In this document: one piece after another, positions 1 through 64,000 of the stretch
Position numbering within the stretch: the stretch's first letter is position 1
Layout of the letters: each line of letters begins with the position of its first letter
Source: an uncultured Acidobacteriota bacterium
GTDB taxonomy: Bacteria > Acidobacteriota > UBA6911 > RPQK01 > JAPXNP01
Assembly: GCA_963723965.1 (NCBI GenBank)
Contig: CAVRSV010000016.1
Coordinates: 36,923-100,922 of the forward strand
Length of the DNA stretch: 64,000 nt
Direction of reading: 5' to 3'
Notes under the pieces: generated by a model
Told to the model about the DNA's origin: nothing
What the model saw: the letters and a program-made list of their open reading frames with translations, nothing else
Database searches by the model: none
Position numbers and translations under genes: made by a program

Positions 1-229
1 GCCGGGGGAGACACCCTGCCGAGTCGATCCCGATACCACGGAGTGCCGGGGCCCGATCCTCCCCGGTTCTTCGGCGAGGCGCGACTCCAATCGGCCTCCG
101 TGTGCGGAGACGCGGGGGCGGTCAGAACGTGAACGAAGTGAGCGTCCCGCCCCGCAACGACACCCGTCTCTCCCCGGGCCACTGCGGCAAGACCGTGGTT
201 GCGCGCCCTCCCGCCGCGTACCTGCCGCT

Positions 230-375
230 CGCGAGCCGTATCATCGATTGCCGCCGTCCCGGCGAGCCGATTCCCACGCCCCGAGGTGAACCGCTTCCAC
301 GCCGCCAAGGTACGCCAAGCCGCCAGTCCCAGAAGGATCTCTTGCGGCTTTGCGTACTTCGCGTCTTTGCGTGAG
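230..375 (+). repeat. Family-B intergenic repeat, copy 1 (core ...tcttgcggctttgcgtacttcgcgtctttgcgtgagac...)
   Basis: Shares a 50-60 nt core (cctttgcggcgttgcgtacttcgcggcttggcgtgagatca) plus upstream cgattcc..gtacgccaagccgcc with copies near 22.3, 27.8, 38.8 and 49.3 kb. Confidence 0.6.
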
Positions 376-497
376 ACCCGGTCCGGCAGGCGTCACGTGG
401 CCGGCCGGGATCCCGCCGCGGTAGACGGGTCGGGGCAGGCTGGACACGCCCGGTGTGACGCTCACTGGCGTTCGCGTTCTGATCGGAACCCGGGACT

Positions 498-2963
498 CTA
501 CTGCGGCGGGGTGCTGGTCAGCTGGAACTGACTTCCGACGTACTCGAGGCGCAGGGCCGTCAGATAGAGCGGCAGATCCGACTGGATGTCGAGGCGGCCG
601 ACGAATCCGTCCGGGATCTGGTCGAAGACCTCGCTGAAGAACTCCGCTTCCTGCCCCGCATAGGAGACCTGTTTGGTCTGAATCAGGCTGCCGTTCCCGT
701 CCCAGAGCCGGAGGACGATGTTGAAGGGCGAGGACTCCGCGTTCCGTGCCCAGGCAAAGCCGGTGTTGACCGAAGGACCATACTCGACGGGGAGCGTGAA
801 GGCCGATCTTTCCGCCAGCGCCGGGACGCCCACCGAATCGGCCAGGCGACCGTTGATCAGGTAGTTGTAGAAGAAAGACACGGCGAGATCGGCCGGGCCG
901 GAATTCCCGTCTCCCGAGAGGGACAGGTAGCCGGCCTCGAGGGGCTGATCGGTGGTCAGCAGGAGCTTGCGCGTCGATGCCGCGGCAAGCTCGAGGGCAA
1001 ACTCCGAATCCTGTTCGGGAGCGGCGTCACCGTCGGTCAGGGTCACCACCCAGGGCGCCTGATTGGACTGAAAGAGACGGATGCGCCCGTTCCAGGACGC
1101 GTCGGTCTTGTTGCTGATCAGCAGGATGCAGCGATAGCCGCCTCCCAGGGCCACCTGGGGGAACACCGCCGGCCGGGCGTCTCCGGACAGGAATCCCGCC
1201 AGGCCATAGACCAGAGCCGCCTGCCAGTTGATGGCGATCTCGTTGGTCTGATAGCTGGCCTCGACATCGTGCCAGTCGAGGGCATTCTGCTGGGCGCCCC
1301 CCACCACGTAGCCCGGCCAGGGATTGGCGATCCCGTCGGCTCCCGAGCGGCGATCGTGCGGATGCAGGGGCGGATCGATTCCCAGTCCGGTCACGAAGGA
1401 TCGGCGATAGACGTTGCGCCCGAACAGGTGCGCGATGGCGTCGAGGGCGGTGGCTTTGTATTCCGGCTTCGGCTCGACCCGATAGGCGCTCTGCAGCAGC
1501 AGCGTCTGCCGGGCCACGCCGCCGTTGCAGCCCCAGTAGTAGGAGCTGCCCAGGGGCCGGGCGTAGGCGTTGGCGGAGGCGGTTCGCACGATGAGATCCG
1601 CCACGCCGGTCAGACTGCCCCGGAGGGCGGCGAGGATCGACGCGTCGCGACCGGAGCGCTGGGACTGGATGTAGGTGAGAAAGCCCAGATTGCGGACGCT
1701 GCCCCAATCGAAATCGACCTGGAAGCGCCGGTCACCCGAAGAAAACGCGTTGTAGCGGCTCTCGAAATCGGCCAGGACGTCGGCGTCACCCGTCGTCTCC
1801 CAGAGTTCGGCCGTCGCCCAGAGACGGTCGTCGGAGTCGTTGGTCTTGTACTCACCCGTGTGGAATTCGGAAAGGTCGGGATCCTTGTTGGCCGGATTGG
1901 CGACGAGGAAATGGTAGCTCGTCCAGGCGGCGCTTAGACACCGATCCGCATAGGCCGCATCGTAGGGCCTGAAGAGACGGGAGGCCGTGGCCATGATGGC
2001 CACGAAGTCGGCCGTCGCCGCCGAGCTCCAGTCGGTGAAGAAGCGGGTCGAGGAGTCGTTCTGGGGCATGATGAAGCCTGAGAATTTTTGCGCGGTCAGC
2101 TTGTGGGAAACCTTGCCGCTGCCGTCCGGGTACTGCATCTTCAGCAGCCAGTCGGTCTCCCACTTGAGCTCCTCGAGAAAGTCCGGGTATCCAGCCGCCG
2201 TGGAGGGAAGATCCAACGAGACGGCCTCGATCCGGCTCTGATAGTGCTCCCAGGCCTTGAAAAGGAGCCCCATCGTCACGCCGGCGTTGACGACGTATTT
2301 GCCGTAGTCTCCGGCATCGTGCCAGCCCTGCTTTCCGTCGCGTACCGCGTCGTCGCCGGTGGTGAACTTCTGGGAGGCGTCGTTGAGGTGGCAGGCCTGG
2401 GTCTGGAAGTGGTCGCTGCCGAACCAGCCGCTGACCGCCGTCCCACAGCGCCACAGGTAGAAGCCCCGCATTACGGTGTAGAAGGCGACGTCGTAGACGT
2501 CCCGGCCGATCCTGAAGGCCGGCGTGCGTCCCACGCCCGGCACCGAAAGATAGTACTCACCCGGCGTCGTGAGCGAGGAGAAGTCCACCGTCCAGATGTC
2601 TTCGTCGGTGTCGTAGCTGTGAGTGGGGCCCGTGGCGGTCCCCTGCGAGACGACGGTGTCGTCCGAAGCCTTGCGGATCTCGAAGGATGAACACTGGGCC
2701 GCAACCGAGGCCCGCTTCGGCATGTCCGGCAGAAAGCCCAGCGAGTTGAAGCGGATATCCTGGTCGGCGGCAACCGCTGCCGAGATCGACCAGAGGCAGA
2801 CCAGGAGCAGAGGTGCCAGGCAGCGGAGACGTCGGAGAACGGCCCCGGGGGCGTCCCAAGGGAGCTTGGCGATTGGCGCCGGAACTGGATCTTCGAACGT
2901 TGCGCGGGCGTCCGGTTGTGAAGTCGGAGGGTTTCCGTCGTGACCGAGAGTGGGATGTTTCAT
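498..2963 (-). CDS. Glycoside hydrolase family 9 endoglucanase with N-terminal Ig-like (CelD_N) domain and a C-terminal extra domain
   Basis: 821-aa ORF. GH9 signature GWHDAGDYGKYVVNAG and the catalytic-region pattern DAGD..Y. RBS AGAGGAGT 5 nt before the ATG. Hydrophobic segment LAPLLLVCLWSISAAVAA after about 45 aa (signal anchor or long n-region). Confidence 0.85.
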   Translation of the reverse strand: MKHPTLGHDGNPPTSQPDARATFEDPVPAPIAKLPWDAPGAVLRRLRCLAPLLLVCLWSISAAVAADQDIRFNSLGFLPDMPKRASVAAQCSSFEIRKASDDTVVSQGTATGPTHSYDTDEDIWTVDFSSLTTPGEYYLSVPGVGRTPAFRIGRDVYDVAFYTVMRGFYLWRCGTAVSGWFGSDHFQTQACHLNDASQKFTTGDDAVRDGKQGWHDAGDYGKYVVNAGVTMGLLFKAWEHYQSRIEAVSLDLPSTAAGYPDFLEELKWETDWLLKMQYPDGSGKVSHKLTAQKFSGFIMPQNDSSTRFFTDWSSAATADFVAIMATASRLFRPYDAAYADRCLSAAWTSYHFLVANPANKDPDLSEFHTGEYKTNDSDDRLWATAELWETTGDADVLADFESRYNAFSSGDRRFQVDFDWGSVRNLGFLTYIQSQRSGRDASILAALRGSLTGVADLIVRTASANAYARPLGSSYYWGCNGGVARQTLLLQSAYRVEPKPEYKATALDAIAHLFGRNVYRRSFVTGLGIDPPLHPHDRRSGADGIANPWPGYVVGGAQQNALDWHDVEASYQTNEIAINWQAALVYGLAGFLSGDARPAVFPQVALGGGYRCILLISNKTDASWNGRIRLFQSNQAPWVVTLTDGDAAPEQDSEFALELAAASTRKLLLTTDQPLEAGYLSLSGDGNSGPADLAVSFFYNYLINGRLADSVGVPALAERSAFTLPVEYGPSVNTGFAWARNAESSPFNIVLRLWDGNGSLIQTKQVSYAGQEAEFFSEVFDQIPDGFVGRLDIQSDLPLYLTALRLEYVGSQFQLTSTPPQ

Positions 2964-3375
2964 CGTGGACTCCTCTGATTGCCGAGCCGATCCATCGCTG
3001 GACCGATCCCGGTAATCCTAACATCGAGACGTCGCAGAGCCAAACAGCTCTCTCGGTGGGCCTTCCCACGCCAGTCTCGGTGGCCGCAGATGTGAGACAA
3101 TGGCCGGGTCGGTTCTCCTGGTTGCGCCCGGTTGCATCCGGAGGGCCCGCCTGTGACAGGCCAGGCTGTTCGGGTCCCTTCCGGGACGCGATTCAAAAGT
3201 CTGAAATCACATCTGAGGTGCTGGGTGGGAGCCCCGGCTGATGGGTCCCGCCGGCTGTCTCGAGACGGCCGCCTCAATTTCGTTCTGGTGCAGGACCAAC
3301 GATCGATGCCTTGGGTTTCGGAGGATTCCTCCGCGCAGTCGCGTGCGTGTCCTTTGCCGGTGAAAAGAATGAACG

Positions 3376-6300
3376 ATGATTCGTGCCATCTTGTTTTGGG
3401 GTCTCATCGCGACATTTGCCGGCCTGCTACCGGTAAGGGCAGGGGAGAAGACCGCTTCGACGGCTGCCGGAGCGGACCCGGAGCCGTTGACCGAGAGCCG
3501 GGCTCTCGAGATCCTCAATGATTCGCCCTGGGCACGCCAGCAGACGGTGACACGGCTCATCGAGGGCGTCGGCAGCGGCGAATATGGGGAAAAGGAGATC
3601 TTCAGCCGCTATTACGTGCGGATCCTCTCCGCGGCCCCGGTCCGTCAGGCCTTCGAGCGAGTCTGGCAACTGGTGCAGGAATCAGTCCCCCCGTCGGGCC
3701 AGGAGGAGGCCGGAACGCCTCAGAAAATCTGGGCCCGGGACGATTCGAATTTCCTCGTTTTCGGCGTCGCCTTTCGCTCCAACGAGCCGGAAACGCAGCG
3801 AAACATCGACCGGACGCTGCGTTCGCAGACGCTCGACACCATCCGCAACCGGGCCTACCTTTCCACCGAGAAGTTCCCCCAGCTGCGTCCGGTGGCGTAC
3901 TACCCGCCCGTCGAGCCGGCGGTGGGGGCGGAGTTCGTGTTCCCCCGCTATGTGGACGGCGTCGACGTCATCGCCCCTTCGGACAGCTCATTCACGCTCG
4001 AATTCAATCTGCCGACCCGAGGCCCGGACCTGCGCGTGACCTTTCCGGTGACACCGGAGCTGTTCGTCCGTCGTCCGGCCGGCGCGGAGTCGGGCGGCAG
4101 TCAGGCTCGTGTCTCGGAGTTTCGGATCGAGAGCGGGACCAGTGGCCGGACGATGAATCTCGACTCCAGCCGGCTTGCGGCGCTGACGAACCAGTTTCCG
4201 CAGCAGACGACCACCCGGGCCTTCCACGGCTCCGTCTACGAGTTTCATCGCAACGACAACTTCGACGCCCGCAACTTCTTCGATCCCGTCGGCAAGCCCC
4301 TTCCGGAATACAAGCGCAACCAGTTCGGCTTCAGCCTGAACGTCAATCTCGGCCCGGCATCCAGCCTGTTCGGATCCTACGACGGCCTGCGCATCAACCA
4401 GGGATCGACTTTGCTGTCCCACGTGCCGAGCACGGCCATGAAGAGGGGGGACTTCGGGGAGTTGCTCGATCTCAAGACGCCCGTGATCATCCGGGATCCC
4501 GATACGGGGATGCCCTTTCCCGGCAACCGGATTCCGGTGGACCGGATCAATCCCGCTGCCGCCCGGCTGCTCGATCTGTTTCCGGATCCGAATCGCACGG
4601 AGGCCGTACGCAATTTCGTCAACGGTCAGCCGGTGCTGGTCGACCGGGATTCCCTCAATCTGCGCGCCGATCTTGCGCCGAGTGACATCAGCCAGATCGC
4701 CATTCAATACACCATGGACCGGGGACAGGAAACGGAAGTCCATGAACTCCCGGCCTTCGGCTCTCGGTCCAAGGAAGACGATTACGAAGTCTCCACCAGC
4801 TACACGCGGGTCTTCAACGAGCGGATGACCGCCAACTGGCGCCTCGAGTATCGCCGCAGTCTGGACGCCGTCGTGCCGCGCCAGAGTCGGTCCGAGGGCC
4901 TGGTCGAGTCACTCGGGATCCAGGGTGTCGCCGTGACCACGCCCGAGGACGAAGGCTATCCCGTGTTCGATGTCGCGGGGTATCCCGAGTTCGGGGATAC
5001 CGACCTGCCCCAGAACGAGGTGCGAAACCGGGCGATCCTCGAGACCGATCTGACGCTCGTCCGCGGGGACCACCTCTTCCGCTTCAACGGTGAAGTGGGA
5101 CTCCGCCAGATCAACGACAGCCGCTCCTCCAGCCTGGAACGGGGGGCCTTCGGCTTCAGCGGGGCCTATTCCGGAGAAGCCTTTGCCGACTTTCTGCTGG
5201 GCCGTGCCGATCGGGCGCTCCGCGCCGTGGGCTCCTCGCGGCAGGATCTCCGGCGCAAGCACTTTCGGGTGGGTGTGGTCGACGAATGGCGCCTCGACCC
5301 GCGCGTGAGTCTCGACCTCGGCGTCGACTATCTCTACTTCGAACCTTATCGCAGCATCCGGAACAACCTGTCCGTGTTTCGTCCTCTCCTCGTGGAAACC
5401 CCTGCCGACGGTGCTTTGATCGACCTGGAAGAGGGTGGTGCGCCGCCCCAGACAGTGGTTCGGCCCGACCGCAATGACTTCTCGCCCCGTGTCGGCCTGG
5501 CCTATCGCCCCTTCGAGAGCGGAAGGATCGTGATCCGCGCCTCCTACCGGCTCCAGTACAACCCCTTCCCCTCTTGGATTTTCGAGGATTTCATGGGGCG
5601 GAACTTTCCCTATTACTTTCAGCAGGAAGCCCAGGCGGCGGTCGACAGCAGCGGCCTGAACCTGTCCTCCCCGTTCAATACGGCGACCGCCACAGAATTG
5701 GCGATCCGGGACATCACGCCCGATCTGCCGACTCCCTACAACCAGAGCTGGCGCCTCGAACTGGAGAACTCGCTCTCGAATGACTGGAGCTACAATATCG
5801 AGTACTTCGGCCGGCGGGGCGTCCACGAACTCCGGATCATTCCGGGCAACGTGCCGCTACCGGGCGCCGGCCCGCTCCAGCCGCGGCGACCGGATCTGGA
5901 CTACGGACAGCTTTCCATCGTTTCCGGGGGCGGCTCGTCGATCCAGCACCGGTTGGGACTCCAGCTGCAACGGCGCTTTGCGCGGGGCTTCTCGCTCCAG
6001 ACGGAGTTCGAGTGGGGCCGCCGCTTCGACGACGAGTTCGAGGGCGATCCGGCGAACCCCAGGGATCTGCGATCCGAATGGGCTCCCACGGCCTGGTACG
6101 AACAGAAGCGATTGAGTGTCAACTTCATCTGGGATCTTCCTTTCGGGTCCGGCCACCGGCTGGGCGGAAACCGGCTCGTGGACACCTTCCTGGGCGACTG
6201 GAGGCTGTCCGGCATCGGTGACATCGAAAGCGGAGATGCCTTCACCGTTGTTCTGCCCGGAGATCCCAACAACGACGGGTTGTTCAATGACCGGCCGGAC

Positions 6301-6633
6301 GCGACGGGTCAGGCTGCGCTGTCGGGTTCGGAGCGAAGCGTGGACCGCTGGTTCGATACGGGTGCATTCGCCGCTCCGGCGCCCTACACGTTCGGGAATC
6401 TCGGCCGGAACACGGTGCTGGGACCGGGGTTCCACAACTGGGATCTCAGCCTGATCAAGGACTTTCGCTTCTCCAACGATCAGCGGATGGAGTTCCGGTT
6501 CGCCTTCTTCAACGCCTTCAATCATTCCAACTTCGAGAACCCCGACGCGACCTTCGGAACGGTCTCCTTCGGTGTCATCTCCGGCGCCCGCCGGGCCCGG
6601 GAGATCGAGATCGCGGTCAAGTACATCTTTTGA
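3376..6633 (+). CDS. TonB-dependent-receptor-like outer-membrane beta-barrel protein (acidobacterial type) with an unassigned ~280-aa N-terminal domain
   Basis: 1085 aa. Signal peptide MIRAILFWGLIATFAGLLPVRAG. Motif GSVYEFHRNDNFDARNFFD, typical of the acidobacterial TBDR/Cna-B-like barrel family. C-terminus ends in aromatic F (KYIF), typical of OMP barrels. Confidence 0.7.
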   Translation: MIRAILFWGLIATFAGLLPVRAGEKTASTAAGADPEPLTESRALEILNDSPWARQQTVTRLIEGVGSGEYGEKEIFSRYYVRILSAAPVRQAFERVWQLVQESVPPSGQEEAGTPQKIWARDDSNFLVFGVAFRSNEPETQRNIDRTLRSQTLDTIRNRAYLSTEKFPQLRPVAYYPPVEPAVGAEFVFPRYVDGVDVIAPSDSSFTLEFNLPTRGPDLRVTFPVTPELFVRRPAGAESGGSQARVSEFRIESGTSGRTMNLDSSRLAALTNQFPQQTTTRAFHGSVYEFHRNDNFDARNFFDPVGKPLPEYKRNQFGFSLNVNLGPASSLFGSYDGLRINQGSTLLSHVPSTAMKRGDFGELLDLKTPVIIRDPDTGMPFPGNRIPVDRINPAAARLLDLFPDPNRTEAVRNFVNGQPVLVDRDSLNLRADLAPSDISQIAIQYTMDRGQETEVHELPAFGSRSKEDDYEVSTSYTRVFNERMTANWRLEYRRSLDAVVPRQSRSEGLVESLGIQGVAVTTPEDEGYPVFDVAGYPEFGDTDLPQNEVRNRAILETDLTLVRGDHLFRFNGEVGLRQINDSRSSSLERGAFGFSGAYSGEAFADFLLGRADRALRAVGSSRQDLRRKHFRVGVVDEWRLDPRVSLDLGVDYLYFEPYRSIRNNLSVFRPLLVETPADGALIDLEEGGAPPQTVVRPDRNDFSPRVGLAYRPFESGRIVIRASYRLQYNPFPSWIFEDFMGRNFPYYFQQEAQAAVDSSGLNLSSPFNTATATELAIRDITPDLPTPYNQSWRLELENSLSNDWSYNIEYFGRRGVHELRIIPGNVPLPGAGPLQPRRPDLDYGQLSIVSGGGSSIQHRLGLQLQRRFARGFSLQTEFEWGRRFDDEFEGDPANPRDLRSEWAPTAWYEQKRLSVNFIWDLPFGSGHRLGGNRLVDTFLGDWRLSGIGDIESGDAFTVVLPGDPNNDGLFNDRPDATGQAALSGSERSVDRWFDTGAFAAPAPYTFGNLGRNTVLGPGFHNWDLSLIKDFRFSNDQRMEFRFAFFNAFNHSNFENPDATFGTVSFGVISGARRAREIEIAVKYIF

Positions 6634-6774
6634 ATTTTCGATTTGCGATTTTCGATTGGCCGCAACGAGCGCACAGATGCGCAGGGAAGGCTTGTGAGAT
6701 GATCCCGGAGGGTCGCACCGAGGCCCTCGAGGGCGGGGTTTCGGGAAGCGGAGCGGCAAGGAGCCCCGGCGAGC

Positions 6775-7542
6775 TCAGCGCTTGGGGTGCCCGAAGCCGG
6801 TCACGACATACGTGCCGCTGCGGGCATCTTCCCGCAGCCCGATCAGCTGGTGTTTTTCGGCGGCCTCGAGCAGCTCCGAAAACGTCCGAAATCCGTAGCG
6901 CGACTCCGTGAACGCGGGGTCCTTCCGCTTCATCGTCTGTTTGACCAGGGAGGAGTGGAGAACGTCGATGTTCTCCCTCATCATGGCGTTGACGGTTTCG
7001 ATCAGGAGCTGGAAGGCGGGTCGGCCTTCTTTGGGGATCTTGGAAGTCAGTTGAGGCGGCTTGCTCACGCCCCCGGACAGGTCATCATAGAAAATGAACT
7101 CGTCGCAGTTTTCGATCAGGAGCGCGGAGGCGGAGTCCTTGGTAGCCAGCCCGATGACGTATTTGCCGTTCTCTTTGAGCTTCGAGACGAGGGGCGAGAA
7201 ATCGCTGTCCCCGGAGAGCAGGGCGAAGATGTTGATATGTGATTTGTTGTAGCACAAATCCATGGCGTCGACGCACATCCGGATATCCGCCGAGTTCTTG
7301 CCCGTCTGAGAGCGCTTCGGGATATCGATGATCTCGAAGGCGGCGTTGTGCAGTTCCTGCTTTTGTTCCGCGAATCGGCTCCAGTCGCAGTAGGCTTTCT
7401 TGACGACGATCTTGCCTTTCTCAACGAGTCGCTCGAGCACCAGTCCGATCTGGAACTTGGTCCGGGAGCGGCTCTTCTCGAAACCGATGGCAAGGTTTTC
7501 GAAATCGAGGAAAACGGCGAGGGTCTGTTCCTGATCGGCCAC
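6775..7542 (-). CDS. NYN (LabA-like PIN nuclease) domain protein with C-terminal OST-HTH/LOTUS RNA-binding domain
   Basis: 255 aa. LAVFLDFENL...KAYCDWSRF...LLSGDSDFSPLV is the NYN signature. C-terminal segment QLLIETVNAMMRENIDVLHSSLVKQTMKRKDPAFTESRYGFRTFSELL resembles OST-HTH. GTG start. Confidence 0.8.
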   Translation of the reverse strand: MADQEQTLAVFLDFENLAIGFEKSRSRTKFQIGLVLERLVEKGKIVVKKAYCDWSRFAEQKQELHNAAFEIIDIPKRSQTGKNSADIRMCVDAMDLCYNKSHINIFALLSGDSDFSPLVSKLKENGKYVIGLATKDSASALLIENCDEFIFYDDLSGGVSKPPQLTSKIPKEGRPAFQLLIETVNAMMRENIDVLHSSLVKQTMKRKDPAFTESRYGFRTFSELLEAAEKHQLIGLREDARSGTYVVTGFGHPKR

Positions 7543-7740
7543 GAAGCCAGCCTAACACACTGCAATCATTAGGGGGAGAGATCTTTCGGCGAGAGTCGTC
7601 CAGGCAATTCGCCGGGAATGTCGGCCAGGCATCCCCGCCGATCGAGTCCGCCGAGGAACCGGCGAACCCGGACGACATTGCTGCGACAGGCGCCGGCCGG
7701 TGTCTCCGGTGGCCCCGAGGGGCCGGCAACAGCGGCACGC

Positions 7741-8478
7741 TCAGTCACCGAACAGGCACGAGTGGATCGGCGAGCCCGGTTCGACCACCTGCAACGCTCT
7801 GCGGAAATAGATCTTGCGGCCCGACTGCCGGTGGAAATCCAGGAGTTGCTGCATGGCATCCGGTGCGAACTGTGATTTGTACTGCGAGATCGCCTCGAGC
7901 GACCGGTTCAGCTCCTCGTCGGTCACCTCGATGACGGTGTTGAGGAAGCGGTCGGCGACCCAGGCGAGCTCGCGTCCCGTGGCCTGGAAGAGCCGACGTG
8001 CCATGGCGGCGGTGAAAACCAGGAAGTAGAGGCGAACGTCGGACCGTTCTTCCTTCTGGAGGAGCTCGGTGACGAGACAGCTGATGCCCCGGTGGTCCGG
8101 GTGTCCGGTGATCCCGTCCGGACCGAAACTCAGCACCACGTCCGGCCGGAGCCTCAGCAGGATCTCCTGGAGCCGATTGCGGAGGTCGCCCTGCTGCGGG
8201 CCCAGCACTTCCTTGTCGACGAAGTCGAGCAGCATCGGGGGCTCGATGCGCAGAATCTCGCAGACCCGCCGCAGTTCCTCCCTGCGGACAGCGGCCAGCT
8301 CGACGGGGTCGGTGATTCCCGTGTGGGTCCGGAATCCTTTCTGCCCGGGTGTGGCGCAGACCAGGTGCACCCGGACCCCGCGTGCGGCGTAATGGGTCAG
8401 GACGGAACCCATCCCCATGTCGTCATCGGGATGGGCCGTGACCGCCAGCAGCTTCTTTCCTTCCAGTGATGTCGCCAG
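7741..8478 (-). CDS. PIG-L/LmbE-family N-acetylglucosaminyl deacetylase (BshB/MshB-like); 5' end uncertain
   Basis: Motif KKLLAVTAHPDDDMGMGSVLTHYAARG...VCATPG is PIG-L. The long N-terminal extension in the ORF track is not protein-like. AAGGAGGT RBS sits 5 nt before an in-frame CTG at 8478, with no ATG or GTG nearby, so a non-canonical start is likely. Confidence 0.65.
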   Translation of the reverse strand: MATSLEGKKLLAVTAHPDDDMGMGSVLTHYAARGVRVHLVCATPGQKGFRTHTGITDPVELAAVRREELRRVCEILRIEPPMLLDFVDKEVLGPQQGDLRNRLQEILLRLRPDVVLSFGPDGITGHPDHRGISCLVTELLQKEERSDVRLYFLVFTAAMARRLFQATGRELAWVADRFLNTVIEVTDEELNRSLEAISQYKSQFAPDAMQQLLDFHRQSGRKIYFRRALQVVEPGSPIHSCLFGD

Positions 8479-8540
8479 TGGATACCTCCTTGACGTCACT
8501 CTACCGCAAAGCGCGAAACGCCGTGACGGAAGCGAACGGG

Positions 8541-10280
8541 CTATCCATCGGGAGCCAGGACGGCCACGGATTCGGCCGGGAGCAGGAGCGCGTCCGGCTC
8601 GGTGCGGACCTCGGGCTGCGAGGCCAGCACAAGGCGCCGGGCCGCTGCTTCGGCGAGGGGAATCCGCTGGGGCACGTCGGCGAGGTTGCAGGCAATGACG
8701 ACTCGACCCCGGGTCACGACGATCCAGCGTGCGGACTCGTCGAGGGCCACCGCAGTTCGGTCCAGGCGGCCACAGGTCAGGTCCGCAATCTGCCTGCGCA
8801 GCCGAATGAGGGATCGGTGCCATTCGAGGATCCGAGTGTGGGGTTGCCGGCCGGTTTCGTCCCAGCGAAGACGCGACCGACGGAAGGTTTCCGGATCCTG
8901 AGGATCGGGGACTCTGTCCGGGTCCCAACCGAAAGCCGCGAACTCCCGCCTCCGGCCCGTCCGCACGGCATCGGCGAGCTCCGGCTCGCGGTGGTCCGTG
9001 AAGTACTGAAAGGGAGAAGAGGCGGCCCATTCTTCACCCTGGAAGAGCATGGGAACGAAGGGCGCCAGGAGAACCAGCGCGGCCCCGATCATGAGGCGTC
9101 CTTCTCCCAGAAGCTGGGAGGTGCGCTGGCCGGTGGCCCGGTTGCCGACCTGGTCGTGGTTCTGGAGACAGCCGACGAAGCGGTGACCGGAAAGTCCGTT
9201 CGCAGGCCTGCCGTGGCGCCGGCGGCGGTAGCTCGAGTAGCAGCCGTCGTAGCGCAGGCCGCGGGTCAGGACGGCAGCGAGGTCGGTGAGCTTACCGAAG
9301 TCCTGGTAGTAACCCTCCCGGTCGCCCGTCAAGACTGCCTGCAGCGAGTGATGAAAATCTTCGTTCCACTGGGCGTCCATCCCGTATCCTCCGGATTCCG
9401 GCGAACGGATGACGCGGGGGTCGTTGAGATCGCTCTCGGCGATCAGCACGAAGCATCGTCCCAGATGGGCGGCCAGCTCCCCGACCTCCCCGGCCAGTTG
9501 TTCCAGGAAGTGCACTGCCGAGAGGTCCATGATGGCGTGCACGGCATCGAGCCGGAGTCCGTCCATGTGATAGTCGCGCAACCACATGCAGGCATTGTCG
9601 ATAAGAAAGCGCCGGACTTCGTCGCTGTCCGGACCGTCCAGGTTGACGGCGTCTCCCCAGGGCGTTGCATAACGATCGGTGAAATAGGAGCCGAATTTGG
9701 CCAGGTAGTTCCCCGAAGGGCCCAGATGGTTGTAGACCACGTCGAGGAGCACCGCCAGGCCGCGCTGGTGACAGGCGTCGACCAGACGCTTGAGTCCCTG
9801 GGGACCTCCGTAGGCATGATGGGGCGCGAACAGGTCCACGCCGTCGTAGCCCCAGCCACGCTCGCCGGAGAATTCCGCCACGGGCATCAGTTCGACATGG
9901 GTGACGCCCAGATCCACCAGGTGGTCGAGGCGGCCGATGACCGCTTCGAAGGTCCCCTCCGGGGTGAATGTCCCGACGTGCAGCTCGTAGACGACGGCCG
10001 ATGACAGGGGAGGAGCCTGCCAGCCCGAGTCGGTCCAGCTGAATCGGGAGTGGTCCAGCCACCGGGACGGTCCGTGCACGCCCGACGGCTGCCAGGGGGA
10101 GCGCGGATCCGGAAAGGGTCCTTCACCGTCGAGGAAAAACGCGTAATCGGTCCCGTGCCGGACCCAGTCCTCGTCGAGGGCGAACCACCCGCCGCCATCG
10201 TCCGTCATCGGGGTGCGCCGGCCGTCGCTCTCGGCCTCCACCAGCCGGGCCCGGGCAGCCCAGACACGCAACTCCGTCAT
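8541..10280 (-). CDS. treZ: Malto-oligosyltrehalose trehalohydrolase (GH13)
   Basis: 579 aa. VYELHVGTFTPEGTF...LGVTHVELMPVAEFSGERGWGYDGV...LLDVVYNHLGP is the TreZ/GH13_10 pattern. ATGA overlap with treY stop. Confidence 0.9.
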   Translation of the reverse strand: MTELRVWAARARLVEAESDGRRTPMTDDGGGWFALDEDWVRHGTDYAFFLDGEGPFPDPRSPWQPSGVHGPSRWLDHSRFSWTDSGWQAPPLSSAVVYELHVGTFTPEGTFEAVIGRLDHLVDLGVTHVELMPVAEFSGERGWGYDGVDLFAPHHAYGGPQGLKRLVDACHQRGLAVLLDVVYNHLGPSGNYLAKFGSYFTDRYATPWGDAVNLDGPDSDEVRRFLIDNACMWLRDYHMDGLRLDAVHAIMDLSAVHFLEQLAGEVGELAAHLGRCFVLIAESDLNDPRVIRSPESGGYGMDAQWNEDFHHSLQAVLTGDREGYYQDFGKLTDLAAVLTRGLRYDGCYSSYRRRRHGRPANGLSGHRFVGCLQNHDQVGNRATGQRTSQLLGEGRLMIGAALVLLAPFVPMLFQGEEWAASSPFQYFTDHREPELADAVRTGRRREFAAFGWDPDRVPDPQDPETFRRSRLRWDETGRQPHTRILEWHRSLIRLRRQIADLTCGRLDRTAVALDESARWIVVTRGRVVIACNLADVPQRIPLAEAAARRLVLASQPEVRTEPDALLLPAESVAVLAPDG

Positions 10281-12937
10281 CGGTAGGCTCCTTCCCGGGC
10301 GAGCAGAGCGACCGGAAATCGCTCGAGGAGCCGGCTCAGCGGGACATCACGGGACGTGAACCGGTCGCCCGTCAGGAGATTGATCCAGGTCCCTCCCGGT
10401 ATGGTCAGAACCGTGTCAGCCCAGTCCCCTCCCAGCCCGAGCACGAGGCGGGGAACCACCGTCACGGCACCGTCCCCCCGCTGAAAGGCCACTGCGTGCT
10501 CCTCTTTGCCGCCGCGGGCTCGAAGCGGTCGATAGCTTCCCTCCGGCCCGAACAGCGCCGGCTGCATCTTCCTGAAATGCAGCGCATGGCGGATGACCCA
10601 CAGCTTGGGCAGTCCCTCGTCGATGCCTGCCATCGCCTCGTCGACCGACATATCGCGGATTCGCCCGAGAAGCCGCCGTCGCAGCCCGAAGTCAACGGGC
10701 CGCCGATTATCCGGGTCGACCAGACTCAGATCCCAGAGCTCGGCGCCCTGGTAGATGTCGGGGACGCCGGGAGCCGTGAGCTTCAGCAGGGTCTGCGCCA
10801 GACTGTTGATCCGGCCGGGTGTCACCAGAGGCGTGACGAATTCCTCCAGCTGGTTGCGGAAGCTCTCATCCTCCATCGTGGCATGAATGAACTCCCTGAG
10901 GCCCGCTTCGAAGTCCTCGTTGTGCTGCGTCCAGGAGGTCCGCAGCTTGGCTTCCCGCACGGCCTTCTCCATGTACGCAGCCATCCGCTCCGGGTCGATC
11001 GGCCAGGCGCCGACCAACGTCTGGTAGAAGAGGTACTCGGAATTGCGGTCGGGGGCATCGCCGCGCCGGTACCGGGCATTGTGCGTCGCCCATTGTCGGA
11101 CCGCCTCGGACCAGCGGGCCGGAATCTCGGACAGCAGCGCCAGCCGGCTGCGGACATCCTCGCTCCGCTTGGTGTCGTGGGTCGAGGAGGCGAGCAGCGA
11201 CCGGGGATGCGTGGCGAGGGCCTCGCTGCAGAAGCGGTGAAACTCGCCGACGGTGATTCCGAAGCGGCCCGGGTCGCCTCCCACTTCGTTGAGGCTGATC
11301 AGCCGGTGAAAGCGATAGAAGGCCGTATCCTCCAGTCCCTTGGCCGTCGCGGCCCCGGTCAATTGCTGGAAGCGCATGGCCAGCTCCCCCTCGAGAGGTC
11401 CGGAGATCCGCAGCAGCAGCAGACTCTCGAGGAATCGGAACAGCTCCGGGTCCAGGTCGGGACGTTCCGCCATGGCATCCTCGATGGATTCGGCGACGTA
11501 GCGCCGGTCGCTTTCGGAGACGGCTCCGGCGGCAGGTCGGACGTAGGTCCGATATACGGGAAAGCAGGCCGCCGTCTGCAACAGGGCCTCGCGGAGCTCG
11601 TATCGTGTGTAGTCCCGGTGGCGCCGGTGCTGCTCGCAGATATCGACGAACAGGGCCGTCAGGCGGTTGAGTTCGCTGCCCAGCAGCTGATCGAGGACCA
11701 GCCGTTTGCAGGCGCGGACGAGCGTGGCGAAGTCCGACGTCTCATCGCTGAACTGCTCGTAGAGACGCGTCAGCAGCCCCTCGCCGTCGGGATCGATGAA
11801 CAGACCGTCGCAGACGTTCAGGAAATCGTATCCCGTTGTTCCGTCCACGGGCCAGTCCGCCGGCAGCCGCTCACCCGGGGAGAGGATCTTCTCGGCAACG
11901 ATCCAGGTATCCGGACATGCTTCGCGCAGGCGCCGGAAGTATTCTGCAGGGTTTCTCAGTCCGTCCGGATGATCGATTCGCAGGCCCTGAACCAGGCGCG
12001 CCCGCACCCATCCGAGGGGCAGCGCGTGGGTCGCCTCGAAGACCTCGGGATCCTCCACCCGCAGTCCCGCCAGATCATTGATGTCGAAGAACCTGCGGTA
12101 TCCGAGGTCCCGTCCTGCGGTCCGCCAGAAGGCGAGCCGGTAGTTTTGCCGGTCGATCAACCGATCCATCGCATCGGGGTCGCCGTTCAGCCCTTCGACC
12201 TCGTCCTCCAGCGCCCGTTCGCTGTTCCGGTCTTCGCGGCAGAGGCGGGCCAGAAGCCTCGCCAGCACCGCCTTGTCGCGGTGGCGCCGTTCGATGGCTT
12301 CACGCGCGGTGACGGTCGGCCGCGGCAGGCGGGCGTAGCTGTCGGCCAGAAAGCCCAGGAGCTCCGACCCGCAGGCCTCCGAGGCGCGGCTGAGGAGTTC
12401 GACGATGCTGGATGGGTCGATGGGAAAGGAATGCTCCTGATAGTGGAGCGTGAGCACCCCCTCGCGGTGGGAGAGCCGCAACTGGCCGTCCTCGAGGATA
12501 CGTCCGTAATGGTCGCCCAGTACCGGCAGGAGCACCTTGTTGGGCCAGCGGTCCTCCGAAGCCTCCCAGTCGACATCGAAGTAGGTCGCGAAACGGCTCG
12601 AAGGGCCGTTCTCGAGGACGTCCCACCACCAGGGGTTCTGCTGCCCGATGATGGCCATGTGGTTGGGGACCATATCGATCATCTGGCCGAGCCGAGCCTC
12701 TTCGAGTGACCGGCAGAGCGCCCCGTGGCCCGACGCGCCCCCGAGTTCCTCGTTGATACGGGTCGGATCGACGACGTCGTAGCCGTGGCTGCTTCCCGCG
12801 GTCGCCTGCAGGTAGGGAGAGGCATAGAAGTGGCTGACGCCGAGATCGGCCAGGTAGGTGGCGAGTTCCGCCGCCTGCTCGAAGCCGAAGCCGGGCTGCA
12901 GCTGAATCCGATAGGTGGCGGCGGGTTCAGGATTCAC
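10277..12937 (-). CDS. treY: Malto-oligosyltrehalose synthase; start probably GTG at 12937 (ORF track start 12991 overlaps glgX by 65 nt)
   Basis: YRIQLQPGFGFEQAAELATYLADLGVSHFYASPYLQATAGSSHGYDVVDP is the TreY N-terminal signature. In-frame GTG 8 nt upstream of the glgX stop. Confidence 0.88.
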   Translation of the reverse strand: MNPEPAATYRIQLQPGFGFEQAAELATYLADLGVSHFYASPYLQATAGSSHGYDVVDPTRINEELGGASGHGALCRSLEEARLGQMIDMVPNHMAIIGQQNPWWWDVLENGPSSRFATYFDVDWEASEDRWPNKVLLPVLGDHYGRILEDGQLRLSHREGVLTLHYQEHSFPIDPSSIVELLSRASEACGSELLGFLADSYARLPRPTVTAREAIERRHRDKAVLARLLARLCREDRNSERALEDEVEGLNGDPDAMDRLIDRQNYRLAFWRTAGRDLGYRRFFDINDLAGLRVEDPEVFEATHALPLGWVRARLVQGLRIDHPDGLRNPAEYFRRLREACPDTWIVAEKILSPGERLPADWPVDGTTGYDFLNVCDGLFIDPDGEGLLTRLYEQFSDETSDFATLVRACKRLVLDQLLGSELNRLTALFVDICEQHRRHRDYTRYELREALLQTAACFPVYRTYVRPAAGAVSESDRRYVAESIEDAMAERPDLDPELFRFLESLLLLRISGPLEGELAMRFQQLTGAATAKGLEDTAFYRFHRLISLNEVGGDPGRFGITVGEFHRFCSEALATHPRSLLASSTHDTKRSEDVRSRLALLSEIPARWSEAVRQWATHNARYRRGDAPDRNSEYLFYQTLVGAWPIDPERMAAYMEKAVREAKLRTSWTQHNEDFEAGLREFIHATMEDESFRNQLEEFVTPLVTPGRINSLAQTLLKLTAPGVPDIYQGAELWDLSLVDPDNRRPVDFGLRRRLLGRIRDMSVDEAMAGIDEGLPKLWVIRHALHFRKMQPALFGPEGSYRPLRARGGKEEHAVAFQRGDGAVTVVPRLVLGLGGDWADTVLTIPGGTWINLLTGDRFTSRDVPLSRLLERFPVALLAREGAYR

Positions 12938-15026
12938 GGCGCAGCACCACCAGCGAGCGGGCCTGGAGCTCGATGGGGCTGCCAGCCGCAAGCGTGTCCG
13001 TATCGGCGAGCCATCCGACCTCTGTGTCCAGTTCCATGGCCCACTGCTTGCCCCACTCCGAGCCGGGGAGGGTGAAGACGAGAGGTTCGTAGTGGGCGTT
13101 GAGGATGACGTAGAAACTGTCGTCGGTCGTGGGCTCTCCTCGGGGATTCGGGTTCGGGATCGTCTCGCCGTTAAGAAAGATGCCGATCGAATTGAACGAC
13201 CCCTGGCCCCAGGTTTCTTCCTCCATCTGCTTGCCGCCCACGGTAAACCAGGCGATGTCCTTGACGTCGCTTCCGTGGATGGGTCGACCCTGGAACCAGC
13301 GCCTGCGTCGAAACACCGGATGGTTCCTGCGGTACTGGATCAGTCCCTGGGTGAACTCGAGGAGCTTCTCGTCGACGTTCTTCCAGTCGTACCAGGAGAT
13401 TTCGTTGTCCTGACAGTAGGCGTTGTTGTTCCCCTGCTGGGTCCGTCCGATCTCATCGCCTCCGAGCAACATGGGGACTCCCTGGGAGAGAAAGAGAGTC
13501 GCCAGAAAGTTCCGCTTCTGCCGCCGGCGCAGTTCGGCGACTCCCGCCAACTCGGTCGGGCCCTCGACTCCGCAGTTCCACGCCCGGTTGTAGCTCTCGC
13601 CGTCCCGATTATCCTCGCCGTTGGCTTCGTTGTGCTTCTCGTTGTAGGAGACCAGATCGGTCAGTGTGAAGCCGTCGTGACAGGTGACGAAATTGATACT
13701 GGCGTAGGGCAGTCGGGAGGTGTCTTCGTATAGATCCGAGCTCCCCGTAAAGCGGGACGCGAACTCCCCCAGCGTCTGACCCTGACCGCGCCAGAAGTCA
13801 CGCACGCAGTCCCGGTACTTGCCGTTCCATTCCGTCCACACCGTCGGGAAGTTGCCGACCTGGTAGCCGCCTTCGCCGACGTCCCAGGGCTCCGCGATCA
13901 GCTTGACCTGGCTGATCACCGGATCCTGCTGGATGATGTCGAAAAAAGCCGACAGTCGATCCACGTCGTGGAGCTCGCGGGCCAGCGTCGCGGCCAGGTC
14001 GAATCGAAATCCGTCCACGTGCATTTCCAGCACCCAGTAGCGAAGCGAGTCCATGATGAGCTGAAGGACGTAGGGATGGCGCATGTTGAGGCTGTTTCCC
14101 GTGCCGGTGTAGTCCGTGTAGTAGCGCGCATCCTCGGCCAGGCGGTAGTAGTAGGCATTGTCGATTCCCCGGAAGCTCAGCATGGGTCCGAGGTGGTTGC
14201 CTTCGGCGGTGTGGTTGTAGACGACGTCCAGGATCACTTCGATGCCCGCCTGATGGAGCGCCCGCACCATCTCTTTGAACTCGGCGATCATGGCCCCCGG
14301 GCGTTTATCGGAAGCGTATTCGTGATGGGGCGCGAAATAGCCGATCGAGTTGTACCCCCAGTAGTTGCGAAGTCCCTGGTCGACGAGATGCTGATCCTGG
14401 ATGAACTGATGAATGGGCATCAGCTCCACCGCGGTAATCCCGAGTTGCTGGAAATAGTCGATGATCACGGGTTCGGCCAGCCCGGCGTAGGTCCCCCGAC
14501 GCTCGGCAGGAACGTCGGGGTGGCGGGCCGTCAGGCCCTTGACGTGGGTCTCGTAGATGATCGTTTCGTGCCAGGGGAGCTGGAGGCGTTGGTCTCCGGC
14601 CCATTCGAAGTGAGGTTGATGGACCACGCTCTTGGGCATGTAGCGGGCATCGTCCTCGACGCTCGCGGTCTCCAGGCCACCGTCGAGGTCGTAGGGGAAC
14701 ACGGCGCGGTTCCACTTCACGTGGCCGTCGATGGCCTTGGAATAGGGATCCAGCAAGAGCTTATGGGCGTTGCAGCGGTGACCGTTGTGCGGGTCCCAGG
14801 GACCGTGGACGCGGTATCCGTAGCGCTGCCCCGGCTCGATCCGGGGCAGGTACCCGTGCCAGCAATATCCGGTCACCTCGGGAAGGTCGACGCGCTTCTC
14901 GGCGCCGCTGTGACTGAACAGGCAGAGTTCGACCCGCTCGGCGATCTCGGAGAAGATGGAGAAATTCGTGCCGGAGCCGTCGTAGTTGGCGCCGAGCGGA
15001 TAGGGGGTGCCGGGCCAGATTCTCAT
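12927..15026 (-). CDS. glgX: Glycogen debranching enzyme (GH13, isoamylase type)
   Basis: 699 aa. MRIWPGTPYPLGANYDGSGTNFSIFS... with GH13 catalytic motifs. Classical treX-treY-treZ order. Confidence 0.9.
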   Translation of the reverse strand: MRIWPGTPYPLGANYDGSGTNFSIFSEIAERVELCLFSHSGAEKRVDLPEVTGYCWHGYLPRIEPGQRYGYRVHGPWDPHNGHRCNAHKLLLDPYSKAIDGHVKWNRAVFPYDLDGGLETASVEDDARYMPKSVVHQPHFEWAGDQRLQLPWHETIIYETHVKGLTARHPDVPAERRGTYAGLAEPVIIDYFQQLGITAVELMPIHQFIQDQHLVDQGLRNYWGYNSIGYFAPHHEYASDKRPGAMIAEFKEMVRALHQAGIEVILDVVYNHTAEGNHLGPMLSFRGIDNAYYYRLAEDARYYTDYTGTGNSLNMRHPYVLQLIMDSLRYWVLEMHVDGFRFDLAATLARELHDVDRLSAFFDIIQQDPVISQVKLIAEPWDVGEGGYQVGNFPTVWTEWNGKYRDCVRDFWRGQGQTLGEFASRFTGSSDLYEDTSRLPYASINFVTCHDGFTLTDLVSYNEKHNEANGEDNRDGESYNRAWNCGVEGPTELAGVAELRRRQKRNFLATLFLSQGVPMLLGGDEIGRTQQGNNNAYCQDNEISWYDWKNVDEKLLEFTQGLIQYRRNHPVFRRRRWFQGRPIHGSDVKDIAWFTVGGKQMEEETWGQGSFNSIGIFLNGETIPNPNPRGEPTTDDSFYVILNAHYEPLVFTLPGSEWGKQWAMELDTEVGWLADTDTLAAGSPIELQARSLVVLRRES

Positions 15027-15304
15027 GGTGTCGTCCTCTGGGCAGGAACTCGGCCTCCGCTACGACGGATCCGTATCGTCGATCGACCGCCGTCGCTGCT
15101 CTTCGTCCCGATGCTCGCTTGCGGGAGGCAGCATCCTGCCGTTCTCCTCCCAGTTTAGCGGATTTGTTTCAGGCGTTTGCACAGAGAGGAGGGATGAATG
15201 GAATCTCAAGTCTCGCCGGCCTCGCCTGGCTTTGCCACGATGACGGCGTACATCGGGTTCAGGAGGCCGCGACCGGCAAGGTAGTCTTCGAGTTGCATGG
15301 CCTC

Positions 15305-15340
15305 GCAAAAAAAAGCGGGCGGCACCGGAGTGCCGCCCGC
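15305..15340 (-). terminator. Rho-independent terminator downstream of the small secreted-protein gene
   Basis: Perfect hairpin GCGGGCGGCAC-cgga-GTGCCGCCCGC (11-bp stem) followed on the minus strand by TTTTTTTT, 30 nt after the stop at 15372. Confidence 0.8.
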
Positions 15341-15371
15341 TTGGAGGTGTCTGCACGGTTTAAGGAAATTC

Positions 15372-15815
15372 TTAGCTGCTTTCTCCACTCTCGAGTGTGG
15401 CCGGAACCTTGACCATGGACGGCTTCACGTTCTTGGCCAACTGCTCACGCTCCAACTTCACAGGAACGTGCCACCCTTCCATGCCCTCCAGGGTCCAGAG
15501 GTCGGAGAGGTAGTAGTGGTCGCCGTACTTCACGAAATCAATCGTGGTGCTCGGCTGAGGAGTCGTGGAATTCTCGTCCTCGGTTACGAACATGGCCTGC
15601 TCCTGGGAACCGTCCTTGGTGGCGCGGATCTGCCAGTCGCTCTCGTTGTTGGCCGACTTCTGCCAGAAGGAATACTGTCCCGCGGGAAGCACTCTTCCCT
15701 CCACGATGAAGGGGAAGGGGACGTTGGCGGTCAGGTGGATACCGTTCTGGGCAAACAGAGGCAAAGAGGCAAAGGCAAAAACAAGAACCAGAATGAGTGA
15801 GCTACGCTTAAGCAT
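15372..15815 (-). CDS. Small secreted hypothetical protein (about 147 aa)
   Basis: Internal ATG with AAGGAG RBS 6 nt upstream. Signal peptide MLKRSSLILVLVFAFASLPLFAQ. The upstream part of the 276-aa ORF lacks coding character and lies in an AT-rich spacer. Confidence 0.6.
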   Translation of the reverse strand: MLKRSSLILVLVFAFASLPLFAQNGIHLTANVPFPFIVEGRVLPAGQYSFWQKSANNESDWQIRATKDGSQEQAMFVTEDENSTTPQPSTTIDFVKYGDHYYLSDLWTLEGMEGWHVPVKLEREQLAKNVKPSMVKVPATLESGESS

Positions 15816-15816
15816 G

Positions 15817-16245
15817 ACTTGCTCCTTTTGTACGCTTTCGATTCGTTCAGGCAAACTGTTCGATCTGTTGGTTTGCCGTATTTGTTTCATCACACTGACT
15901 ACCCAAAGCACGTGATATGCCAATTCGTTAGATTCTGGATAAGTTATTGTAATACCAATACTTATGCTTTCTCCGCGTGGATCGGGTTGCGCCGCGGTCC
16001 GGGGCAATGATGCAGGGGACTGCAAAAATGACACACTCTCCGATGACCGGGACTGCCGGAAGGCCACATCACCGGGATGCCGGGGTTCACTCTCGAATCG
16101 GAGGGTGTGACCATAGCGCCCGTTACGGGCGAAGTTCAGAATGATCCTATCGGACCAAGCTAGTGCGGCGGCCCCGGCCGATTGTAATCTCCGAATCTCC
16201 ATGGTAGGGTGTTTTCACCGGTAGCAAATTCCAGCGGGCTCCGAG
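15817..16245. promoter_or_regulatory. AT-rich (locally low-GC) divergent promoter/regulatory island between the secreted-protein gene and the hydrogenase operon
   Basis: GC content drops sharply here (ttgtttcatcacactgactacccaaagcacgtgatatgccaattcgttagattctggataagttattgtaataccaatacttatgc) in an otherwise about 68% GC window. No ORF with coding character. Confidence 0.35.
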
Positions 16246-16260
16246 TTGGGGGAGGTGTGT

Positions 16261-17421
16261 ATGATTGCTCCTGACTTGAGTCTTGCAGAGACTCTCGAGC
16301 GCCACGACTACACCCGCCGCGATTTTCTGGGTTTCTGCGCCAAGATGGCAGCCGTACTCGGCCTGCCCGCGACAGGCGTCATGGAGATCGCCCGGGCCCT
16401 CGAGGCCACGCGACGCCCCGTTCTCGTCTGGCTCGAATTCCAGGACTGCGCGGGCAATACCGAGTCCATGCTGCGCGCGAGTCATCCGACCATCGCCGAA
16501 CTGGTCCTGAATCGCTTCTCCTGGGAGTACCACGAGACGATCATGGCGGCGGCCGGCAAAGAGGCGGAGCAGGCCCTGCAGAGCGCCGTCCAGCAGAACA
16601 AGGGCGAGTACGTGGCCGTCGTCGAGGGATCCATTCCCCTCGGCAATCCCGGTTACTGCACCATCGGAGGCCGTTCGTCCCTGGACATCGCCCGCGAGGT
16701 CTGCGCGGATGCCGCCGCCGTCATCGCCATCGGAGCCTGTGCCTGGGACGGAGGACTGGTCAGCTGCAGCCCGAATCCCACCGGCGCTGTCGGCCTCGAA
16801 GCGGCCCTGCCCGGCATCGACATCCTGAACCTCGGCGGCTGCCCGCACAATGTCGCTGACACGGCCGCGGTGCTCGTGCACTGGCTGACCTACAAGCGGA
16901 TGCCGGCGGTCGACTCCTATCACCGGCCGCTGTTTGCCTACGGCAGCATCGTTCACGACCAGTGCGAGCGCCGGGCTCACTACGATGCCGGAGAGTTCGT
17001 CGAGCAGTGGGGGGACGAAGGGCACCGGCGAGGCTGGTGTCTCTACAAGATGGGATGCAAGGGGCCCCACGCCACCTACAACTGCCCGACCGTCCGCTGG
17101 AACGACCAGACCAGCTGGCCCGTGAAGGGAGGACAGAACTGTTTTGCCTGTGCATCGCATCGCTTCTGGGATGTGATGTCCCCCTTTTACCGGCGCCTGC
17201 CGGACGTTCCCGGCTTCGGTGCGGACGTTTCGGCCGGGGAAGTCGGGGGCGCCTTCGTCGTTGGAGTGGCCGTTGCCACGGCGGCACACGGGATCGCGGG
17301 TGCCGTGCGAGCCCGGCTCCGGAAGCCCGACTCGAATGAAAGTCCCACCATCACTTCACCGGATCAGATCAAGGAGGCACGCCATGGCACGGATCGTGGT
17401 GGATCCCGTCACGAGGATTGA
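16261..17421 (+). CDS. hyaA: [NiFe]-hydrogenase small subunit, Tat-exported, with C-terminal membrane anchor
   Basis: Twin-arginine motif RRDFLGF, FeS-cluster Cys pattern, C-terminal TM GGAFVVGVAVATAAHGIAGAV. RBS GGGGGAGGTG before ATG 16261. Confidence 0.9.
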   Translation: MIAPDLSLAETLERHDYTRRDFLGFCAKMAAVLGLPATGVMEIARALEATRRPVLVWLEFQDCAGNTESMLRASHPTIAELVLNRFSWEYHETIMAAAGKEAEQALQSAVQQNKGEYVAVVEGSIPLGNPGYCTIGGRSSLDIAREVCADAAAVIAIGACAWDGGLVSCSPNPTGAVGLEAALPGIDILNLGGCPHNVADTAAVLVHWLTYKRMPAVDSYHRPLFAYGSIVHDQCERRAHYDAGEFVEQWGDEGHRRGWCLYKMGCKGPHATYNCPTVRWNDQTSWPVKGGQNCFACASHRFWDVMSPFYRRLPDVPGFGADVSAGEVGGAFVVGVAVATAAHGIAGAVRARLRKPDSNESPTITSPDQIKEARHGTDRGGSRHED

Positions 17422-19096
17422 GGGCCACTTGCGCATCGAGGCGCAGCTCGAAGACGATACCATCGCCAGCGCCTGGAGCGCCGGAACGATGTTTCGAGGC
17501 ATCGAGCTGATCATCCAGGGTCACGACCCTCGAGAGGCCTGGTACTGGATGCAGCGCATCTGTTCGGTCTGCACGACGGTGCACGGACTGGCCTCGGTGC
17601 GGGCGGTCGAGGACGCGCTCCAGATCGAAGTTCCGGAAAATGCGAGGCTCGTGCGCAACCTGATCGCCGGATCGCAGCTGATCCAGGATCATGTCATCCA
17701 CTTCTACCATCTGGGTGCGCTCGACTGGGTGGACGTGACCGGCGTCCTGAAGGCCGATCCTGCTCGGACGGCCCAGCTGGCTGCCTCGATCTCGGAGTGG
17801 GCCAAGGGTGGGACCGGTCACTTTACGGCCGTGCAGGCCCGGGTCAAGGCGCTGGTCGACAGCGGACAGCTCAGCCTGTTCACGAACGGCTTCTGGGGAC
17901 ATCCGGCCTACAAGCTGCCTCCGGAAGCCGACCTGTTGGCCGTCTCCCACTACCTGGACGCGCTCGAGTTCCAGCGCGACTTCATCCGCATGCATGCCGT
18001 ACTCGGCGGCAAGAATCCCCACCCCCAGAGCTACCTGGTAGGCGGAATGTCCACCGCCATGGACCAGAATTCGCCGGAAGCCGTCATCAACCCCGAACGG
18101 ATCGACTTCCTGCGCGAACGGGTCCGGCGGGCGGTGGAGTTCGTCGATCAGGTCTACCTCCCCGACCTTCTGGCGATTGCCCCCTTTTACCCGGAATGGA
18201 CCCAGGTGGGAGAAGGTGTCGGGAACTTCCTGGCTTATGGGGGATACCCGGAGGGGAGCATTCACGATCCCTCCCGGTACTTCATGCCGCGCGGTATCGT
18301 GCTGGGCCGCGACCTCTCCACGGTCCATCCCTTCTCCCCCGACAAGGTCACCGAGTACGTCTCCCGATCCTGGTACAGCTACACCGGAGGCGACGAAAAG
18401 GCTCTCGCTCCGTATGCCGGCGAGACGCGGCCCGACTATACGGGTCCCGAGCCGCCCTATGACTTCCTCAAGGTCGAGGACAAGTACTCCTGGCTCAAGG
18501 CCCCCCGCTACGAGGACAAGGTCATGGAAGTCGGGCCTCTGGCCAGGCTCCTGGTGGCGTATGCTGCCGGCCACCAATCGGCGAAAGCCATTGTCGACGG
18601 CACCCTGGCCACCCTGAAGCTGCCGGCCACGGCCCTGTTCTCGACGCTGGGCCGGATCGCCGCACGAGCCCTGGAGACGAAGCTGTTCGTGGATCAGATG
18701 GGCGTCTGGCTCGAGCGTCTGGCCGACAACCTGTCGGCCGGCAACACGGAAATCCACAATGGTGAAAAGTGGGATCCCTCCACCTGGCCCAAGTCGGCCC
18801 GCGGGTTCGGTCCCCACGAAGCGCCCCGTGGTGCGCTGGGGCACTGGGTCGAGATCGAGGATCGCATGGTCAAGCACTACCAGGTGGTCTCTCCGACCAC
18901 CTGGAACGGCGGACCACGGGATACGGCGGGTCAGCCCGGTCCCTATGAGGCGGCTCTGCCGAAAACGCGTCTGGCCGACCCCAGCCGGCCACTGGAGATT
19001 CTGCGGACGATCCACTCATTCGATCCCTGTCTGGCCTGTGCCGTTCACGTGCTGGACGGACGGGGTCGGCGTTACAAACACCTCGATCCGTTGTAG
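17384..19096 (+). CDS. hyaB: [NiFe]-hydrogenase large subunit
   Basis: N-terminal L1 motif RICSVCTTVH and C-terminal DPCLACAVH Ni-binding motifs. RBS AAGGAGG 6 nt before ATG 17384. Overlaps small-subunit 3' end by 38 nt. Confidence 0.93.
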   Translation: MARIVVDPVTRIEGHLRIEAQLEDDTIASAWSAGTMFRGIELIIQGHDPREAWYWMQRICSVCTTVHGLASVRAVEDALQIEVPENARLVRNLIAGSQLIQDHVIHFYHLGALDWVDVTGVLKADPARTAQLAASISEWAKGGTGHFTAVQARVKALVDSGQLSLFTNGFWGHPAYKLPPEADLLAVSHYLDALEFQRDFIRMHAVLGGKNPHPQSYLVGGMSTAMDQNSPEAVINPERIDFLRERVRRAVEFVDQVYLPDLLAIAPFYPEWTQVGEGVGNFLAYGGYPEGSIHDPSRYFMPRGIVLGRDLSTVHPFSPDKVTEYVSRSWYSYTGGDEKALAPYAGETRPDYTGPEPPYDFLKVEDKYSWLKAPRYEDKVMEVGPLARLLVAYAAGHQSAKAIVDGTLATLKLPATALFSTLGRIAARALETKLFVDQMGVWLERLADNLSAGNTEIHNGEKWDPSTWPKSARGFGPHEAPRGALGHWVEIEDRMVKHYQVVSPTTWNGGPRDTAGQPGPYEAALPKTRLADPSRPLEILRTIHSFDPCLACAVHVLDGRGRRYKHLDPL

Positions 19097-19111
19097 GGAG
19101 AGGAGCTGGAT

Positions 19112-19870
19112 ATGCTGGAACCCGCTGCTGTCAGCGAGGCCCTGCCCGGTGAGCCCGGGTCGGAGCTGATTCGAGCTTACGTCTGGGAACTTCCGGTTCG
19201 CCTCACCCACTGGATCACGGTTCTGTCCGTGGCGGTGCTGGCGTTTACCGGATACTACATCCATAACCCGTTCATCGAAGTCCGGACACCCGAGCCCTAC
19301 ACAATGGCCACCATCCGCTTCATCCATATCCTGGCGGGCTTCGTCTTCGCGGCCTCATTCCTGTATCGGATGTACTGGATGTTCAAGGGAAACCACTGTT
19401 CCCGGTGGCCCGCCTTCATTCCCGTTCGACGCAACCAGTGGCGCGGAATCGGGCAGATGATCCTCTACTACTCCTTCCTGCGCTGGCGCCCGACGTACCG
19501 GATCGGCCACAACTCCCTGGCTGCGGTCGTGTATCTCTTCATGTTCTTTCTGATGCTGGTCCAGATCCTGACCGGTTTCGCCATGTACGGGGAGATCCTC
19601 AATCATTCGATCGTTACTTCGCTCTTCGGCTGGCTGCCTCACCTCATCAACATTCAGTACCTGCGAATGATCCACTATCTGATCATGTTCGGGTTCTTCG
19701 CCTTTACGATTCACCATGTCTATAGCGCCATTCTGGTCTCGGCGGAAGAGAAGAATGCCCTGATCGAGAGCATCTTCACCGGCTACAAGTTCATTCCGGT
19801 AAGGGAGTTGGAGGGCGAGGCGCCCTGCGATGCCGAAACGTCACCGGAGGCGGTGGTCGGGACGCCATGA
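19112..19870 (+). CDS. hyaC: Ni/Fe-hydrogenase b-type cytochrome subunit
   Basis: 252 aa, four predicted TM helices, conserved His. RBS GGAGAGGAG. Follows the large subunit by 15 nt. Confidence 0.8.
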   Translation: MLEPAAVSEALPGEPGSELIRAYVWELPVRLTHWITVLSVAVLAFTGYYIHNPFIEVRTPEPYTMATIRFIHILAGFVFAASFLYRMYWMFKGNHCSRWPAFIPVRRNQWRGIGQMILYYSFLRWRPTYRIGHNSLAAVVYLFMFFLMLVQILTGFAMYGEILNHSIVTSLFGWLPHLINIQYLRMIHYLIMFGFFAFTIHHVYSAILVSAEEKNALIESIFTGYKFIPVRELEGEAPCDAETSPEAVVGTP

Positions 19871-20361
19871 GCGGGGAGCGGCAGTCGTCCAGCCTGGCGG
19901 TCGTCCTGGGAATGGGCAACCTGATCCTGTCCGACGACGGTCTCGGCGTCCAGGCCCTGCACCTGCTCGAACAGGATCCTCGCGTCCCCGCCGGGGCCAG
20001 CCTCGTCGATGCCGGCACCTTCGGGGTGGAACTGCTCGGCTATGTCGCCGGTGCTCGGCGGCTGCTGGTTCTCGACGCGGTCGACGTCGGTGCCGCCCCG
20101 GGGACGCTGATACGTATGGAAGGAGAAGCGCTCTCTCGGTTGCCGGCCGCCGGAAATGCCCACGATGTGAGTCTGGCGGACCTGCTGCTGGCGTTGCGAC
20201 TGATGGGCCAGGAACCCGGGAGTGTCGTCCTGATCGGCATCCAGCCCGCAAGAATCGAGCCGGGCACGGAACTCTCGCAGCCGGTTCGGGCGGCGCTGGC
20301 GAAGCTCGTAGACGCGGCGGTCCGGGAACTGGCCGCCGACGGGGAGTGTCCGGGGCGCTAG
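19867..20361 (+). CDS. hyaD: Hydrogenase maturation endopeptidase (HyaD/HybD family)
   Basis: 164 aa. LAVVLGMGNLILSDDGLGVQA...VDAGTFGVELLGYVAGARRLLVLDAV is the HybD family. ATGA overlap with hyaC. Confidence 0.85.
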   Translation: MSGERQSSSLAVVLGMGNLILSDDGLGVQALHLLEQDPRVPAGASLVDAGTFGVELLGYVAGARRLLVLDAVDVGAAPGTLIRMEGEALSRLPAAGNAHDVSLADLLLALRLMGQEPGSVVLIGIQPARIEPGTELSQPVRAALAKLVDAAVRELAADGECPGR

Positions 20362-20642
20362 TCGTCCGTCGCCGCTTCGTCCTCGGCACGCTCGTCGGGC
20401 GGGATCTCAACCGACTCCTCGAGGTACGCCAGGGCTTCCCGGGCGCGGGCTTCGTCACTCCGGCTCACCCGGATTCCCACCGGCCTGTTGACCGGGAATC
20501 CCGCCGCGTAGAGTCTCTGTCCAGTCGTCACGTACTCGATACCGGCGTCCTGCAGGGCAGTCTCGGCCAGCGACAGCGTCGTGAGATTATCGACCTCGAG
20601 TACCTCAACGAAGTCCACGCCATAGTTCTCTGGATCATTCAC
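20358..20642 (-). CDS. Small acidic protein, DUF2007-like (putative signal-transducing protein)
   Basis: 94 aa, two short alpha/beta repeats, acidic tail. Convergent with hyaD. Weak assignment. Confidence 0.35.
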   Translation of the reverse strand: MNDPENYGVDFVEVLEVDNLTTLSLAETALQDAGIEYVTTGQRLYAAGFPVNRPVGIRVSRSDEARAREALAYLEESVEIPPDERAEDEAATDD

Positions 20643-20757
20643 TGCATTCGACTCCTTGGAGGCCGGACCCTCGATCGAGTGGTCGACGATCCTTTACCAC
20701 GGGAGCGCCGCCCCGTCACCGATCGAACCCAGCCTACACGCCGGCCCATGCCTTTGG

Positions 20758-22143
20758 CTAGTCATCGGGGTCCCCTTCATTGCCAGGTGGAGTTTTCCAG
20801 CGGGCTGGAGGCCGAGAGCCGGGCAGCAGCCGCCTGAGAGCCCTCCGGGTCTGACGGGGGATGAACGCGATGATCACGCCGGTGACGATGGTCGTGATGA
20901 TCCCTCCAATCAGGTAGATGATCGAAGCCGATTCTCCCATCACGGATCGGGCAACCCAGAAGATCAGGGCGGCGATCAGCATGGCCGAAAAGGCCAGGAA
21001 GTTGCTGGCGGCCAGGACACGGCCCCGGATCGATTCCCGGCTGTTGTATTGCAGATAGGACTGAAGTGGCACATCGTAGAGTCCGGAGCCGAAACCCGTC
21101 AGGAAAAGGTAGAACAGCACCTCGTAAAAATGACCTCCGCCCCCGGCCCCGCGCGTCACCACGAAGAGCATGACCGAGCTGAGTGCGATGGCCGCCGCAC
21201 CGACCGGAACGATTCCCGGCTCGATGCTGCCGCCCGACCAGAGTCCCGCCACGATGCTGCCGACGGCCACCCCCAGCGCAAGAATCGCCAGGAGATAGCC
21301 CACCTGCTCCTGGGTGATATCGAGGATCGTTGTTCCAAGCAGATACACGTTGACCTGAGCCAGGGCCGCCAGGAACCAGAAGTAGGCGCTCGTCGACGCC
21401 GCCGCGAGCAATTCACGGTCCGAACGCAGTGCTTGCAGGTCCAGAGCGGTCTCCCTGAAGAGATGCCGGGGAGGCCGTCGTGTGGGGTCGGCGGGCGGGC
21501 GCTTGAGAATCAGCAGGCTCGCCGCCCAGCCGAGCAGGGAGGTCCCGATCAGGATCGAAGCCGGGATCCACCAGCGGGCCCGACCCAGGGGAGCCGTCCA
21601 GATGTAGAGCGTATTCCCGAGCACGCTGCCGACCACGGCCGCCAGGACGGTGGCCATCCCGATAACACCATTGGCGCGCGAGATCCCTTCGGGATGCACC
21701 GTTTCCGGGATCGTGCCGGCCCGGGAGGGGCTGAGCAGGGCCCCCTGGGCACCCATGAGAGCCAGGGTCGAGAAGACGAGGACGATATTCTCGAGGAGGA
21801 TGGCCCCTATGCCCACGACCAGAATGGCTGCCTGCAGCAGCATGCAGCCCGCGATGACCTGCCGTTTACTGAAGCGATCGGCCAGGTAGGCGGCGGGAGC
21901 AACCAGCAGGATATAGGGAACGACGAAACCGGCCAGGCCGAGAGTCAGAATGAAGCCCTTGTGCTCCGGACCGATGATCTGGTACCCGATGGGGACGACG
22001 AACCAGCGATAGCTGTTGTCGTTCAGAACCGCGAGGAACTGCACCGAAGACAACCCGAAGAAGCTCCAGGATCCCAGTCCCTGCTGTGGGCAGAGGGAGG
22101 ATCGTGCCGCCTGTTCTGGTTCCCTCGCCACGTGTTCGTCCAT
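20758..22143 (-). CDS. MFS transporter (LplT/lysophospholipid-transporter-like)
   Basis: 461 aa, 12 TM. N-terminal FLAVLNDNSYRWFVVPIGYQ matches the LplT-type MFS motif. Confidence 0.8.
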   Translation of the reverse strand: MDEHVAREPEQAARSSLCPQQGLGSWSFFGLSSVQFLAVLNDNSYRWFVVPIGYQIIGPEHKGFILTLGLAGFVVPYILLVAPAAYLADRFSKRQVIAGCMLLQAAILVVGIGAILLENIVLVFSTLALMGAQGALLSPSRAGTIPETVHPEGISRANGVIGMATVLAAVVGSVLGNTLYIWTAPLGRARWWIPASILIGTSLLGWAASLLILKRPPADPTRRPPRHLFRETALDLQALRSDRELLAAASTSAYFWFLAALAQVNVYLLGTTILDITQEQVGYLLAILALGVAVGSIVAGLWSGGSIEPGIVPVGAAAIALSSVMLFVVTRGAGGGGHFYEVLFYLFLTGFGSGLYDVPLQSYLQYNSRESIRGRVLAASNFLAFSAMLIAALIFWVARSVMGESASIIYLIGGIITTIVTGVIIAFIPRQTRRALRRLLPGSRPPARWKTPPGNEGDPDD

Positions 22144-22189
22144 CTCGGAGGCCCCGTCCTCTCCGATAGCTTATCCGACTGGCGCGACC

Positions 22190-22640
22190 GAAGGCGGGGC
22201 AACCTCAGGGCGCCTACAGTTTCGAGTTTCGGGTTTCGAGTTTCGAGGGCGTGTTGCCCAAATCCTCCCGAGGTGGTCACAATCGTGCCACCCGGTCGTC
22301 GAGACCTGCCGAACCGATTCCACGCAAAGACGCAGAGTACGCCAAGCCGCCGCCCCCAGAGAATTCCTTTGCGGTGTTGCGTGAGATCAAGCCACCGAAA
22401 CCTCGCTCCGAGGGGGACGTACGCACTGATCCGAGGCAACGGCCATCCGGGCAACACCCCCCGAAACTCGAAACCAGGAACCCGAAACTCGGAACCCGTT
22501 CTCCCGACCTGAAACCCGAAACGCCAAAGGACCAACGCCGAAGGGAAATGTGCGAAGCGCCAGCTCGAAACTCGGAACCGGGAACTCGGAATCAACTGGG
22601 CACTTTCCCGTTTGACATCGCAAACCGATTCCCACATTGT
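22190..22640. repeat. Family-B MITE-like element copy 2 (TIRs 22244-22262 and 22443-22462; core has an internal deletion) flanked by CGAAACT-type 7-mer micro-tandems
   Basis: gggcgtgttgcccaaat ... gagaattcctttgcggtgttgcgtgagatcaagccaccga ... gggcaacacccccc, with gtttcgagtttcgggtttcgag arrays on both sides. Confidence 0.65.
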
Positions 22641-22666
22641 CTTTCCTAATCGACGAGGGGGGAAAC

Positions 22667-24082
22667 ATGCGCATTCGATTCGGACTTTTGGTTCTGCTCT
22701 TGTCCGCCTGGGGGGGATGTCAACAGGCCGTTGTGGAAACCACGGAGTCGCTGCCGAACTTCGTGATCATCTTCGCCGACGATCTGGGCTACGGCGATCT
22801 GGATATCTACGGCCACTCGACGATCCGCACCCCGCGGCTCGACCGAATGGCGGAGGAGGGGCAGAAGTGGACCCAGTTCTATGTGGGCGCTCCTCTGTGT
22901 ACTCCCTCTCGCGCGGCCCTGCTGACGGGAAGACTACCGATTCGAAGCGGCATGTGCTCGGACCAGCGGGGAGTGCTGTTTCCGGATTCGGGCGGCGGGC
23001 TCCCGGCCAACGAAGTGACCCTCGCGGAGGCGCTGAAGTCCAAGGGGTATGCGACGGCCTGTATCGGTAAATGGCACCTGGGACATCTGCCGCAGTTCCT
23101 TCCGACCCACAACGGTTTCGACTACTATTTCGGCATTCCCTACTCGAACGACATGGACCGGACGGCCGACTCTCCCGCCGGCATGGCGGCATTTCTGGAT
23201 CCGAAGGTGGAGTACTGGAACGTGCCCCTGATGCGCAACGAAGAGATCATCGAGCGGCCCGCCGAACAGCACACCATCACGAAGCGCTACACGGAGGAGG
23301 CCTGCAACTTCATCCGCAGCCATGGGGACGGACCCTTCTTCGTCTACCTGGCCCATAACCTGCCGCACGTACCCCTGTTCGCCTCCCAAGATTTCAGCGA
23401 GACGAGCCTGCGCGGTCTCTACGGCGATGTCGTCCAGGAGATCGACTGGAGCGTGGGCCAGGTCCTGGACACGCTGACAGCGGAGCACCTGGAGAGGAAC
23501 ACGGTGGTGCTGTTCACGAGCGACAACGGTCCCTGGTTGACCTATGACGAGCAGGGCGGTTCGGCCGGACTGTTGCGGGGCGGGAAGGGAAGCACTTGGG
23601 AAGGAGGGATGCGCGAACCTACGATCTTCTGGGGGCCCGGACTCGTGAAGCCCGGCGTCGTGATGGGCCTGGGCGCCACCATGGATGTTCTGCCGACCTT
23701 TCTGAACCTGGCGGGAGTCGATCTCCCGGCCGACCGTGTCCTGGACGGCTCCGATCTGTCCCGGACTCTTCGCGAGGGCGCGCCTTCTCCCCGGCGGGTC
23801 GTTTTCTACTATCGGGGAACGGAGATCTGGGCGGCGCGGCAGGGGCCCTTCAAGGCGCATTTCAAGACCCGGTCGGGCTTCGGGACCGATCCGGCCGTGG
23901 TCCACGACCCTCCGCTCCTCTTCCATCTCGAGCACGATCCCTCCGAGAAGTACGATGTCGCCGACCAGTACCCGGAGGTCATCGAGCAGATCAGGCAGGC
24001 GGTTGACGAACAGCGCCGGAGCGTCCAGCCCGTCCCGGATCAACTGGCCATCCCGTTGCCCGCCGCGGCTGAGGGTAGCTGA
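22667..24082 (+). CDS. Arylsulfatase (Cys-type, formylglycine-dependent sulfatase), lipoprotein-type signal peptide
   Basis: Sulfatase signature C-T-P-S-R-AALLTGR and GKWHLG. Signal LLVLLLSAWGGC. RBS GAGGGGGGAAAC before ATG 22667. Confidence 0.9.
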   Translation: MRIRFGLLVLLLSAWGGCQQAVVETTESLPNFVIIFADDLGYGDLDIYGHSTIRTPRLDRMAEEGQKWTQFYVGAPLCTPSRAALLTGRLPIRSGMCSDQRGVLFPDSGGGLPANEVTLAEALKSKGYATACIGKWHLGHLPQFLPTHNGFDYYFGIPYSNDMDRTADSPAGMAAFLDPKVEYWNVPLMRNEEIIERPAEQHTITKRYTEEACNFIRSHGDGPFFVYLAHNLPHVPLFASQDFSETSLRGLYGDVVQEIDWSVGQVLDTLTAEHLERNTVVLFTSDNGPWLTYDEQGGSAGLLRGGKGSTWEGGMREPTIFWGPGLVKPGVVMGLGATMDVLPTFLNLAGVDLPADRVLDGSDLSRTLREGAPSPRRVVFYYRGTEIWAARQGPFKAHFKTRSGFGTDPAVVHDPPLLFHLEHDPSEKYDVADQYPEVIEQIRQAVDEQRRSVQPVPDQLAIPLPAAAEGS

Positions 24083-24086
24083 AGTC

Positions 24087-25404
24087 ATGACCAGGCAACG
24101 ACTCGATTCCGACCCTGCGCTTCCCAGAAAGCCCATCGACCGGTTGCTGCGGCCGCTGGAACGCTTCCTCCATGTGGAAGCCGCCAGTGGAGTGGTGCTG
24201 CTCCTCTGCACCGTTCTCGCTCTGGCCCTGGCCAATTCGCCGCTGGGCGATTCCTATGAAGCGATCTGGCAGACCAAGATCGGCTTTCAGCTGGGTGATT
24301 TCCAGATGGTGCACAAGCTGCGCCACTGGATCAACGACGGCCTGATGGTGATCTTCTTCTTCGTCATCGGCCTCGAGGTCAAACGCGAACTGGTGCAGGG
24401 GGAGCTTCGCGAACTGCGCCGCTCGACGCTGCCCCTATTGGCCGCCCTCGGAGGGATGGTCGTGCCGGCTGCGATCTTTCTCGGGCTGCAGGCCGGGACG
24501 CCCGCAGCGGCGGGGTGGGGCATCCCCATGGCGACCGACATCGCCTTCGTTGTGGGCTGCATGGCTTTGCTGGGTTCCCGGGTTCCACATGGATTGCGGG
24601 TCCTGATTCTCACCCTCGCCATCGCAGACGACATCGGCGCCATTCTCGTCATCGCCGTCGGCTACACCGAGGAGCTGCTGTTCGGAATTTTGATCGTCGG
24701 TCTCCTGCTGACGGCGTGCGTTCTGCTGTTCGAGCGTCTCGGAGTTCGGAGCATGACGGTCTACGCGCTGCTCGGACTCGGGATCTGGTACTGCTTCCAC
24801 GAATCGGGAGTTCACGCCACGATTGCCGGCGTGATCCTGGGACTGCTGACCCCAGCCGAGGCCTATCTGGACACCTCCGTTCTCGGGCAGTTCCTGAAGA
24901 AAGTGGGTGGCAGTTTTTCACGGAGAAGAGGATGCGCCGCTCAACAAAGTGGGACGGGTGAAGGCCGTGCGGCAGTTGAGCCGGGAGGCGGTCTCCCCTC
25001 TGAGCTACCTCGAGGACGCGCTCCATCCCTGGGTCGGCTTCGTGATCATGCCGGTCTTCGCCCTGGCCAACGCCGGCGTCGAATTCAGTGCGGGGGATCT
25101 GGCCAGTCCGGTGGCGCTCGCGGTGGCACTGGGCCTTCTGCTCGGCAAACCGGTCGGCATCGTTCTCTTCAGCTGGGTTGCCGTTCGCGCCGGAATTGCG
25201 GCCCTGCCCTCCGGTGTCAACTGGCGAATCCTGACCGGGGGGGCCTTGTTGGCCGGGATCGGCTTTACCATGGCCCTGTTCATCGCGGGCCTCGCTCTGG
25301 AAGGCGATCTGCTCTCCGCGTCCAAGGTCGGAATCCTGGTTGGCTCGGCCGTCTCCGCCATGGGCGGAATGCTCATCCTGACCCGGAGCCTGAGTGCTCG
25401 CTAG
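24087..25404 (+). pseudogene. nhaA: Na+/H+ antiporter NhaA interrupted by a frameshift near 24896-24925 (T5 run)
   Basis: Frame 0 from ATG 24087 is NhaA-like up to ...GVILGLLTP. The conserved continuation ...SPLSYLEDALHPWVGFVIMPVFALANAGVEF... to the C-terminus is in frame +1 (ORF 24907..25404). The shift lies at cagtttttcac. Confidence 0.7.
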
Positions 25405-27008
25405 AACTTCGCGAAGAAGTCGTTTCCCTTGTCGTCCACCAGGATGAAGGCCGGGAAATCCTCGACTTCGATCTTCCAGATCGCTTCCATCCCCAGCTCC
25501 GGATAGTCGAGGACCTCGACGCTGCGGATCGAATCCCGGGCCAGAATCGCGGCGGGACCTCCGATGCTTCCCAGGTAGAAGCCGCCGTGGCTACGGCAGG
25601 CATCGGTCACCACCTGAGAGCGGTTTCCCTTGGCGATCATGACCATGGAGCCTCCATGGGACTGGAAGAGGTCCACATAGGGATCCATGCGCCCGGCCGT
25701 CGTCGGTCCGAAGGAGCCGGACGGCATTCCCGGCGGGGTCTTGGCCGGGCCGGCGTAATAGACCGGGTGGCGCTTGAAGTAATCGGGCAGATCTTCTCCG
25801 CGGTCCAGACGCTCCTTCAGACGGGCGTGGGCGATATCGCGAGCCACCACCATCGTTCCCTTCAGGGAAAGGCGCGTGGCCACGGGATAACGGGTCAGCT
25901 GCGCCAGAATCTCAGGCATGGGCCGGTTGAGGTCCACGGTCACCGGTTCGCCCGCTTCCTCGGCCGTCGCTTCGAGGAGCCAACGCTCCGGGTTCTCGTC
26001 CAGCTGTTCGATCCAGAGACCCTGCCGGTTGATCTTGGCTTTGACGTTGCGGTCGGCCGAGCAGGAGACGCCCATTCCGACGGGACAGGAGGCACCGTGG
26101 CGGGGAAGGCGGACTACCCGGATGTCGTGGGCGAAGTACCTGCCCCCGAACTGGGCCCCAATGCCGCTCGCTCGCGCCGCCTCCAGCAGACGGGATTCCA
26201 GGTCGTGGTCGCGAAAGGCACGGCCCAGCTCGTTGCCGCTGGCCGGCAGCGCGTCGAGGTAACCGGTGGAGGCCAGTTTGACGGTCTTCAAGCAGGCTTC
26301 GGCGCTGGTCCCTCCGATGACGAAGGCGACATGATAGGGAGGGCAGGCCGCCGTGCCCAGCGTCTTCATCTTCTCCACCAGGAACCGTTCCAGGCTCTCC
26401 GGGTTGAGGAGCGCCTTGGTCTGCTGGAACAGGTAGGTCTTATTGGCGGAACCGCCGCCCTTGGCGATGAACAGGAAATGGTATTCACCTCCGGTCGCGG
26501 CGTAGACATCGATCTGCGCCGGAAGATTGGTGCCCGAGTTCTTTTCCTCGTACAGGCTGAGGGGGACGGTCTGGGAATAACGCAGGTTTTCACCCGTGTA
26601 GGCCTCGAACACGCCGCGGCTGAGGGCTTCCCGATCGTCGCCTCCGGTCAGGACGTACTGCCCCTTCTTGGCGGAGATCGTGGCCGTTCCCGTGTCCTGG
26701 CAGAAGGGAAGCTGCCGCCCCGCGGACACGACGGCGTTCTTCAGCAGAGTCCGCGCCACGAAACGGTCGTTGTCGGATGCCTCCGGGTCCGAGAGGATCG
26801 CCGCCACCTTGGCGTTGTGGCTGGGGCGAAGGAAAAACGACACGTAGCGAAAGGCCTCGCGGGCCAGAAACGTGAGCCCCTCCGGCTCGACCTGCAGGAA
26901 TTCGGCGCCGGCGCCGCTGACGGTGCTGACGAACCGGTCGGTCAGGAATTTGTACTGAGTCTCGTCGCTTTCGAGGGGGAAGGGATCCTGATACTGGAAC
27001 GTGGCCAT
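25401..27008 (-). CDS. fumA: Class I fumarate hydratase (single-chain Fe-S hydro-lyase, FumA/FumB type)
   Basis: About 535 aa. [24 protein letters not shown]...[10 protein letters not shown]...[25 protein letters not shown] before ATG 27008 (ORF track start uses TTG). Confidence 0.9.
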
Positions 27009-27099
27009 TTCGTATCCTCTCAATCTGCAGGTTCAAGTCCAGATCCAATCTTCGACCCGACAGCCCACGGATGCAAGTCCGCAACGGTGTTCCGGACTT

Positions 27100-27620
27100 C
27101 CGAGGCTCCGCCCCCCGCTTCACCCTTTGAGCGGCTGTCTCCACCGACGCCGCAGGCGTCCCTGGAGTGCGGAAGCTCGCTTCCGCTTTCGATTCGCCCG
27201 GCGCAGCGCATACCGGCTCGCACAGCCGGGCCGCCGAGCCATCCCCGCCGAAACCCGGGGAGCACCCGCAAGCCGAGGCCTCTCCGAAGAAAGCGGCAGC
27301 AAGCTGCCGCAGTCCAAGGCGGCTTCGCCGCGGTGCCGGAGCAGCTCAGTCCGAAGCGGCTCGGCCGCACTCTTCCTCCTCCGACGCCGCAGGCGTCCTT
27401 GGAGCGCGGAAGCTTGCTTCCGCTTTCGATTCGCCCGGCGCACGCATACCGGCTCGCACAGCCGAGCCGCCGAGCCATCCCCGCCGAAGCCCGGGGAGCA
27501 CCCGCAAACCGAGGCCTCTCCGGAGAAAGCGGTAGCAAGCTACCGCAGTCCAAAGCGGCTGCGCCGCGGTGGCGGAGCAGCTCCATCCAGACCGGCCGCG
27601 CTGCAACCGGAAATGTCGGG
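27100..27620. repeat. Family-C multi-hairpin repeat, two tandem about 230-bp units
   Basis: Units 27120-27350 and 27350-27600 are about 90% identical. Each carries hairpins GCGGAAGC-tc-GCTTCCGC and GCGGCAGC-aa-GCTGCCGC. Also present at 36.7-36.96 kb and 48.65-49.0 kb. Confidence 0.8.
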
Positions 27621-27639
27621 CACGGGGCATTCGATACCG

Positions 27640-27955
27640 GCTGAATTCCGCTCTCCCCGGAACCTCGGAACCCGGAACCTCGGAACCCGGGGGCGTGTTG
27701 CCCAAATGGCTGCGGCCTCCGATCGGCGTGCCCCCACTGGAGTGAGGTCTCGGCAGCCTGATCTCACGCGAAGCCGCGAAGTACGCCACGCCGCAAGGAG
27801 ATTCTTTGTGGGTGGCGGCTTGGCGTCCTTCTTTGCGCCGTTGCGTGGAACCAACCCGCCGTGCATTCGCCTGCCTGGCAGCGTCCGATCCAGCGAAACC
27901 CTTCCTTTTTGGGCAACACGCCCCCGGAACGCGGAACCCGAAACCGCGGGCGCCC
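27640..27955 (-). repeat. Family-B MITE-like element copy 3 (inverted orientation; TIRs 27690-27710 / 27903-27922) with GGAACC(T/C)CG micro-tandems
   Basis: gggggcgtgttgcccaaatgg ... reverse complement of the core ... tttgggcaacacgcccccgg. ggaacctcggaacccggaacctcggaaccc on the left flank. Confidence 0.7.
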
Positions 27956-28494
27956 TACTTGCGCTCGTCGTCCAACTTGCGCAGCTGGCGCAGGATCGAC
28001 AGCAGCGTCGGCTTTTCCTTCATCTGCTCCCGCAACCGCCCCATGACGGCTTCGGGGCTCCACTGATCGGCGGCCTCCTCGATCAGCTGCATGCGCCGCT
28101 GGTCGGTGCTGAATTTCTTGCGCAGGCGGACTGCATAGGCGTCCATGAGCACCTCGAGCAGCTTGTCCATCTCGCAGGGCTTGGACAGATATCCGTAGGC
28201 GCCGAGTTTGGTGCACTCCACCGCCGAGTCGATCGAGCCGTGGCCCGTCAGGATGATGACTTCCAGAAAATCGTGCTCCTGTTTGAGGATCCGCAGCACT
28301 TCCCGGCCGTCCATTCCAGGCATCTTGAGATCCAGGAGTGCCAGATCGAATTTTCCGGTACGGGCGGCCTCGATGGCGGCGGCGCCGCTGGAAGCCTTCG
28401 TCACAGCGAAATCCCTCAATTCCAGGCGTTTGCTGATGGAATCGAGGAACTTCAGTTCGTCGTCGACGATCAGCAGCTTGATTCTTTCCGTCAT
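27955..28494 (-). CDS. Response regulator, receiver domain plus short C-terminal helical tail (no DNA-binding domain)
   Basis: MTERIKLLIVDDE...DLALLDLKMPGMDG...IILTGHGS. Start placed at the internal ATG 28494. Confidence 0.8.
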   Translation of the reverse strand: MTERIKLLIVDDELKFLDSISKRLELRDFAVTKASSGAAAIEAARTGKFDLALLDLKMPGMDGREVLRILKQEHDFLEVIILTGHGSIDSAVECTKLGAYGYLSKPCEMDKLLEVLMDAYAVRLRKKFSTDQRRMQLIEEAADQWSPEAVMGRLREQMKEKPTLLSILRQLRKLDDERK

Positions 28495-28513
28495 TTCCAG
28501 GGTCTCCCGAAGG

Positions 28514-30544
28514 TTAGAAACCGATCCATTGCCAGTAGCCGTAGAACACCCAGATCCAGAGGACGAGGAACGAGAGGACCAGCATGGCCGCTCCGTGTTT
28601 GAGAAAGTCCCCCAGTGTGACCAGTTGCTCGCCCGTGACGGGATCCTTGCAGAGAGCGTAGGCGATCGCGTTGTTCGGAGTCCCGATGACCAACATGTGG
28701 GCAAAGGACGAGGCGAAGGCCGTGGCCAGACCGACCATCCAGGGATGGGTCTGGGTAATGGTCGCCATGGGGATCGTGATCGGTCCGATCGCCGAGACCG
28801 TGGCCCCGTCGCTCATGAAGTTGGTCGTCAGACCGGTGAACAGGCTGGTGGCCATGGCCAAACCCGTGCCGCTCTGCATGAAGGCCGGCAGAATTCCTAC
28901 GAACCAGTCGGCCAGGTAGAGGGCGGCTCCGGTCACGGCAAGACCCTTGCCCAGGGCGGCGGCACTGGCGTAGAGAAAGACGACGTCCCAGGGAATGGCG
29001 ACGATGTCCCTCCACCTCAACACTCGCAGTATGTTGAGCATCACGATGCAGAGAATCGCCGGTCCACCCATGCCGTACCGGTCGCTGACCGTGACCCACA
29101 GAACCACCAGCAGGATGAGGACGGGGGTGGCCCGGATCTCCAGACTGTTCATCGGGCCGATGCGCTCGGCCGCCTCGCGCACGATGGCCGACACGTTCAG
29201 GTTGCGCACGCGCAGCTTCCGTCGGAAGGCCAGGTAGAAGTATCCCCCCGCCACCAGCGCCATGACCGGAACGAATGGCAGTCCGTAGGCTACCCACTGC
29301 CCGAACGTGGGAGCCATGCCGTAGTCGCTCAGAATGGCCAGCATGACCGCGTTCCGACCGCCTGCAGCGGGCGAGCCGGGACCGCCCGAATTGCCGACGA
29401 AGCAGAGCATGAGGGCGAACAGCACCGCGAGGTGTCGGTCCTCGGAGACCCTCGAATGCCGGAGCGACGAGGCGTAGACCATCATGAACAGCGGCATCAT
29501 GAAGGCGACCAGGGCATGCTCGGAAATGAACGAGCAGGCCACGGCAAACATGGGCAGGAACAGGAAGAGCACCATGTTGAGCGACTTCACGGGCCCCAGC
29601 AGCAGAACCCCGATCCGGCGGTCGAGTCCCGTCTTGGTCATGGCCCGTGCAATCGCCAGCACGCCGAAGATGAAGATCACGGCATCTTTGGCGTAGGCGG
29701 CCGCTACCTCGTCCGGCTGCAACACGCCGAGGAAATACATCGAGACTCCGACCAGCAGGGCCGTAATGCCGATCGGGATGGCTCCCGTCGCCCAGAACAG
29801 GGCGGCTACGAGCAGGGTGGCCAGCATGACCTGGGCCCGATAGGCCGACTGGTGGGGCGTCATGGAGTACCGCGCCCTTTGCCCCTCGCTGGCCGGCGTG
29901 AGGGTTCCCACCTTGTACTTCTGGCTGTAGAAATCGGCAATGTTCTGCCCCGGAGCCATGCTCCGGTAATCGGCGTAGCCGTGGCTGAGGTCGGTGACGT
30001 TGCCTGTCTTGGGGGTCCCGACCAGCTGGAGGAGCCGCGCCGGTGCGGGCACCAACACGACGACGAGAAACAGGAGCAAACCGAGGATGATCACGCCGGG
30101 CCGGCTGTTGTGGGAGCCGACCAGCCAGGTCCGCAGCGACCGGGCCAGGTGGGGAATCTCATGCCGGGCCATGGCATGGAGCTTGGCTTCCCGGGCCGCG
30201 TCGATGGTCTGCACCAGCGTCCCGATATCGCAGGGCTTTTCCAGATAGGCGAAGGCGTCGTGCCGGCCCGTTTCCATGGCCGACTCGAGGCTGCCGTGGC
30301 CGGTCAGCATGATGACCTGGACGGCGGGCCGATAGTTCTTGAGTTCCTTGAGGACCTCGTCTCCGGTCATCCCCGGCATCTTGAGATCGAGCACGACCAC
30401 CTCGATCTCGGGATCGTTGCGGGCGATTCGGATCGCCTCTTCGCCGCTGTCCACGTCGAGGGTGTCATAGTTCCTGAGTCTGAGCCGCTTTGCCAGAGAC
30501 TGGCGGAAACCCGTCTCATCGTCGACCAAGAGTACTTTCCCCAT
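28514..30544 (-). CDS. Receiver (REC) domain fused to an ArsB/NhaD-superfamily (SLC13/DASS-like) anion permease
   Basis: N-terminus MGKVLLVDDETGF...VVLDLKMPGMTGDE...IMLTGHGS is a REC domain with the phospho-acceptor Asp context. It is followed by about 500 aa with more than 10 TM helices and glycine-rich hairpin loops (GNSGGPGSPAAGGRNA). Confidence 0.75.
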   Translation of the reverse strand: MGKVLLVDDETGFRQSLAKRLRLRNYDTLDVDSGEEAIRIARNDPEIEVVVLDLKMPGMTGDEVLKELKNYRPAVQVIMLTGHGSLESAMETGRHDAFAYLEKPCDIGTLVQTIDAAREAKLHAMARHEIPHLARSLRTWLVGSHNSRPGVIILGLLLFLVVVLVPAPARLLQLVGTPKTGNVTDLSHGYADYRSMAPGQNIADFYSQKYKVGTLTPASEGQRARYSMTPHQSAYRAQVMLATLLVAALFWATGAIPIGITALLVGVSMYFLGVLQPDEVAAAYAKDAVIFIFGVLAIARAMTKTGLDRRIGVLLLGPVKSLNMVLFLFLPMFAVACSFISEHALVAFMMPLFMMVYASSLRHSRVSEDRHLAVLFALMLCFVGNSGGPGSPAAGGRNAVMLAILSDYGMAPTFGQWVAYGLPFVPVMALVAGGYFYLAFRRKLRVRNLNVSAIVREAAERIGPMNSLEIRATPVLILLVVLWVTVSDRYGMGGPAILCIVMLNILRVLRWRDIVAIPWDVVFLYASAAALGKGLAVTGAALYLADWFVGILPAFMQSGTGLAMATSLFTGLTTNFMSDGATVSAIGPITIPMATITQTHPWMVGLATAFASSFAHMLVIGTPNNAIAYALCKDPVTGEQLVTLGDFLKHGAAMLVLSFLVLWIWVFYGYWQWIGF

Positions 30545-30619
30545 AGCCTCGCTACCCGATCCGCAGGGGCCGCCGGCTCGACCGGCCGCCGCCGTGTCCA
30601 TTTCCGATGTGAAGGAACT

Positions 30620-32320
30620 CTACGTACTCCGCCCGATGGGAAGAGTGATCGTAAACGTGCTGCCTTCGCCGAGATTGCTTTCTACGTCGATCGATCCGCC
30701 CAGGTCCTTGATGATCCCGTAACTGACCGATAGTCCCAGTCCGGTTCCTTTTCCCACCTCCTTGGTCGTATAGAAGGGTACGAAGATCTTGCCCAGCTGC
30801 TCCTGGCTCATGCCCCGGCCGGTGTCGGCCACCGAGATCTCAACCTTCGCTCCGGCCCTGCGTACCCCGACCGTGATCGTGCCCGCCCGGCCCCCGAGTG
30901 CATCCACGGCATTGTTGAGGAGGTTCAGGAGAACCTGCTGCAGCTGATTCGTGTCGGTCAAGACCGGGGGCACGTCGGCCGCGAAGTCGCGGACGATTTC
31001 GATGTTCGAGACGGCCAGTTCGGGACCGAGCAATCCGTCGAGGACCTCGTCGATGACCGTCGCCAGATCCTGGGCGCGAAGTTCCACGCTGGTCTTGCGT
31101 ACGAAGCCCAGCAGCTTGTGGGTGATATTGCGACAGCGCAGGACCGATTCCTCGATGTTGTCCAGATGGGGACGCAGCTCCTGAGCGGGAGTCGGTTCCC
31201 CGAAGGCCGGGTCCATCAGATCCTTGATCAATCCGGCTTCCTCGTTGATGACTGCCAGCGGATTGTTGATTTCATGCGCGATGCCGGCGGCCAGTTCGCC
31301 GACCGAGGCCAGCTTTGAGGCATGGGCCAGCTGGGCCTGGGCCCGATCGCTGGACTTCTGGAGCTCGACCAGCTTGTCGGCGCGACTGAAGATCATGACT
31401 GTGATCAGGCCGATGAGGACCGCCGAGAAGAGCAGCAGCGTGCGCAGCGGCCGGGCCAGGAATCCGGCCGTCGCGGAATTCTGCGGCTGGACGATCAGTG
31501 CCCAGTCGGCCTGTCTGAGCCAGGAATAGGCATAGAAGACCGAAGCGCTTCCGATTCTCACCCACTCCGCGCCGAGCCGGGGTTCGGTCGGAGGCACGAT
31601 CGCCGAGGTCTCCAGGAGCGTGCCCATGTGGGGGGTGACCAGCTGGTAATAACCCTCCTTGTTCACGATGGACAGCAGGAGCTCGTTGTCCCCCTGAAGC
31701 GATCGGATGTAGTCGTAGATTCGTTCCGGGTCGAGCGTGGCTCGCAGGATCGGCCGATCGTGCCCGGACTGACCCTTGACGGCAATCGTGAAGTGCGGTC
31801 GCTGCCGGAATCCCAGGTAGATGTCGGTGATGACGAAATCCTGGTCCGGCCGGCTGAGGGTCTGAAACCAGGATTCGGAGCTGTAGTTGCGGTTCTCGAG
31901 GGACTGGTGGGGGCCGGCGTAGGAGGCCTGGATCCCGCGGGGATCGAAGTATCCGACGTCGACGAAGGTTTCGCTGCTCTTGACCAGTTCCTGGAGGAAG
32001 CCCTGCATCGCCGTCGACGAATGGTCTTCCAGAAAGCGCGGATCGTTGACCAGGTTCCTCAGATTGACGACCCGTTCGGTCAGGAACAGGTTGAGGGTGT
32101 TCGCCTGGTTTTCCGCGATGGCCGTCAGGTGCAGACGGCGGCTTTCTGAAATCAGGCTCTGATATTCGACGGTGAAGTAGAAGACCAGAATGACGAGGGG
32201 CGCGACGTACGTGAAGAGAAGACGCAGGATCTGGCGACGCCGGAACTCCCGGTAATGCTCATCCCCGAAGGGAAGGAAGTCCGCAAGCGAGGGCCATTTG
32301 GCAGCTGACACCTTGCCCAT
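30620..32320 (-). CDS. Sensor histidine kinase with periplasmic double-Cache-like domain, HisKA and HATPase_c
   Basis: TM, about 280-aa extracytoplasmic domain, TM. H-box AHEINNPLAVI. N/G boxes LLNNAVDA...DTGRGM...GTGLGLSVS. RBS GGAAGGGG before ATG 32320. Confidence 0.85.
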   Translation of the reverse strand: MGKVSAAKWPSLADFLPFGDEHYREFRRRQILRLLFTYVAPLVILVFYFTVEYQSLISESRRLHLTAIAENQANTLNLFLTERVVNLRNLVNDPRFLEDHSSTAMQGFLQELVKSSETFVDVGYFDPRGIQASYAGPHQSLENRNYSSESWFQTLSRPDQDFVITDIYLGFRQRPHFTIAVKGQSGHDRPILRATLDPERIYDYIRSLQGDNELLLSIVNKEGYYQLVTPHMGTLLETSAIVPPTEPRLGAEWVRIGSASVFYAYSWLRQADWALIVQPQNSATAGFLARPLRTLLLFSAVLIGLITVMIFSRADKLVELQKSSDRAQAQLAHASKLASVGELAAGIAHEINNPLAVINEEAGLIKDLMDPAFGEPTPAQELRPHLDNIEESVLRCRNITHKLLGFVRKTSVELRAQDLATVIDEVLDGLLGPELAVSNIEIVRDFAADVPPVLTDTNQLQQVLLNLLNNAVDALGGRAGTITVGVRRAGAKVEISVADTGRGMSQEQLGKIFVPFYTTKEVGKGTGLGLSVSYGIIKDLGGSIDVESNLGEGSTFTITLPIGRST

Positions 32321-32439
32321 TTCGTAGCCCCTTCCACTATCGAAAAAGGCGGCAGCGCCCACCGCCCCCCATCGTGTAACATCGAACGCTCTGGAAAGTC
32401 AACGGGTTCCGGAGCCCGGCCAGACGGTTTTCCAGGAGT

Positions 32440-32590
32440 GCCGGGGCTCCCTGGTTCCCGAGGAGTCTGAGAGCAAGATCCACCCCCAACTCCCCTCCCC
32501 CGGTCCTCCCGGTCCTCCGGCCCTCCCGTCCTCCGCGCTCCCTCCCGTCCTCCGGTCCTCCGGTCCTCCCGTCCTCCTCCTCCCTCTCAG
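32440..32590. repeat. Pyrimidine-rich simple repeat (CCGGTCCTC)n on plus, i.e. (GAGGACCGG)n in the 5' region of the minus-strand kinase operon
   Basis: ccggtcctcccggtcctccggccctcccgtcctccgcgctccctcccgtcctccggtcctccggtcctcccgtcctcc, about 12 degenerate units. Confidence 0.85.
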
Positions 32591-33039
32591 CTCCCGATGA
32601 GCTCCCGCACCTCCGCCACCAGCTTCTCCGGATCGATCGGTTTGTCGATGAACTTTTCGGGCTTGACCAGGCCCTCCTCACGCATCTGCCGGATCGTCTT
32701 CTTGAGGCTCTCCCGGAGGCTGTCGTAGGGGCGCTCGAGAGTGTCGGCGTCGGCGCGGTTTTCGTCCTCCTCCAAAACGTCGGCGACCGCGGTCAGCATG
32801 ATCACGGGAATGTGGCGATATCGCTCGTCCTTGCGCAACTGCTTGAACAGTAGAAACCCGCTGCGCTTCGGCATCATCACATCGAGCAGGATCAGATCGG
32901 GCTGGGTCTCCTCGACTTTCTGGAATCCCTCCTCGCCGTCGCCGGCCGCGGTCGGTTCGTAGCCCCCCTCGCGCAGGGCAACCGACAGGAATTTAACGGT
33001 GTTCTCATCGTCGTCGACGACCAACACTTTCTTCGACAT
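32587..33039 (-). CDS. Single-domain response regulator (CheY-like)
   Basis: MSKKVLVVDDDENTVKF...LILLDVMMPKRSGF...IMLTAV. RBS GAGGAGGAG 4 nt before the ATG. Overlaps the upstream kinase by 32 nt. Confidence 0.8.
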   Translation of the reverse strand: MSKKVLVVDDDENTVKFLSVALREGGYEPTAAGDGEEGFQKVEETQPDLILLDVMMPKRSGFLLFKQLRKDERYRHIPVIMLTAVADVLEEDENRADADTLERPYDSLRESLKKTIRQMREEGLVKPEKFIDKPIDPEKLVAEVRELIGS

Positions 33040-34945
33040 CGATCTCCTCCTCTCTGGCCCAGGGACCTTCGATCGGCAACAGCACCCGGAAGCTGGCTCC
33101 CTGACCCGGCTTCGAGCCGACCTCGATCTTGCCGCCGTGGGCGCTGACAGCGCGAGACGCAACCGCGAGCCCCATCCCCGTGCCTTTTTCCTTCTTGGTA
33201 CTGAAGAACGGCGTGAACAGCTTGGCTCGAACCTCCTCCGTCATCCCCTCCCCGTTGTCGGTGACCATGATGCAAACGAACCGCTCGCCGCAGCGTCGGA
33301 CAGCAAGCTCCACCCGAGCTCTCTGGCCCGGGTCGTACTCCTGCCACCCGCACGCATCCAGGGAATTCGACAGGAGGTCCATCACGACGGCATGGATCAG
33401 TTCGCGGTCGCAGAGCACTTCGGGCAGCGGTTCCGCAATCTCGAGCGCCAGTTCGACGTCGTTCTCCCGGAACCTCGGTCCGCTCAGCGTATGAATCCCG
33501 CGGACGAGCTCTCCCAGGTCAGTCGGCATCAGGTCGAGCTTCCGCTCCCTGGCGAACTCCAGCATGCTGCTGGAGAGTCGAGTCATGTGGTCGATCCCCT
33601 CCTGGACCATCTCCCACCCCTCACTCAAAAGCTGCCGATCGTCCTTCGCCAGCCCCGTCTTGACCATGTAGGAACCGCCCTTCAGGACGTTCAGCAGGTT
33701 TTTGACGGAGTGCTGAATGCCGATGAGCGCCTGGCCGAGGGCCGCCATCTTCTCCGACTGCAGGAGCTGGCGTTGCAGGCGCTTCTCCCGGGTGACATCC
33801 TTGCTGATCCCGTAGGTGCCGATGGCCGTCCCGTCCGCCCGGCGCAGGCGGGACAGGGTCAGGATCACGTCCCGGATCCTCCCGTCGATCGTGCGGAAGT
33901 GGGTCTCGTAGTTCACTACGTGATCCGTGTATTCGAGCTGAGCGATGGCGACATCCCGTTCGGCGGGATCGGCAAAGAGCATCTCGATGCGCTCTCCGAT
34001 CACCTCGTCGCGCCGATAGCCGAGCGTGCGCTCGGCGCCTGCATTGAAGGTCTGGATCAGCCCCTGGGGATCGACGGTGATGATGATGTCGGCCGAATTC
34101 TCCACGATGCCTTCCAGATACTCTCGCGTGCGCTTGAGCTTTCGGAGCGTCCCCGAGAGCTGCTCCGTCATTTCGTTGAAGGCGGAGGCCAGCGATGCGA
34201 ACTCATCCGAGCCGTCGTCGTTGAAGCGGAAGTCGAAGTCGGCATTCGTCACTCGGCGGATTCCCTCGGTGAGGGTCTGGATGCGCCTGCCCACGAGGCG
34301 TTGAACCGCCCACCAGGCTGCCAGCGTGCAGAGGAGAATGGCGACGATGACGCCGATGCCCGTCTTCATCCGGTGCTGGGCCACCAGCGAGTCGACGCGC
34401 TGCAGCGAATAGTCGACCCTCAGGTAGCCGAGCGGTCGCTCGACGCCCTCGTGCGTGTGGCAGGAGGCGTTGGCGCAGCCCGCCTCGTTGTAGATGGGGG
34501 TGACGACGGCGAGTATGTTCCTCCCGTCGCCCGCCCTCCAGATGCGGTCGAGCGATCTGATGTCGGTCCGTCCCCGGTCGGCGCCGTCCGTGTGGCATCC
34601 GACACAGGGCCATGTATCCCGCGGCAGCGTGCGGGCGTCCGGTCCGTGGAAGGAGACGACGGTCTGTCCCTCATGCGCGGCCAACTGGATGTTTTCGTAG
34701 ACGGGGTTGTCCTGCGCGAGTCCGCTGACCAACTCCCGGATGCCCTCCAGATCGCGCGTTGCCATGAAGCGATGGAGACCGAGAATGAGGGTTCGCGAGT
34801 CCATTCGGGACACGTCCCGGGCAGAGGCCAGTGCTTCCCGGCGGTCGTCCAGGCTGTTGACGTAGGCGGTGACGGCCCAGACCAGCACGATCAGCGCCGA
34901 GAACAGTCCACTCAGCTTCCAGGCGACCCGGTTGCGTCCGAGCAT
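33005..34945 (-). CDS. Sensor histidine kinase with periplasmic c-type-heme-binding domain (CXXCH), HAMP, PAS, HisKA and HATPase_c
   Basis: Periplasmic segment contains CVGCH (CXXCH) and a second CANASCH (CX4CH-like). Then TM, HAMP, PAS (IITVDPQGLIQTFNAGAERTLGY), H-box, and ATP-binding DNGEGM...GTGMGLAV. Confidence 0.82.
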   Translation of the reverse strand: MLGRNRVAWKLSGLFSALIVLVWAVTAYVNSLDDRREALASARDVSRMDSRTLILGLHRFMATRDLEGIRELVSGLAQDNPVYENIQLAAHEGQTVVSFHGPDARTLPRDTWPCVGCHTDGADRGRTDIRSLDRIWRAGDGRNILAVVTPIYNEAGCANASCHTHEGVERPLGYLRVDYSLQRVDSLVAQHRMKTGIGVIVAILLCTLAAWWAVQRLVGRRIQTLTEGIRRVTNADFDFRFNDDGSDEFASLASAFNEMTEQLSGTLRKLKRTREYLEGIVENSADIIITVDPQGLIQTFNAGAERTLGYRRDEVIGERIEMLFADPAERDVAIAQLEYTDHVVNYETHFRTIDGRIRDVILTLSRLRRADGTAIGTYGISKDVTREKRLQRQLLQSEKMAALGQALIGIQHSVKNLLNVLKGGSYMVKTGLAKDDRQLLSEGWEMVQEGIDHMTRLSSSMLEFARERKLDLMPTDLGELVRGIHTLSGPRFRENDVELALEIAEPLPEVLCDRELIHAVVMDLLSNSLDACGWQEYDPGQRARVELAVRRCGERFVCIMVTDNGEGMTEEVRAKLFTPFFSTKKEKGTGMGLAVASRAVSAHGGKIEVGSKPGQGASFRVLLPIEGPWAREEEIDVEESVGRRRR

Positions 34946-35332
34946 GGTTTCCCAGGGCTTTGAACGGCTTACCTCGCCGGAGTTCGGCCCGCCTCCGGAC
35001 GAGGAGAGACACCTAGATGATACAGATCAGGACCGGTCCTGAATACAGGGAAGGATCGATCGGGACGCAGTTGAGAAAGGCGGCGGGGGGCATCCGGGCG
35101 CACCGGGAATCGGCAGGAGAACCTGCGCTGACCGATTCACGAAAAGCAGAATGTCCCCTTCACTCGACTCCCGAAACTCGAAACTCGAAACCCTGCCGGG
35201 GCCCGACAGTGTTCGATTCGCGACAGGGGTTCGGGGGACGGGGCCTGATAGAATGATCCTCAACACGAGTCGGGAGGGCCGCAGCGCTCTCCTTCCTTTT
35301 TGATCAATCGCAGATTCGCTGGAGGTTCTCCT

Positions 35333-36370
35333 TTGAGAGTTAGATCCATCCGATTCGTCTTTGTGTTTGCCGCAGGGCTCCTGATGAATTCGACAGTGTG
35401 GGGCGGCGGCAACTGTTCGGGCACCAGCACCGGCCTGATTCCGATTACGGAACTGCGGGGCAACTACCAGGGAAGCGCGGGTCTTCTCTATGACGGTTCG
35501 AACCAGCGGCCGGCGGCCCTGACCGCGGCCGCACCGCCCGTCGAGCCGATCGATGGCCGCATTGTCGTCGCCGGGATGGGAATGAGCAACACGTACCAGG
35601 ATTTTTCGGTCTTCCAGGAACTGGCTGCGCAGGACGACTCCATCAATCCGGAGGTGCAGTTCGTCAACCTGTCGGCGGGCGGCTGCGTGGCTCGGGAAAC
35701 CGCCGACCCGTCGAACCGCTGTTGGAGCATCTTTCGGAATCAGCTGGCCGGGGCCGGTCTGTCTTTTGACGATGTCCAGGTCCTCTGGCTGAAGACCACC
35801 AGCACGACGCGGGGCACCGTCTTTCCGGAGAGTGCGCAATACCTGCTCCACGACCTGCAGGACACGCTCAGCGTGGTCCGGCAGCGCATGCCCAACGTCA
35901 AGCAGGTCTACGTGTCGAGCCGGGTGTATGCCGGCTACGCGAGCGTTCCCCTCAATCCCGAACCCTATTCGTACGAAACGGGCTTTGCCTTCAAGGAACT
36001 GGTCCACGACCAGTTCCCCGGGCTCTGGATTTCCTGGGGGCCCTATTTGTGGGCGGACGGGACGAACGTCCGGTCGGATGGCCTGTTCTGGGTTTGCGAC
36101 GACTTTCAGAACGACGGCACTCATCCGTCCCGGTTCGGCAGTCTCAAGGTCGCCCACGCTCTGCTCGACTTCTTCAGGGACGACGCGGTTGCCCGTCGCT
36201 GGTTCCTGGCCGGCGGCAACCCCGGACCCGGTCCCGCACCCGGCCCCGAGGCGATCTCCAGCCTGGTTCAGAGCCTCATCGACGATATCAACAGCCAAAA
36301 CACGACGATCCCCGACATCCTCTCGAGGCTCGAGGACATCCGCGACCGGCTCCTGGCCGAGGGAAACTAG
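35333..36370 (+). CDS. Secreted SGNH/GDSL-like hydrolase-fold protein (putative esterase/acylhydrolase)
   Basis: TTG start with GGAGG RBS 7 nt upstream. Signal MRVRSIRFVFVFAAGLLMNS. C-terminal block DGTHPS matches SGNH block V (DxxHP). Polyproline-glycine linker GNPGPGPAPGP. Confidence 0.5.
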   Translation: MRVRSIRFVFVFAAGLLMNSTVWGGGNCSGTSTGLIPITELRGNYQGSAGLLYDGSNQRPAALTAAAPPVEPIDGRIVVAGMGMSNTYQDFSVFQELAAQDDSINPEVQFVNLSAGGCVARETADPSNRCWSIFRNQLAGAGLSFDDVQVLWLKTTSTTRGTVFPESAQYLLHDLQDTLSVVRQRMPNVKQVYVSSRVYAGYASVPLNPEPYSYETGFAFKELVHDQFPGLWISWGPYLWADGTNVRSDGLFWVCDDFQNDGTHPSRFGSLKVAHALLDFFRDDAVARRWFLAGGNPGPGPAPGPEAISSLVQSLIDDINSQNTTIPDILSRLEDIRDRLLAEGN

Positions 36371-36960
36371 CGGGATTTTCGATTTTCGATGGCCGAATTT
36401 CGATGGCCGATTTTCGATTCGAGCCGTGGCCGGCGAGGGTAATCCAGGCTTCCAGCCTGGCATGTCCAGCGGGCTTCCAGCCCGCCCGGTGCCCTTCCGG
36501 CCCGTCGGGCCAGACTCCATCGGAGGGGGATCTTCCAGAGAGAAGATCACCGCTTTCCTGAGGTTCGTCCTCAGTGGCGAATGGCCGCAACGAAGGGCCG
36601 GGTCGACCGGGAAGAGCCGGGACTCACCTGCCTGTCGGGAGGTTCGGTGGATCGGATCGCCGGACGGATCGCGAACCACGTTGTCGGAATCACTGTCGAC
36701 CACGAGGGTCCCGTGCGCTCCGTTCATGACCGCCGACTTGCGGGGCAGGCTGGAAGTGCGGGAGCTCGCTCCCGCCATCGATCCACCCCGGACGCCCATG
36801 CCGACTCGCACCGCCGGCCGGCGACCAGCCCCCGCCGAAGCCCGGGAGACCCCCCGACCGAGGCCCCTCCTCGGAAAGCGGCAGCAAGCTGCCGCCGTCG
36901 CGCGCCCACGAGCGCCGCGGCAGCGTGGCAGCTCAATCCAAAGCGGCTGCGGCACCGAAT
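36365..36960. repeat. 7-mer micro-tandem (GATTTTC/GATGGCC) followed by Family-C multi-hairpin repeat copy
   Basis: gattttcgattttcgatggccgaatttcgatggccgattttcgattcgag. Then a C-type unit with gaaagcggcagcaagctgccgcc. Confidence 0.7.
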
Positions 36961-37376
36961 TGAATCTCTCGAGCCTCGGATGCCGCCCTGCGGATCTCCC
37001 GGACGACGATCGCCAGACCGTTCCGGCGGGTCGGAGAGAGCTGTGCGCTCAGCCCGATCTCGCGGAGGAAGTAGAGATGGGCTTCGGCGATCTCCCCCGG
37101 CGGCCGGTCATTGAAGACCCGCAGCAGCAGGGAGAGGATGCCCCGGGTGATCAGGGAATCGCTGTCGGCCGAGAAGTGGAGCGTGCCGTCGCGTCGCTCG
37201 CTTCGAAGCCAGACCGTGGACTGGCATCCGGGCACGGCGTGATCGTCGGTCTTCCAGCGATCGTCCAGGCCGGCATGGTCCCTTCCGAGTTCCACCAGAT
37301 GGCCGTACTTTTCCAGGCCGTCCTCGAAGCGGCGGAACTCTTCGACGATCGAGTCCTGGACGTCGTTCAAGGTCAT
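36933..37376 (-). CDS. sufE: SufE-like sulfur acceptor protein
   Basis: 147 aa. Conserved PGCQSTVWL active-site Cys loop. RBS GAAGGACGG before the ATG. Confidence 0.7.
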   Translation of the reverse strand: MTLNDVQDSIVEEFRRFEDGLEKYGHLVELGRDHAGLDDRWKTDDHAVPGCQSTVWLRSERRDGTLHFSADSDSLITRGILSLLLRVFNDRPPGEIAEAHLYFLREIGLSAQLSPTRRNGLAIVVREIRRAASEAREIQFGAAAALD

Positions 37377-37388
37377 CCCTGCCGTCCT

Positions 37389-38678
37389 TCAGTCCGGGAT
37401 CCCCGTCGCGATGGGGTTGGTCTCGTCATTGCTCCACTCGAACCAGCCGCCGTCATAGACGGCCGCCCGCGGCCAACCCATGAGCCAGGCGTTGAAGAAG
37501 GCTTCGCTGGCGCGCCAGCCCGTGCCGCAATAGAAAGCGTTGAACTTGTCCGGCGTGACCCCGGCCTCTTTCCAGAGGGCGGCGATCTCCCCGTATTCGC
37601 GGCAGGTATGGTCCGGATTGCGGTAGTTCTCCATGTGATAGGCGTCGCTGCCGCAGTTTCCGAAGACGGCGCCCGGGATGCGCCCCTTCTTCTCGATGTA
37701 GTTGTAACCGCTGACCTCGCCGATGAACTCGCGCCAGCTGCGGACGCTGACGAGGTTCCTGTCCGGGGCTTTGAGGATTTCGCGGGCCTCCGGAAGGTCC
37801 ACGACGAGCTGCGGACGTCCCGGGATCGGTGCCCCGAACTCCTCGACCGGGTGCCGGGGCGTGTCTTCCGTCGAGACGGAGTGGCCGTCGTCGAGCCAGG
37901 ACTGCAGGCCGCCGTTCAGCACCCGAACATCCCGGACTCCGGCGTACAGCAGGATGAGGGCGCAGCGCATGGCCGCCAGCTGTCCCGCGCTGCTGCCCGG
38001 AAAGGGGTCGGCATTGTCGGGAAAGGAGAATCGCCCGTAGAGAATGACGGTGGTATTGGAGGCGATTCCCAGGTCCTTCAGGGTTCGCTCGAGCTCGGCC
38101 GGCGAACGGCGATTCCACGTCTCGGTGGACTCGAGCGTGTTCGTGTCGACGTCGATCGCGCCCGGGATGTGGCCCTCCTCGTAGGCGCTCCGGTTCTGGT
38201 AATGGGCGTGACAGATCACATAGCTCGAACCCCCGTATTCGGGGGCTGTACCCGACGTGATCAGAGTGTGCAGCCACCAGGCCGGCACCAGCTGGCGGTA
38301 GCGCTCGAGACCCTCCAGCGGAAGGGCCGGATCGGCGCACCACTCGTCGACGAAAGGGAGGTAGATCCGGACATCCGCCCAGCCGGCCCGGCGGAAGAGA
38401 CCGGCGACGCCCTCGACCTGCTGCGCGTCGTCGCCGTACACCACCAGACGCTCCCGGGGCTGGATGCCCTTGGCCCGGACGATTTCCGGCCAGTCCAGGT
38501 AGGAGCTCCATTTAAAGGGCAGATTGCGGGCGCCGGGAAGATGTCCTCCCCGGGGCTCGTCCCGCCTGCGCCATCCGTTATAGGCGTCCGGAGATCGCAC
38601 ATCGATGAGCGTCGAGTCATCGCTCTCCAGACGGGATCGCAGCTGGGCGGTCGTCAATTCCGGCAGATCGTGGGCCAT
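37389..38678 (-). CDS. Triple-rhodanese-domain sulfurtransferase (YnjE-like thiosulfate/persulfide sulfurtransferase)
   Basis: 429 aa, three rhodanese repeats. Catalytic loop FYCGTGWRAS in the last one. RBS AAAGGAGAG. Confidence 0.8.
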   Translation of the reverse strand: MAHDLPELTTAQLRSRLESDDSTLIDVRSPDAYNGWRRRDEPRGGHLPGARNLPFKWSSYLDWPEIVRAKGIQPRERLVVYGDDAQQVEGVAGLFRRAGWADVRIYLPFVDEWCADPALPLEGLERYRQLVPAWWLHTLITSGTAPEYGGSSYVICHAHYQNRSAYEEGHIPGAIDVDTNTLESTETWNRRSPAELERTLKDLGIASNTTVILYGRFSFPDNADPFPGSSAGQLAAMRCALILLYAGVRDVRVLNGGLQSWLDDGHSVSTEDTPRHPVEEFGAPIPGRPQLVVDLPEAREILKAPDRNLVSVRSWREFIGEVSGYNYIEKKGRIPGAVFGNCGSDAYHMENYRNPDHTCREYGEIAALWKEAGVTPDKFNAFYCGTGWRASEAFFNAWLMGWPRAAVYDGGWFEWSNDETNPIATGIPD

Positions 38679-38699
38679 CGCGTCGCTCTCCTTTCATTT

Positions 38700-38930
38700 G
38701 AAGGGTACCATCGGCGGATTTGAGATTTGAGATTTGAGATTTACGATTTGGAGGCGCAAAGGGTAAGGGTTGTGTTGGATCGGGCAGTGGCAGGCAGGCA
38801 AATGCACGGCGGGCCGCCACCAACAAAGAATCCCTTTGCGGCGTTGCGTACTTCGCGGCTTGGCGTGAGATCAGGCTGCCGAGCCCTCACTCCAGTGGCG
38901 GCACACCGATCGGAGGCCGCCGCGGCTGTG
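38700..38930 (+). repeat. GATTTGA 7-mer micro-tandem plus Family-B repeat copy 4
   Basis: ggatttgagatttgagatttgagatttacgatttgg. Then ...caaagaatccctttgcggcgttgcgtacttcgcggcttggcgtgagatcaggctgccgagccctcactccagtggcggcac. Confidence 0.7.
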
Positions 38931-38931
38931 C

Positions 38932-40410
38932 TCAGCGACGTCGGAGCAGGGAGCTGCCGAGGAGGCTCTTCAGGAAGAAGAGCACTTCCGTGCGCGATTT
39001 GCGGTTTCCCTCCAGGCGGAATCGCATGGTGAAGCCGACCCAGGCGGCGTAGAGGAAGGCGTAGAACCGGTCCAGGGGAAGCCGCGTCAGGACCGGTTCC
39101 AGCGGTCTCAGAAAGGGGAAGGCGACGATCAGACCGAACAGTTTCTGCAGGCGCTCGTCGCGGCGCTTTTCCGCCGGATCGTCAAAGGCCAGGGCCGAGA
39201 AACTGTTGGTCCGGTCCGGCACAGGTCCGCCGGGCGCCAGATGGCCGCTCTGTTCCGAGTAGGCCGTCAGGTCCGTGCCCGGCAAGGGAAAGAAGAGCTG
39301 ACTCAGGGCCAGATCGGGCCGACAGCGCAGGTTCAGATCGAGGGTCCGACGGTCGATCTCGAGGGGGTGTTCGACGGGCAGGGCCAGCATGTTCTGCGTG
39401 ATGAAGCGGATTCCGTACCGGTGCAGCAGGCCGCTGACCCGGAGGAATTCCCGGTTGGAGATGTCCCGTCTCAGCAGATCGCGGGAGACCGTTTCGTCGC
39501 CCGTTTCGATTCCGAAGCAGACGACCCGGCAGCCCGCCTTCTGGAGGAGCCGGATCTTCTCCTCCGTCACCGTCTTGACGTGCACGTTGCAGTAGAAGGG
39601 AATGCCCACCTCGCGGGGAAAGCGCTCGGCGAAATCCTCCAGCCACGCCGTGTCGCACAGGGTGAAGATGTCGTCGTCGATGTAGGCGAACGAAGTCCCG
39701 TAGCGGGATTTCGTGAGGCGGACCTCCTCCATGAAATTGTCCACACTCCGGCGGCGGAGGATGCGCCCGTGATTGCAGAACAGGGCGTTGTACTTGTGGT
39801 TGAAGCAGTAGCTGCACCGATAGGGGCAGCCTCGCGAGGCGAAGAAGATGTGGCTGCGGTATTCCCGATGTAGCCGGGTACCCCGCGACATGAGCTCGCG
39901 GTCGGGGAAGGGGATCCGGTCCAGGTCCTCGACCAGCGGTGCGGGCGGGTTCCGGATCACCGCCCCGTCGACGTGAAAGTGCATTCCCTCGACCTGCGTG
40001 TAATCGCCGCCCTCGGCGAAGCGCTCCAGAAAGGCCGGGAAGCTGATGTCCCCCTCTCCGATGAGGATGGCATCCACGAAGGGCTGCGACGCCATCTCCG
40101 GCGAGAAGGTGGGATGGGGGCCCCCGAAGAGCAGAAAACACCCGGTGTCGCGGCGAAGCCGGCGAGCCAGATCCTGCAGGGCCGGATACTCGGGGGACAT
40201 GACACTGAAGCCCAGGATGTCCGGCCGGCTCCGGCGGATGCGCTCCAGCAGATCCCCGTACGAAGAATCGTCGCTGATCGCGAGATCCGTTTCCCAGCCC
40301 TGTGACCGGGCGAGGGACGAGAGATACATGACTCCCAGCCGTTCCATCGTGTAGAGATTCTTCACCACGAAGAGAAGGCGGCGTCCGACGGACGTGCGTT
40401 TCGCCTCCAT
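38932..40410 (-). CDS. B12-binding domain radical SAM protein (class B radical SAM, likely C-methyltransferase-type)
   Basis: N-terminal cobalamin-binding Rossmann-like region (DILGFSVMSPEY...LLFGGPHPT). Radical SAM CPYRCSYC. RBS GGAGG before ATG 40410. Confidence 0.85.
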   Translation of the reverse strand: MEAKRTSVGRRLLFVVKNLYTMERLGVMYLSSLARSQGWETDLAISDDSSYGDLLERIRRSRPDILGFSVMSPEYPALQDLARRLRRDTGCFLLFGGPHPTFSPEMASQPFVDAILIGEGDISFPAFLERFAEGGDYTQVEGMHFHVDGAVIRNPPAPLVEDLDRIPFPDRELMSRGTRLHREYRSHIFFASRGCPYRCSYCFNHKYNALFCNHGRILRRRSVDNFMEEVRLTKSRYGTSFAYIDDDIFTLCDTAWLEDFAERFPREVGIPFYCNVHVKTVTEEKIRLLQKAGCRVVCFGIETGDETVSRDLLRRDISNREFLRVSGLLHRYGIRFITQNMLALPVEHPLEIDRRTLDLNLRCRPDLALSQLFFPLPGTDLTAYSEQSGHLAPGGPVPDRTNSFSALAFDDPAEKRRDERLQKLFGLIVAFPFLRPLEPVLTRLPLDRFYAFLYAAWVGFTMRFRLEGNRKSRTEVLFFLKSLLGSSLLRRR

Positions 40411-41690
40411 CAAGGCCTCCCCTGCAGTGCGGCCCGGCCGGAAGGCCGGCAGAAGGCCCGGATCGCATCGATGTTCCGCTCGATTTCGGCGACGGGATAT
40501 CGCGGGTAGGTCGGAAGGAGGACGAGCGACTCGGAGGCCCGCCGGGCATTCGGGCAATCCCGTCGGAAGTCCCGGAACAGAGCGAGATCGGCGCAGTTCT
40601 TCAGGCGATGCGTCGCGATGTCACGGCCCTGGCGAAATGCCCAGTGCAGAAGCCCCCGACTCTCCCGGCACAGAATCGGGAAGTAGGGGAACACGGGGAG
40701 GGCATCGGGCTCCGGGGCGGGCAGCGTCAGACCTTCGAGGCCCGCGAGCCCGGCTCGATAGAGCTCGGCGTGGGATCGCCGGATTTCATTCTCTCTTTCC
40801 AGGCGTTCCAGGCCGCGCATCACCAGCCGCGTCTGGACACCGGTCATTCGACCCCCGTGCGAGGGAGGGACGGCTGTGAGACGGCGGACCGCGGATTCGG
40901 GATCGACGAGCCGGTTCAGGGTCCTGACTTGCCGCAAATGACCCCAGCGAAAGATGGGATAGGTCAGTCGGGTGAAGAGTGCCGGCCAGGTCGCGACGTC
41001 CGTCGCCAGCCCGAGACCGGTCAGTCCCAGGAGTCGCCAGAGGGGAAGAGGCGGCATCTGTTCGACTTCGCTTCGGATCCTTGCGGTCAGGTCCTGGGAC
41101 GGCGAGGCGAGGAGGCCCCCCCGCCAGCCGGTCAGATGTTTGTACATCCCGAAGCTGAAGACGCCCACCTCTCCCCAGGTGCCCAGGGATCGACCCCGTT
41201 CGGAGGCCCCGAAAGCCTGGGCCGCATCCTCGATCAGAGGCAGCCCGTGCTTCCGGCAAATCTCCCGGAAGCGCGCGGCCCCCGCCGTCTGGCCGAAGAG
41301 ATGCGTGATCAGAACGGCACCGGTCCGGGGGCCGAGGAGTCGCTCCACTTCGACGGGATCGATGTGGCAGCCCCCTGACACCACATCGGCGAAGACCGGA
41401 ACGGCGCCGGCGGCGATCACCAGACTCACGACGTCGGCGATGGTCAGAGGGGACAGGATGACCTCGCTCCCGGGGGGAACGAGCGCCCGCACCGCCAGGA
41501 AGATCCCCGTGCGTGCGGCCGGAACGCACAGGGCGTGCGGGGCTGGAAGGCGGTCTTCGAGGATCCCTTCGAGATGCGCCGCTTCGCGCGCCGGGTCCGG
41601 GCGCCGAAGCACGGCTGCCACGGGCAACCCGTAGTGGGAGCGGGAGGTATAGAGCCGGAAACGCGGGTGTGGGGTGGCCTGGCCGCTCAT
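40410..41690 (-). CDS. DegT/DnrJ/EryC1/StrS-family PLP-dependent sugar aminotransferase
   Basis: 426 aa. ...VILSPLTIADVVSLVIAAGAVPVFADV..., FSFGMYKHLT (PLP-Lys region). Overlaps flanking genes. Confidence 0.85.
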   Translation of the reverse strand: MSGQATPHPRFRLYTSRSHYGLPVAAVLRRPDPAREAAHLEGILEDRLPAPHALCVPAARTGIFLAVRALVPPGSEVILSPLTIADVVSLVIAAGAVPVFADVVSGGCHIDPVEVERLLGPRTGAVLITHLFGQTAGAARFREICRKHGLPLIEDAAQAFGASERGRSLGTWGEVGVFSFGMYKHLTGWRGGLLASPSQDLTARIRSEVEQMPPLPLWRLLGLTGLGLATDVATWPALFTRLTYPIFRWGHLRQVRTLNRLVDPESAVRRLTAVPPSHGGRMTGVQTRLVMRGLERLERENEIRRSHAELYRAGLAGLEGLTLPAPEPDALPVFPYFPILCRESRGLLHWAFRQGRDIATHRLKNCADLALFRDFRRDCPNARRASESLVLLPTYPRYPVAEIERNIDAIRAFCRPSGRAALQGRP

Positions 41691-43267
41691 CGGGGAACCG
41701 GGCAGAGCGAGGCGATGCGGTGGGCGTTCGCCATGACGGTCACCGCCGTGGGGATCGCCGGGATCGTCGGGAGAACGCTCGCATCGATCAAGTGGACGTG
41801 TTCGAACTCGGGCAGCCGCCCCAGGAGGTCGGTACGGGGAAAGGCCGGTTCTTCGCTCATGGGGAAGATGCCGCCGCTGTGATAGCCGCCGCCCGGGAGG
41901 TCGACGGTCGTGCGGGAAACCAGGGGCAGACCTCCGAGCTGGCGCCAGTGGCGGCGGAGCTTTCGCGCCACGCGGCGGGCGATCTCGTCGGACCGCGGAT
42001 GAGGCCTTCCCCGCAGGAGGATTCTGCGGGCGCCTCCCGATTCGAGAACCAGCTCGATCGACGATGAGACCTGGGAGGGCAGATAGCCGAAGATCGCCAG
42101 CAGACGCGCGACGGCCTTCCGAACGGCGAAGCCGGAGAAGGGCGCGAAGGGCCCCAGTTGCTGTCGGATCAGGTCCCGATAGAGTTCGTTGAAGGTGTAG
42201 ATCTGCAGGTGGAGGCGGCGGGGTTCGATCGACCGATCTTCGATTTCGACGAAGAGCTGGGCCAGGGTGTGCAGTTCCTCTTCGAAGACGCTCTCGGACC
42301 CGCGGAAGCGAAGGAAGGGAAGGGTGAAGTGATCGCTATGGAGGATGGTCAGCGGCCGATCGAAATGCTCCAGTGACTCGAGGACGATCCTGGCCGTCGA
42401 GAGCACGCCGGCCCCGACCAGGATCAGCGAGGCTTCGAATTGCTCGCGCCGGGCCTGCTCGAGGTTCCAGACCTGGACCTGCAGTCTGGCTCCCCGACCC
42501 TGGATCCGCTCGACGAGAAACCCGGGCCGGTAGTCGATCCGATCCGACTGCCTCAGGTCCTCGAGCGTTTTCGCCGCGCTGTAGACGCAGTCGTAGGGAC
42601 AGCCGAACAGGCACAGTCCGCAGTAGTGGCAACCGGTGTTGCCGGGGGAATGACCGTTGCGGACGGCCAGTTGCGATGGAGCGACGCGGATCCCGGCGCG
42701 TTTCAGGCGCTCGCCGTGGCGGCGCGCGTCGGCCAGCAGATCCCGGGCCTGGCGGCTCAATCGCAGTGAATCCGCGTTTCCCCCGTCTTCGCAGGGAGAC
42801 ACCGGAGAGGGATCGTCGAGCCCCATCAGGGTTCGGACCGCCGCGAAGTGGGGCCCGAGACCTTCCAGGTCCATGGGCCAGTCCATCAAATCGACAGGAT
42901 CGGGAGTCTTGAAGGAGGCGCCCCAGACGTTGCTGAATCCCCCGCGGGCGTAGGAGCGGGACATGGAAACACCGGTGCCCTCGAGCTCCCGATCGTCGGA
43001 CAGGGCGCGGAAGGGAAAATCGGAGCCGAACCAGCGTTTTCGCGGAATGCCGCAAATCGAGGGCGCATCCACCGTCTTGAGCCGGTGCAGAGCCTGCGGC
43101 TGCCAGTGATCGGCGGGCGTCTCCCCGAGCTCCCGCTTGAGTTCGACCGCTGCCGCGTCCGGACCGAGTCCCACATCCAGAAGCACCGGCCTGAAGCCCC
43201 GTCCGACCAGTGCGCTGGCCGCCGCTACGGAGCTCATTCCCGACCCGATGATGAAGATCCTACTCAC
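41687..43267 (-). CDS. FAD-dependent oxidoreductase (GMC-like) with Cys-rich CHYCGLCLFGCPYDC insert
   Basis: N-terminal dinucleotide-binding IIGSGMSSVAAASAL. Cys cluster CxxCGxCxxGCPxxC. Confidence 0.5.
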   Translation of the reverse strand: MSRIFIIGSGMSSVAAASALVGRGFRPVLLDVGLGPDAAAVELKRELGETPADHWQPQALHRLKTVDAPSICGIPRKRWFGSDFPFRALSDDRELEGTGVSMSRSYARGGFSNVWGASFKTPDPVDLMDWPMDLEGLGPHFAAVRTLMGLDDPSPVSPCEDGGNADSLRLSRQARDLLADARRHGERLKRAGIRVAPSQLAVRNGHSPGNTGCHYCGLCLFGCPYDCVYSAAKTLEDLRQSDRIDYRPGFLVERIQGRGARLQVQVWNLEQARREQFEASLILVGAGVLSTARIVLESLEHFDRPLTILHSDHFTLPFLRFRGSESVFEEELHTLAQLFVEIEDRSIEPRRLHLQIYTFNELYRDLIRQQLGPFAPFSGFAVRKAVARLLAIFGYLPSQVSSSIELVLESGGARRILLRGRPHPRSDEIARRVARKLRRHWRQLGGLPLVSRTTVDLPGGGYHSGGIFPMSEEPAFPRTDLLGRLPEFEHVHLIDASVLPTIPAIPTAVTVMANAHRIASLCPVPR

Positions 43268-43279
43268 AGCAACAACCGA

Positions 43280-44326
43280 TTAGTCTCGCAGCGCGAGCTC
43301 CCGGACATCGATTTCGAAACGTTTCAGCAATTCCGCCACCTCCCGCGTCGTTAGCCGCCGGCTGTTCTGGATCGCTCGCCGGCTTCGGAGCGTCGGTCGC
43401 AGCAGACGGGCGGCGCTCGCGTAGGACCATGCCAGGTTCACCAGTAACCGCAGACCGCCGTGCTCTCCGGCAAAGCGCCCCGCCGAGCCCGTTCGTTTCA
43501 AGGCGGCGTACGTGTGCCAGCCGTAGCGCCGAATCGTCCAGTAGGGATTCTGCAGCAGGATCGAGAGAGGAAAATTCTTCAACGCCAGCAGGATGCGATT
43601 GCGCTCCACGAGCATGACCTTGAGCGGGGAGTAGGCTCCCGCCGTCGCCGAGTGGCGGTGATATACGAGGGCAGCGGGGACAAACCAGGCCCGCCAACCC
43701 AGCAGCCGGGCCCGCATGCCGAGATCGGCATCGTCGCCATAGGCGAAAAAGGTCTCATCGAAGCCGCCCGTCTCCTCGATCAGGTCGCGATGATAGAGAG
43801 CGGCGCAGGCGTCGGGCCACAGGATCTCGCCCTCCTGGTCGTACTGGCCCCGGTCGATCTCCATGGTTCCGCGGCCGCGGTTCTGCCCGTCGCGGTAGAT
43901 GAGATGCCCGACCTTGTCGATCACGCCTGGAGGGTCGGTCAGCAGAATCTTGCTGCCGACCATACCGATCCGCTGCCGGCGGTCTCCCCGCCGGATCAAC
44001 TGCTCGAGCCAGTCGGGAGCCGCCACGGCGTCGTTGTTCAGCAGGGCGAACCACTGGCCTTCGGCCTGGCGAAAGGCCAGATTGTTGGCTTGGGTGAAGC
44101 CGGTATTGCGGTCGAGCCAGAGGACGCGGGCGTCGGATCGGCCCTCGACCCATCGGCGGAGGACGCCCACGGATCCGTCCGTGGACCCGTTGTCGACGAT
44201 GATGAACTCTCGGTGGGGCCAGGTCTGGCGATCGAGCGACGCCAGGCAGTCGGTGAGGAACTCCTCTCCGTTCCAGTTCACCACTACGACGCTGATCAGG
44301 TTCTGGGGTTCACCGCTGCTGGACAT
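43280..44326 (-). CDS. Family 2 glycosyltransferase
   Basis: ISVVVVNWNGEEFLTDCLASL...IVDNGSTDGS...DDADLGMRA (DxD and ED motifs). Start at the internal ATG. Confidence 0.85.
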   Translation of the reverse strand: MSSSGEPQNLISVVVVNWNGEEFLTDCLASLDRQTWPHREFIIVDNGSTDGSVGVLRRWVEGRSDARVLWLDRNTGFTQANNLAFRQAEGQWFALLNNDAVAAPDWLEQLIRRGDRRQRIGMVGSKILLTDPPGVIDKVGHLIYRDGQNRGRGTMEIDRGQYDQEGEILWPDACAALYHRDLIEETGGFDETFFAYGDDADLGMRARLLGWRAWFVPAALVYHRHSATAGAYSPLKVMLVERNRILLALKNFPLSILLQNPYWTIRRYGWHTYAALKRTGSAGRFAGEHGGLRLLVNLAWSYASAARLLRPTLRSRRAIQNSRRLTTREVAELLKRFEIDVRELALRD

Positions 44327-44453
44327 GAAGCTGACAGTTGTCTGTTGTGTCGCCGTTCCCGCTGTAAGTATACTGACTCTTACCGCGCACAGGTAGCCAT
44401 ATTTCGCCGCTTCGAGGTGGGGCTGCACAGGGGGCGAAGGTTCGGCGGAGACG

Positions 44454-45485
44454 ATGGGACGAGTCAGGGCAGGCGAACGCTTTCACAGGCTGCGGCTTCT
44501 GCGCAGCTACCTCCGCGGCGACCTCGAAGCCCCCGAACTTCCGGCGACTGCCGTTCTGGGCGTCAGCAATCGCTGCAACCTCAATTGTCCGATGTGCCTG
44601 CGTTCCGTCCGCCGTTTTCCCGGTCGCCCCACGGATTTCGAGGCCTTTCGGAGTGTCCTCGACCAGGGGGCTCGGAGCTTCCGCTATGTGAGCCTCGACG
44701 GGCCCGGGGAACCTCTTCTGAATCCCGATTTGCACAGGATGGTGGCGTATTGCCGCTCGCTTGGGATCCGCGTCGTCTATTCGACCAACGCCACGCTGCT
44801 CGACGAGGTGGGCATCGATGCCGTCCTGGATTCGGGACTCGACCACATCATCTTCTCGGTCAACGGCGTGACGCCGGAGGTGTTCGAGAAGTACAACCGC
44901 GGTGCCGACTACGGGGAAGTGGTCCGCAGGATCCGCCGTTTCCTGAACCGAAAGCTCGAACGGCGTTCGCCGATCCTGGTCACCGTCCAGATGGTGCGCC
45001 TGCCCGATACGATTCCGCAGGCACGGCGCTTTCGTGAAGTGTGGCGGGTTCCGGGCGTGGATTCCATCCGCATCAAAGCCGATGTGGTGCGTCTCGACGG
45101 AGTCGCCGCCGACGAGCGAAAGGAGCCCGAGGAACCGGGGAATCGCTGTCCCCGACTGTGGGGCGGACCCCTTTACGTCAACTATGATGGCGACGTGTAC
45201 GGGTGTCCGGGAGTGCTGTTTCGCACGGAGGCCCTCGGGAACACGAACGAGCGTGCTCTGATGGAACTGTGGAATGGGGATCGGATGCGGGAGATGCGGC
45301 GGGCCCACGTGGAGGGTGACTTCTCGGCGGTGCCCGAGTGTGCCACCTGTCAATATCCACGTCCCCGAATTCCCCTGATTCTGGGGAGCTTCCTGTTCGA
45401 TCCTTTTCTGGTGGGTCGCGTGATCCCGTTTTTCGAAAAGCTGGCTTTTTTCCGAAGGCTGCCCTTGTATGAACGTTTCGACTGA
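44454..45485 (+). CDS. Radical SAM protein with C-terminal SPASM/twitch domain
   Basis: CNLNCPMC (CxxxCxxC). C-terminal Cys array CPRLWGGP...CPGV...CATCQY. Confidence 0.8.
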   Translation: MGRVRAGERFHRLRLLRSYLRGDLEAPELPATAVLGVSNRCNLNCPMCLRSVRRFPGRPTDFEAFRSVLDQGARSFRYVSLDGPGEPLLNPDLHRMVAYCRSLGIRVVYSTNATLLDEVGIDAVLDSGLDHIIFSVNGVTPEVFEKYNRGADYGEVVRRIRRFLNRKLERRSPILVTVQMVRLPDTIPQARRFREVWRVPGVDSIRIKADVVRLDGVAADERKEPEEPGNRCPRLWGGPLYVNYDGDVYGCPGVLFRTEALGNTNERALMELWNGDRMREMRRAHVEGDFSAVPECATCQYPRPRIPLILGSFLFDPFLVGRVIPFFEKLAFFRRLPLYERFD

Positions 45486-48400
45486 GCGGGCTTCCGGCAG
45501 ATCGCCGGCGATCCTGCTGGAGGGCCAGAAACGGAGACAGATCGAGTACCACGAGCGGGCGCACTATGACGCCCGCCGCCCCCGGATGGTCGACAACCGG
45601 CATCCCCTCGTGGCGTGGTTGAACTGGTATCGACTCCGGACGGCCCTCGCTTTGATCGGCGAGCCCCTCGAGGGACGATCCGTCCTCTCCGTATGCGGCG
45701 GAGACGGTGAGGAGGCGGATTTCCTCGAGAGGCAGGGGGCAAAGACGACGATGATCGATCTCTCCGAAGCCGGGGTTCGGGCTGCTGGCCTCCGCAACCC
45801 CGCGGTGCGGAGCCTACGTATGGATGGCGAGGCATTGTCCTTTCCGGATCGATCGTTTGACTGGGTTCTGGTCCGAGATGGACTGCATCACCTGGCCCGG
45901 CCTCTGAAGGGGCTCTACGAGATGGAGCGGGTGGCGCGGCGGGGTTTCGTTCTCCTGGAGGGGCAGGACTCAGGGCTCGTCCGCCTGCTTGTGCGGCTCG
46001 GCCTCGGTGAGGACTGGGACCCGGCCGGCGGTTACGTGTATCGTTTCTCGAGGCGGGAGCTCCTCAAGGTTCTCCGTGCCGTCCAGACGATCGAGAGGTG
46101 GCGGATCTCCACCGCCTGGCTCCCGCCGGGAAGTGATCTGCTGGCATATTTTCCGGTGGTGCGACGCCTCATCTACCCCGCTATTGACAACCGGATCGCC
46201 CGGCCTCTGCTGACGTCTCCGTCGGGACGCCGGTACCTGGGGATGCTCTTTCGTTTCGTGCAGGCCGTGGTCGGGCGCTGGGGGAACAGCCTGATCGTCG
46301 TCGCCTGGAAGAAGCCGGCGGCCGAAACCCCGGCAACGAGCGGGGAGCGGCGACTTCCAGCGGCCGGGACGCGGACCCGAAAGGCCGGGCACGTCGTGAA
46401 AGCCCGGACGTCGGCAGAAACCGGGCCGCTCGGGCAGAGGTCCGGGAATCTGCCAGTGACTTGGATCGTTCTTGGGCTCCTCGCGATCGCGATCAACATG
46501 CCTTTTCTGGGGCAGGCCTTCCACATCGACGACTCGGTCTTCCTCAAGGTCGCCGAAAACACCTCCCGCGACCCCCTTTTCGCCCAGGATCTGCCGATCC
46601 TGTTCGAGGGCGTCTCGGTCCCGGATCTGGCATCGGCCGAGCATCCGCCGTTGATAGCCTGGTACATGGCTCTTGCCGCGAGGTTGGGCGGAGGCTTCTC
46701 GGAGGTGGTCCTGCACACCGCTTTCCTGCTGTTTCCCGCCATCCTGGCCGTGGCCACATACTCGCTGGCTCGGCGATTCACGAGCAGCCCGGCGATTGCC
46801 ACGGTGGCGCTCCTCGTGTCGCCGGTAGTCTTCGTGATGTCTCATACCCTGATGACCGACCTGCCCCTGATGGCTCTGTGGACGGCCTCGGTGGCCCTGT
46901 TCGTCCATGGCCTCGACTCGGGGCGGATGCGCTGGGCCTGGATCGGCGGGATTACAGCGGCGCTGGCCACTTTTGCGTCCTACGCCGGACTCTGTTTGGT
47001 ACCGCTCCTGGCGGCTTATTCCGTGTTGAAGAAGCGGCCGGCTGGTTTGCTGCCGTCGATGCTGCCCGTACCGGCATTCGGCGCGTGGCTGGCCCTGAAC
47101 GCCGTGCACTACGGGCGCTTTACTCCAGGTCCTCTGCTGAATCACTACCTCTTCGTGGAGAAGGTGCTGGCACCCGGCCTGATCGGAGACAAGCTGATCT
47201 ATGCGGTGGTCGTTCTGGGCGGGGCGACGCTCTTCCCGCTGGCGCTCGTGGCGCTGGGAACGGTGCGGAGGATCGTCGCGGGCTTTCTGCTCGCCGTTGC
47301 CCTGGTCTTCATCACCGAGGTCCGCGCCTACGATCTTCCGGCGGCGGCCTGCTTCGTGGGGCTGTTCAGCGCGGGGTTCGTGGCGCTGTGGGAGATCTTC
47401 CGGAGTTTCGGGCGCTCTCTGCGCTCGCTGCGGAGCCTGCCGAGCGAGGCTGCCGACGACCTGTTCCTCGGCCTCTGGTTTACGGGAGCGCTGGCTTTTT
47501 GTGTCCTCGTCTATCTGACTGGGGCCGCTCGATATCTACTGCCGGCAGTGCCGCCATTCATTCTGATGGTGGTTCGCCGGGCCGAGCTGCGGACGGGAGG
47601 CCGCTTGCTCCACCTTGCGGTCCCGGCGTTGTTCGCCACCGCAATCATGGCCCTGGCTGCGGCCACGGCGGATTTCCAGTTCGCACGGATCTACCAGGAG
47701 TTTGCGGGATCGCTTGCAGCCTCTGCAGCCTCCCGGGAGCCGGGACGTCGAGTCTGGTTCACCGGTGAATGGGGCTTCCGCGCGTACCTGGAACGATTGG
47801 GCGGGCGGGAACTGGGACGGCGGGATCCCCGTCCCCGACCCGGTGATCGCCTGATCGTTCCCACGCTGGCGACGCCTTATCCCACGTTGTTCAGCGATCG
47901 CCTGGGACTCGACTGCATCGTGCTGGTCGCTCCGAGCCGGGTGTCCTTCGAGCTGCCGGCGGTGCAGGCCGGGGATGTTCTGTCCTTCACAGTGGGGATG
48001 CCCCTTCACGATGTGAGCGACGGGCTGGATCTGGGCGTTCTCTTCGTTTCGGGGAAGGATCGGGAGTGGATCCGGCGGGAGCGCCTCGAGCCACAGTCAG
48101 GTCGACGCTGGACCGAGTGGAACCTGCCACTGGATCCTTGGAAGGGACGGAAGGGAACGATCGTCTTCTCGGCCCGCGTGGGATCGTCCGGCAGGGCCGA
48201 CGGCGACTGGGTGGCCCTGGCCCGGGCCCGGATCGAGGGCGCCCCGACGGCAGGCGGCCCGGCGCGCTTCGATTTCCTGCAACATTTCGAGCGGGCGTCC
48301 ATCGACCCTGAGCCCGGGACGGATTACCACACTCCCGGCAATGTCCCGGTCTTCCCCTACCGGGCCTGGCTGGAGCAGGAGCCGGCCAAGGTCTTACTGG

Positions 48401-48597
48401 ATCGACGGGACTTCAGTCCGTCCCTGGGTATCCGGTTGCTGGACGCCGGGTCGCACGCCGGGTTCTGGGGGATGCACTGGGGCATGCTTCCCTTTGCGTT
48501 CGCCGACGATTGGACTGCTTTGGAGTCCATTTCGATCTACCGCATCACCCGGCAGGTGGATGGGTACGGGGAGACGAACCCGGCTTGGGGACAGTGA
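45469..48597 (+). CDS. Fusion protein: class I SAM-dependent methyltransferase domain + GT-C family (PMT_2/ArnT-like, GT39/GT83-type) membrane glycosyltransferase + about 340-aa C-terminal soluble domain
   Basis: Residues about 60-200 carry the MT fold (VLSVCGGDGEEADFL...DWVLVRDGLHHL). Residues about 330-700 have more than 10 TM helices and begin with the GT-C-type motif PFLGQAFHIDDSVFLKVAE. 1042 aa, continuous ORF. Confidence 0.72.
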   Translation: MNVSTERASGRSPAILLEGQKRRQIEYHERAHYDARRPRMVDNRHPLVAWLNWYRLRTALALIGEPLEGRSVLSVCGGDGEEADFLERQGAKTTMIDLSEAGVRAAGLRNPAVRSLRMDGEALSFPDRSFDWVLVRDGLHHLARPLKGLYEMERVARRGFVLLEGQDSGLVRLLVRLGLGEDWDPAGGYVYRFSRRELLKVLRAVQTIERWRISTAWLPPGSDLLAYFPVVRRLIYPAIDNRIARPLLTSPSGRRYLGMLFRFVQAVVGRWGNSLIVVAWKKPAAETPATSGERRLPAAGTRTRKAGHVVKARTSAETGPLGQRSGNLPVTWIVLGLLAIAINMPFLGQAFHIDDSVFLKVAENTSRDPLFAQDLPILFEGVSVPDLASAEHPPLIAWYMALAARLGGGFSEVVLHTAFLLFPAILAVATYSLARRFTSSPAIATVALLVSPVVFVMSHTLMTDLPLMALWTASVALFVHGLDSGRMRWAWIGGITAALATFASYAGLCLVPLLAAYSVLKKRPAGLLPSMLPVPAFGAWLALNAVHYGRFTPGPLLNHYLFVEKVLAPGLIGDKLIYAVVVLGGATLFPLALVALGTVRRIVAGFLLAVALVFITEVRAYDLPAAACFVGLFSAGFVALWEIFRSFGRSLRSLRSLPSEAADDLFLGLWFTGALAFCVLVYLTGAARYLLPAVPPFILMVVRRAELRTGGRLLHLAVPALFATAIMALAAATADFQFARIYQEFAGSLAASAASREPGRRVWFTGEWGFRAYLERLGGRELGRRDPRPRPGDRLIVPTLATPYPTLFSDRLGLDCIVLVAPSRVSFELPAVQAGDVLSFTVGMPLHDVSDGLDLGVLFVSGKDREWIRRERLEPQSGRRWTEWNLPLDPWKGRKGTIVFSARVGSSGRADGDWVALARARIEGAPTAGGPARFDFLQHFERASIDPEPGTDYHTPGNVPVFPYRAWLEQEPAKVLLDRRDFSPSLGIRLLDAGSHAGFWGMHWGMLPFAFADDWTALESISIYRITRQVDGYGETNPAWGQ

Positions 48598-49000
48598 AGA
48601 TGATCTGAGATTTACGATTTACGATTTACGATTTGGGGGCGGACCGGGAGCTGGAAGGCGTGTCTTCCCAATTCACCGGGGCCCTGGAATTCGCCTCCGA
48701 CGCCGCAGGCGCCCTTGGGGCGCGGGAGCTTGCTCCCGCTGTCGAGCCGCCCGGGACGCCCATCCCGACACGCATCGCCGGCTCGCCGACCGACTCCCGC
48801 CGAAGCCCGGGAGTACCCACGACCGAGGCCCCTCCACCGAAAGCGGCAGCAAGCTACCGCAGTCCAAGGCGGCTTCGCCGCGGTGGCGGAGCAGGTCAAT
48901 CCCAAAGCGGCTTCGCCGCGGTGGCGGAGCAGGTTAATTCCAAGGCGGCTTGGCCGCGCTGCCACAACAGTTCAATTCAAACCGTCTGCGCCGCGCGCTT
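48598..49000. repeat. GATTTAC 7-mer micro-tandem plus Family-C multi-hairpin repeat with an internal 40-bp duplication
   Basis: gatctgagatttacgatttacgatttacgatttgg. The C-unit ends with aggcggcttcgccgcggtggcggagcaggt repeated twice. Confidence 0.75.
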
Positions 49001-49071
49001 CCTTCCCGACGGCGCTTGGCGATGTGTCTTCTTGCATATGTCCTGCATCCGTCGGACAATCTTCGTCGGCG

Positions 49072-49260
49072 ATGGCAAAGTTCCGTCGAGTCGCGGGCAC
49101 CTGTCCTCACTGCCGGCAGAAAACCCTCCGTCTCCAGTCCAGAGACGGGTGGGATTTCGAGTATACCGTTGTCTCCTCCGTCACCTTGTTCCTGCTCTAT
49201 CTGGTTAATTGGTTTCCGCCGATTGGCTGGGCTCCCTTGTACCGGAAGGAGTTCCGGTAG
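49072..49260 (+). CDS. Hypothetical small protein with N-terminal CxxC...CxxC-like zinc ribbon and one TM helix
   Basis: 62 aa, MAKFRRVAGTCPHCRQKTLRLQSRDGWDFEYTVVSSVTLFLLYLVNWFPPIGWAPLYRKEFR. GC3-biased codons. No clear RBS. Lies between repeat copies. Confidence 0.3.
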   Translation: MAKFRRVAGTCPHCRQKTLRLQSRDGWDFEYTVVSSVTLFLLYLVNWFPPIGWAPLYRKEFR

Positions 49261-49289
49261 CTCTGTGGCAACTGCGGGCGCGTTTATCC

Positions 49290-49450
49290 CTGCGACGGGA
49301 CCCCTGGAAGGAATGCAAAGCCGCCGCCCACATAGAATCCCTTTGCGGCGTTGCGTACTTTGCGACTTGGCGTGAGATCAAGCTACCGAAACCACTCTCC
49401 AGTGGGAGCGGACGCACCAGACCAACGCCACGGCCATTTGGGCAACACGC
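49290..49450 (+). repeat. Family-B repeat copy 5 (right TIR catttgggcaacacgcccccg present)
   Basis: ...catagaatccctttgcggcgttgcgtactttgcgacttggcgtgagatcaagctaccgaaaccactctccagtgggagcggacgcacc...atttgggcaacacgccccc. Confidence 0.7.
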
Positions 49451-49590
49451 CCCCGCATTTCGAGTTCCCGAGAACCGTCACGCGCGAATCGTTATAATTC
49501 CGTGCAGAGCGCCCACGCAGGGCAAAATCGTCAATCTCAAAAGGCAAGTCTCAAATCCTGTACCGTCTTGCGCCGGATGGAGGAGGCCAG

Positions 49591-50394
49591 ATGACCACCC
49601 CGGTTCTTCGGGAGCAGATCGCTGCCGCAGAGGCCTACGAGGCGTTGCACGTTCCGAGCCTCTTCCGGCAATGGCCTCCTCGGGTCCTCGCCGCCGTCAC
49701 CGTCGGACCGGGAGATCGGGTGCTCGATGTGGCCTGTGGCACGGGCGTCCTGGCGCGTGAAGCGCGCCGACGGCTGGGCCCGTCGGGCCTTGTTGCGGCG
49801 ATCGATCCGGACCCGGGTATGCTGACGGTGGCGCGCCGGCTAGATCCTTCGGTCGCGTGGCGGCAGGGGAAGGCCGAGTCGTTGCCCTTTCGGGACCAGG
49901 AGTTCCATGCGGTGGTCAGCCAGTTCGGCCTGATGTACTTCTCCGACGGGCGCCGTTCCCTTCGAGAAATGCTCCGGGTGTTGGCTCCCGGAGGTCGCCT
50001 CGCCGTGGCGGTCTGGGACAGTCTCGAGAATTCCGGCGCCTATCCGATCGAGGTCGATCTGCTCGATCGCCTCGCCGGCTCGCAAGCAGCCGACGCTCTG
50101 CGCGCCCCGTTCGTGCTGGGGGTGCGGGAGGAACTGGCCGATCTGTTCGAAGGTGCGGGTGTGGGGCAGGTGAACATCGAGACCCACCCGGGCCTGGCGC
50201 GATTCCCGAGCATCCGGTCCCTGGTGGAGGCCGATCTCCGCGGTTGGCTCCCGGTCATGGGGGTAGCGCTGGAAGAATCTCAAATCCGCCGGATCCTGGC
50301 CGAGGCCGAGAGCGCACTGGAACAATACGTGACCAGCGAGGGAGAAGTTGTCTTCGATGCCCCCGCCCACATCGTCACGGGCCGCCGACTTTGA
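49591..50394 (+). CDS. Class I SAM-dependent methyltransferase (UbiE/COQ5-like)
   Basis: VLDVACGTGVLA (motif I), ...FHAVVSQFGLMYF, LAPGGRLAV. Confidence 0.8.
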   Translation: MTTPVLREQIAAAEAYEALHVPSLFRQWPPRVLAAVTVGPGDRVLDVACGTGVLAREARRRLGPSGLVAAIDPDPGMLTVARRLDPSVAWRQGKAESLPFRDQEFHAVVSQFGLMYFSDGRRSLREMLRVLAPGGRLAVAVWDSLENSGAYPIEVDLLDRLAGSQAADALRAPFVLGVREELADLFEGAGVGQVNIETHPGLARFPSIRSLVEADLRGWLPVMGVALEESQIRRILAEAESALEQYVTSEGEVVFDAPAHIVTGRRL

Positions 50395-50581
50395 GGCCGC
50401 GTACCGCAGCCAGGAGAGCCTCCCCCGACGTTCCATTCTTGCGGAGTGGCGAGACCGACTGAGCGTGGTGCCGCTTCACCTCCTCGCTGAGTTGAATGAG
50501 CACGTCGGTGACGACGGAGATGGAATAGGGGGCGTTGAGGTCCGAAACCTCCACGTGCGAGATCACCGATCGACGTTTCAT
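50375..50581 (-). CDS. Hypothetical small protein (68 aa)
   Basis: ORF with ATG at 50581, downstream of the minus-strand methyltransferase. No recognisable domain. Confidence 0.2.
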   Translation of the reverse strand: MKRRSVISHVEVSDLNAPYSISVVTDVLIQLSEEVKRHHAQSVSPLRKNGTSGEALLAAVRGLKVGGP

Positions 50582-50715
50582 GGCGGGACGCCTCCTAGTA
50601 CGCACGAGCACCCAGGGGTGGATGCTTCGATGTTTTCGCGTTGCCGCGATTGGATTGTCCCGACTCTATCTGGGGCGGCAATTGAAGAGAACCGGCAGGA
50701 TGCTGAGCAATGCCA

Positions 50716-50750
50716 AGGGGAATCCCTGAGTTTCGAAAAGGGGATTCCCG
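50716..50750 (-). terminator. Stem-loop immediately after the methyltransferase stop (possible terminator or attenuator)
   Basis: GGGAATCCC-tgagtttcgaaaag-GGGATTCCC inverted repeat starting 2 nt after the stop. No T-run, so intrinsic termination is uncertain. Confidence 0.35.
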
Positions 50751-50751
50751 C

Positions 50752-51633
50752 TCAGGCGGACGGAGAACTGCCGAGCTCCGCCTGCTTCCTGGCCACGACT
50801 GCGAATTCGCCCGATCCCGGGCCGTACGGGGCTCCCGCGACGTCCAGGTAGAGCTCCTCCACCGGCAGACCGGCCTCCAGGAGCTCCCGCTTCAGCTCTT
50901 CGGGCGTAAAGTACTGGAACCAGTTGTAGACGGTTCGGATGCGGTCCGCTTCCACGATGGTGTACTTCTCCAGCACGACCCTGTCCGCGGGGTACTTGAA
51001 GGTGTTCTGGAAGCAGAAGTAGGGGCGTGGCGACCAGAACCCTTCGAAGGTGTTGACGCCGTATTTTCGGGTCTCAAGAACCCGGTCGAATTCCTCCATC
51101 GAGTAGACATCGAGCAGGACCGATCCGCCCGGCCTCAGAATCGTGTGAAACGTGGTCAGGAGCCGGCTTCGCTGGTCCGGGCTCAGGGCGCAGAAGTCGC
51201 ACATGATCATCAGGACGAGATCGAAGCGTGTCTCCGTGACGAAGTCGAGGTAGTTCTGCTGGACGTACTGGATCTCCAGTTTCTCCCGGCCCGCGGCCTG
51301 TCGCGCAAAATCGATCGATCGGGCCGAGAAATCGATGCCCGTAACCTCGGCGCCGCGCCGCGCCAGGCGGGTGGTGTAGAGGCCGGGACCGCAGCCGAAA
51401 TCAGCGACCTTCGTCCCCTTGGCGATGTCGAACCGGGACACGATCCAGTCGACGGAGCGATCGATGAATCGGGCATTCCGCGAAGAGACATCGCCCGTCT
51501 GGTCGAGGTGAAACTCCAGCATGCGGGCGGAAGTATGCTCATCCGTCCACAGGTCGTCGGCAGTGTAGAGCTCGAACGGCCGGGGCTGCTCGTTGATCTT
51601 CTGCAGATCCTGAAACAATCGGTTGTTTTTCAT
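50752..51633 (-). CDS. Class I SAM-dependent methyltransferase
   Basis: VADFGCGPGLYTTRLARRGAEVTGIDFS (motif I), LRPGGSVLLD. Confidence 0.8.
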   Translation of the reverse strand: MKNNRLFQDLQKINEQPRPFELYTADDLWTDEHTSARMLEFHLDQTGDVSSRNARFIDRSVDWIVSRFDIAKGTKVADFGCGPGLYTTRLARRGAEVTGIDFSARSIDFARQAAGREKLEIQYVQQNYLDFVTETRFDLVLMIMCDFCALSPDQRSRLLTTFHTILRPGGSVLLDVYSMEEFDRVLETRKYGVNTFEGFWSPRPYFCFQNTFKYPADRVVLEKYTIVEADRIRTVYNWFQYFTPEELKRELLEAGLPVEELYLDVAGAPYGPGSGEFAVVARKQAELGSSPSA

Positions 51634-51711
51634 CCTGAAGGGGCACGGGCACGGGCACGGGAAGCGGCAGGCTTGTCCCCGGGGGGAGGGAGAACCCGAA
51701 CGGGTTCCGGC

Positions 51712-51993
51712 TCAGACCCGGGAGCCCGTCTCGCGCCCCGCGGCCGCGAACACATTGTAGAGCCAGGCGAAGACCAGTCCGCCGATGGTTGCGTCGACGA
51801 ACGCATACATCGTGCCGACGATGACCTGCCCGAATGACGCAGTCCCATGATAGCCGGGGTAAATCGAGGCGACCACCGCCAGGAAGGCCCCGCCATACGA
51901 GGGCCAGAGGAGATTCCCGATCCCGACCAAGAAAACCGCGCAACACCAGATAATCCCCATCGAAAATGCCAACGCCCACACGTTGAGTTTCAT
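51712..51993 (-). CDS. Small integral membrane protein (about 93 aa, 3 TM), unknown function
   Basis: Internal ATG with AAAGGGGAG RBS. MKLNVWALAFSMGIIWCCAVFLVGIGNLLW... Confidence 0.4.
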   Translation of the reverse strand: MKLNVWALAFSMGIIWCCAVFLVGIGNLLWPSYGGAFLAVVASIYPGYHGTASFGQVIVGTMYAFVDATIGGLVFAWLYNVFAAAGRETGSRV

Positions 51994-52141
51994 GACTCCC
52001 CTTTCGAATGTAATCGGTGCCTCCATTAGACCCCAAAATAGGTGACACGCACGCATTAGCTCCGTAAGTGCCTATGAATAAAGACTTCCATCCCAGGCCT
52101 GGTACCTATTTCCGTGGGGCCAACCTGTCCTCCCATCCCAC

Positions 52142-52591
52142 CTACCTTTCGAGGAGGGCCTGAACGGTTCGGTCGATACGCCGCCGCCGCGTCTCCTCGC
52201 GCCTGGCTTCGGTGATCCACCGGACGTACTCCCTTTGGTGGGTGTAAGAGAGGGCCTGGAAGGCGGACGCAGCTTTCGGATTCTGCTCGAGCGTCCTGGC
52301 AAGGTCGAAGGGAACCTCCACGACCCGGGGCTCCTTGTCTTCCGCGAGCGTCACCTTGACGGTATCGCCGGGCCCCTTGCCGATGCACTTGCGGATCTCC
52401 CTGAGCACCAACAGCATGTGGTACGGTGAGCCCATCCGCACCAGGGTCCCCCGATACGGCTCTCCGTCGATGGTCGCCCGAATCGGGACACGCTTCTTGC
52501 CGAACGCCTCCTCGACATCGAAGGGGACGATGACGTAGGCGCCGCCACCACCAGCCGACTGGATGACGGCCTCGAATTCATGCATTGGCAT
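52142..52591 (-). CDS. DUF1905 plus YdeI/OmpD-associated-family protein
   Basis: 149 aa. N-terminal FEAVIQSAGGGGAYVIVPFDVEEAFGKKRVPIRATIDGEPYRG (DUF1905-like). C-terminal FQALSYTHQREYVRWITEA (YdeI-like). Confidence 0.5.
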   Translation of the reverse strand: MPMHEFEAVIQSAGGGGAYVIVPFDVEEAFGKKRVPIRATIDGEPYRGTLVRMGSPYHMLLVLREIRKCIGKGPGDTVKVTLAEDKEPRVVEVPFDLARTLEQNPKAASAFQALSYTHQREYVRWITEARREETRRRRIDRTVQALLER

Positions 52592-52763
52592 TGCCTTCCC
52601 TCGTGGTGAGAGTTTCCGCGGCTCTGGGAGGGAGTCTATGCCCGAAAGGGGGCCGGTGCAAGGCCAGTAAATGTCTTCAAACTACCCAACAGTTTTGCAG
52701 TTCGTCGGGTCCTGCTACGATGGCGGCATTCGCCGGATCGGTGTACGGAGAGGAGGAAGGGAG

Positions 52764-53633
52764 ATGAAATGTCGTGTTTTGCTGACTTCAGTCGGTGTCT
52801 CCTTGTTGCTCGCCCTTGTCGCCTGCAGCTCCCCCCAAAGGCGTTTTTCAGAGACGCGGGAGACAGCTCCAGGTGTATCGCAGACCGCGTCGGTGACTCC
52901 GCCCAGCCCCGCCCTCCCGGTTCGGCAGCTGAGCAAGTTGGTCAGTCTCGATCTGGCGGTGGCCGACACGCAGGCGTCGGCGGCCAGGATTGAGTCGGAA
53001 GCCCGGACCCTCGGTGGCTATGTCTCCTCTTCGAACGAAATGCGCGTCGGCGGACAGGTGCTCTACCAATTGACGATCCGGGTGCCGAGCGAACGCCTGA
53101 CGGAGGCCGTCAAGACGATTCGGGACCTGGCCGTCGAGGTCTTTCACGAGAGTCAGCAAACCCAGGATGTTACGGATCAGCTCGTCGATCTGGATGCGCG
53201 CTTGAAGACCCTGCGGGCAACGGAAACCGAGCTGCAGGCACTCCTGTCGGAGTCGCGCTCCCGGAATCAGGACGTCGAGGGGATCATGGCCATCTATCGG
53301 GAGCTGACTCAGATTCGCACCGAGATCGAGCGACTGGAGGCTCAACGCCAGAGCCTCTCCAATCGTGTCGAATTTTCAGAAATCAGCGTCAGCCTCAGGC
53401 CCTCCGCGGCGACGCGGTCCCTGGCGGTGGAGGGCTGGAATCCCCTGCAGACGCTGAGGAACAGCATCCGCGCGCTACTGGGTGCTCTCCGGTTCTTCGG
53501 CGATGCCGTCATCGTCGTCATCGTCGTCATCCTGCCGATCGGGGCGATGCTGGTTCTGCCGATCGTATGGCTGAGAAGAGTGCTGAGGGGCAGCCGTCTC
53601 AGACGAGGCGGGACCAATCCACCACGTCCGTGA
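52764..53633 (+). CDS. DUF4349-like lipoprotein with coiled-coil region and C-terminal TM anchor
   Basis: RBS GGAGAGGAGGAAGGGAG. Lipobox LLLALVACSS. C-terminal hydrophobic VIVVIVVILPIGAMLVLPIVWL. Confidence 0.55.
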   Translation: MKCRVLLTSVGVSLLLALVACSSPQRRFSETRETAPGVSQTASVTPPSPALPVRQLSKLVSLDLAVADTQASAARIESEARTLGGYVSSSNEMRVGGQVLYQLTIRVPSERLTEAVKTIRDLAVEVFHESQQTQDVTDQLVDLDARLKTLRATETELQALLSESRSRNQDVEGIMAIYRELTQIRTEIERLEAQRQSLSNRVEFSEISVSLRPSAATRSLAVEGWNPLQTLRNSIRALLGALRFFGDAVIVVIVVILPIGAMLVLPIVWLRRVLRGSRLRRGGTNPPRP

Positions 53634-53737
53634 ATGCGGATCGAACGGTGGCCATGTGGTATGAGCGACAATTGGCAAAGGCCAAGCCCAGTCGCGAGGG
53701 ATTCGGACTCGATCGCGTGCCAAGGCGGATCGGCGCC

Positions 53738-55102
53738 TCACTGCGCCCTTTTCGCCACCGGGAGCGCCGTCACCGGGAGACTCGCGAGGGGGAGGCCCTC
53801 TTGAGTCTCCAGGAGCGTCACGGCAAGGGGAGCGTCACCTGAGACGCTGAACCGGCCTTCGAATCCCTCCGGGTGGAACCCTGGGAAGAGTTCGGTGATG
53901 AACCTGGAGACCCGACCCCGCGCAGGTATCGTTTCTTCGCCGTATGTCGCCCATCCGGCGAAGATGCTGAGGGAGAATCGGACGTCGGCCTCGCTGTCGC
54001 CCGTATTGACAATGGAAATGGCCGTGTTGATCTCAGGCTCATAGACAGCGGGTTGGGTGGTCGAGTCAGTTGTGGCCGGCCGGTAGCGGACGAAGCCGGA
54101 AGATCGCCACGCCGCCGGGACGGCCGCGAGTCCCAGCTGCGAAACTGTCTGACCCTGATCGACCAAGCTGACCATGGCCGAGGCCGAGACGGGCCCGCCT
54201 CGGCTCCTGATCCGGACCGATCCCATGATCAGTTCATTCGCCGGCGGTCGGAGCACCAGCCGAAGTGGGCGTTCCGCGTCGAAGGGAAGGACGGACCACC
54301 GTCCCATTGCAGGAACCTCGAACTGGACGGGCAGGGGCACGCCGTCGGGGTCGAAGAACGCCATCGATCCCGTCGCGGTCCCGCCCGCCCTGACGATCGT
54401 CAGCGCCGTCGAAAACGCTTTCCCGATTCCAAGTTGTCCGGCGGCAATCACAGGGAGGTACGTCTCGAAGACCGGGGCTTCCAGAAAGGCCACGCGCAGT
54501 CTCCCCAGCTGCTCGGCGAGGTCGGAGTCCCCATAGTCGACGACCAGAGTCGAGATTCCGTCGGGCGAAGAGGTGCCCATCAGGAGCGGGCTCGTGAACC
54601 CGGAGTCCCACGCGTTCGAGTAGGAATAGTCGAGCTCGCCGAGTTCCCGCCCCGTCAGATCATAGGCTCGAAAGACGACAGGGAGACCCTCGGAGCCGTT
54701 GGCCAGGACAAACTGGATCCGGACAGCCGGATTGCCGAAGTGGAGCACGAGAGGCCGATTCCGGTGGGCCGGATCGTCAGGTTTTCCAACATCGTTGGAA
54801 AAGACTTCCTGAACCGCCACGAAGGCCCCGAGGGCGGGATAGTCCGGCGGCCTCACCTGTGCGTAAACAACGTAATAGGCTGATCGATGGACCACGGACG
54901 TCCCCGGGGAACGAACCGTTATTCCCCACCTCTCATAGATATCCCCGACAAGGCCTCCATCCGGGATCGAGCTCATCGAAACGAAGTCACTCGTCTCAAG
55001 GCCGTCGGTGCTATTCGTGAACTCCAGTTGGGCCAGAAGGTAGGGACCGGCTGCAAAGGTCAGGAGCGGAAAGAGCAGCAGATAGACTCGCGACGTACGC
55101 AT
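53738..55102 (-). CDS. Secreted hypothetical protein, paralog family member A (tandem C-terminal beta-sandwich-like domains)
   Basis: Signal MRTSRVYLLLFPLLTFAAGPYLLAQ. Shares WGITV, PVFETYLPVIAAGQLGIG, IVNTGDSEADVRFSL, RFITELFPG and LAVTLLETQEG blocks with the genes at 56460, 59530 and 60866. Confidence 0.6.
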   Translation of the reverse strand: MRTSRVYLLLFPLLTFAAGPYLLAQLEFTNSTDGLETSDFVSMSSIPDGGLVGDIYERWGITVRSPGTSVVHRSAYYVVYAQVRPPDYPALGAFVAVQEVFSNDVGKPDDPAHRNRPLVLHFGNPAVRIQFVLANGSEGLPVVFRAYDLTGRELGELDYSYSNAWDSGFTSPLLMGTSSPDGISTLVVDYGDSDLAEQLGRLRVAFLEAPVFETYLPVIAAGQLGIGKAFSTALTIVRAGGTATGSMAFFDPDGVPLPVQFEVPAMGRWSVLPFDAERPLRLVLRPPANELIMGSVRIRSRGGPVSASAMVSLVDQGQTVSQLGLAAVPAAWRSSGFVRYRPATTDSTTQPAVYEPEINTAISIVNTGDSEADVRFSLSIFAGWATYGEETIPARGRVSRFITELFPGFHPEGFEGRFSVSGDAPLAVTLLETQEGLPLASLPVTALPVAKRAQ

Positions 55103-55298
55103 GGCAGAAGACCTCCTCCCGAGACGGTCTCCCCCGTTCCGTCACCGAAGGCAACTATACCAACCCATCTCCCAAGGGTCCAGACAGAAATCAGTCCTCA
55201 GCCTATCGGCTGTCGATTTTCACTGAAAGCCAGCCTATCGAAGTGAGGACGACGTCCCGAATAGCGGTGAGTATAGGAGCCGGAAGTCTACTTCTTCA

Positions 55299-56171
55299 TC
55301 ATGGGAGGCCGATGAGCTTCCTCACCATCTCCAGCGGGCTCTGCGGATTCTCCATCCGGAGCAGTGGGTCCGTTCGAAGTTGCACGACCTCCGTCCATTC
55401 CGGGTGCGAGAGGATATAGAACTGCTCCTTCTGAATGGCCTCGAAAACCGCCTCCGCGACCTGGCGAGGAGACATGCTCATCTCGATAGCGGCCTTGAAG
55501 GCGGCCAGTCCGGCCTGCATTTCCGGAGTCAACCGGATCGGCTCGTCGTTCTGCAGCTCCGCGGGCCGGTGACGTTCGGCGTTGGCGATATCGGTCCGCA
55601 CGAGTCCGGGGCAGAGCACCGATACCTTGACGAGCGACTTTCGCTGCTGCAGCGTGAGGTAGAGGTTTTCGGAGAGAGCGACCACGGCGTGCTTCGTCGT
55701 TGCATACGGTGCGGAGCCGGTTCCGACCATGAGTCCGGCGGTCGAGGAGGTATTGACGATGTGGCACTCAGTGTTCTGGGCCTGCATGATCGGCGTGAAC
55801 ACCTTGACTCCGTGGATGACGCCCCAGAGGTTGACGCCGATGACCCACTCCCAGTCGTTCCAGGTCGCCTCCCAGGGTGCGCCGCCGGCGGCGACACCGG
55901 CATTGTTGAACAGCAGGTGCACCTGTCCAAACGCATCGAGCGCCCGGCGAGCCAGCCCTTCGACCTCGCTTCGCTTCGAGACATCGGTCCTCACCGAAAG
56001 CACCGTTCCGCCCGCGGTCTTCAGCGCGGTTTCCGTCTGGGCGAGATTCGCTTCGTCGACGTCGGCGAGGACGACTTTCATGCCCTCGCTGACACATCGT
56101 TCGGCGATCCCTCGTCCGATGCCGCTGGCCGCGCCGGTAATGACTGCCACTTTGTCTTTGAACTCTTTCAC
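55299..56171 (-). CDS. SDR-family oxidoreductase (short-chain dehydrogenase)
   Basis: GTG start with AAAGGAGGG RBS. TGAASGIGRG (cofactor motif), NNAG, catalytic S...YxxxK (YATTKHAV). Confidence 0.85.
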   Translation of the reverse strand: MKEFKDKVAVITGAASGIGRGIAERCVSEGMKVVLADVDEANLAQTETALKTAGGTVLSVRTDVSKRSEVEGLARRALDAFGQVHLLFNNAGVAAGGAPWEATWNDWEWVIGVNLWGVIHGVKVFTPIMQAQNTECHIVNTSSTAGLMVGTGSAPYATTKHAVVALSENLYLTLQQRKSLVKVSVLCPGLVRTDIANAERHRPAELQNDEPIRLTPEMQAGLAAFKAAIEMSMSPRQVAEAVFEAIQKEQFYILSHPEWTEVVQLRTDPLLRMENPQSPLEMVRKLIGLP

Positions 56172-56459
56172 GGCTGCCCTCCTTTCGAAGTTGCAGTCTA
56201 CTCCAGTTCCGGCTCTTCCTTGCTTGCTGTTTCGCACCTCGGACCTTGCCCTCCGGACCCCGCCCTTCTCATTCCCGCCTCCTCTCGAGCCCGACAGGTC
56301 TTGTCTCCGTCCGAAAGACCGAACCGGCCTCCAACGAAACATCCTGCGTGCGTCTATGAAATGCCTCGTCCGTGCAGATGAAGTAGGCCTAGAGTCTGAG
56401 GCTGGATCAGGGTATGATCCTGTGATGTAGGAGCTAGTCGACACAGGGAGGTCAAAGGC

Positions 56460-57788
56460 ATGTCACGAATCGCCGAGCGGACGCGGACTCTTATGCTTGG
56501 GATTCTCCTCCTTGGGTTGTCTGCATTCCCCGTGGTCGCCCAATCGGTCCCCTGGGACGGCTTCGACTTCAGCCCGAACTGGGTCGCTCTCATCCCGCCC
56601 AAGCTGCCGCCAGGTACCCACGCCGCTCACGTTTTTGCCGCCTGGGGTGTCACGTTCTCGAGTGGTTCGGAACCGGGGCCCGTTGGCGGGATCGTCCCCG
56701 TCTATTTCTTTCCTGCCGATCCCATAATCTTCCTAGACGTCCCCGTTGTCCGAAATGAAGGCATGGAATCCGAGAACTCAAAGGGGCTGATTATCTCCTT
56801 CGACAGGCCTCTGACTCGAGTCTCCCTCGCAATGGTCGCTGAGACCGACGCCACTGCCGTTGCCGGATTCTTCGATGCGGGCGACAACATTCTCGGGGAG
56901 GTTGTCGAAGAGTTGTGGTACGGGAGAGCGGAACTCGCCTTCGAGGCGGCGGAAGGCTCCGGGATCGTTCGAGCGGAAGTGAAGTATCTCGACCCGACCG
57001 TCCCGGAAGCACTTGCCCGGATCGTGGCTGATTTCAGCGAGCCACCCACCTTTCAGAGGTGTATTCCGCAAGTGGCGCATGGCGCCGTTCCCGGCGGTGA
57101 CCGGACTCTCCAGACGATGCTGACGCTGACCCGGACGACGCCGGACACCTATGTCCGACTTCCCGACATGCAGGGGCCGACCATCTCGCTCGAGTTCCGC
57201 GACACCGATGGGGCGCCACTGACGGTCAACCTCGACGGGGAGGTCAATCACGAATTCGAATATGGTCTCGGAGCCCATTTCGACGGCTTCCTGGCAACAC
57301 GAGTTCTGCGGACTTCCCGCTCCTTCTCGGAACTGGACCAGGGCTATGCCTGCGCCTCGTCCCGGTACCCCTTCCAATTGGCGGCGGTCTACCGGATCGT
57401 CGACCCAGTTGGAGAGCCCCTCGCGGAAGCCGGCATCGACTCCTCCGTGCCCGGTCGCCTGTTCGTCGGCGTCTTCGAAAAGGAGCCCGCCGAAGCGACC
57501 GATACCGCTTTGGCCCTGGCGAATGTCTCGGAGCATGAGGCGACGGCAACCATCACCTTCTTTATGTCGCCTCAAACGACGCTGGAGAAGGAGGTGATGC
57601 TGGCCCCGGGTGAACAAGGCGCCTGGTTTGTCGACGAGCTATCGGAAGAGCTGGTCGGCCGCGCGGCCGAAGGCACCATTGAAATCACCAGTGACGAATC
57701 GGTGGTCGCGACGATCCTGAGAACCATCCGGGGAGTGGTCTCGGCCAGCCTCCCGTTGCGACGACAGCCGGAAGGCCCGCCGGAATGA
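56460..57788 (+). CDS. Secreted hypothetical protein, paralog family member B
   Basis: Signal MLGILLLGLSAFPVVAQS. WGVTF, PTFQRCIPQVAHGAVPGG, LANVSEHEATATITFF, WFVDELSEE and VVATILRTIRG blocks match members A, C and D. Confidence 0.6.
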   Translation: MSRIAERTRTLMLGILLLGLSAFPVVAQSVPWDGFDFSPNWVALIPPKLPPGTHAAHVFAAWGVTFSSGSEPGPVGGIVPVYFFPADPIIFLDVPVVRNEGMESENSKGLIISFDRPLTRVSLAMVAETDATAVAGFFDAGDNILGEVVEELWYGRAELAFEAAEGSGIVRAEVKYLDPTVPEALARIVADFSEPPTFQRCIPQVAHGAVPGGDRTLQTMLTLTRTTPDTYVRLPDMQGPTISLEFRDTDGAPLTVNLDGEVNHEFEYGLGAHFDGFLATRVLRTSRSFSELDQGYACASSRYPFQLAAVYRIVDPVGEPLAEAGIDSSVPGRLFVGVFEKEPAEATDTALALANVSEHEATATITFFMSPQTTLEKEVMLAPGEQGAWFVDELSEELVGRAAEGTIEITSDESVVATILRTIRGVVSASLPLRRQPEGPPE

Positions 57789-57976
57789 TTCGGCGGAGGC
57801 GTTCGTCAGGCAAGTCAGGCCCCGGGACCTGCGAAGGGTCCTTTAGAGATCGCCCCTTCCGGTTCCCATTTCGGACTTCGGACCTCGGACTTAGAACCGG
57901 AGACGGCGGCTGATGCTCGGAGCGGGAGCGGTTGCCGCGGTGAACCTCCTCCTGATGATGATCACCTCCTTTTGAA

Positions 57977-58972
57977 ATGAGCGGATTCACCTGGACTAGC
58001 ATCGTGGCGGCGCGTCTGTTTTGGCGGGTACCTTTTGGCTTCCTCCTTGTCGCGGCGACCTTCGGTGGCGGGGCCTTGGCGGGTTCTTCCGACTCCTTCG
58101 CATTGACTGTCAGCATCTCCGGCAGCGATTCCTCCCGACCGGTGGGAGACGTGTCAGTCGATGGCCTCCGCGTTTCGCTTTCCGGCAAAGACTGTCCCGT
58201 GGAGGCGGTTCGCCGGCTCGGACCGCCCCGGCTGATCGGGCTCGTGGCGGACCTGAGTCTGGCCTCCCGACTGGGCTGGTCCCGGTTCTCCGACGACGGG
58301 CTGAGGGGAGCGGTCGAACAGCTCCTCGAGCCCTTCGCCGACGAGGTCAGGTACCGGACCGTTCTGCTTCGTGATGGACGGGTCCTGTCTCTCGATCACG
58401 CTCTCTCTCGAACGGAAGTCGTCGGTTTCCTGGCCGTGGAGCCCTCGGGTGGCACAGCCTTGGCCGACGGTTTGTGGGAGATCCTGAAGCACGCCGGCTC
58501 CTCGACGGAAACCAGTTTCATCCTCCTGTTGCCAAACGGCATGAACACGATCAGCTATGTCCCTGAGAAGGTGATGCTTCGACTGGCCAGTCAGGCTGGA
58601 GTGCCGGTCTTCATCGTGAATCCTCCCCTCTCCCTTCAGTCCGGCTGGACGGAAGTCTGGAACGGCCCCATCCGCGCATCGGCTTCCATGGCGATGGCCG
58701 AGCGCGCTCTCCTCCGAGAAAGGACCCGCTTCTGCAGCGATCTTTCGCGGGCAACCTTGAGCATCAGCAAAGAGGTCAGAACCAAAGGCAATCTCGAGAA
58801 GGTCGCCGAAGAGATCCGCCACTTTGCCGACCACCTCTACCGGGTTCAGTGTCGCTATCCGCCTGACGTTCGGAGCAACGAGTGGCACAGGCTCAAGGTC
58901 AGGGTCGAGGCGAAGGGGTGCAAAGTCAACGCGCCCTCGCGCCATTTCGTTCCGTCTCTTTCTGCGGACTGA
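57977..58972 (+). CDS. Hypothetical protein with VWA-like (MIDAS-type) region
   Basis: 331 aa, GC3-rich plus-strand ORF (the antisense ORF 58154..59053 is not protein-like). ...GFLAVEPSGGTALADGLWE resembles the vWA metal-site motif. Weak. Confidence 0.4.
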   Translation: MSGFTWTSIVAARLFWRVPFGFLLVAATFGGGALAGSSDSFALTVSISGSDSSRPVGDVSVDGLRVSLSGKDCPVEAVRRLGPPRLIGLVADLSLASRLGWSRFSDDGLRGAVEQLLEPFADEVRYRTVLLRDGRVLSLDHALSRTEVVGFLAVEPSGGTALADGLWEILKHAGSSTETSFILLLPNGMNTISYVPEKVMLRLASQAGVPVFIVNPPLSLQSGWTEVWNGPIRASASMAMAERALLRERTRFCSDLSRATLSISKEVRTKGNLEKVAEEIRHFADHLYRVQCRYPPDVRSNEWHRLKVRVEAKGCKVNAPSRHFVPSLSAD

Positions 58973-59014
58973 CGATCCCCCACGGGCAGACCATGATTCC
59001 GCCAGCCGCAGCGT

Positions 59015-59187
59015 CAGAGCCCGAACGAAGTGAGGGTCGCGCAAAAGCCCCATCGCCGAGGCCCGACCGTTTTCGGGAAAGCCGGTTGCCCGTCGCCCCG
59101 GAAGGTTGCGGCCGGGAAAAAGGGGGTGGGAAAGCCGGGGTGTCGGCGACCGCTAAGGGGTTCCCTCACTGCGTTCGGGCTCTGATG
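59015..59187. repeat. Palindromic-end element (about 173 bp) with 22-bp terminal inverted repeats CAGAGCCCGAACGAAGTGAGGG / CCCTCACTGCGTTCGGGCTCTG
   Basis: A second copy at 63612-63770 has near-identical termini (cagaacccgaacgaagtgaggg / ccctcacttcgttcgggttctg). Confidence 0.8.
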
Positions 59188-59529
59188 TCCCTGTTTCGAA
59201 TCCCAGGCGGAGGTGATTCAGTTCGCACTCGCACCTCGTCCTTCGCACTTGGATTTGGCTCCTCAGGTTGAACGTATTTCGAATTCTCTCGATGCTACTG
59301 GTGAGGAGTTGAAGGGTCCGCCAACAGACCATCGAGGGGACCTCACCCCAGGATGCGTCTTCAGGCCACCCAGGCTTAGGGGATGCCGACGGGGTAACTG
59401 GACATGGGCTAGCCGTTTTTCGTCCGCAGCGAGATGATGACGATGGGCACGTCCGACTCGATCATCAGCGTGAGAAACGCCGCAGACAGTGGCCTCTTTA
59501 TAACAGTCTCCTTCAGATTGCGTGTGCCT

Positions 59530-60866
59530 CAGTGACCGGTACCGGCCGCCGGGAGGCTGGCGTGTGCCCGGCCTTCTCTCGTGTGGAGCACCGTCACCGC
59601 AACGGGACTGCCGGCCCGAATCTCAAGCACCTCCCTCGAAATAGGGTCGGAAAGGTCGGGGACGAATTCCTCGATGAATTCCGCCCGATGCCCGCGCGGG
59701 GGAAGCTCCCAGTCGACATAGAGACCTCCAAACCAGAACCTGACCCGAACCGGTCGTCCGAGGGATTCACAATGGCCACGGCCGACGAGTACGAATCGTC
59801 CATGAACGATCCACCTCCGCCCACACCGGAGGCGGCCTCTCTGTACAGAGGCGCGATCTGGTATCCCTCCGGCCGGGAGGATGCGATCCCGGCTTCGGCG
59901 AGGACCCGCCCCGCGCCGTCGCGATCCGTATACCGAACAGAGCCCGCCACGGGCACGTTCGTCGTGATGCGGGCCGAACCCGAGCGTGCAGGGGAGGACG
60001 TGCCGGTGCTCGTCCAGCGCCTGACGTTCCAGGGGGAAATCGCCAGATCGATCCGGTCCGCCGAGAACCCTTCCTCGAACTCAAGGGACAGCGGGTTCGC
60101 CCAGGTCGTCGAAGAACTCGATCGATCCTTCGGCCGTCGAGCTGCTGAGATTGGTCACAACGATGGAGCTCGTCAGGGATTCTCCATCCGGCAGCCGGCC
60201 GTCGCCGATTTGGGCAAAGTAGGTCTTGAAGACCGGACGCTCGGCAAACTCGGCGATGACGGCCAGGAGGGTTTCGGGACTCCCCTCTCCGTAGCTGAAG
60301 ACGACTCTCGAGATCGGACGCTCGTCCGAGTCCTCGAGTCCGATGGTGAACCTCTCGTCGGACATGATCGTCTCGTACGTGCCCAGCACATTCCCCACGG
60401 CATCCTGCGCCGTGATGGTCAGGCTCACCGGCTGATCCCACGGCGTGTGGACCAGTTCCAGTCCGACGCGCTGTAGAGGATGCCGAGAATTGAGGATCAG
60501 AGGATGGGGTCCGTTCGATTCGTCGGCATCCATCTCCACGACGGGATAGATGTACGGGAGGACGCAGATGACACAGTACTCGGACCAACCTTCGTGGGTG
60601 GGAACCGTGCCGGCGACGCCCGCCATTTGGATGCCCCAGTCGGCCAGGGCTTCACTGGCATCGTCGTGTGCGCTCCCGCGATGACGAAAATCCAGCCGAA
60701 CGGAATCCTCCGAGAAGCTTCCCAAATCGACGGTTCGAAGTTCGGCCTGCAGAGGGACCGTCGAAATCGATCCGAGCAAAAGAAAAGAGAAAGTCAGCGT
60801 GCGGAGCCTTGTCAGGGCTGTCGAGGATCTCATCGTCCACTCCCTGATCCACTTTCGCTTTCGCAT
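59530..60866 (-). pseudogene. Paralog family member C, disrupted by two frameshifts (near 60085 and near 59715, the latter at a G/C homopolymer)
   Basis: Frame 1 ends ...SIEFFDDLGEP at 60081. The homologous continuation EFEEGFSADRIDLAISPW...VAIVNPSDDRFG is in frame 2. The tail PRGHRAEFIEEFVPDLSDPISREVLEIRAGSPVAVTVLHTREG is in a third frame. All three segments align colinearly with the intact paralog at 60866..62734. Confidence 0.6.
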
Positions 60867-62734
60867 CAGTACCCCGTCGGTGCGACCGGGTAGCTGGAGA
60901 GCTGGATGCCGTTCTTCGTCCGCAGGGCCGTGACGACAACCGGGACCACGGAATAGAGAGCCAGCGTTCCCTGGAATCGGTCCCCAACTTCGTCGGGGAA
61001 GAGTTCGTCGATGAACTGGGCTGTGTGCCCTCCACCTGGAATCGTAACTTCATTCGACGCCAGTTCAAGTCCGTCTTCATCCAGGAGCCGCAGCATGACG
61101 GCAGCATCTGCATCCACCGGGACCGCGATGGCGACGGCCGTGCTCACGCCGTCGTCGTGTTCCACGAAAAGACTCGCCTCGCCGACTGCCGAAGCATCGG
61201 CCACGCCCGCCTCCGAGTCGAGACCGTTGCCCGAGTACTGAAAGATGGAGCTCCCCTTGATGGTCCGATCTGACTCCACCCGAGCCCATCCCGACTGCAG
61301 TTCGGATCCGCCTGCCGTACGAATGGCGACGGAGGACCGGCCGGGGATCGTGAACGGGATCGTGGAGCTGAGGCCTTCCCGTCCCTCGACGGCGAGCGAC
61401 AGGGGTTCACCGTCGTCGTCGAGGAAATGAACGTTGACCGTCGCCGGACTGAAAGTCGCGTTGGTCAACGTCAGGAGCGTCGTCTGTCCGCCGCCGTTGG
61501 CGAGGTGGGCAAAGAAGATCTCATGGGAGGGCTCATAGATGTCGATGCGATCATCCAAGAGCGCCAGGAGCCGACCATCCGCCAGGCAAAGGTCCCAGAC
61601 CCACCAATACCTGGTTGCGACATTCCACAGGACCGCCCCGGTCAAGGCATCGCGCGCCACAGTATCTTGATCATGCCCGAGGTAATAGGCGACCCCGTTG
61701 GCGATCTGCCCCATGGGCATCCAAGAATTGGGTGGACCCCCGTTGCCCGGTTCCTCCACCTGCCACAACAGTTCTCCGGAGTCGGGATCGTAGGTGTATA
61801 TCTGTTGCTGGCGGAAGTCCCCTCCGAACTCGTAGAGGCGGTCCCCCGTCACCAGAAGCCCCCCGGGGGTGGACACCCGGCCCGAACGGCTCCAGACGAC
61901 ATCACCGCTGGCCGCATCGAACGCTCGCACGAAACTGGGTAGGCCCCCTTCGAGACCGTCACGCATCACGCTGACGAAAAGACGCCTCTCCACGGCCACG
62001 AGATCGCTGAATCGCGGGACCCCGGGAGGCGTCCCGGGTGGCAGTTCGCTGTGCCATTCTTCCTCGCCGGTACGGAGCCGGACGGCGTGCACGGCATACT
62101 CGGAGTCCAGCCAAAACACCAGATCTCCACTCGAGCAGAGCGGAGCCATGGCCGTCGGTGTATCAATCTGCCACAGCACTTCACCGGTCTCGATCCGCGC
62201 CGCCACGACGCGATCCGCGCTGCTGTAGACCACCACATCTCCTGAGATCAGCGGGTGTCGTCCCTGCGTGTTCCCAATCGCCTCATCGCTCCACAGCATT
62301 TCCCCCGTGGACACCCGAACCGCCTTGGCTCCTGTCGACGTGGACCCCCCGAGAAAGACGATGTCGTGGGCATAGGCGGGCACATAGAAGAGGGAGGCCG
62401 GACCGCCTGGGAGCGTCTGCTCCCACCGCTGTTCCCCAGTCTGGCCGTCCAGAAGGTGGTAGCTTACGGAACCGCCCGATCGGCCGACCAGCAGGGAGTC
62501 CTCGAAGGCCATCAACAAAGTGGGGTGGTCGATTCCGCTGAGCGGAATCGACCGGACGAGCTTCAGCGGAGGCCGGAAGTCGCCCATCTGGGCATTCGCA
62601 CCCGTCCGGGCATTCGAGTAACCGGCGGTGTAGTAGTCTCCAAGGTTCTGAGCCAGAAGCGATGGAGGAATAATGAAAGCAGTGAGAAAAAAGGAAAGAG
62701 AGACCCCAACGAGAAACCGAATCGACTTCCGCAT
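60866..62734 (-). CDS. Secreted PQQ-like beta-propeller (BamB-like repeat) protein fused to the paralog-family tandem C-terminal domains (member D)
   Basis: Signal MRKSIRFLVGVSLSFFLTAFIIPPSLLAQ. Repeated ...G(E/D)xLW(Q/S/N) blades. C-terminal VNVHFLDDDGEPLS...AQFIDELFPD...VVVTALRTKNG. Confidence 0.7.
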   Translation of the reverse strand: MRKSIRFLVGVSLSFFLTAFIIPPSLLAQNLGDYYTAGYSNARTGANAQMGDFRPPLKLVRSIPLSGIDHPTLLMAFEDSLLVGRSGGSVSYHLLDGQTGEQRWEQTLPGGPASLFYVPAYAHDIVFLGGSTSTGAKAVRVSTGEMLWSDEAIGNTQGRHPLISGDVVVYSSADRVVAARIETGEVLWQIDTPTAMAPLCSSGDLVFWLDSEYAVHAVRLRTGEEEWHSELPPGTPPGVPRFSDLVAVERRLFVSVMRDGLEGGLPSFVRAFDAASGDVVWSRSGRVSTPGGLLVTGDRLYEFGGDFRQQQIYTYDPDSGELLWQVEEPGNGGPPNSWMPMGQIANGVAYYLGHDQDTVARDALTGAVLWNVATRYWWVWDLCLADGRLLALLDDRIDIYEPSHEIFFAHLANGGGQTTLLTLTNATFSPATVNVHFLDDDGEPLSLAVEGREGLSSTIPFTIPGRSSVAIRTAGGSELQSGWARVESDRTIKGSSIFQYSGNGLDSEAGVADASAVGEASLFVEHDDGVSTAVAIAVPVDADAAVMLRLLDEDGLELASNEVTIPGGGHTAQFIDELFPDEVGDRFQGTLALYSVVPVVVTALRTKNGIQLSSYPVAPTGY

Positions 62735-63310
62735 GCACCCTCCTCTCGCCCGGTCCGTTCTCGTTCGGAACCGGACGTCCGTCTCCCCCTGAGATTGTCA
62801 ACTACGAATCGTGGTAGAAGTTACCTCTCAAGTCAATGATTATTTGGGAATTGCACGAAAACCTCTACAGCGCCGTTCGCCGGGGGGAGCCCGTCGACAC
62901 TTCCGGCTCCACGAGTCCGGATCCAGGTTGTCACGAGTGCCGGTCTCCTATCAGAGTGAGGACAAGAAGGGATGGCAGGTCGTCCGATGAAGGTGCACAT
63001 GGTGGCAATTCTGGCGGCGCCGTCGGGGCGATGCTCACGTCGAGATGCTGGAGAAGGTGGAGAATCCTGAGCTTCGCGCCCTCATCGAGAGCATGACTCG
63101 AGCGGGAGGGAAACGCGGCAGACAATAGGGGACACTCCGGTCGACGCTATTGTCGAGGGAGCTCTTTGTGGCCCTCAGGCGTTCAAGGCCCAGGCCTGCA
63201 GCCTGCCACCTGCCTTTCAGTTCGTACTTCGGACCTCGCCCTTTCTCCTTCTCAGTTCGCCCGTCGCCCTTCGTCCTTCGGACTTCTCTCCTTCGCCATC
63301 TCCTGCTACG

Positions 63311-63612
63311 TCACGATGATCGCCAGCAACTCGCCGGCTTCCCGGCGGAGCGGGGCGATTTCTCGCCGCGGCCTGCGGTCTCGGTGAGGAGATCCAGCCA
63401 GAAGGCGCATTCGTCGGCTTCTTCTTCGACCGTGCCGAGTTTGTGTATGAAGTCTCGTCGGGATTTCGCTCGCTGCGCGGCTCGGTAGTTGGAGCCGACG
63501 GAGGTTCCGGCTCGGAGGAGCTGGCGTTTGATGGTTCCGATTTCGGCGCCGGGTGGGAGGGAGCGGCAGAGGCGGAGGATGGCGGCGGAATATCAGAACC
63601 CGAACGAAGTGA
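63311..63612 (-). pseudogene. 5'-truncated four-helix-bundle protein gene (23S rRNA-IVS-protein / Avd-like family) remnant
   Basis: Translates to ...AEIGTIKRQLLRAGTSVGSNYRAAQRAKSRRDFIHKLGTVEEEADECAFWLDLLTETAG, matching the conserved C-terminal two helices. No start codon. The reading frame is cut by an in-frame stop lying in the left terminus of the 63612-63770 palindromic-end element. Confidence 0.5.
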
Positions 63613-63770
63613 GGGACCCCCTGCCCGGTCGCCGACTCCTCGGCTTTCCACCGTGGACCAACAGCAGCCGCAGCCAGGCGGGGAACGGCGGAGGACCCGC
63701 TTGCATATCACCCGTCGGGCTTCGGCAGAGGTGCTTTTGCGCGACCCTCACTTCGTTCGGGTTCTGATGC
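63612..63770. repeat. Palindromic-end element copy 2 (about 159 bp), apparently inserted into the four-helix-bundle gene
   Basis: Termini atCAGAACCCGAACGAAGTGAGGGa / CCCTCACTTCGTTCGGGTTCTGatg. The left terminus abuts the truncation point of the gene remnant. Confidence 0.75.
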
Positions 63771-63955
63771 TGCGGCTGTCGGGAAGCTGCAGGTTCCGCG
63801 TTGGGCGCTCGGCGTTGGGGAAGGGGGAACCGGGGAAGGGCTAAGGGCAAACCGGGAAAGTTCGAAGGTCAAACTTCGAAGTGCGAACGTCTGAGGAGCC
63901 AAATCAAAGTGCGTGTTCTTTCCTTCGCACTTTGCACTTCGGAGATGGCACTTTG

Positions 63956-64000
<45 letters not shown>

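Follow-up and report, generated by a model that had tools for sequence, protein, structure and literature searches.

A probable lineage-specific MITE with IS1182-type termini and a recently inserted copy in an uncultured Acidobacteriota bacterium

We found that a 64,000-nucleotide stretch of chromosomal DNA from an uncultured Acidobacteriota bacterium (hereafter, the window) carries five copies of a repeat, family B, which is very probably a lineage-specific, non-coding MITE of about 230 bp whose ends are recognised by the transposases of one IS1182-family subgroup. The element is small and non-coding, has inverted termini and a target-site duplication, and occurs as dispersed copies with unrelated flanks; moreover, it is present or absent with exact junctions, and its termini are shared with a transposase-encoding autonomous element. 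The initial annotation had named a non-autonomous transposable element among several possible identities, and this is the one borne out by the inverted termini, the 4-bp duplication, the presence/absence polymorphism and the ends identical to those of autonomous IS1182-family elements.

Family-B copies in the window

A search with an nhmmer profile built from the copies placed family B at exactly five positions in the window, 228-418, 22244-22454, 27698-27926 (opposite strand), 38748-38924 and 49287-49445. BLAST and a repeat search of the 64-kb window gave the same picture, in agreement with the five copies of a repeat of about 200 bp that had been reported at the outset. The copies are as follows:

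22247-22461, plus strand: copy 1 (focal), an old, decayed MITE of about 215 bp; left terminus 22247-22262 matches GGGCGTGTTGCCCAAA 16/16
27691-27923, minus strand: copy 2, an intact 233-bp MITE, recent insertion; 16-bp termini perfect at both ends
38748-38924, plus strand: copy 3, an immobile relic; nhmmer E = 1e-45
49287-49452, plus strand: copy 4, a 5'-truncated right part; right terminus 49437-49452 perfect
228-418, plus strand: copy 5, a diverged central hairpin region only, termini absent; nhmmer E = 3e-31

The 19-nt terminus, with at most one mismatch, matched four times in the 64-kb window against 0.03 expected, and the 45-nt core, with at most two mismatches, matched twice against 0 expected. 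The exact 19-mers lie at 27689-27707 and 49436-49454, and their one-mismatch partners at 27907-27925 and 22245-22263. The 19-bp terminal inverted repeats of the initial annotation therefore hold as inverted termini, but not as perfect 19-mers at both ends. When the terminus is taken as a 16-mer plus a 4-bp duplication, 27691-27923 is perfect at both ends; the 16-mer is found 16/16 at both ends of this copy, at 22247 and at 49452. Two copies had been credited with perfect termini: 27691-27923 retains them as 16-mers, but the right terminus of 22247-22461 (22446-22461) carries three mismatches. The latter copy also lacks 17 nt internally and has lost a clean duplication; it is found as well in L151, a 99.1%-identical strain. 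An internal deletion had been assigned to one copy, but 38748-38924 lacks about 37 nt too, together with its right terminus, and its left terminus apparently contains a 7-nt gap. Altogether, one of the five copies (27691-27923) is intact and, besides the focal copy, the remaining three lack one or both termini. The four decayed copies are relics of greater age, in which a terminus has been lost or mutated, the element is truncated or part of the interior is missing. It counts against the MITE explanation that the duplication is intact in only one of the five.

The family-B unit is about 230 bp long, the window copies with both ends measuring 215-233 bp, and the alignment of the copies has a conserved centre, GCCGCC...CA.A....TTGCGG...GCGTGAGA. 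The unit is non-coding: no ORF is confined to it, and indels between the copies, for example the 17-nt deletion, have lengths not divisible by three. As initially annotated, all five copies are intergenic, each lying in a gap between long ORFs with Pfam domains, and the flanks of separate copies are unrelated. The genes beside them are ordinary housekeeping genes, encoding a GH9 cellulase, an MFS transporter, a sulfatase, a fumarase, a response regulator, a rhodanese, a radical-SAM enzyme and methyltransferases. We also observed an ORF ending at 49260 (plus strand) which, from a possible ATG at 49072, would encode a 62-aa product bearing a CxxC motif and a hydrophobic tail; the ORF sits between a copy of a second repeat, family A, and the truncated family-B copy 49287-49452, which starts just past its stop codon.

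Copy 2 as a precise and recent insertion

Lying within a heptamer array, copy 2 begins 28 bp past the stop codon of a gene for a 179-aa response regulator (27955-28494). The features at this site are:

27687-27690, no strand: CCGG target-site duplication, left (direct sequence reading)
27924-27927, no strand: CCGG target-site duplication, right (direct sequence reading)
27656-27690, continuing at 27924-27945, no strand: heptamer array (CGGAACC-type) hit by copy 2 (Tandem Repeats Finder)

The initial annotation had advised a search for target-site duplications, and CCGG was indeed read on both sides of 27691-27923. Excising this copy together with one CCGG restores an unbroken GGAACNN heptamer array, as is seen in empty sites. 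These sites came from contigs of other assemblies that encode the identical 179-aa regulator. In L146, which is 99.2% identical, the site is filled and the element occupies the corresponding position. The contigs L148, L149 and L150, on the other hand, carry the same regulator and an uninterrupted GGTTCCG-type array with no element, running from the regulator gene through the array into the sequence found beyond the element in the window. The DNA of L148 is 99.79% identical to the window, and the alignment ends at 27922 and restarts at 27691, which are the element's own boundaries. Since three independent assemblies show the empty site, an assembly artefact is unlikely. These results show that the copy at 27691-27923 is a precise and recent insertion; precise excision is the less likely reading. 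Filled and empty alleles in 99.8%-identical strains make this a clean, datable case of ongoing MITE transposition, and uncultured soil Acidobacteriota are a setting in which mobile DNA is poorly catalogued. Further empty sites were sought by exact-protein look-ups with the rhodanese, the sulfatase and the 267-aa methyltransferase, and no record was found. Short-read contigs of close strains (L024 and L152) end at repeat-bearing gaps, as is expected of multi-copy repeats.

Termini common to IS1182-type elements

When metagenomes were scanned for the 17-nt right end TTTGGGCAACACGCCCC, at least 120 loci were returned. Among the matches listed, 117 unique ends are followed by unrelated interiors of widely differing base composition; in these ends, conservation of the terminus goes just two bases deeper into the element and breaks off precisely at its outer edge. 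Among the matches listed, 42 unique elements carry both ends, 30 of them 130-334 bp long and 12 of them 1552-1673 bp long, and a thirteenth long element of 1542 bp (L105) was seen among the matches listed at a looser mismatch setting. By tblastn, the long elements contain a homologous single-ORF transposase. The three transposases tested, of 479-505 aa, scored 309.7, 315.7 and 319.7 bits on the NCBIfam model of the IS1182 family, NF033551 (cut-off 270), and also matched Pfam DUF772 and DDE_Tnp_1_6. The names of the transposase clusters give only 'transposase'. The transposases are 38-72% identical to the reference one, yet the terminus is unchanged. Members of the IS1182 family range from about 1.3 to 1.9 kb, and the long elements among the matches listed fit it with their 1542-1673 bp, 16-bp termini and 4-bp duplications. 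This IS1182-type family is abundant in metagenomes, chiefly on IS-sized contigs. Thus, one terminus of 16-17 nt is common to divergent IS1182-type transposases and to many unrelated short elements in very different metagenomes, and it can serve as a practical marker for annotating elements, for explaining contig breaks in short-read MAGs and for masking spurious ORFs.

The flanks of these elements fix the length of the duplication. Among the matches listed, an exact 4-bp duplication, counted with the outermost G/C, borders 14 of the 42 unique paired elements (0.16 expected), and the inner two flanking base pairs are identical in 21 of the 42 (2.6 expected), at shift 0 only. A multi-copy IS of 1547 bp (L153-L158) is present as two independent insertions flanked by CTCG/CTCG and ACTG/ACTG, indicating that its ends are GGGCG...CGCCC and that the duplication is 4 bp. 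The same flanks ruled out a 2-bp duplication with GGGG/CCCC ends. A sigma-54 promoter or a tmRNA-like start had also been considered for the terminus; judged by eye from spacing and sequence, neither seemed to apply, and both were dropped.

The initial annotation had suggested a search for an autonomous parent with a transposase. Same-ended IS1182 elements do exist in metagenomes, but a tblastn search found no IS1182 transposase in the 64-kb window or in any of the fetched loci of the lineage. Moreover, inward of the 16-19 terminal bases no sequence is common to family B and the IS copies, and family B is not a simple deletion derivative of any IS examined here. These points weigh against the MITE explanation. 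For the multi-copy IS P0137, contig gene content comprises PATR and N_methyl proteins and gives no pointer to this lineage.

Mobilisation in trans by a transposase of this IS1182 subgroup, with the cognate transposase in the host population, is the inference best supported by these data. A transposase supplied in trans would bind both 16-bp termini and cut the element out or copy it, and insertion with a 4-bp staggered cut would leave the 4-bp duplication. The targets in this lineage are the short heptamer arrays that fill intergenic regions. The intact copy (27691-27923) represents a recent event, and the four others, which lack a terminus or internal sequence, are no longer mobile.

Two further observations were made on the surroundings of these elements. 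Many short and long same-terminus elements from the metagenomes (L026-L145) show recurring flank motifs in either orientation, such as CCGTAGCCTT/GGCGAAGG and GGGGCAGTGTCG/CAAGATGCGCCC. The elements may thus prefer other GC-rich repeats or hairpins as insertion sites, or be enclosed by a second outer repeat. In L154-L158 (contigs of ERZ25039540 and ERZ25039473), the 1547-bp IS with the ACTG duplication has the same junction in all five loci, and Pfam searches placed a small helix-turn-helix gene (HTH_23) and a DDE_3 gene on each side of it; the IS may be nested in a second multi-copy element and copied along with it.

Copies in related genomes

We scanned a genome collection with one genome per species, in which the source genome is not among the species representatives, using a degenerate pattern of the core. 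Of the 19 matches, 15 were single chance matches in unrelated taxa, and the real ones were L003, L005, L013 and L016. The former three are loci of one Acidobacteriota MAG, MFD05684.bin.1.85, and L016 is a 1.6-kb contig binned elsewhere. Additional copies were found in L146, and the further copies in the MAG, L016 and L146 lie at non-syntenic sites. The refuting possibility that copies are confined to the window locus is thus excluded by further copies in the MAG of a related species. The relatives' copies have the same termini and flanking arrays and are 88-93% identical to copy 2 of the window, and the genes flanking the MAG copies are unrelated to those in the window, which makes these copies independent insertions. 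The boundaries of the element are discrete and identical across independent assemblies and in another species. Internal family-B sequence was found only in this acidobacterial lineage, and the syntenic loci L020 and L022, from two relatives, have no family-B copy.

The window encodes a class I fumarase (25401-27023, minus strand) that matches a protein of GCA_964577915.1 at 100% identity and, at the protein level, the fumarase of the related species at 86%; the named relatives are Acidobacteriota. With copies 88-93% identical against 86% for this enzyme, drift of dead copies alone would be insufficient, which counts against the MITE explanation in its simplest form, and continued activity, transfer or selection is needed. 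Such close likeness across species is suggestive of ongoing activity or of transfer, and selection may also act on the foldback.

Foldback structure and alternative explanations

In the intact copy, the left and right halves pair over almost the full length into a rod with a folding energy of -128.4 kcal/mol (z = -6.2 relative to shuffled sequences). The fold of the opposite strand is almost as stable, as is expected of a DNA palindrome. A structured sRNA family had been among the identities first proposed, and family B could accordingly be a set of structured small RNAs or cis-regulatory hairpins, such as transcript stabilisers or terminators, in which the foldback is functional and the termini are incidental. 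The near-complete rod of 237 nt with its z of -6.2 speaks for this, as do the position of copy 2 just behind the regulator stop codon (28 bp), the high sequence identity of copies between species, and the pairing of about 80% of cells across ten copies compared with 34-42% for slid partners. However, this pairing is inherited from the family consensus, and the covariance analysis across copies that the initial annotation had proposed gave values within the shuffle range (51/500, 89/500 and 100/500 for the MFE rod, with limited power from only ten sequences). An Rfam search gave no match at the gathering score and only chance-level ones (E about 0.4-0.7), so that family B was not recognised as an RNA family, nor as part of a larger known repeat, which had been named as a refuting outcome. 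Furthermore, the orientation to flanking genes is mixed (parallel to the genes at two sites, antisense to them at a third and between divergent genes at a fourth), the rod forms about equally well from either strand, the truncation points are arbitrary, copy 2 is absent in 99.8%-identical strains, and a scan of the two best copies found no promoter-like or terminator-like site inside the element. The sRNA reading thus finds no support, and we consider it very unlikely that family B is of this kind.

The same scan gave no support to the protein-binding regulatory module of the initial annotation, other than as a transposase site: nothing was found inside the element. A related proposal, that family B is a protein-binding or architectural module maintained by the host like REP/BIME and spread by recombination instead of transposition, would agree with the occurrence of copies in long intergenic regions, as parts of mosaics that also include family A and heptamer arrays, and with their coincidence with synteny breaks relative to L020, L022 and L146. 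It is likewise very unlikely: the conserved part is exactly the terminus common to IS1182 elements, with conservation ending at the last base; the 4-bp duplication and the precise empty sites bear the mark of transposition rather than recombination; and REP-like units of 20-40 bp are absent from family B. Some copies are partial and adjoin other repeats, as they would if no discrete element existed and the copies were leftovers of segmental duplication or assembly artefacts. This has next to no chance of being right, given the discrete boundaries identical in independent assemblies and another species, the unrelated flanks between copies and the exact junctions of filled and empty alleles.

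The MITE explanation leaves room for a later role in the host. It is conceivable, albeit unlikely, that the lineage has co-opted family B and the hypervariable heptamer arrays, either as a system of recombination sites or landing pads by which gene blocks are reshuffled, or as transcript-end hairpins that tune neighbouring operons. Pointers in this direction are the pairing of about 80% kept in every copy, the 88-93% identity between species, and the finding of a copy at each of the synteny breaks observed, among them one end of the inverted 4.4-kb block with a sensor kinase, a transporter and a regulator.

Comparison with known elements

IS1182-derived MITEs of 160-169 bp with 4-bp direct repeats, partnered by ISMac2, have been described in Methanosarcina acetivorans (PMC3852290). 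Family B is like them in being short, non-coding and multi-copy, with IS1182-type inverted termini and 4-bp direct repeats. It differs from them in the domain of life, in its unrelated sequence and in its length (about 230 versus 160-169 bp); it is also a nearly full-length foldback, unlike the Methanosarcina MITEs, and ISs with its ends are known here only from metagenome loci. ISPse1, of the IS1182 family, is 1653 bp long with 16/16 inverted repeats and a direct repeat of 4 (PMC3281130). The long same-terminus elements resemble ISPse1 and IS1182 (NF033551) in their 1.54-1.67 kb, single transposase ORF, 16-bp termini and 4-bp duplications, whereas family B, unlike IS1182-family ISs, itself encodes nothing. 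The terminus string GGGCGTGTTGCCCAAA was not found in the literature searched.

The Correia elements of Neisseria and the ERIC/IRU elements of enterobacteria are likewise intergenic, hairpin-forming and MITE-like, with lengths of 100-250 bp, and can be co-transcribed with their neighbours; effects on transcripts have been described for both. Their termini, target sites and presumed transposase families differ from those of family B. REP/BIME elements with RAYT transposases, which are linked to Y1 transposases, share with family B the occurrence as abundant intergenic palindromic repeats in mosaics. REPs are 20-40 bp long and tagged GTAG or CGTC (PMC3733652). Family B, in contrast, is about 230 bp long, with IS1182-type inverted ends (GGGCGTG...) and 4-bp duplications. 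Taken together, family B is an ordinary, well-documented kind of genome parasite, a new lineage-specific member with unusually clean evidence of recent movement, and the known working of MITEs is unchanged by these results.

Heptamer arrays, family A and nearby rearrangements

Each copy in the window and the related loci adjoins tandem arrays of 7-8-bp units, which on the two sides are in the same orientation or inverted. These arrays and the family-A repeats are located as follows:

22218-22247, no strand: heptamer array AGTTTCG adjoining copy 1, mirrored by CCCGAAA at 22460-22498 on the other side
6634-6657, 22218-22247, 22460-22498, 22564-22591, 27656-27690, 32496-32577, 35172-35191, 36374-36419, 38717-38750, 48609-48634, 57870-57892 and 63256-63297: tandem arrays
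27141-27613 (two tandem units), 36730-36950 and 48694-49003: family A repeat, unit about 236 nt

Nearly every gap between long ORFs carries a short tandem array of 7-8 bp, and the unit changes from gap to gap (AGTTTCG, CGGAACC, GATTTGA, GATTTAC, ATTTTCG, TCCTCCGG and others). In the relatives L020, L022 and L025, arrays of other units occupy the same intergenic positions. The number of units varies between strains that are 99-99.8% identical, and the arrays beside copy 1 differ in this way in the 99.1%-identical strain L151. The arrays resemble the STRR heptamers of cyanobacteria. A similar likeness is seen to the TAACTGA repeats of Beggiatoaceae (PMC4679880).

Family A is made up of GC-rich hairpins, for example GCGGCAGCAAGCTGCCGC and GCGGAAGCTCGCTTCCGC, with T-rich runs behind them, was flagged as terminator-like by the scan, and adjoins family-B copies at two sites. 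The three-gene block at 27955-32362 encodes the 179-aa response regulator, a fusion of a regulator with a CitMHS transporter, and a dCache histidine kinase. In L020 (5424-9788) and L022 (5355-9724), from two related genomes, its orientation with respect to the fumarase is the opposite of that in the window. The breakpoints of this inversion lie in the repeat-filled gap 27024-27954 and at the 8-mer array at 32363-32595. L146 (3541-4598, 99.2%) tracks the window from 27954 to 27024 through family B into family A and then diverges inside the repeat, indicating that the repeats mark junctions of strain-level rearrangement. Past the divergence, L146 carries a second, truncated family-B copy and an S4-domain gene in place of the fumarase. 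L025 (1-440) comes from a relative with 88% identity, and its gap upstream of the fumarase contains long inverted arrays with a 15-16-bp unit, GAACGGGAGGACCGGA/CCCGTCCTCCCGGNCAC. These arrays are followed by the right terminus TTTGGGCAACACGCCCC on a different internal sequence, and then by heptamers and a promoter-like site, TTGACC-N17-TAGAAT.

Follow-up and report, generated by a model that had tools for sequence, protein, structure and literature searches.

A receiver domain fused to a DASS-fold permease in a kinase and response regulator gene cassette of an uncultured Acidobacteriota bacterium

When a two-component system carries a permease on one of its receiver domains, is transport the process that is controlled, or does the permease serve the signalling proteins in some other way? 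The question is raised by a locus in a 64,000-nucleotide stretch of DNA (the window) from an uncultured Acidobacteriota bacterium (GCA_963723965.1, CAVRSV010000016.1:36923-100922), where the initial annotation had proposed a minus-strand series of a kinase, a receiver–permease fusion and a small receiver regulator. All three genes are present, at positions 27955-32320:

30620-32320, minus strand: HK1, a sensor histidine kinase of 566 aa (Pfam and NCBIfam profile scores, translation)
28514-30544, minus strand, stop codon counted in: the REC::DASS fusion protein of 676 aa (profiles, alignment, AF2, Foldseek)
27955-28494, minus strand: REC3, a small response regulator of 179 aa (Pfam, orthologue alignment)

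The overall span holds exactly when MGKV (32320) is taken as the start of HK1. For the fusion the start is MGKVLLVDDE (30544), matching the MPKxLLVDDE starts of its homologues, and REC3 starts at MTERIKLL (28494); the genes are separated by gaps of 75 nt and 19 nt. A second kinase and receiver pair (HK2/REC0) lies directly upstream of the cassette in the window, and we rejected it as part of the cassette core because it is adjacent in the closest Acidobacteriota only, and in another orientation there. A fumarate hydratase gene downstream was likewise rejected as an indication that the substrate is a dicarboxylate, since about 900 bp of repeats lie between and this neighbour is not conserved.

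The initial annotation had suggested a survey of the receiver–permease fusion across genomes, and this shows that the cassette recurs in about ten phyla. Our scan found 159 stretches that encode relatives, and the 80 of these 159 loci described here are all in MAGs, with lineages including Zixibacteria, Ignavibacteria, Acidobacteriota, Planctomycetota and Desulfobacterales; indeed, all homologues observed come from uncultured MAGs. The dominant gene order is a dCache-type kinase, then a CBS-pair protein, then REC::DASS, then REC3. The CBS-pair gene is found in 61 of 79 loci; the window cassette is without it, and a tblastn search found no match to it elsewhere in the window. The kinase adjoins the fusion in 68 of the loci (among the 80 of 159), and the cassette orthologues of HK1 are 41-80% identical over the full length and those of REC3 54-87%. 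Of the 80 loci, 13 have genes for sigma-54 activators close to the cassette, and domain profiles identify no DNA-binding or enzymatic domain in any core cassette gene. The best explanation of these observations is a self-contained two-component system with no transcription-factor output, in which the effector is a secondary transporter; direct control of a transporter would lead one to expect a cassette that crosses phyla without such an output.

HK1 matches HisKA (40.1 bits) and HATPase_c (97.7 bits), and its phospho-acceptor, H349, lies within an HEINNPL stretch that is invariant among orthologues. Transmembrane segments at approximately aa 29-57 and 287-318 stand on either side of a periplasmic dCache-like region of about 230 aa, which scores 35.7 bits with dCache_1 (E 9e-9, profile positions 10-239 of 240), below the gathering threshold (GA) of 45; dCache_1 matches are also precomputed for the HK1 orthologues in loci L001 and L002. 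Among 50 HK1 orthologues conservation is 0.62 in the periplasmic region and 0.70 in the catalytic core. The sensor domain has no meaningful match among PDB sequences, and a single-sequence AF2 model of HK1 is unusable (pLDDT 38). The kinase core is nearest to kinases of the AtoS/ZraS type, which partner NtrC-family regulators, and domain profiles detect neither a receiver nor an HPt domain in HK1. An E-x-x-N motif, a mark of bifunctional kinase/phosphatases, is present.

The fusion protein is divided as follows:

30185-30544, minus strand: receiver domain, aa 1-120 (Pfam, alignment, AF2, Foldseek)
30101-30184, minus strand: linker, aa 121-148 (alignment of orthologues, AF2)
30017-30100, minus strand: TM1 of the DASS fold, aa 149-176 (AF2 helix, hydropathy)
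29858-30016, minus strand: periplasmic insertion between TM1 and TM2, about 53 aa, aa 177-229 (AF2, pLDDT 77-94)
28517-29857, minus strand: DASS core, aa 230-676 (alignment, AF2, Foldseek)

The Pfam domains by which the initial annotation had proposed to check the fusion are all matched: Response_reg with 81.7 bits (GA 30.2), Na_sulph_symp with 121.5 bits (GA 27; profile positions 29-469 of 472), and CitMHS with 99.3 bits. No curated family model reached its cut-off for the fusion protein, and the score of 169.6 bits with the NCBIfam model TIGR00785 'dass' is under the cut-off of 198.6. In the AF2 model (overall pLDDT 81.8), aa 3-127 form a (beta-alpha)5 fold with five strands and five helices, of which helix alpha5 is extended (aa 107-127). 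Foldseek aligns this domain with the solved receivers 3jte (TM 0.90) and 3crn (TM 0.89), and Spo0F and NtrC1/DctD-type receivers are among its nearest relatives of known structure, with sequence matches to NtrC1 (1zy2, E 5e-16) and DctD (1qkk, E 1e-10). The likeness to NtrC and DctD is confined to the receiver, and a profile search found no Sigma54_activat or HTH_8 match in either the fusion or REC3. The key residues are D8/D9, the phospho-acceptor D53 (codon 30386-30388), the switch residues T81 and Y100, and K103-P104.

Judged by sequence and predicted fold, the membrane part is a DASS/SLC13 fold in the ArsB/NhaD (IT) superfamily, and the concern that it might belong to no transporter family is removed. 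Its sequence matches VcINDY with an E value of 3e-18, in an alignment that begins at about VcINDY residue 32 and runs to the C-terminus; we take this residue to be near the start of TM2, so that the extra upstream hydrophobic helix of the fusion would match TM1. TM1 leaves the receiver facing the cytoplasm. Foldseek matches of the fusion to VcINDY, NaCT and NaS1 have E values of about 1e-14 and TM scores of 0.77-0.80, and the AF2 model has helix breaks at aa 340-341, 387-394, 574-578 and 618-622, which coincide with the hairpin tips and the loops of TM5 and TM10. Residues S341-E342-H343 (29516-29524) form the HPin tip and S578-D579-G580 (28805-28813) that of HPout, and both triplets are invariant in 78 orthologues; the L5ab loop includes an invariant R397-N398, and the L10ab loop reads G-T-P-N-N-A-I. 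The insertion between TM1 and TM2, which contains a beta-hairpin, one short helix and the sequence DFYSQKYK, is the least conserved segment of the fusion (39% mean identity) and is also found in unfused relatives.

The fusion thus shares with VcINDY and SLC13 (NaDC, NaCT, NaS1; TC 2.A.47) its fold, sequence homology and the T-P-x-N-A-I of L10ab, but differs in its periplasmic insertion, its N-terminal receiver and its hairpin tips, which in those proteins carry SNT motifs. These motifs bind Na+ and the anionic substrate, and N151 of VcINDY coordinates both Na1 and substrate (PMC13394699). The proposal of an SLC13/DASS-like permease therefore stands for the fold, whereas both SNT motifs are replaced and the 'dass' cut-off is missed, so that neither dicarboxylate nor sulfate transport should be taken for granted. 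With S-E-H and S-D-G at the tips, neither substrate nor coupling ion can be read from the sequence, and 'anion permease' is an unsafe name. Homologues of the fusion carry automatic database names such as 'anion permease', 'sodium-dependent dicarboxylate transporter', 'dicarboxylate transporter' and even 'histidine kinase', and since the substrate-binding signature differs, the current names are probably misleading.

REC3 matches Response_reg with 99.9 bits and nothing else significantly, and its receiver is complete (D11/D12, D55 with codon 28330-28332, T, and K). It had been described as an orphan, receiver-only regulator, but it is more than a receiver: in 61 orthologues the domain is followed by some 45-60 conserved, helical-looking residues, a C-terminal tail with the consensus ...ARLKKKF..D..RM......LGILRELRKLDDE. 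The tail of the window REC3 contains a 17-aa insertion, most orthologues being 162 aa long. REC3 resembles the single-domain regulators CheY, DivK and FixT/Osp, but adds this tail. Regulators of that kind act via protein–protein contact, as kinase inhibitors or sinks (PMC12471899). The conserved tail makes a pure phosphate sink a poor fit for REC3, and the 'phospho-sink' role previously assigned to it is speculation. The tail suggests that REC3 has a downstream partner of its own, and the cassette might then not contain the true output. Within a genome the fused receiver and REC3 share 44% identity; F13 and R20 occur in both in every genome (100%), and L21 in over 90%. Presumably these three residues are located on the alpha1 kinase-docking helix, and this similarity suggests that a single kinase serves both receivers. 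Covariation between the receivers gives four mildly co-varying columns and is weakly informative, there being too little diversity.

The most economical reading of this architecture is that phosphorylation controls transport directly, and we give it roughly an even chance of being correct. HK1 would sense a periplasmic ligand via its dCache-like domain, autophosphorylate on H349, and pass the phosphoryl group to D53 of the cytoplasmic N-terminal receiver on a dimeric, elevator-type DASS-fold permease. The T81/Y100 switch would then alter the alpha4-beta5-alpha5 face and the receiver dimer in an NtrC1/DctD-like manner, and the linker could either transmit the effect to the scaffold and TM1, or dock on and release the mobile transport domain. 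Transport would be switched in seconds and without gene expression. REC3 would be a second substrate of HK1, acting as a phosphoryl competitor or as an adaptor or feedback element, and the CBS-pair protein, where present, as in most genomes, would add a further and probably nucleotide-dependent input. Within this scheme we infer which kinase acts on which receiver, whether control activates or inhibits, by what structural route the domains are coupled, and what is transported. Several points weigh against it: the linker has low confidence in the AF2 model; HK1 has the motif of a bifunctional enzyme and HK2/REC0 are nearby, with sequence alone assigning neither receiver to HK1; the REC3 tail hints at an output beyond the cassette; and the transporter residues would be kept equally well in a membrane domain that senses a ligand.

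The last point leads to the alternative that survives best, namely that the DASS domain is the input, as a transceptor or flux sensor. Ligand occupancy or cycling would set gain or loss of phosphate at the fused receiver, the fusion would compete for HK1 or scaffold it in a substrate-dependent manner, and the real output would be REC3~P, acting via its tail on a target encoded elsewhere. We consider this unlikely. It draws on the REC3 tail, a typical partner-binding element, and on the apparent sharing of one kinase by the two receivers, and the non-canonical S-E-H/S-D-G site leaves carrier function as a prediction only. There are also precedents, as transporters are co-sensors of kinases in DctA and DcuB with DcuS, a transporter fold is fused to a kinase in the SLC5–kinase protein CbrA, and Chlamydomonas SAC1, a DASS-like protein, is regarded as a sensor; in all of these, however, the transporter fold is on the kinase or input side, whereas in the fusion it is on the receiver or output side. 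Moreover, the window kinase already owns a conserved periplasmic sensor domain, and the hairpins, the L5ab and L10ab loops and the 71% identity of the DASS core (78 orthologues) have the carrier-like stringency of elevator machinery. Unfused relatives with the same motifs occur as plain permeases, albeit with names that are automatic annotations only, and Desulfobacteraceae cassettes have no REC3 beside the fusion, and therefore REC3 is not an obligatory output.

The linker bears on a further alternative, in which receiver phosphorylation controls dimer assembly, localisation or clustering, or proteolytic stability (following the adaptor logic of RssB) rather than the transport cycle. Receivers commonly change oligomeric state, DASS proteins are obligate dimers, and the linker is modelled by AF2 with low confidence (pLDDT 61-68). 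Its sequence is nevertheless conserved: alpha5 continues to about aa 127 and is followed by ...EIPH...W140-L-x-G143-S-H-N-S-R148, in which E129, W140, G143 and R148 are invariant, with P149 and G150 next, in TM1. Mean identity among 78 orthologues is 61% in the linker and 60% in the receiver, indels are few and small, and 51 of the 78 are exactly 677 aa long. Conservation at the level of the receiver together with this recurrent length suggests that receiver and permease are coupled, and a conserved linker with few small indels before TM1 points to mechanical or allosteric coupling over a loose tether. There is also no protease or adaptor gene in the cassette, and we rate control of assembly or stability as distinctly less probable than an input role for the DASS domain.

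It is also conceivable that the fused REC is a pseudo-receiver, structural or constitutive and no longer phosphorylated, with the kinase signalling to REC3 alone. A representative of a distant clade, P0123, has N/C/E at the positions of D8/D9/D53, and degenerate receivers thus do occur among REC–DASS fusions. The initial annotation had recognised that loss of the phospho-acceptor Asp or of the Lys would undermine its proposal, and both are retained: D8, D53, T81 and K103 are present in 78 of 78 genome-derived orthologues, D9 in 77, and Y100 in 76, with F replacing it in the other two. Such constancy is unexpected for a pseudo-receiver, and we think this explanation very improbable. That the fusion is an artefact of frameshift, mis-assembly or run-through of adjacent genes is refuted by the recurrence of a continuous ORF, with a conserved junction and no stop codons, in the best 120 homologues and in 78 independent assemblies.

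A database protein identical to the fusion (100%) is P0001, named 'MAG: SLC13 family permease [Acidobacteriota bacterium]'. There are more than 120 full-length homologues with the REC+DASS architecture; the best 120, which are those described here, share 65-87% identity with the fusion, range from 659 to 680 aa in length (673-680 in nearly every case), and without exception have both REC and DASS.

Two-component systems are taught as sensor-to-gene circuits, and where a documented output is not transcriptional it is, to our knowledge, an enzyme, a motor or an adaptor. In CheB, PleD, RssB and PorX a receiver likewise controls an effector by phosphorylation; in the fusion the effector is an integral-membrane secondary transporter. 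Systems of the DctB/DctD type have in common with the cassette a periplasmic dCache-like kinase and an NtrC1/DctD-like receiver, but their outputs are AAA+ and HTH domains where the cassette has a transporter; they control the gene of a dicarboxylate carrier, and in the cassette control would fall on the carrier protein itself. We found no description of a REC–DASS or REC–transporter fusion in the full-text literature searched, an absence that is not proof, and this agrees with the initial view of a rarely documented mode of control. The word 'transporter' is absent from a 2025 review of two-component system variations (PMC12471899). The fusion may be the first recognised secondary active transporter to serve as a response-regulator output, in a horizontally spread cassette without a transcription factor, with Asp phosphorylation switching an elevator carrier whose S-E-H/S-D-G/R397 site moves a non-classical DASS substrate or uses H+ rather than Na+; we view this full proposition as somewhat less probable than direct phospho-control itself. 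If true, the cassette would provide a fast route from extracellular signal to solute flux, its only effector-type domain being a transporter, in a REC::DASS family spread over many uncultured lineages, and would be a natural model for the control of an elevator-type carrier by a soluble switch domain.

Control of carriers by switch domains also bears on SPX-regulated Pho90 and on human SLC13 pharmacology. In yeast Pho87, Pho90 and Pho91, as in the fusion, a cytoplasmic regulatory domain is N-terminal to a DASS-fold carrier, and this SPX domain regulates transport. The Pho90 structure 8r35 is among the Foldseek matches of the fusion (E 1e-12), and no match to Pho90 is detectable by sequence. 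The two differ in that SPX binds inositol pyrophosphate and is eukaryotic, whereas the fusion has a prokaryotic two-component receiver that uses phosphoryl transfer. A relative of the fusion, P0128, has a Usp domain in place of REC and is 47% identical over query aa 148-675, including TM1. Together with the Pho90 parallel, the presence of either Usp or REC suggests that the N-terminus of these permeases may be a regulatory slot.

The initial annotation placed a sensor kinase, a receiver-transporter fusion and a receiver-only regulator on the minus strand of the window at 27955-32320, and its coordinates and gene descriptions are accurate; the three genes are closely packed.

30620-32320, minus strand: HK1, histidine kinase with a putative dCache-type sensor domain, 566 aa from the MGKV start
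Starting at 30544, minus strand: REC::DASS, receiver-permease fusion, 676 aa, 75 nt downstream of HK1
28494-27955, minus strand: REC3, small receiver with a tail, 179 aa, starting 19 nt past the REC::DASS stop codon

In HK1, two hydrophobic segments lie on either side of a ~230-aa region and are followed by HisKA and HATPase_c; the ~230-aa region matches dCache_1 at E 9e-9 and 35.7 bits, below the Pfam cut-off of 45. The start of REC::DASS is supported by homologues with the N-terminus MPKxLLVDDE, and the protein matches Response_reg (81.7 bits), Na_sulph_symp (121.5 bits) and CitMHS (99.3 bits). REC3 is a complete receiver with a ~60-aa tail for which the domain search gave no family match; beyond the domains named here, that search found no DNA-binding or enzymatic domain in any core cassette gene.

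An identical protein is on deposit as 'MAG: SLC13 family permease [Acidobacteriota bacterium]', and the best 120 homologues listed (65-87% identity, 659-680 aa, nearly all 673-680) all contain both receiver and DASS portions. A genome scan using one genome per species gave 159 stretches with relatives, from which 80 loci were returned, all from MAGs labelled Acidobacteriota, Zixibacteria, Ignavibacteria, Planctomycetota/Phycisphaerales, Desulfobacteraceae, Gemmatimonadota, Calditrichaeota, Fibrobacteria, Myxococcota/Polyangiaceae or Krumholzibacteriia. We took 78 full-length orthologues from these loci for residue counts; the fusion is continuous in these and in the 120 homologues, which excludes an artefact. 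The phosphorylation-dependent control proposed in the initial annotation calls for an intact receiver, and the phospho-acceptor D53 and K103 are invariant (78/78), as are D8 and T81; D9 differs in a single orthologue (77/78) and the switch aromatic Y100 in two (76/78). The nearest solved receivers include Spo0F and the receivers of NtrC1 and DctD, and by its residues the fused receiver looks catalytically competent.

An AF2 model built from a 61-sequence alignment (pLDDT 81.8, pTM 0.72) shows a (beta-alpha)5 receiver with an unusually long alpha5 (aa 107-127), a linker, a first TM helix (aa 149-176, beginning with P149-G150 after linker residue R148), a well-predicted periplasmic insertion (aa 177-229) and then the DASS core. 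The sequence alignment with VcINDY, the Na+-coupled DASS/SLC13 reference, starts at about VcINDY residue 32, which we take to be near TM2 of that structure; helix 149-176 would thus be DASS TM1, and the receiver would therefore be cytoplasmic and within reach of the kinase. The membrane portion does belong to a transporter family, as first described: Foldseek matches the model to human NaS1, NaCT and NaDC3 and to VcINDY at E ~1e-14 (target-normalised TM 0.77-0.80), and more weakly to yeast Pho90 (E 1e-12) and ArsB (E 1.7e-8). Mean identity to the window protein is highest in the core (0.71) and lowest in the periplasmic insert (0.39), with the linker (0.61), the receiver (0.60) and TM1 (0.51) in between, and 51 of the 78 orthologues are exactly 677 aa long. 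The linker has low AF2 confidence yet is strongly conserved, with E129, W140, G143 and R148 invariant; because it is as conserved as the receiver and its indels are few and small, we infer that it couples receiver and permease functionally and is more than a passive tether.

The transport site is not canonical. The two Ser-Asn-Thr (SNT) hairpin-tip motifs of VcINDY align with S341-E342-H343 and S578-D579-G580, and neither triplet varies among the 78 orthologues, nor does R397 in the TM5 loop. Within the SNT motif, VcINDY N151 contributes to the coordination of Na1 and of the substrate (PMC13394699). Where VcINDY has Na+-coordinating Asn, REC::DASS has acidic residues, which could mean that H+ is the coupling ion or that the substrate differs and is possibly cationic or zwitterionic. 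Unfused relatives of ~460-560 aa mostly have S/T/G-[E/D]-H and S-D-G too, so these motifs are not peculiar to the fusion and mark a broader, uncharacterised clade. REC::DASS misses the NCBIfam 'dass' cut-off (169.6 vs 198.6), and automatic names such as 'anion permease' and 'sodium-dependent dicarboxylate transporter' are not to be relied on.

For gene context, the window proteins were searched by tblastn against the 80 loci and every ORF in those loci was clustered; the counts refer to the 79 non-duplicate loci.

REC::DASS: 79/79 loci, 58-87% identity to the window
HK1 orthologue, upstream: 68/79 loci, 41-80% identity over the full length including the sensor domain
REC3 orthologue: 68/79 loci, 54-87% identity, tail included
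CBS-pair protein of ~186 aa, between kinase and fusion: 61/79 loci, absent from the window

The dominant order, HK-CBS-REC::DASS-REC3, is intact 32 times, and more often if extra flanking genes are allowed; independent gene calls for two chromosomes, one from Zixibacteria and the other from a further Acidobacteriota, recover the same cassette. The CBS gene (for example 7398-7979 in locus L001, and the same kind in 60 other loci) is missing from the window cassette, from its nearest Acidobacteriota relatives and from some further loci, and none was found elsewhere in the 64-kb window. REC3 was not found beside the fusion in the Desulfobacteraceae loci. Across phyla the HK1 periplasmic domain is nearly as conserved (0.62) as the catalytic core (0.70); HK1 probably senses the same ligand everywhere. 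Sigma-54 activators neighbour the cassette in 13/80 loci (for example L008 250-1869 and L062 2116-3561, plus 11 others), which fits with an NtrC-type ancestry for kinase and receivers alike; the L008 protein has an XylR_N/V4R N-terminus, and in Desulfobacteraceae such as L062 the N-terminus of the neighbouring protein gives a receiver-like tblastn match.

Taking the transporter as the output of the cassette is the most economical reading, supported by the lack of any other effector and by the conserved linker. HK1 would phosphorylate D53, the T81/Y100 switch would remodel the alpha4-beta5-alpha5 face and a receiver dimer beneath the DASS dimer, and the linker would transmit the rearrangement to both TM1 and scaffold, or would block and release the mobile transport domain. 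Also counting for this reading is P0128, a 692-aa metagenome protein with a Usp domain at the receiver's N-terminal position and 47% identity to REC::DASS over aa 148-675, TM1 and periplasmic insert included, apparently with one regulatory domain exchanged for another in this slot. The SPX domain of Pho90, a fold match, has a regulatory role and provides a precedent for a regulatory domain N-terminal to a DASS fold.

In the main rival model the DASS-fold domain would work as a sensor or flux reporter and modulate the receiver fused to it, and the true output would be REC3. Transporter co-sensors and SAC1 are precedents, but the kinase already carries its own conserved sensor domain, the carrier machinery is kept at carrier-like stringency, and REC3 is missing in some cassettes. 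It is also possible that receiver phosphorylation controls assembly, localisation or stability of the permease. A pseudo-receiver, as suggested by N/C/E at the D8/D9/D53 positions in the distant clade P0123, is contradicted by the catalytic residues D8, D53, T81 and K103, invariant in 78/78 orthologues. P0123, whose receiver is degenerate and whose Glu is possibly phosphomimetic, represents one of several other REC-DASS clades at 31-45% identity (cluster representatives P0123, P0127, P0143, P0124, P0139 and P0156); by Pfam coordinates (REC aa 4-114, DASS from aa 141) P0156 apparently lacks the periplasmic insert, and its second motif is S-N.

Within one genome REC3 and the fused receiver are 44% identical, and they have F13 and R20 in common in all genomes and L21 in >90%. 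Mapped onto Spo0F, these residues presumably lie in the alpha1 helix, at the kinase docking site, and are consistent with one kinase serving both receivers. HK1 has the H-E-x-x-N motif of bifunctional kinase/phosphatases, which suggests that it is also a phosphatase and makes a pure-sink role for REC3 less necessary. REC3 could be a sink, an adaptor acting through its conserved tail, or a kinase feedback inhibitor like FixT and Osp (PMC12471899).

Response regulators with non-transcriptional outputs and regulatory domains on transporters are both well known, and the REC-DASS architecture is visible in domain databases, its proteins already deposited under generic names. Our literature search, whose coverage was incomplete, including for response-regulator output censuses, found neither a description nor an experimental study of any receiver-transporter fusion, and the word 'transporter' is absent from a 2025 review of two-component variations (PMC12471899). 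The interest of the cassette is that it is widespread, strongly conserved, without a transcription-factor output and directly testable.

A second two-component pair (32587-34945) lies directly upstream of the cassette.

33005-34945, minus strand: HK2, HAMP-PAS-HisKA-HATPase_c kinase, overlapping the REC0 start by ~35 nt
32587-33039, minus strand: REC0, receiver, Pfam match over profile positions 1-81 only

The partial REC0 match is apparently due to an insertion of ~35 aa before beta5. Adjacency to the cassette is seen only in L003 and L066, the closest Acidobacteriota, where the pair is convergent and downstream, and we leave it out of the proposed system. The neighbours downstream of the cassette (22637-27023) were read from translation.

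22637-24082, plus strand: putative sulfatase
Ending at 25404, plus strand: putative NhaA-like Na+/H+ antiporter ORF
25401-27023, minus strand: putative class I fumarate hydratase-like gene

In three loci, including L003, the cassette likewise has an NhaA-like gene beside it. Directly downstream of the cassette are 1.9 tandem copies (93% match) of a 236-bp unit built around the hairpin GCGGAAGCTYGCTTCCGC, part of a REP-like intergenic repeat family at 27139-27583, 36758-36895 and 48722-48860; allowing up to two mismatches, the window holds 10 matches to the hairpin, where chance would predict 0.01.

Follow-up and report, generated by a model that had tools for sequence, protein, structure and literature searches.

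A sensor histidine kinase from an uncultured Acidobacteriota bacterium with a predicted diheme periplasmic Cache domain and a stand-alone receiver partner

The locus described here raises the question of what a membrane-bound histidine kinase with two potential heme c motifs outside the cytoplasm would sense, and to which partner it would pass its signal. A sequence-only reading of the window (the whole 64-kb stretch of DNA that was analysed) had proposed a redox or gas sensor with a periplasmic c-type heme. To judge this proposal we began with the kinase gene, whose features are as follows.

33005..34945, minus strand: sensor histidine kinase ORF, 646 residues, ATG start; orthologs in Acidobacteriota MAGs at 66-77% identity
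34859..34915, minus strand: transmembrane segment TM1, residues 11-29, by hydropathy; part of a continuous helix (residues 4-62) in the AF2 model
34304..34360, minus strand: transmembrane segment TM2, residues 196-214, by hydropathy; AF2 helix 182-211
34154..34300, minus strand: HAMP domain, residues 216-264 (Pfam PF00672, E=1.1e-9)
33779..34120, minus strand: cytoplasmic PAS domain, residues 276-389 (Pfam), without a FixL-type heme ligand
33710..33712, minus strand: His412, predicted phospho-acceptor, a near-invariant alignment column in a divergent H-box (GIQHSVKN) common to the orthologs
33068..33409, minus strand: HATPase_c domain, residues 513-626 (Pfam E=1e-22), with N, G1, F and G2 boxes read from the sequence

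The ATG start was backed by an N-terminus conserved among the orthologs, and the domains followed the order TM1, a 166-residue extracytoplasmic domain, TM2, HAMP, PAS, the DHp helix with H412, and HATPase. Because there are two transmembrane segments, with positive charges before TM1 and after TM2 and the HAMP domain C-terminal to TM2, residues 30-195 are predicted to be extracytoplasmic. The segment with the heme motifs was therefore placed in the periplasm, as had been claimed, and the loop lies between two transmembrane helices, although at 166 residues it is longer than the approximately 150 originally given. The cytoplasmic HAMP, PAS and HATPase domains named earlier were likewise recovered by Pfam. 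HisKA was not, in that the Pfam scan of the protein gave no HisKA match in the kinase itself, though the DHp H-box (GIQH412SVKN) was found and Pfam detected HisKA in 45 of 69 members of the kinase family. With the HATPase_c boxes and the DHp phospho-acceptor histidine, the protein is, judged by its sequence, a two-component histidine kinase. The best PDB sequence matches of the cytoplasmic PAS domain were to FixL (E=4e-7), a likeness to the heme-b PAS sensors FixL and DosP; in our kinase, however, the predicted heme is periplasmic and c-type. A FixL-type heme b in the cytoplasmic PAS was rejected, as the proximal His200 of BjFixL (F-alpha helix) aligned with an arginine.

The features of the extracytoplasmic domain on which the heme assignment depends are these.

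34361..34858, minus strand: extracytoplasmic single-Cache (PDC/PAS-like) domain, residues 30-195, with two heme c motifs (AF2, Foldseek, and the family profile against 3B42/3B47)
34763..34765, minus strand: Met61, predicted distal axial ligand of the canonical heme, conserved in 117/118 and aligned with Met60 of GSU0935
34592..34606, minus strand: CVGCH, residues 114-118, an additional heme c motif, carried by a short helix (114-121 in the AF2 model) between beta2 and beta3
34451..34477, minus strand: CANASCH-T-H, residues 157-165, comprising a CX4CH motif (residues 157-163, nucleotides 34457-34477) at the canonical sCache_heme position and His165; aligned with the CQSCH heme site of 3B42/3B47

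The AF2 model of this domain had a single-Cache fold (pLDDT 88, pTM 0.81), for which the best Foldseek matches were the Cache domains of WalK, KinD, CitA and DctB, and it placed the CX4CH motif in the loop preceding the last strand. Both motifs of the sequence-only reading, CVGCH and the CX4CH-like CANASCH, were confirmed, and together they account for all four cysteines of the periplasmic loop. When the sequence was shuffled with its composition preserved, at least two CX2-4CH motifs arose with a probability of approximately 1e-4 in the whole protein and 3e-5 in the loop; on this sequence statistic the pair of motifs is not a chance occurrence. Positions M61, C114, C117, H118, C157, C162 and H163 were invariant or nearly so in the family. 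His165 was conserved in 110 of 118 aligned relatives, but the orthologs of loci L004-L006 have Pro or Glu in its place. Together, these data lead us to infer that the periplasmic domain almost certainly carries two covalently attached c-type hemes. The 64-kb window held neither cytochrome c maturation genes nor any other CXXCH protein or c-type cytochrome. Membership in the cytochrome c3-type families was also considered and rejected: there was no match to class III multiheme cytochromes (c3/c7, the paired-CXXCH Pfam families), and the periplasmic domain had weak matches to dCache_1 and PF21563 only.

A full HMMER scan returned 443 cluster representatives at E<=1e-3. With clusters defined at 50% identity the family has at least 443 of them, mostly HAMP-kinases, and the single match and four matches obtained when word-indexed protein searches were run with the domain or the alignment reflect a limit of that method and not rarity. 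Cluster names in the family were generic (e.g., "NtrC family sensor kinase"). A CXXCH and a CX2-4CH motif, 33-50 residues apart, occurred in 133 of the best 150 relatives, and the second motif was CX4CH in 129 of these 133.

An alignment with Geobacter-type heme sensors had been suggested as a check, and the resulting profile comparison established the homology. The family profile matched 3B42 (GSU0935) with E=7.5e-10 and 3B47 (GSU0582) with E=4.2e-7. In this alignment M61 paired with Met60 of GSU0935 (chain residue 26, numbering offset +34), and C157-x4-C162-H163 paired with the CQSCH site of both structures with a two-residue insertion. The corresponding Pfam family, PF21563, was matched by 26 of 38 aligned relatives at E<=0.01 (best 2.4e-7), while the kinase itself scored 17.0 bits, below the gathering cut-off of 27. 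GSU0935 and GSU0582, methyl-accepting chemotaxis proteins (MCPs) of Geobacter sulfurreducens, share with our kinase an extracytoplasmic domain between two transmembrane helices followed by HAMP, a Cache/PAS-like fold with the heme c motif in the loop or helix preceding the last beta-strand, and a conserved distal Met on the N-terminal helix. They differ in having an MCP output rather than a histidine kinase and a CXXCH rather than a CX4CH canonical motif. In addition, our kinase has a second CXXCH on an inserted helix, in a segment approximately 16 residues longer than its GSU0935 counterpart in the profile alignment, and His165 after the motif, which is absent from the Geobacter proteins. The Geobacter domains have been reported to ligate heme through His144 and Met60, with a redox-linked spin switch, and the signature of the sensor family has been given as CX2-4CH (PMC8396549).

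Four homologs of these sensors, GSU0591, GSU0599 (a two-component protein), Adeh_2011 and Adeh_3383, were previously described as having an additional heme-binding motif (PMC3831638, PMC8396549). The CVGCH at residues 114-118, a further CXXCH within the same sensor domain, puts our kinase in the subgroup taken from those papers. Compared by description only, the four proteins share the additional motif and the CX2-4CH, although they come from Desulfuromonadota/Myxococcota and not Acidobacteriota. The kinase therefore belongs to a kind of sensor first seen in Geobacter, of which two-motif members had already been noted. A recent preprint placed GSU0582/0935 in the sCache_heme family (DUF3365/Tll0287-like, PF11845), in which a heme c-binding CXXCH is inserted in a Cache fold and the outputs are HAMP-kinases, MCPs or GGDEF domains (Deshpande et al. 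2026, PMC12889525). The concept of a heme c motif inserted in a Cache fold is the same here, but the preprint does not mention diheme or CX4CH variants. Membership of the kinase in the DUF3365/Tll0287-like family (PF11845) was rejected, since PF11845 gave no match in the kinase and Tll0287 (5B82) none to the family profile, both at E<=10. Also similar by description is DcrA of the sulfate reducer Desulfovibrio vulgaris, a periplasmic c-heme protein proposed to sense redox potential or O2 (PMC8396549), which combines a periplasmic CXXCH heme sensor with a heme-free cytoplasmic PAS; its output, in contrast, is that of an MCP.

The likely recipient of the signal is encoded by the gene overlapping the end of the kinase gene.

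32587..33039, minus strand: REC1, a stand-alone receiver of 150 residues and the cognate partner, its first 35 nt shared with the 3' end of the kinase gene; pair conserved in loci L002-L011 and L034-L040
32881..32883, minus strand: Asp53 of REC1, predicted phospho-acceptor, invariant in 11 orthologs and aligned to PleD and CheY-type receivers
32659..32781, minus strand: REC1 residues 87-127, an alpha4 region enlarged by approximately 28 residues relative to PleD/CheY-type receivers, the insertion being kept in all orthologs
32347..32366, minus strand: terminator-like hairpin and T-run between REC1 and the next kinase gene

The overlap and the pairing were kept across phyla, with receivers of 148-150 residues. 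As the sequence-only reading had it, the CheY-like partner has no output domain. REC1 resembles the single-domain response regulators (CheY, DivK, CpdR and the DVU0259 family) in consisting of a receiver only, with the acidic-pocket residues D9/D10, D53, T83 and K133. It differs from them in the larger alpha4 region, located by PDB sequence alignments, and its score for the DVU0259 family was below the NCBIfam cut-off (85 vs 160 bits). Because REC1 has no DNA-binding domain, it must act via protein contacts or a further relay. The suggestion of chemotaxis-like signalling was not supported, as che genes (CheA, CheW) and MCP genes were absent both from the related loci and from the ORFs scanned with Pfam, which make up most of the window.

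The gene neighbourhoods of related kinases were informative as to the signal. In relatives the kinase-REC1 pair adjoins aprBA, qmoABC, a Qmo-like/DsrJOP-like cluster, DsrC or DsrMK. The Qmo-like/DsrJOP-like cluster consists of QmoA'B'C', a triheme DsrJ-like cytochrome, a Tat-exported FeS protein and NrfD, and a siroheme-synthase-like gene and Nuo were also found near the kinase in relatives. Neither in the window nor in L002 and L003, its two closest relatives, is the kinase a direct neighbour of these sulfur-respiration genes. This comparative context points to genes of dissimilatory sulfur respiration and to membrane complexes of the NrfD type that interact with quinones, and suggests that what the kinase reads is the redox state of the electron transport chain in anaerobic sulfur respiration. 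Kinase orthologs of Zixibacteria and Phycisphaerales had the same receiver partner and gene neighbourhood and lacked the entire periplasmic domain; the lineage can therefore sense something without hemes.

Nearer at hand, the window does contain the uptake hydrogenase and class I fumarase that the sequence-only reading had named: a [NiFe] hydrogenase small subunit/large subunit/cytochrome b set at 16246-19870 and the fumarase at 25401-27023. A module of a dCache kinase, a REC-DASS protein and a REC protein (27955-32362) adjoins the kinase-REC1 pair. This arrangement, together with the recurrence of the module and the fumarase near the kinase in L002 and L003, would favor a sensor of H2, the quinone pool or O2 serving the hydrogenase, or a participant in a C4-dicarboxylate/fumarate circuit with the dCache kinase, the REC-DASS transporter and the fumarase. 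The synteny argues otherwise. The hydrogenase is 13 kb from the kinase, behind MFS, sulfatase and NhaA genes, and adjoined the kinase in none of the approximately 15 related kinase loci examined. The dCache module is a unit separate from kinase-REC1, because its orientation relative to the kinase is reversed in L002/L003, it is missing from the surroundings of the kinase in L004-L006, and it stands alone, without fumarase, in L043/L044; within the window the terminator-like hairpin divides REC1 from the dCache kinase gene. Neither hydrogenase nor fumarase was kept near the kinase beyond L002 and L003. We consequently rejected a linkage to hydrogenase, fumarase or DASS on synteny, and consider it improbable that the kinase serves either system.

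Two further readings concern the chemistry of the domain itself. The four cysteines, arranged as two pairs, might conceivably coordinate a metal (Zn or Fe-S), or form two redox-active disulfides acting as a thiol-based periplasmic switch, with no heme at all; the CX4C spacing is unusual for heme, and our literature searches turned up neither biochemical nor structural work on a two-motif protein. Nevertheless, in all full-length relatives each pair has a His immediately after its second Cys. The site with which the second pair aligns has been proven by crystallography to bind heme c, and the axial ligand there aligns with the invariant Met. Heme sites of the CX4CH and CX3CH types are known from cytochrome c3-type proteins. 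The published CX2-4CH signature of the sensor family (PMC8396549) likewise speaks for heme, and we regard a heme-free cysteine site as very improbable. A sensor of nitric oxide or CO is more credible, although still rather unlikely in our estimation. It would draw on the finding that NO binds to GSU0582 and GSU0935 whether these are oxidized or reduced, and CO to the reduced form, with displacement of Met60 (PMC8396549), and on the NO-sensor-like properties of sCache_heme domains fused to signalling outputs (2026 preprint, PMC12889525). The NO sensors tested, however, are of the single-heme DUF3365 branch, which the kinase does not match, and no NO-detoxification or denitrification genes adjoined the kinase in the window or in approximately 15 related loci, the neighbors in relatives being sulfur/quinone redox complexes. 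Sensing of NO or CO and sensing of redox state are not mutually exclusive.

Based on these observations, the kinase most likely uses heme in the periplasm to sense redox state or a small ligand, in connection with anaerobic (sulfur) respiration. The best explanation of the locus as a whole, which we hold to be moderately probable, is a dimeric transmembrane histidine kinase with a single-Cache diheme input, a switch between Met61 and the canonical heme (heme 2), and relay to REC1. Counting against it are the PF21563 score below the cut-off and the missing PF11845 match, the lack of maturation genes in the window, the substitutions of His165 in L004-L006, the orthologs devoid of a periplasmic domain, and the distance of the kinase from sulfur-respiration genes in the window and in L002/L003. 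Heme 2 would be attached at C157/C162 with His163 as its proximal ligand, at the same site as the single heme of GSU0935/GSU0582, and its distal ligand would be Met61, on the N-terminal helix continuing from TM1. Heme 1 would be attached at C114/C117, on the extra helix inserted between beta2 and beta3, with His118 proximal and His165 a candidate distal ligand; most plausibly it is an electron entry or tuning centre coupling heme 2 to periplasmic cytochromes. If the domain works as those of Geobacter do, Met61 would bind or leave when heme 2 changes its redox state or takes up a small ligand (NO, CO, possibly sulfur species). Because Met61 is on the helix continuing from TM1, this would shift the transmembrane helices, and the shift may pass through HAMP and PAS and so modify the autophosphorylation of His412. 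From His412 the phosphoryl group would move on to Asp53 of the translationally coupled REC1, with output presumably through protein contacts or further relay.

A more specific version, which we offer as speculation and think doubtful, is that feedback control of dissimilatory sulfur respiration, in Acidobacteriota as well as in neighbouring phyla, is the dedicated task of the kinase and REC1. The diheme domain would exchange electrons directly with the periplasmic face of the Qmo-like/DsrJOP-like complex, through its triheme DsrJ-like cytochrome, or bind a sulfur intermediate, and the expanded alpha4 surface of REC1 would act post-translationally on a respiratory complex or transporter, not on DNA. 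The sulfur-metabolism papers that we searched do not mention the kinase/receiver pair, and the papers searched do not discuss regulation of dissimilatory sulfur metabolism in uncultured Acidobacteriota or Zixibacteria.

For the window alone, the outcome is the correct annotation of a known sensor type and not a new mechanism. The wider value of the locus comes from the fact that bacteria have few known routes for reading redox state or gases outside the cytoplasm, c-type-heme Cache sensors being one of them, and those sensors studied so far are single-heme members only. Of the large, putative two-heme branch, with its 443 or more clusters, this locus provides a clean example, with features clear enough for the design of mutants (M61, the two motifs, and H91/H165). 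In addition, the placement of its orthologs near apr, qmo and dsr-type genes makes the kinase a candidate regulator of dissimilatory sulfur metabolism in uncultured Acidobacteriota and Zixibacteria.

The kinase under study is a 646-aa ORF on the minus strand (33005..34945, ATG at 34945), and the identical protein is also called on an independent public contig. This start is supported because the N-terminus (MLGRNRVAWKLSG...) is kept among orthologs and the sequence upstream of it is not. Hydropathy placed TM1 at residues 11-29 and TM2 at residues 196-214 and, based on these positions, the Arg/Lys residues before TM1 and after TM2, and the HAMP behind TM2, residues 30-195 are extracytoplasmic. 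The periplasmic loop of the sequence-only reading was thus upheld, with a length of 166 aa rather than about 150. All of its cysteines (exactly four) fall inside CVGCH (residues 114-118) or CANASCH (CX4CH; residues 157-163), and the topology prediction placed both motifs outside the cytoplasm, confirming the periplasmic two-motif sensor kinase that had been proposed. In same-composition shuffles two such motifs arose with P ~1e-4 for the whole protein and 3e-5 for the loop.

The cytoplasmic HAMP (216-264), PAS (276-389) and HATPase_c (513-626) domains expected from that reading were identified by Pfam; the expected HisKA had no Pfam match, though the DHp H-box, GIQH412SVKN, is present and the H412 column was almost invariant when 69 full-length relatives were aligned. 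With its N, G1, F and G2 boxes the kinase core is complete. The best PDB matches of the PAS domain were to FixL (E=4e-7). A FixL-type heme domain was rejected for this PAS because an Arg aligned opposite the FixL heme ligand His200.

No Pfam or NCBIfam model reached threshold on residues 1-215, the weak matches being dCache_1 and PF21563 'Mcp40H-20_sensor' (17 bits vs a cut-off of 27); PF21563 was matched at E<=0.01 by 26 of 38 aligned family members. A full HMMER scan with residues 1-202 against 1.84 billion cluster representatives identified 443 proteins at E<=1e-3, of which 65 reached E<=1e-10. Among the best 150 of the 443, 133 had a CXXCH and, 33-50 residues further on, a CX2-4CH (CX4CH in 129, CX2CH in three, CX3CH in one), and the other 17 were mostly truncated fragments. 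Met61, Leu172 and Gly173 were each kept in 117 of 118 full domains, Asn153 in 115 and His165, at the CH-x-H position, in 110. The 69 full-length members carried HAMP (65), HATPase_c (57), GGDEF (3) and MCP signalling (3) domains; the two-motif domain provides the input to membrane signal transducers, for the most part kinases.

A profile of 38 family members matched two solved structures, 3B42 (E=7.5e-10) and 3B47 (E=4.2e-7), which show the c-heme sensor domains that the Geobacter sulfurreducens chemoreceptors GSU0935 and GSU0582 carry in the periplasm. This homology lends good support to the earlier suggestion of a heme sensor. Against 3B42, the invariant family Met lay opposite chain residue 26 in the N-terminal helices, and C-x4-C-H lay opposite CQ--SCH in the C-terminal strands. 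Chain Met26 corresponds to Met60, as the numbering offset is 34 (chain His 110 is His144). The axial heme ligands of GSU0935 are His144 and Met60, and the oxidised heme of either Geobacter domain is high-spin, changing to low-spin once Met60 binds upon reduction; Met60 is displaced by NO in both redox states and by CO in the reduced state, and the midpoint potentials are -156 mV (GSU0582) and -251 mV (GSU0935) (PMC8396549). The proposed comparison with Geobacter-type heme sensors thus aligned Met61 and the CX4CH with Met60 and the heme motif of GSU0935, so C157/C162/H163 and M61 are predicted to reproduce a proven heme c site (heme 2). The CVGCH segment (heme 1; profile positions 100-131) is about 16 residues longer in the family and was unaligned with GSU0935.

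A confident AlphaFold2 model built from the 38-sequence alignment (mean pLDDT 88, pTM 0.81) had the following elements:

Residues 4-62, long helix, TM1 running on into the domain
Residues 66-79, helix
Residues 83-90 and 94-99, strands
Residues 114-121, short helix with CVGCH
Residues 132-137 and 143-152, strands
Between strands 143-152 and 171-180, loop with CANASCH
Residues 171-180, strand
Residues 182-211, helix running into TM2

Confidence was lowest near both motifs, as expected for a model that has no cofactors. Foldseek against the PDB matched the periplasmic domain to the Cache/PDC sensor domains of WalK, KinD, CitA and DctB. Together, these comparisons place the kinase among the known c-heme Cache sensors of the Geobacter type, as a little-studied, putatively two-heme form.

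Twelve signal transducers of G. sulfurreducens have c-heme motifs with the signature CX2-4CH, among which GSU0591 and GSU0599 have two motifs each (Pokkuluri et al. 2013, PMC3831638; 2021 review, PMC8396549); going by its literature description, GSU0599 would have its motifs placed as here. A 2026 preprint (PMC12889525) regrouped Geobacter-type domains with DUF3365/Tll0287 as 'sCache_heme'. It reports that members fused to signalling modules behave much like NO sensors, and makes no mention of diheme or CX4CH forms. Because no biochemical study or structure of a two-motif member came up in our literature search, the kinase is a new addition to a recognised, experimentally untouched subgroup.

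The mechanism we propose is grounded in sequence and homology for the topology, Cache fold, His/Met heme site, kinase core and receiver residues. Both motifs would bind heme c, and Met61 would bind or leave when heme 2 changes redox state or takes up a ligand. Since Met61 sits on the helix continuing from TM1, its movement could reach the DHp by way of TM1/TM2, HAMP and PAS, and the kinase would then phosphorylate REC1, the receiver encoded directly after it. Heme 1 would most simply be an electron-entry or potential-tuning centre. His165 may be its distal ligand, as 93% of the family conserve this residue and the single-heme Geobacter domains lack it; however, Pro or Glu takes its place in the orthologs of loci L004-L006, and the assignment is uncertain. 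The other residue considered for this role, His91, is invariant in the kinase's subgroup but is Lys across most of the wider family.

The features of the window that bear on this system and its surroundings are:

498-15026, GH9 cellulase, large outer-membrane beta-barrel protein, three alpha-amylase-family/CBM48 genes
16246-20361, plus, [NiFe] hydrogenase small and large subunits, cytochrome b and short downstream ORF, membrane-bound uptake-type
27955-32362, minus, dCache/REC-DASS/REC three-gene module, also in L002, L003, L043 and L044
27955-~28500, minus, second small receiver (REC2), module gene
28514-30601, minus, REC fused N-terminally to a DASS/SLC13 anion symporter, annotated 676 aa, module gene
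30620-32320, minus, dCache_1 histidine kinase, module gene
32366-32347, terminator-like hairpin 3' of REC1
32587..33039, minus, REC1, 150 aa, receiver domain alone, ATG 35 nt inside the kinase gene
35300-36370, plus, 356-aa ORF divergent from the kinase, hydrophobic N-terminus
36933-38678, minus, three-rhodanese protein then SufE, upstream of the kinase
38932-48597, B12-binding radical SAM enzyme, DegT-type aminotransferase, GT2 glycosyltransferase, radical SAM/SPASM protein, 1042-aa methyltransferase-PMT_2 fusion

Wherever a related locus extends far enough (L002-L011, L034-L040), REC1 directly follows the kinase, usually with an overlap, and is always 146-150 aa long. It has the receiver residues D9/D10, D53, T83 and K133, and it can be aligned with PleD and CheY-type receivers over residues 1-86 and 128-147. 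Where those receivers have about 13 alpha4-region residues, REC1 has residues 87-127, an expansion of about 28 aa that is conserved in sequence (ERPYDSLRE...MREEGLV). As previously noted, REC1 has no output domain; because no che genes were found in the related loci or among the window ORFs scanned with Pfam, which covered most of the window, the chemotaxis-like signalling once suggested is unsupported. The 224-nt spacer that separates REC1 from the dCache kinase gene is mostly taken up by a GGAGGAC/GGGAGG-rich tandem repeat (32490-32586; periods 8, 16 and 43).

The closest full-length relatives of the kinase are from Acidobacteriota MAGs (77% identity in L002/L003, 66-67% in L004-L006), and a neighbouring protein has a 100% identical NCBI entry annotated as originating from an Acidobacteriota MAG. 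The rhodanese protein and SufE also precede the kinase-REC1 pair in L002; within the window, the kinase has no sulfur-related neighbour other than these two sulfur-transfer proteins. In the window, L002 and L003 the kinase-REC1 pair is followed by the three-gene module and then fumarase. The module is a separate system, since it is inverted relative to the kinase in L002/L003, missing near it in L004-L006, and an independent conserved unit in L043 (Acidobacteriota) and L044 (Zixibacteria). Fumarase is not adjacent to it in those last two loci, and the supposed fumarase link is not supported. The supposed link to H2 fared no better, as the hydrogenase is 13 kb from the kinase and was never seen near related kinases; the hydrogenase set has no conserved linkage to it. 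The module adjoins DsrC-DsrM-DsrK in L044, and the REC-transporter fusion occurs in at least 120 clusters (65-87% identity) from Acidobacteriota and Zixibacteria, which suggests a transporter under direct phosphorylation control, with sulfate or dicarboxylate as candidate substrates. The 356-aa ORF, without a Pfam or NCBIfam match, is on the identical Logan contig L001 and was not found in L002. The 38932-48597 cluster resembles a locus for modifying glycans or lipids, and the genes at 498-15026 are for polysaccharide use, typical of soil/peat Acidobacteriota.

Sulfur and quinone respiratory machinery is what recurs beside the kinase-REC1 pair, and sulfur-respiration neighbours were found in roughly 10 of 14 informative loci. 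In L004 and L006 the pair has aprBA-qmoABC on one side and a Qmo-like/DsrJOP-like cluster on the other; there, this conserved hybrid-type cluster amounts to a second copy alongside canonical aprBA-qmoABC. The cluster is co-directional with the pair and nearly abuts it in L005, in L008-L011 and on the P0008 contig. The positions of the cluster, and of kinase orthologs with no heme motif (heme-less), are:

L004, cluster 10472-15903
L005, cluster 2141-7853
L006, cluster 9759-16553
L008, heme-less kinase ortholog 1374-2927
L009, cluster 914-7828; heme-less kinase ortholog 7842-9389
L010, cluster 1041-7720; heme-less kinase ortholog 7794-9275
L011, cluster 991-7776; heme-less kinase ortholog ~8001-9362

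Its genes encode QmoA'B'C'-like proteins, a DsrJ-like, membrane-anchored triheme cytochrome (133 aa, 3 x CXXCH), a Tat-signal 4Fe-4S protein resembling DsrO/NrfC and a DsrP-like member of the NrfD family; together they resemble a membrane complex that is a hybrid of Qmo and DsrJOP. Other kinase-REC1 pairs neighbour a DsrC-domain protein, a siroheme-synthase-like gene and DsrMK (L034/35), Qmo-like genes (L036), or siroheme-synthase-like and URO-D genes (L037/38), and more distant family members lie after an NrfD gene (P0027) or beside Nuo (P0045).

An important caveat comes from the L008-L011 kinases (Zixibacteria, Phycisphaerales), which are 46-49% identical in the cytoplasmic part and keep HAMP-PAS-kinase and the H-box GIQHSMKN, but have no heme motif, only a short loop between two TM helices. 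Because they keep the same REC1 and neighbours, we infer that the diheme domain is an input added in the Acidobacteriota branch, which would belong to a kinase lineage already tied to Qmo/DsrJOP-type complexes. We found no mention of the pair in the sulfur-metabolism literature searched. Synteny in the relatives, rather than in the window, suggests that, in uncultured phyla, the kinase-receiver pair is associated with genes for dissimilatory sulfur respiration, and this conserved association is the most interesting by-product of the analysis.
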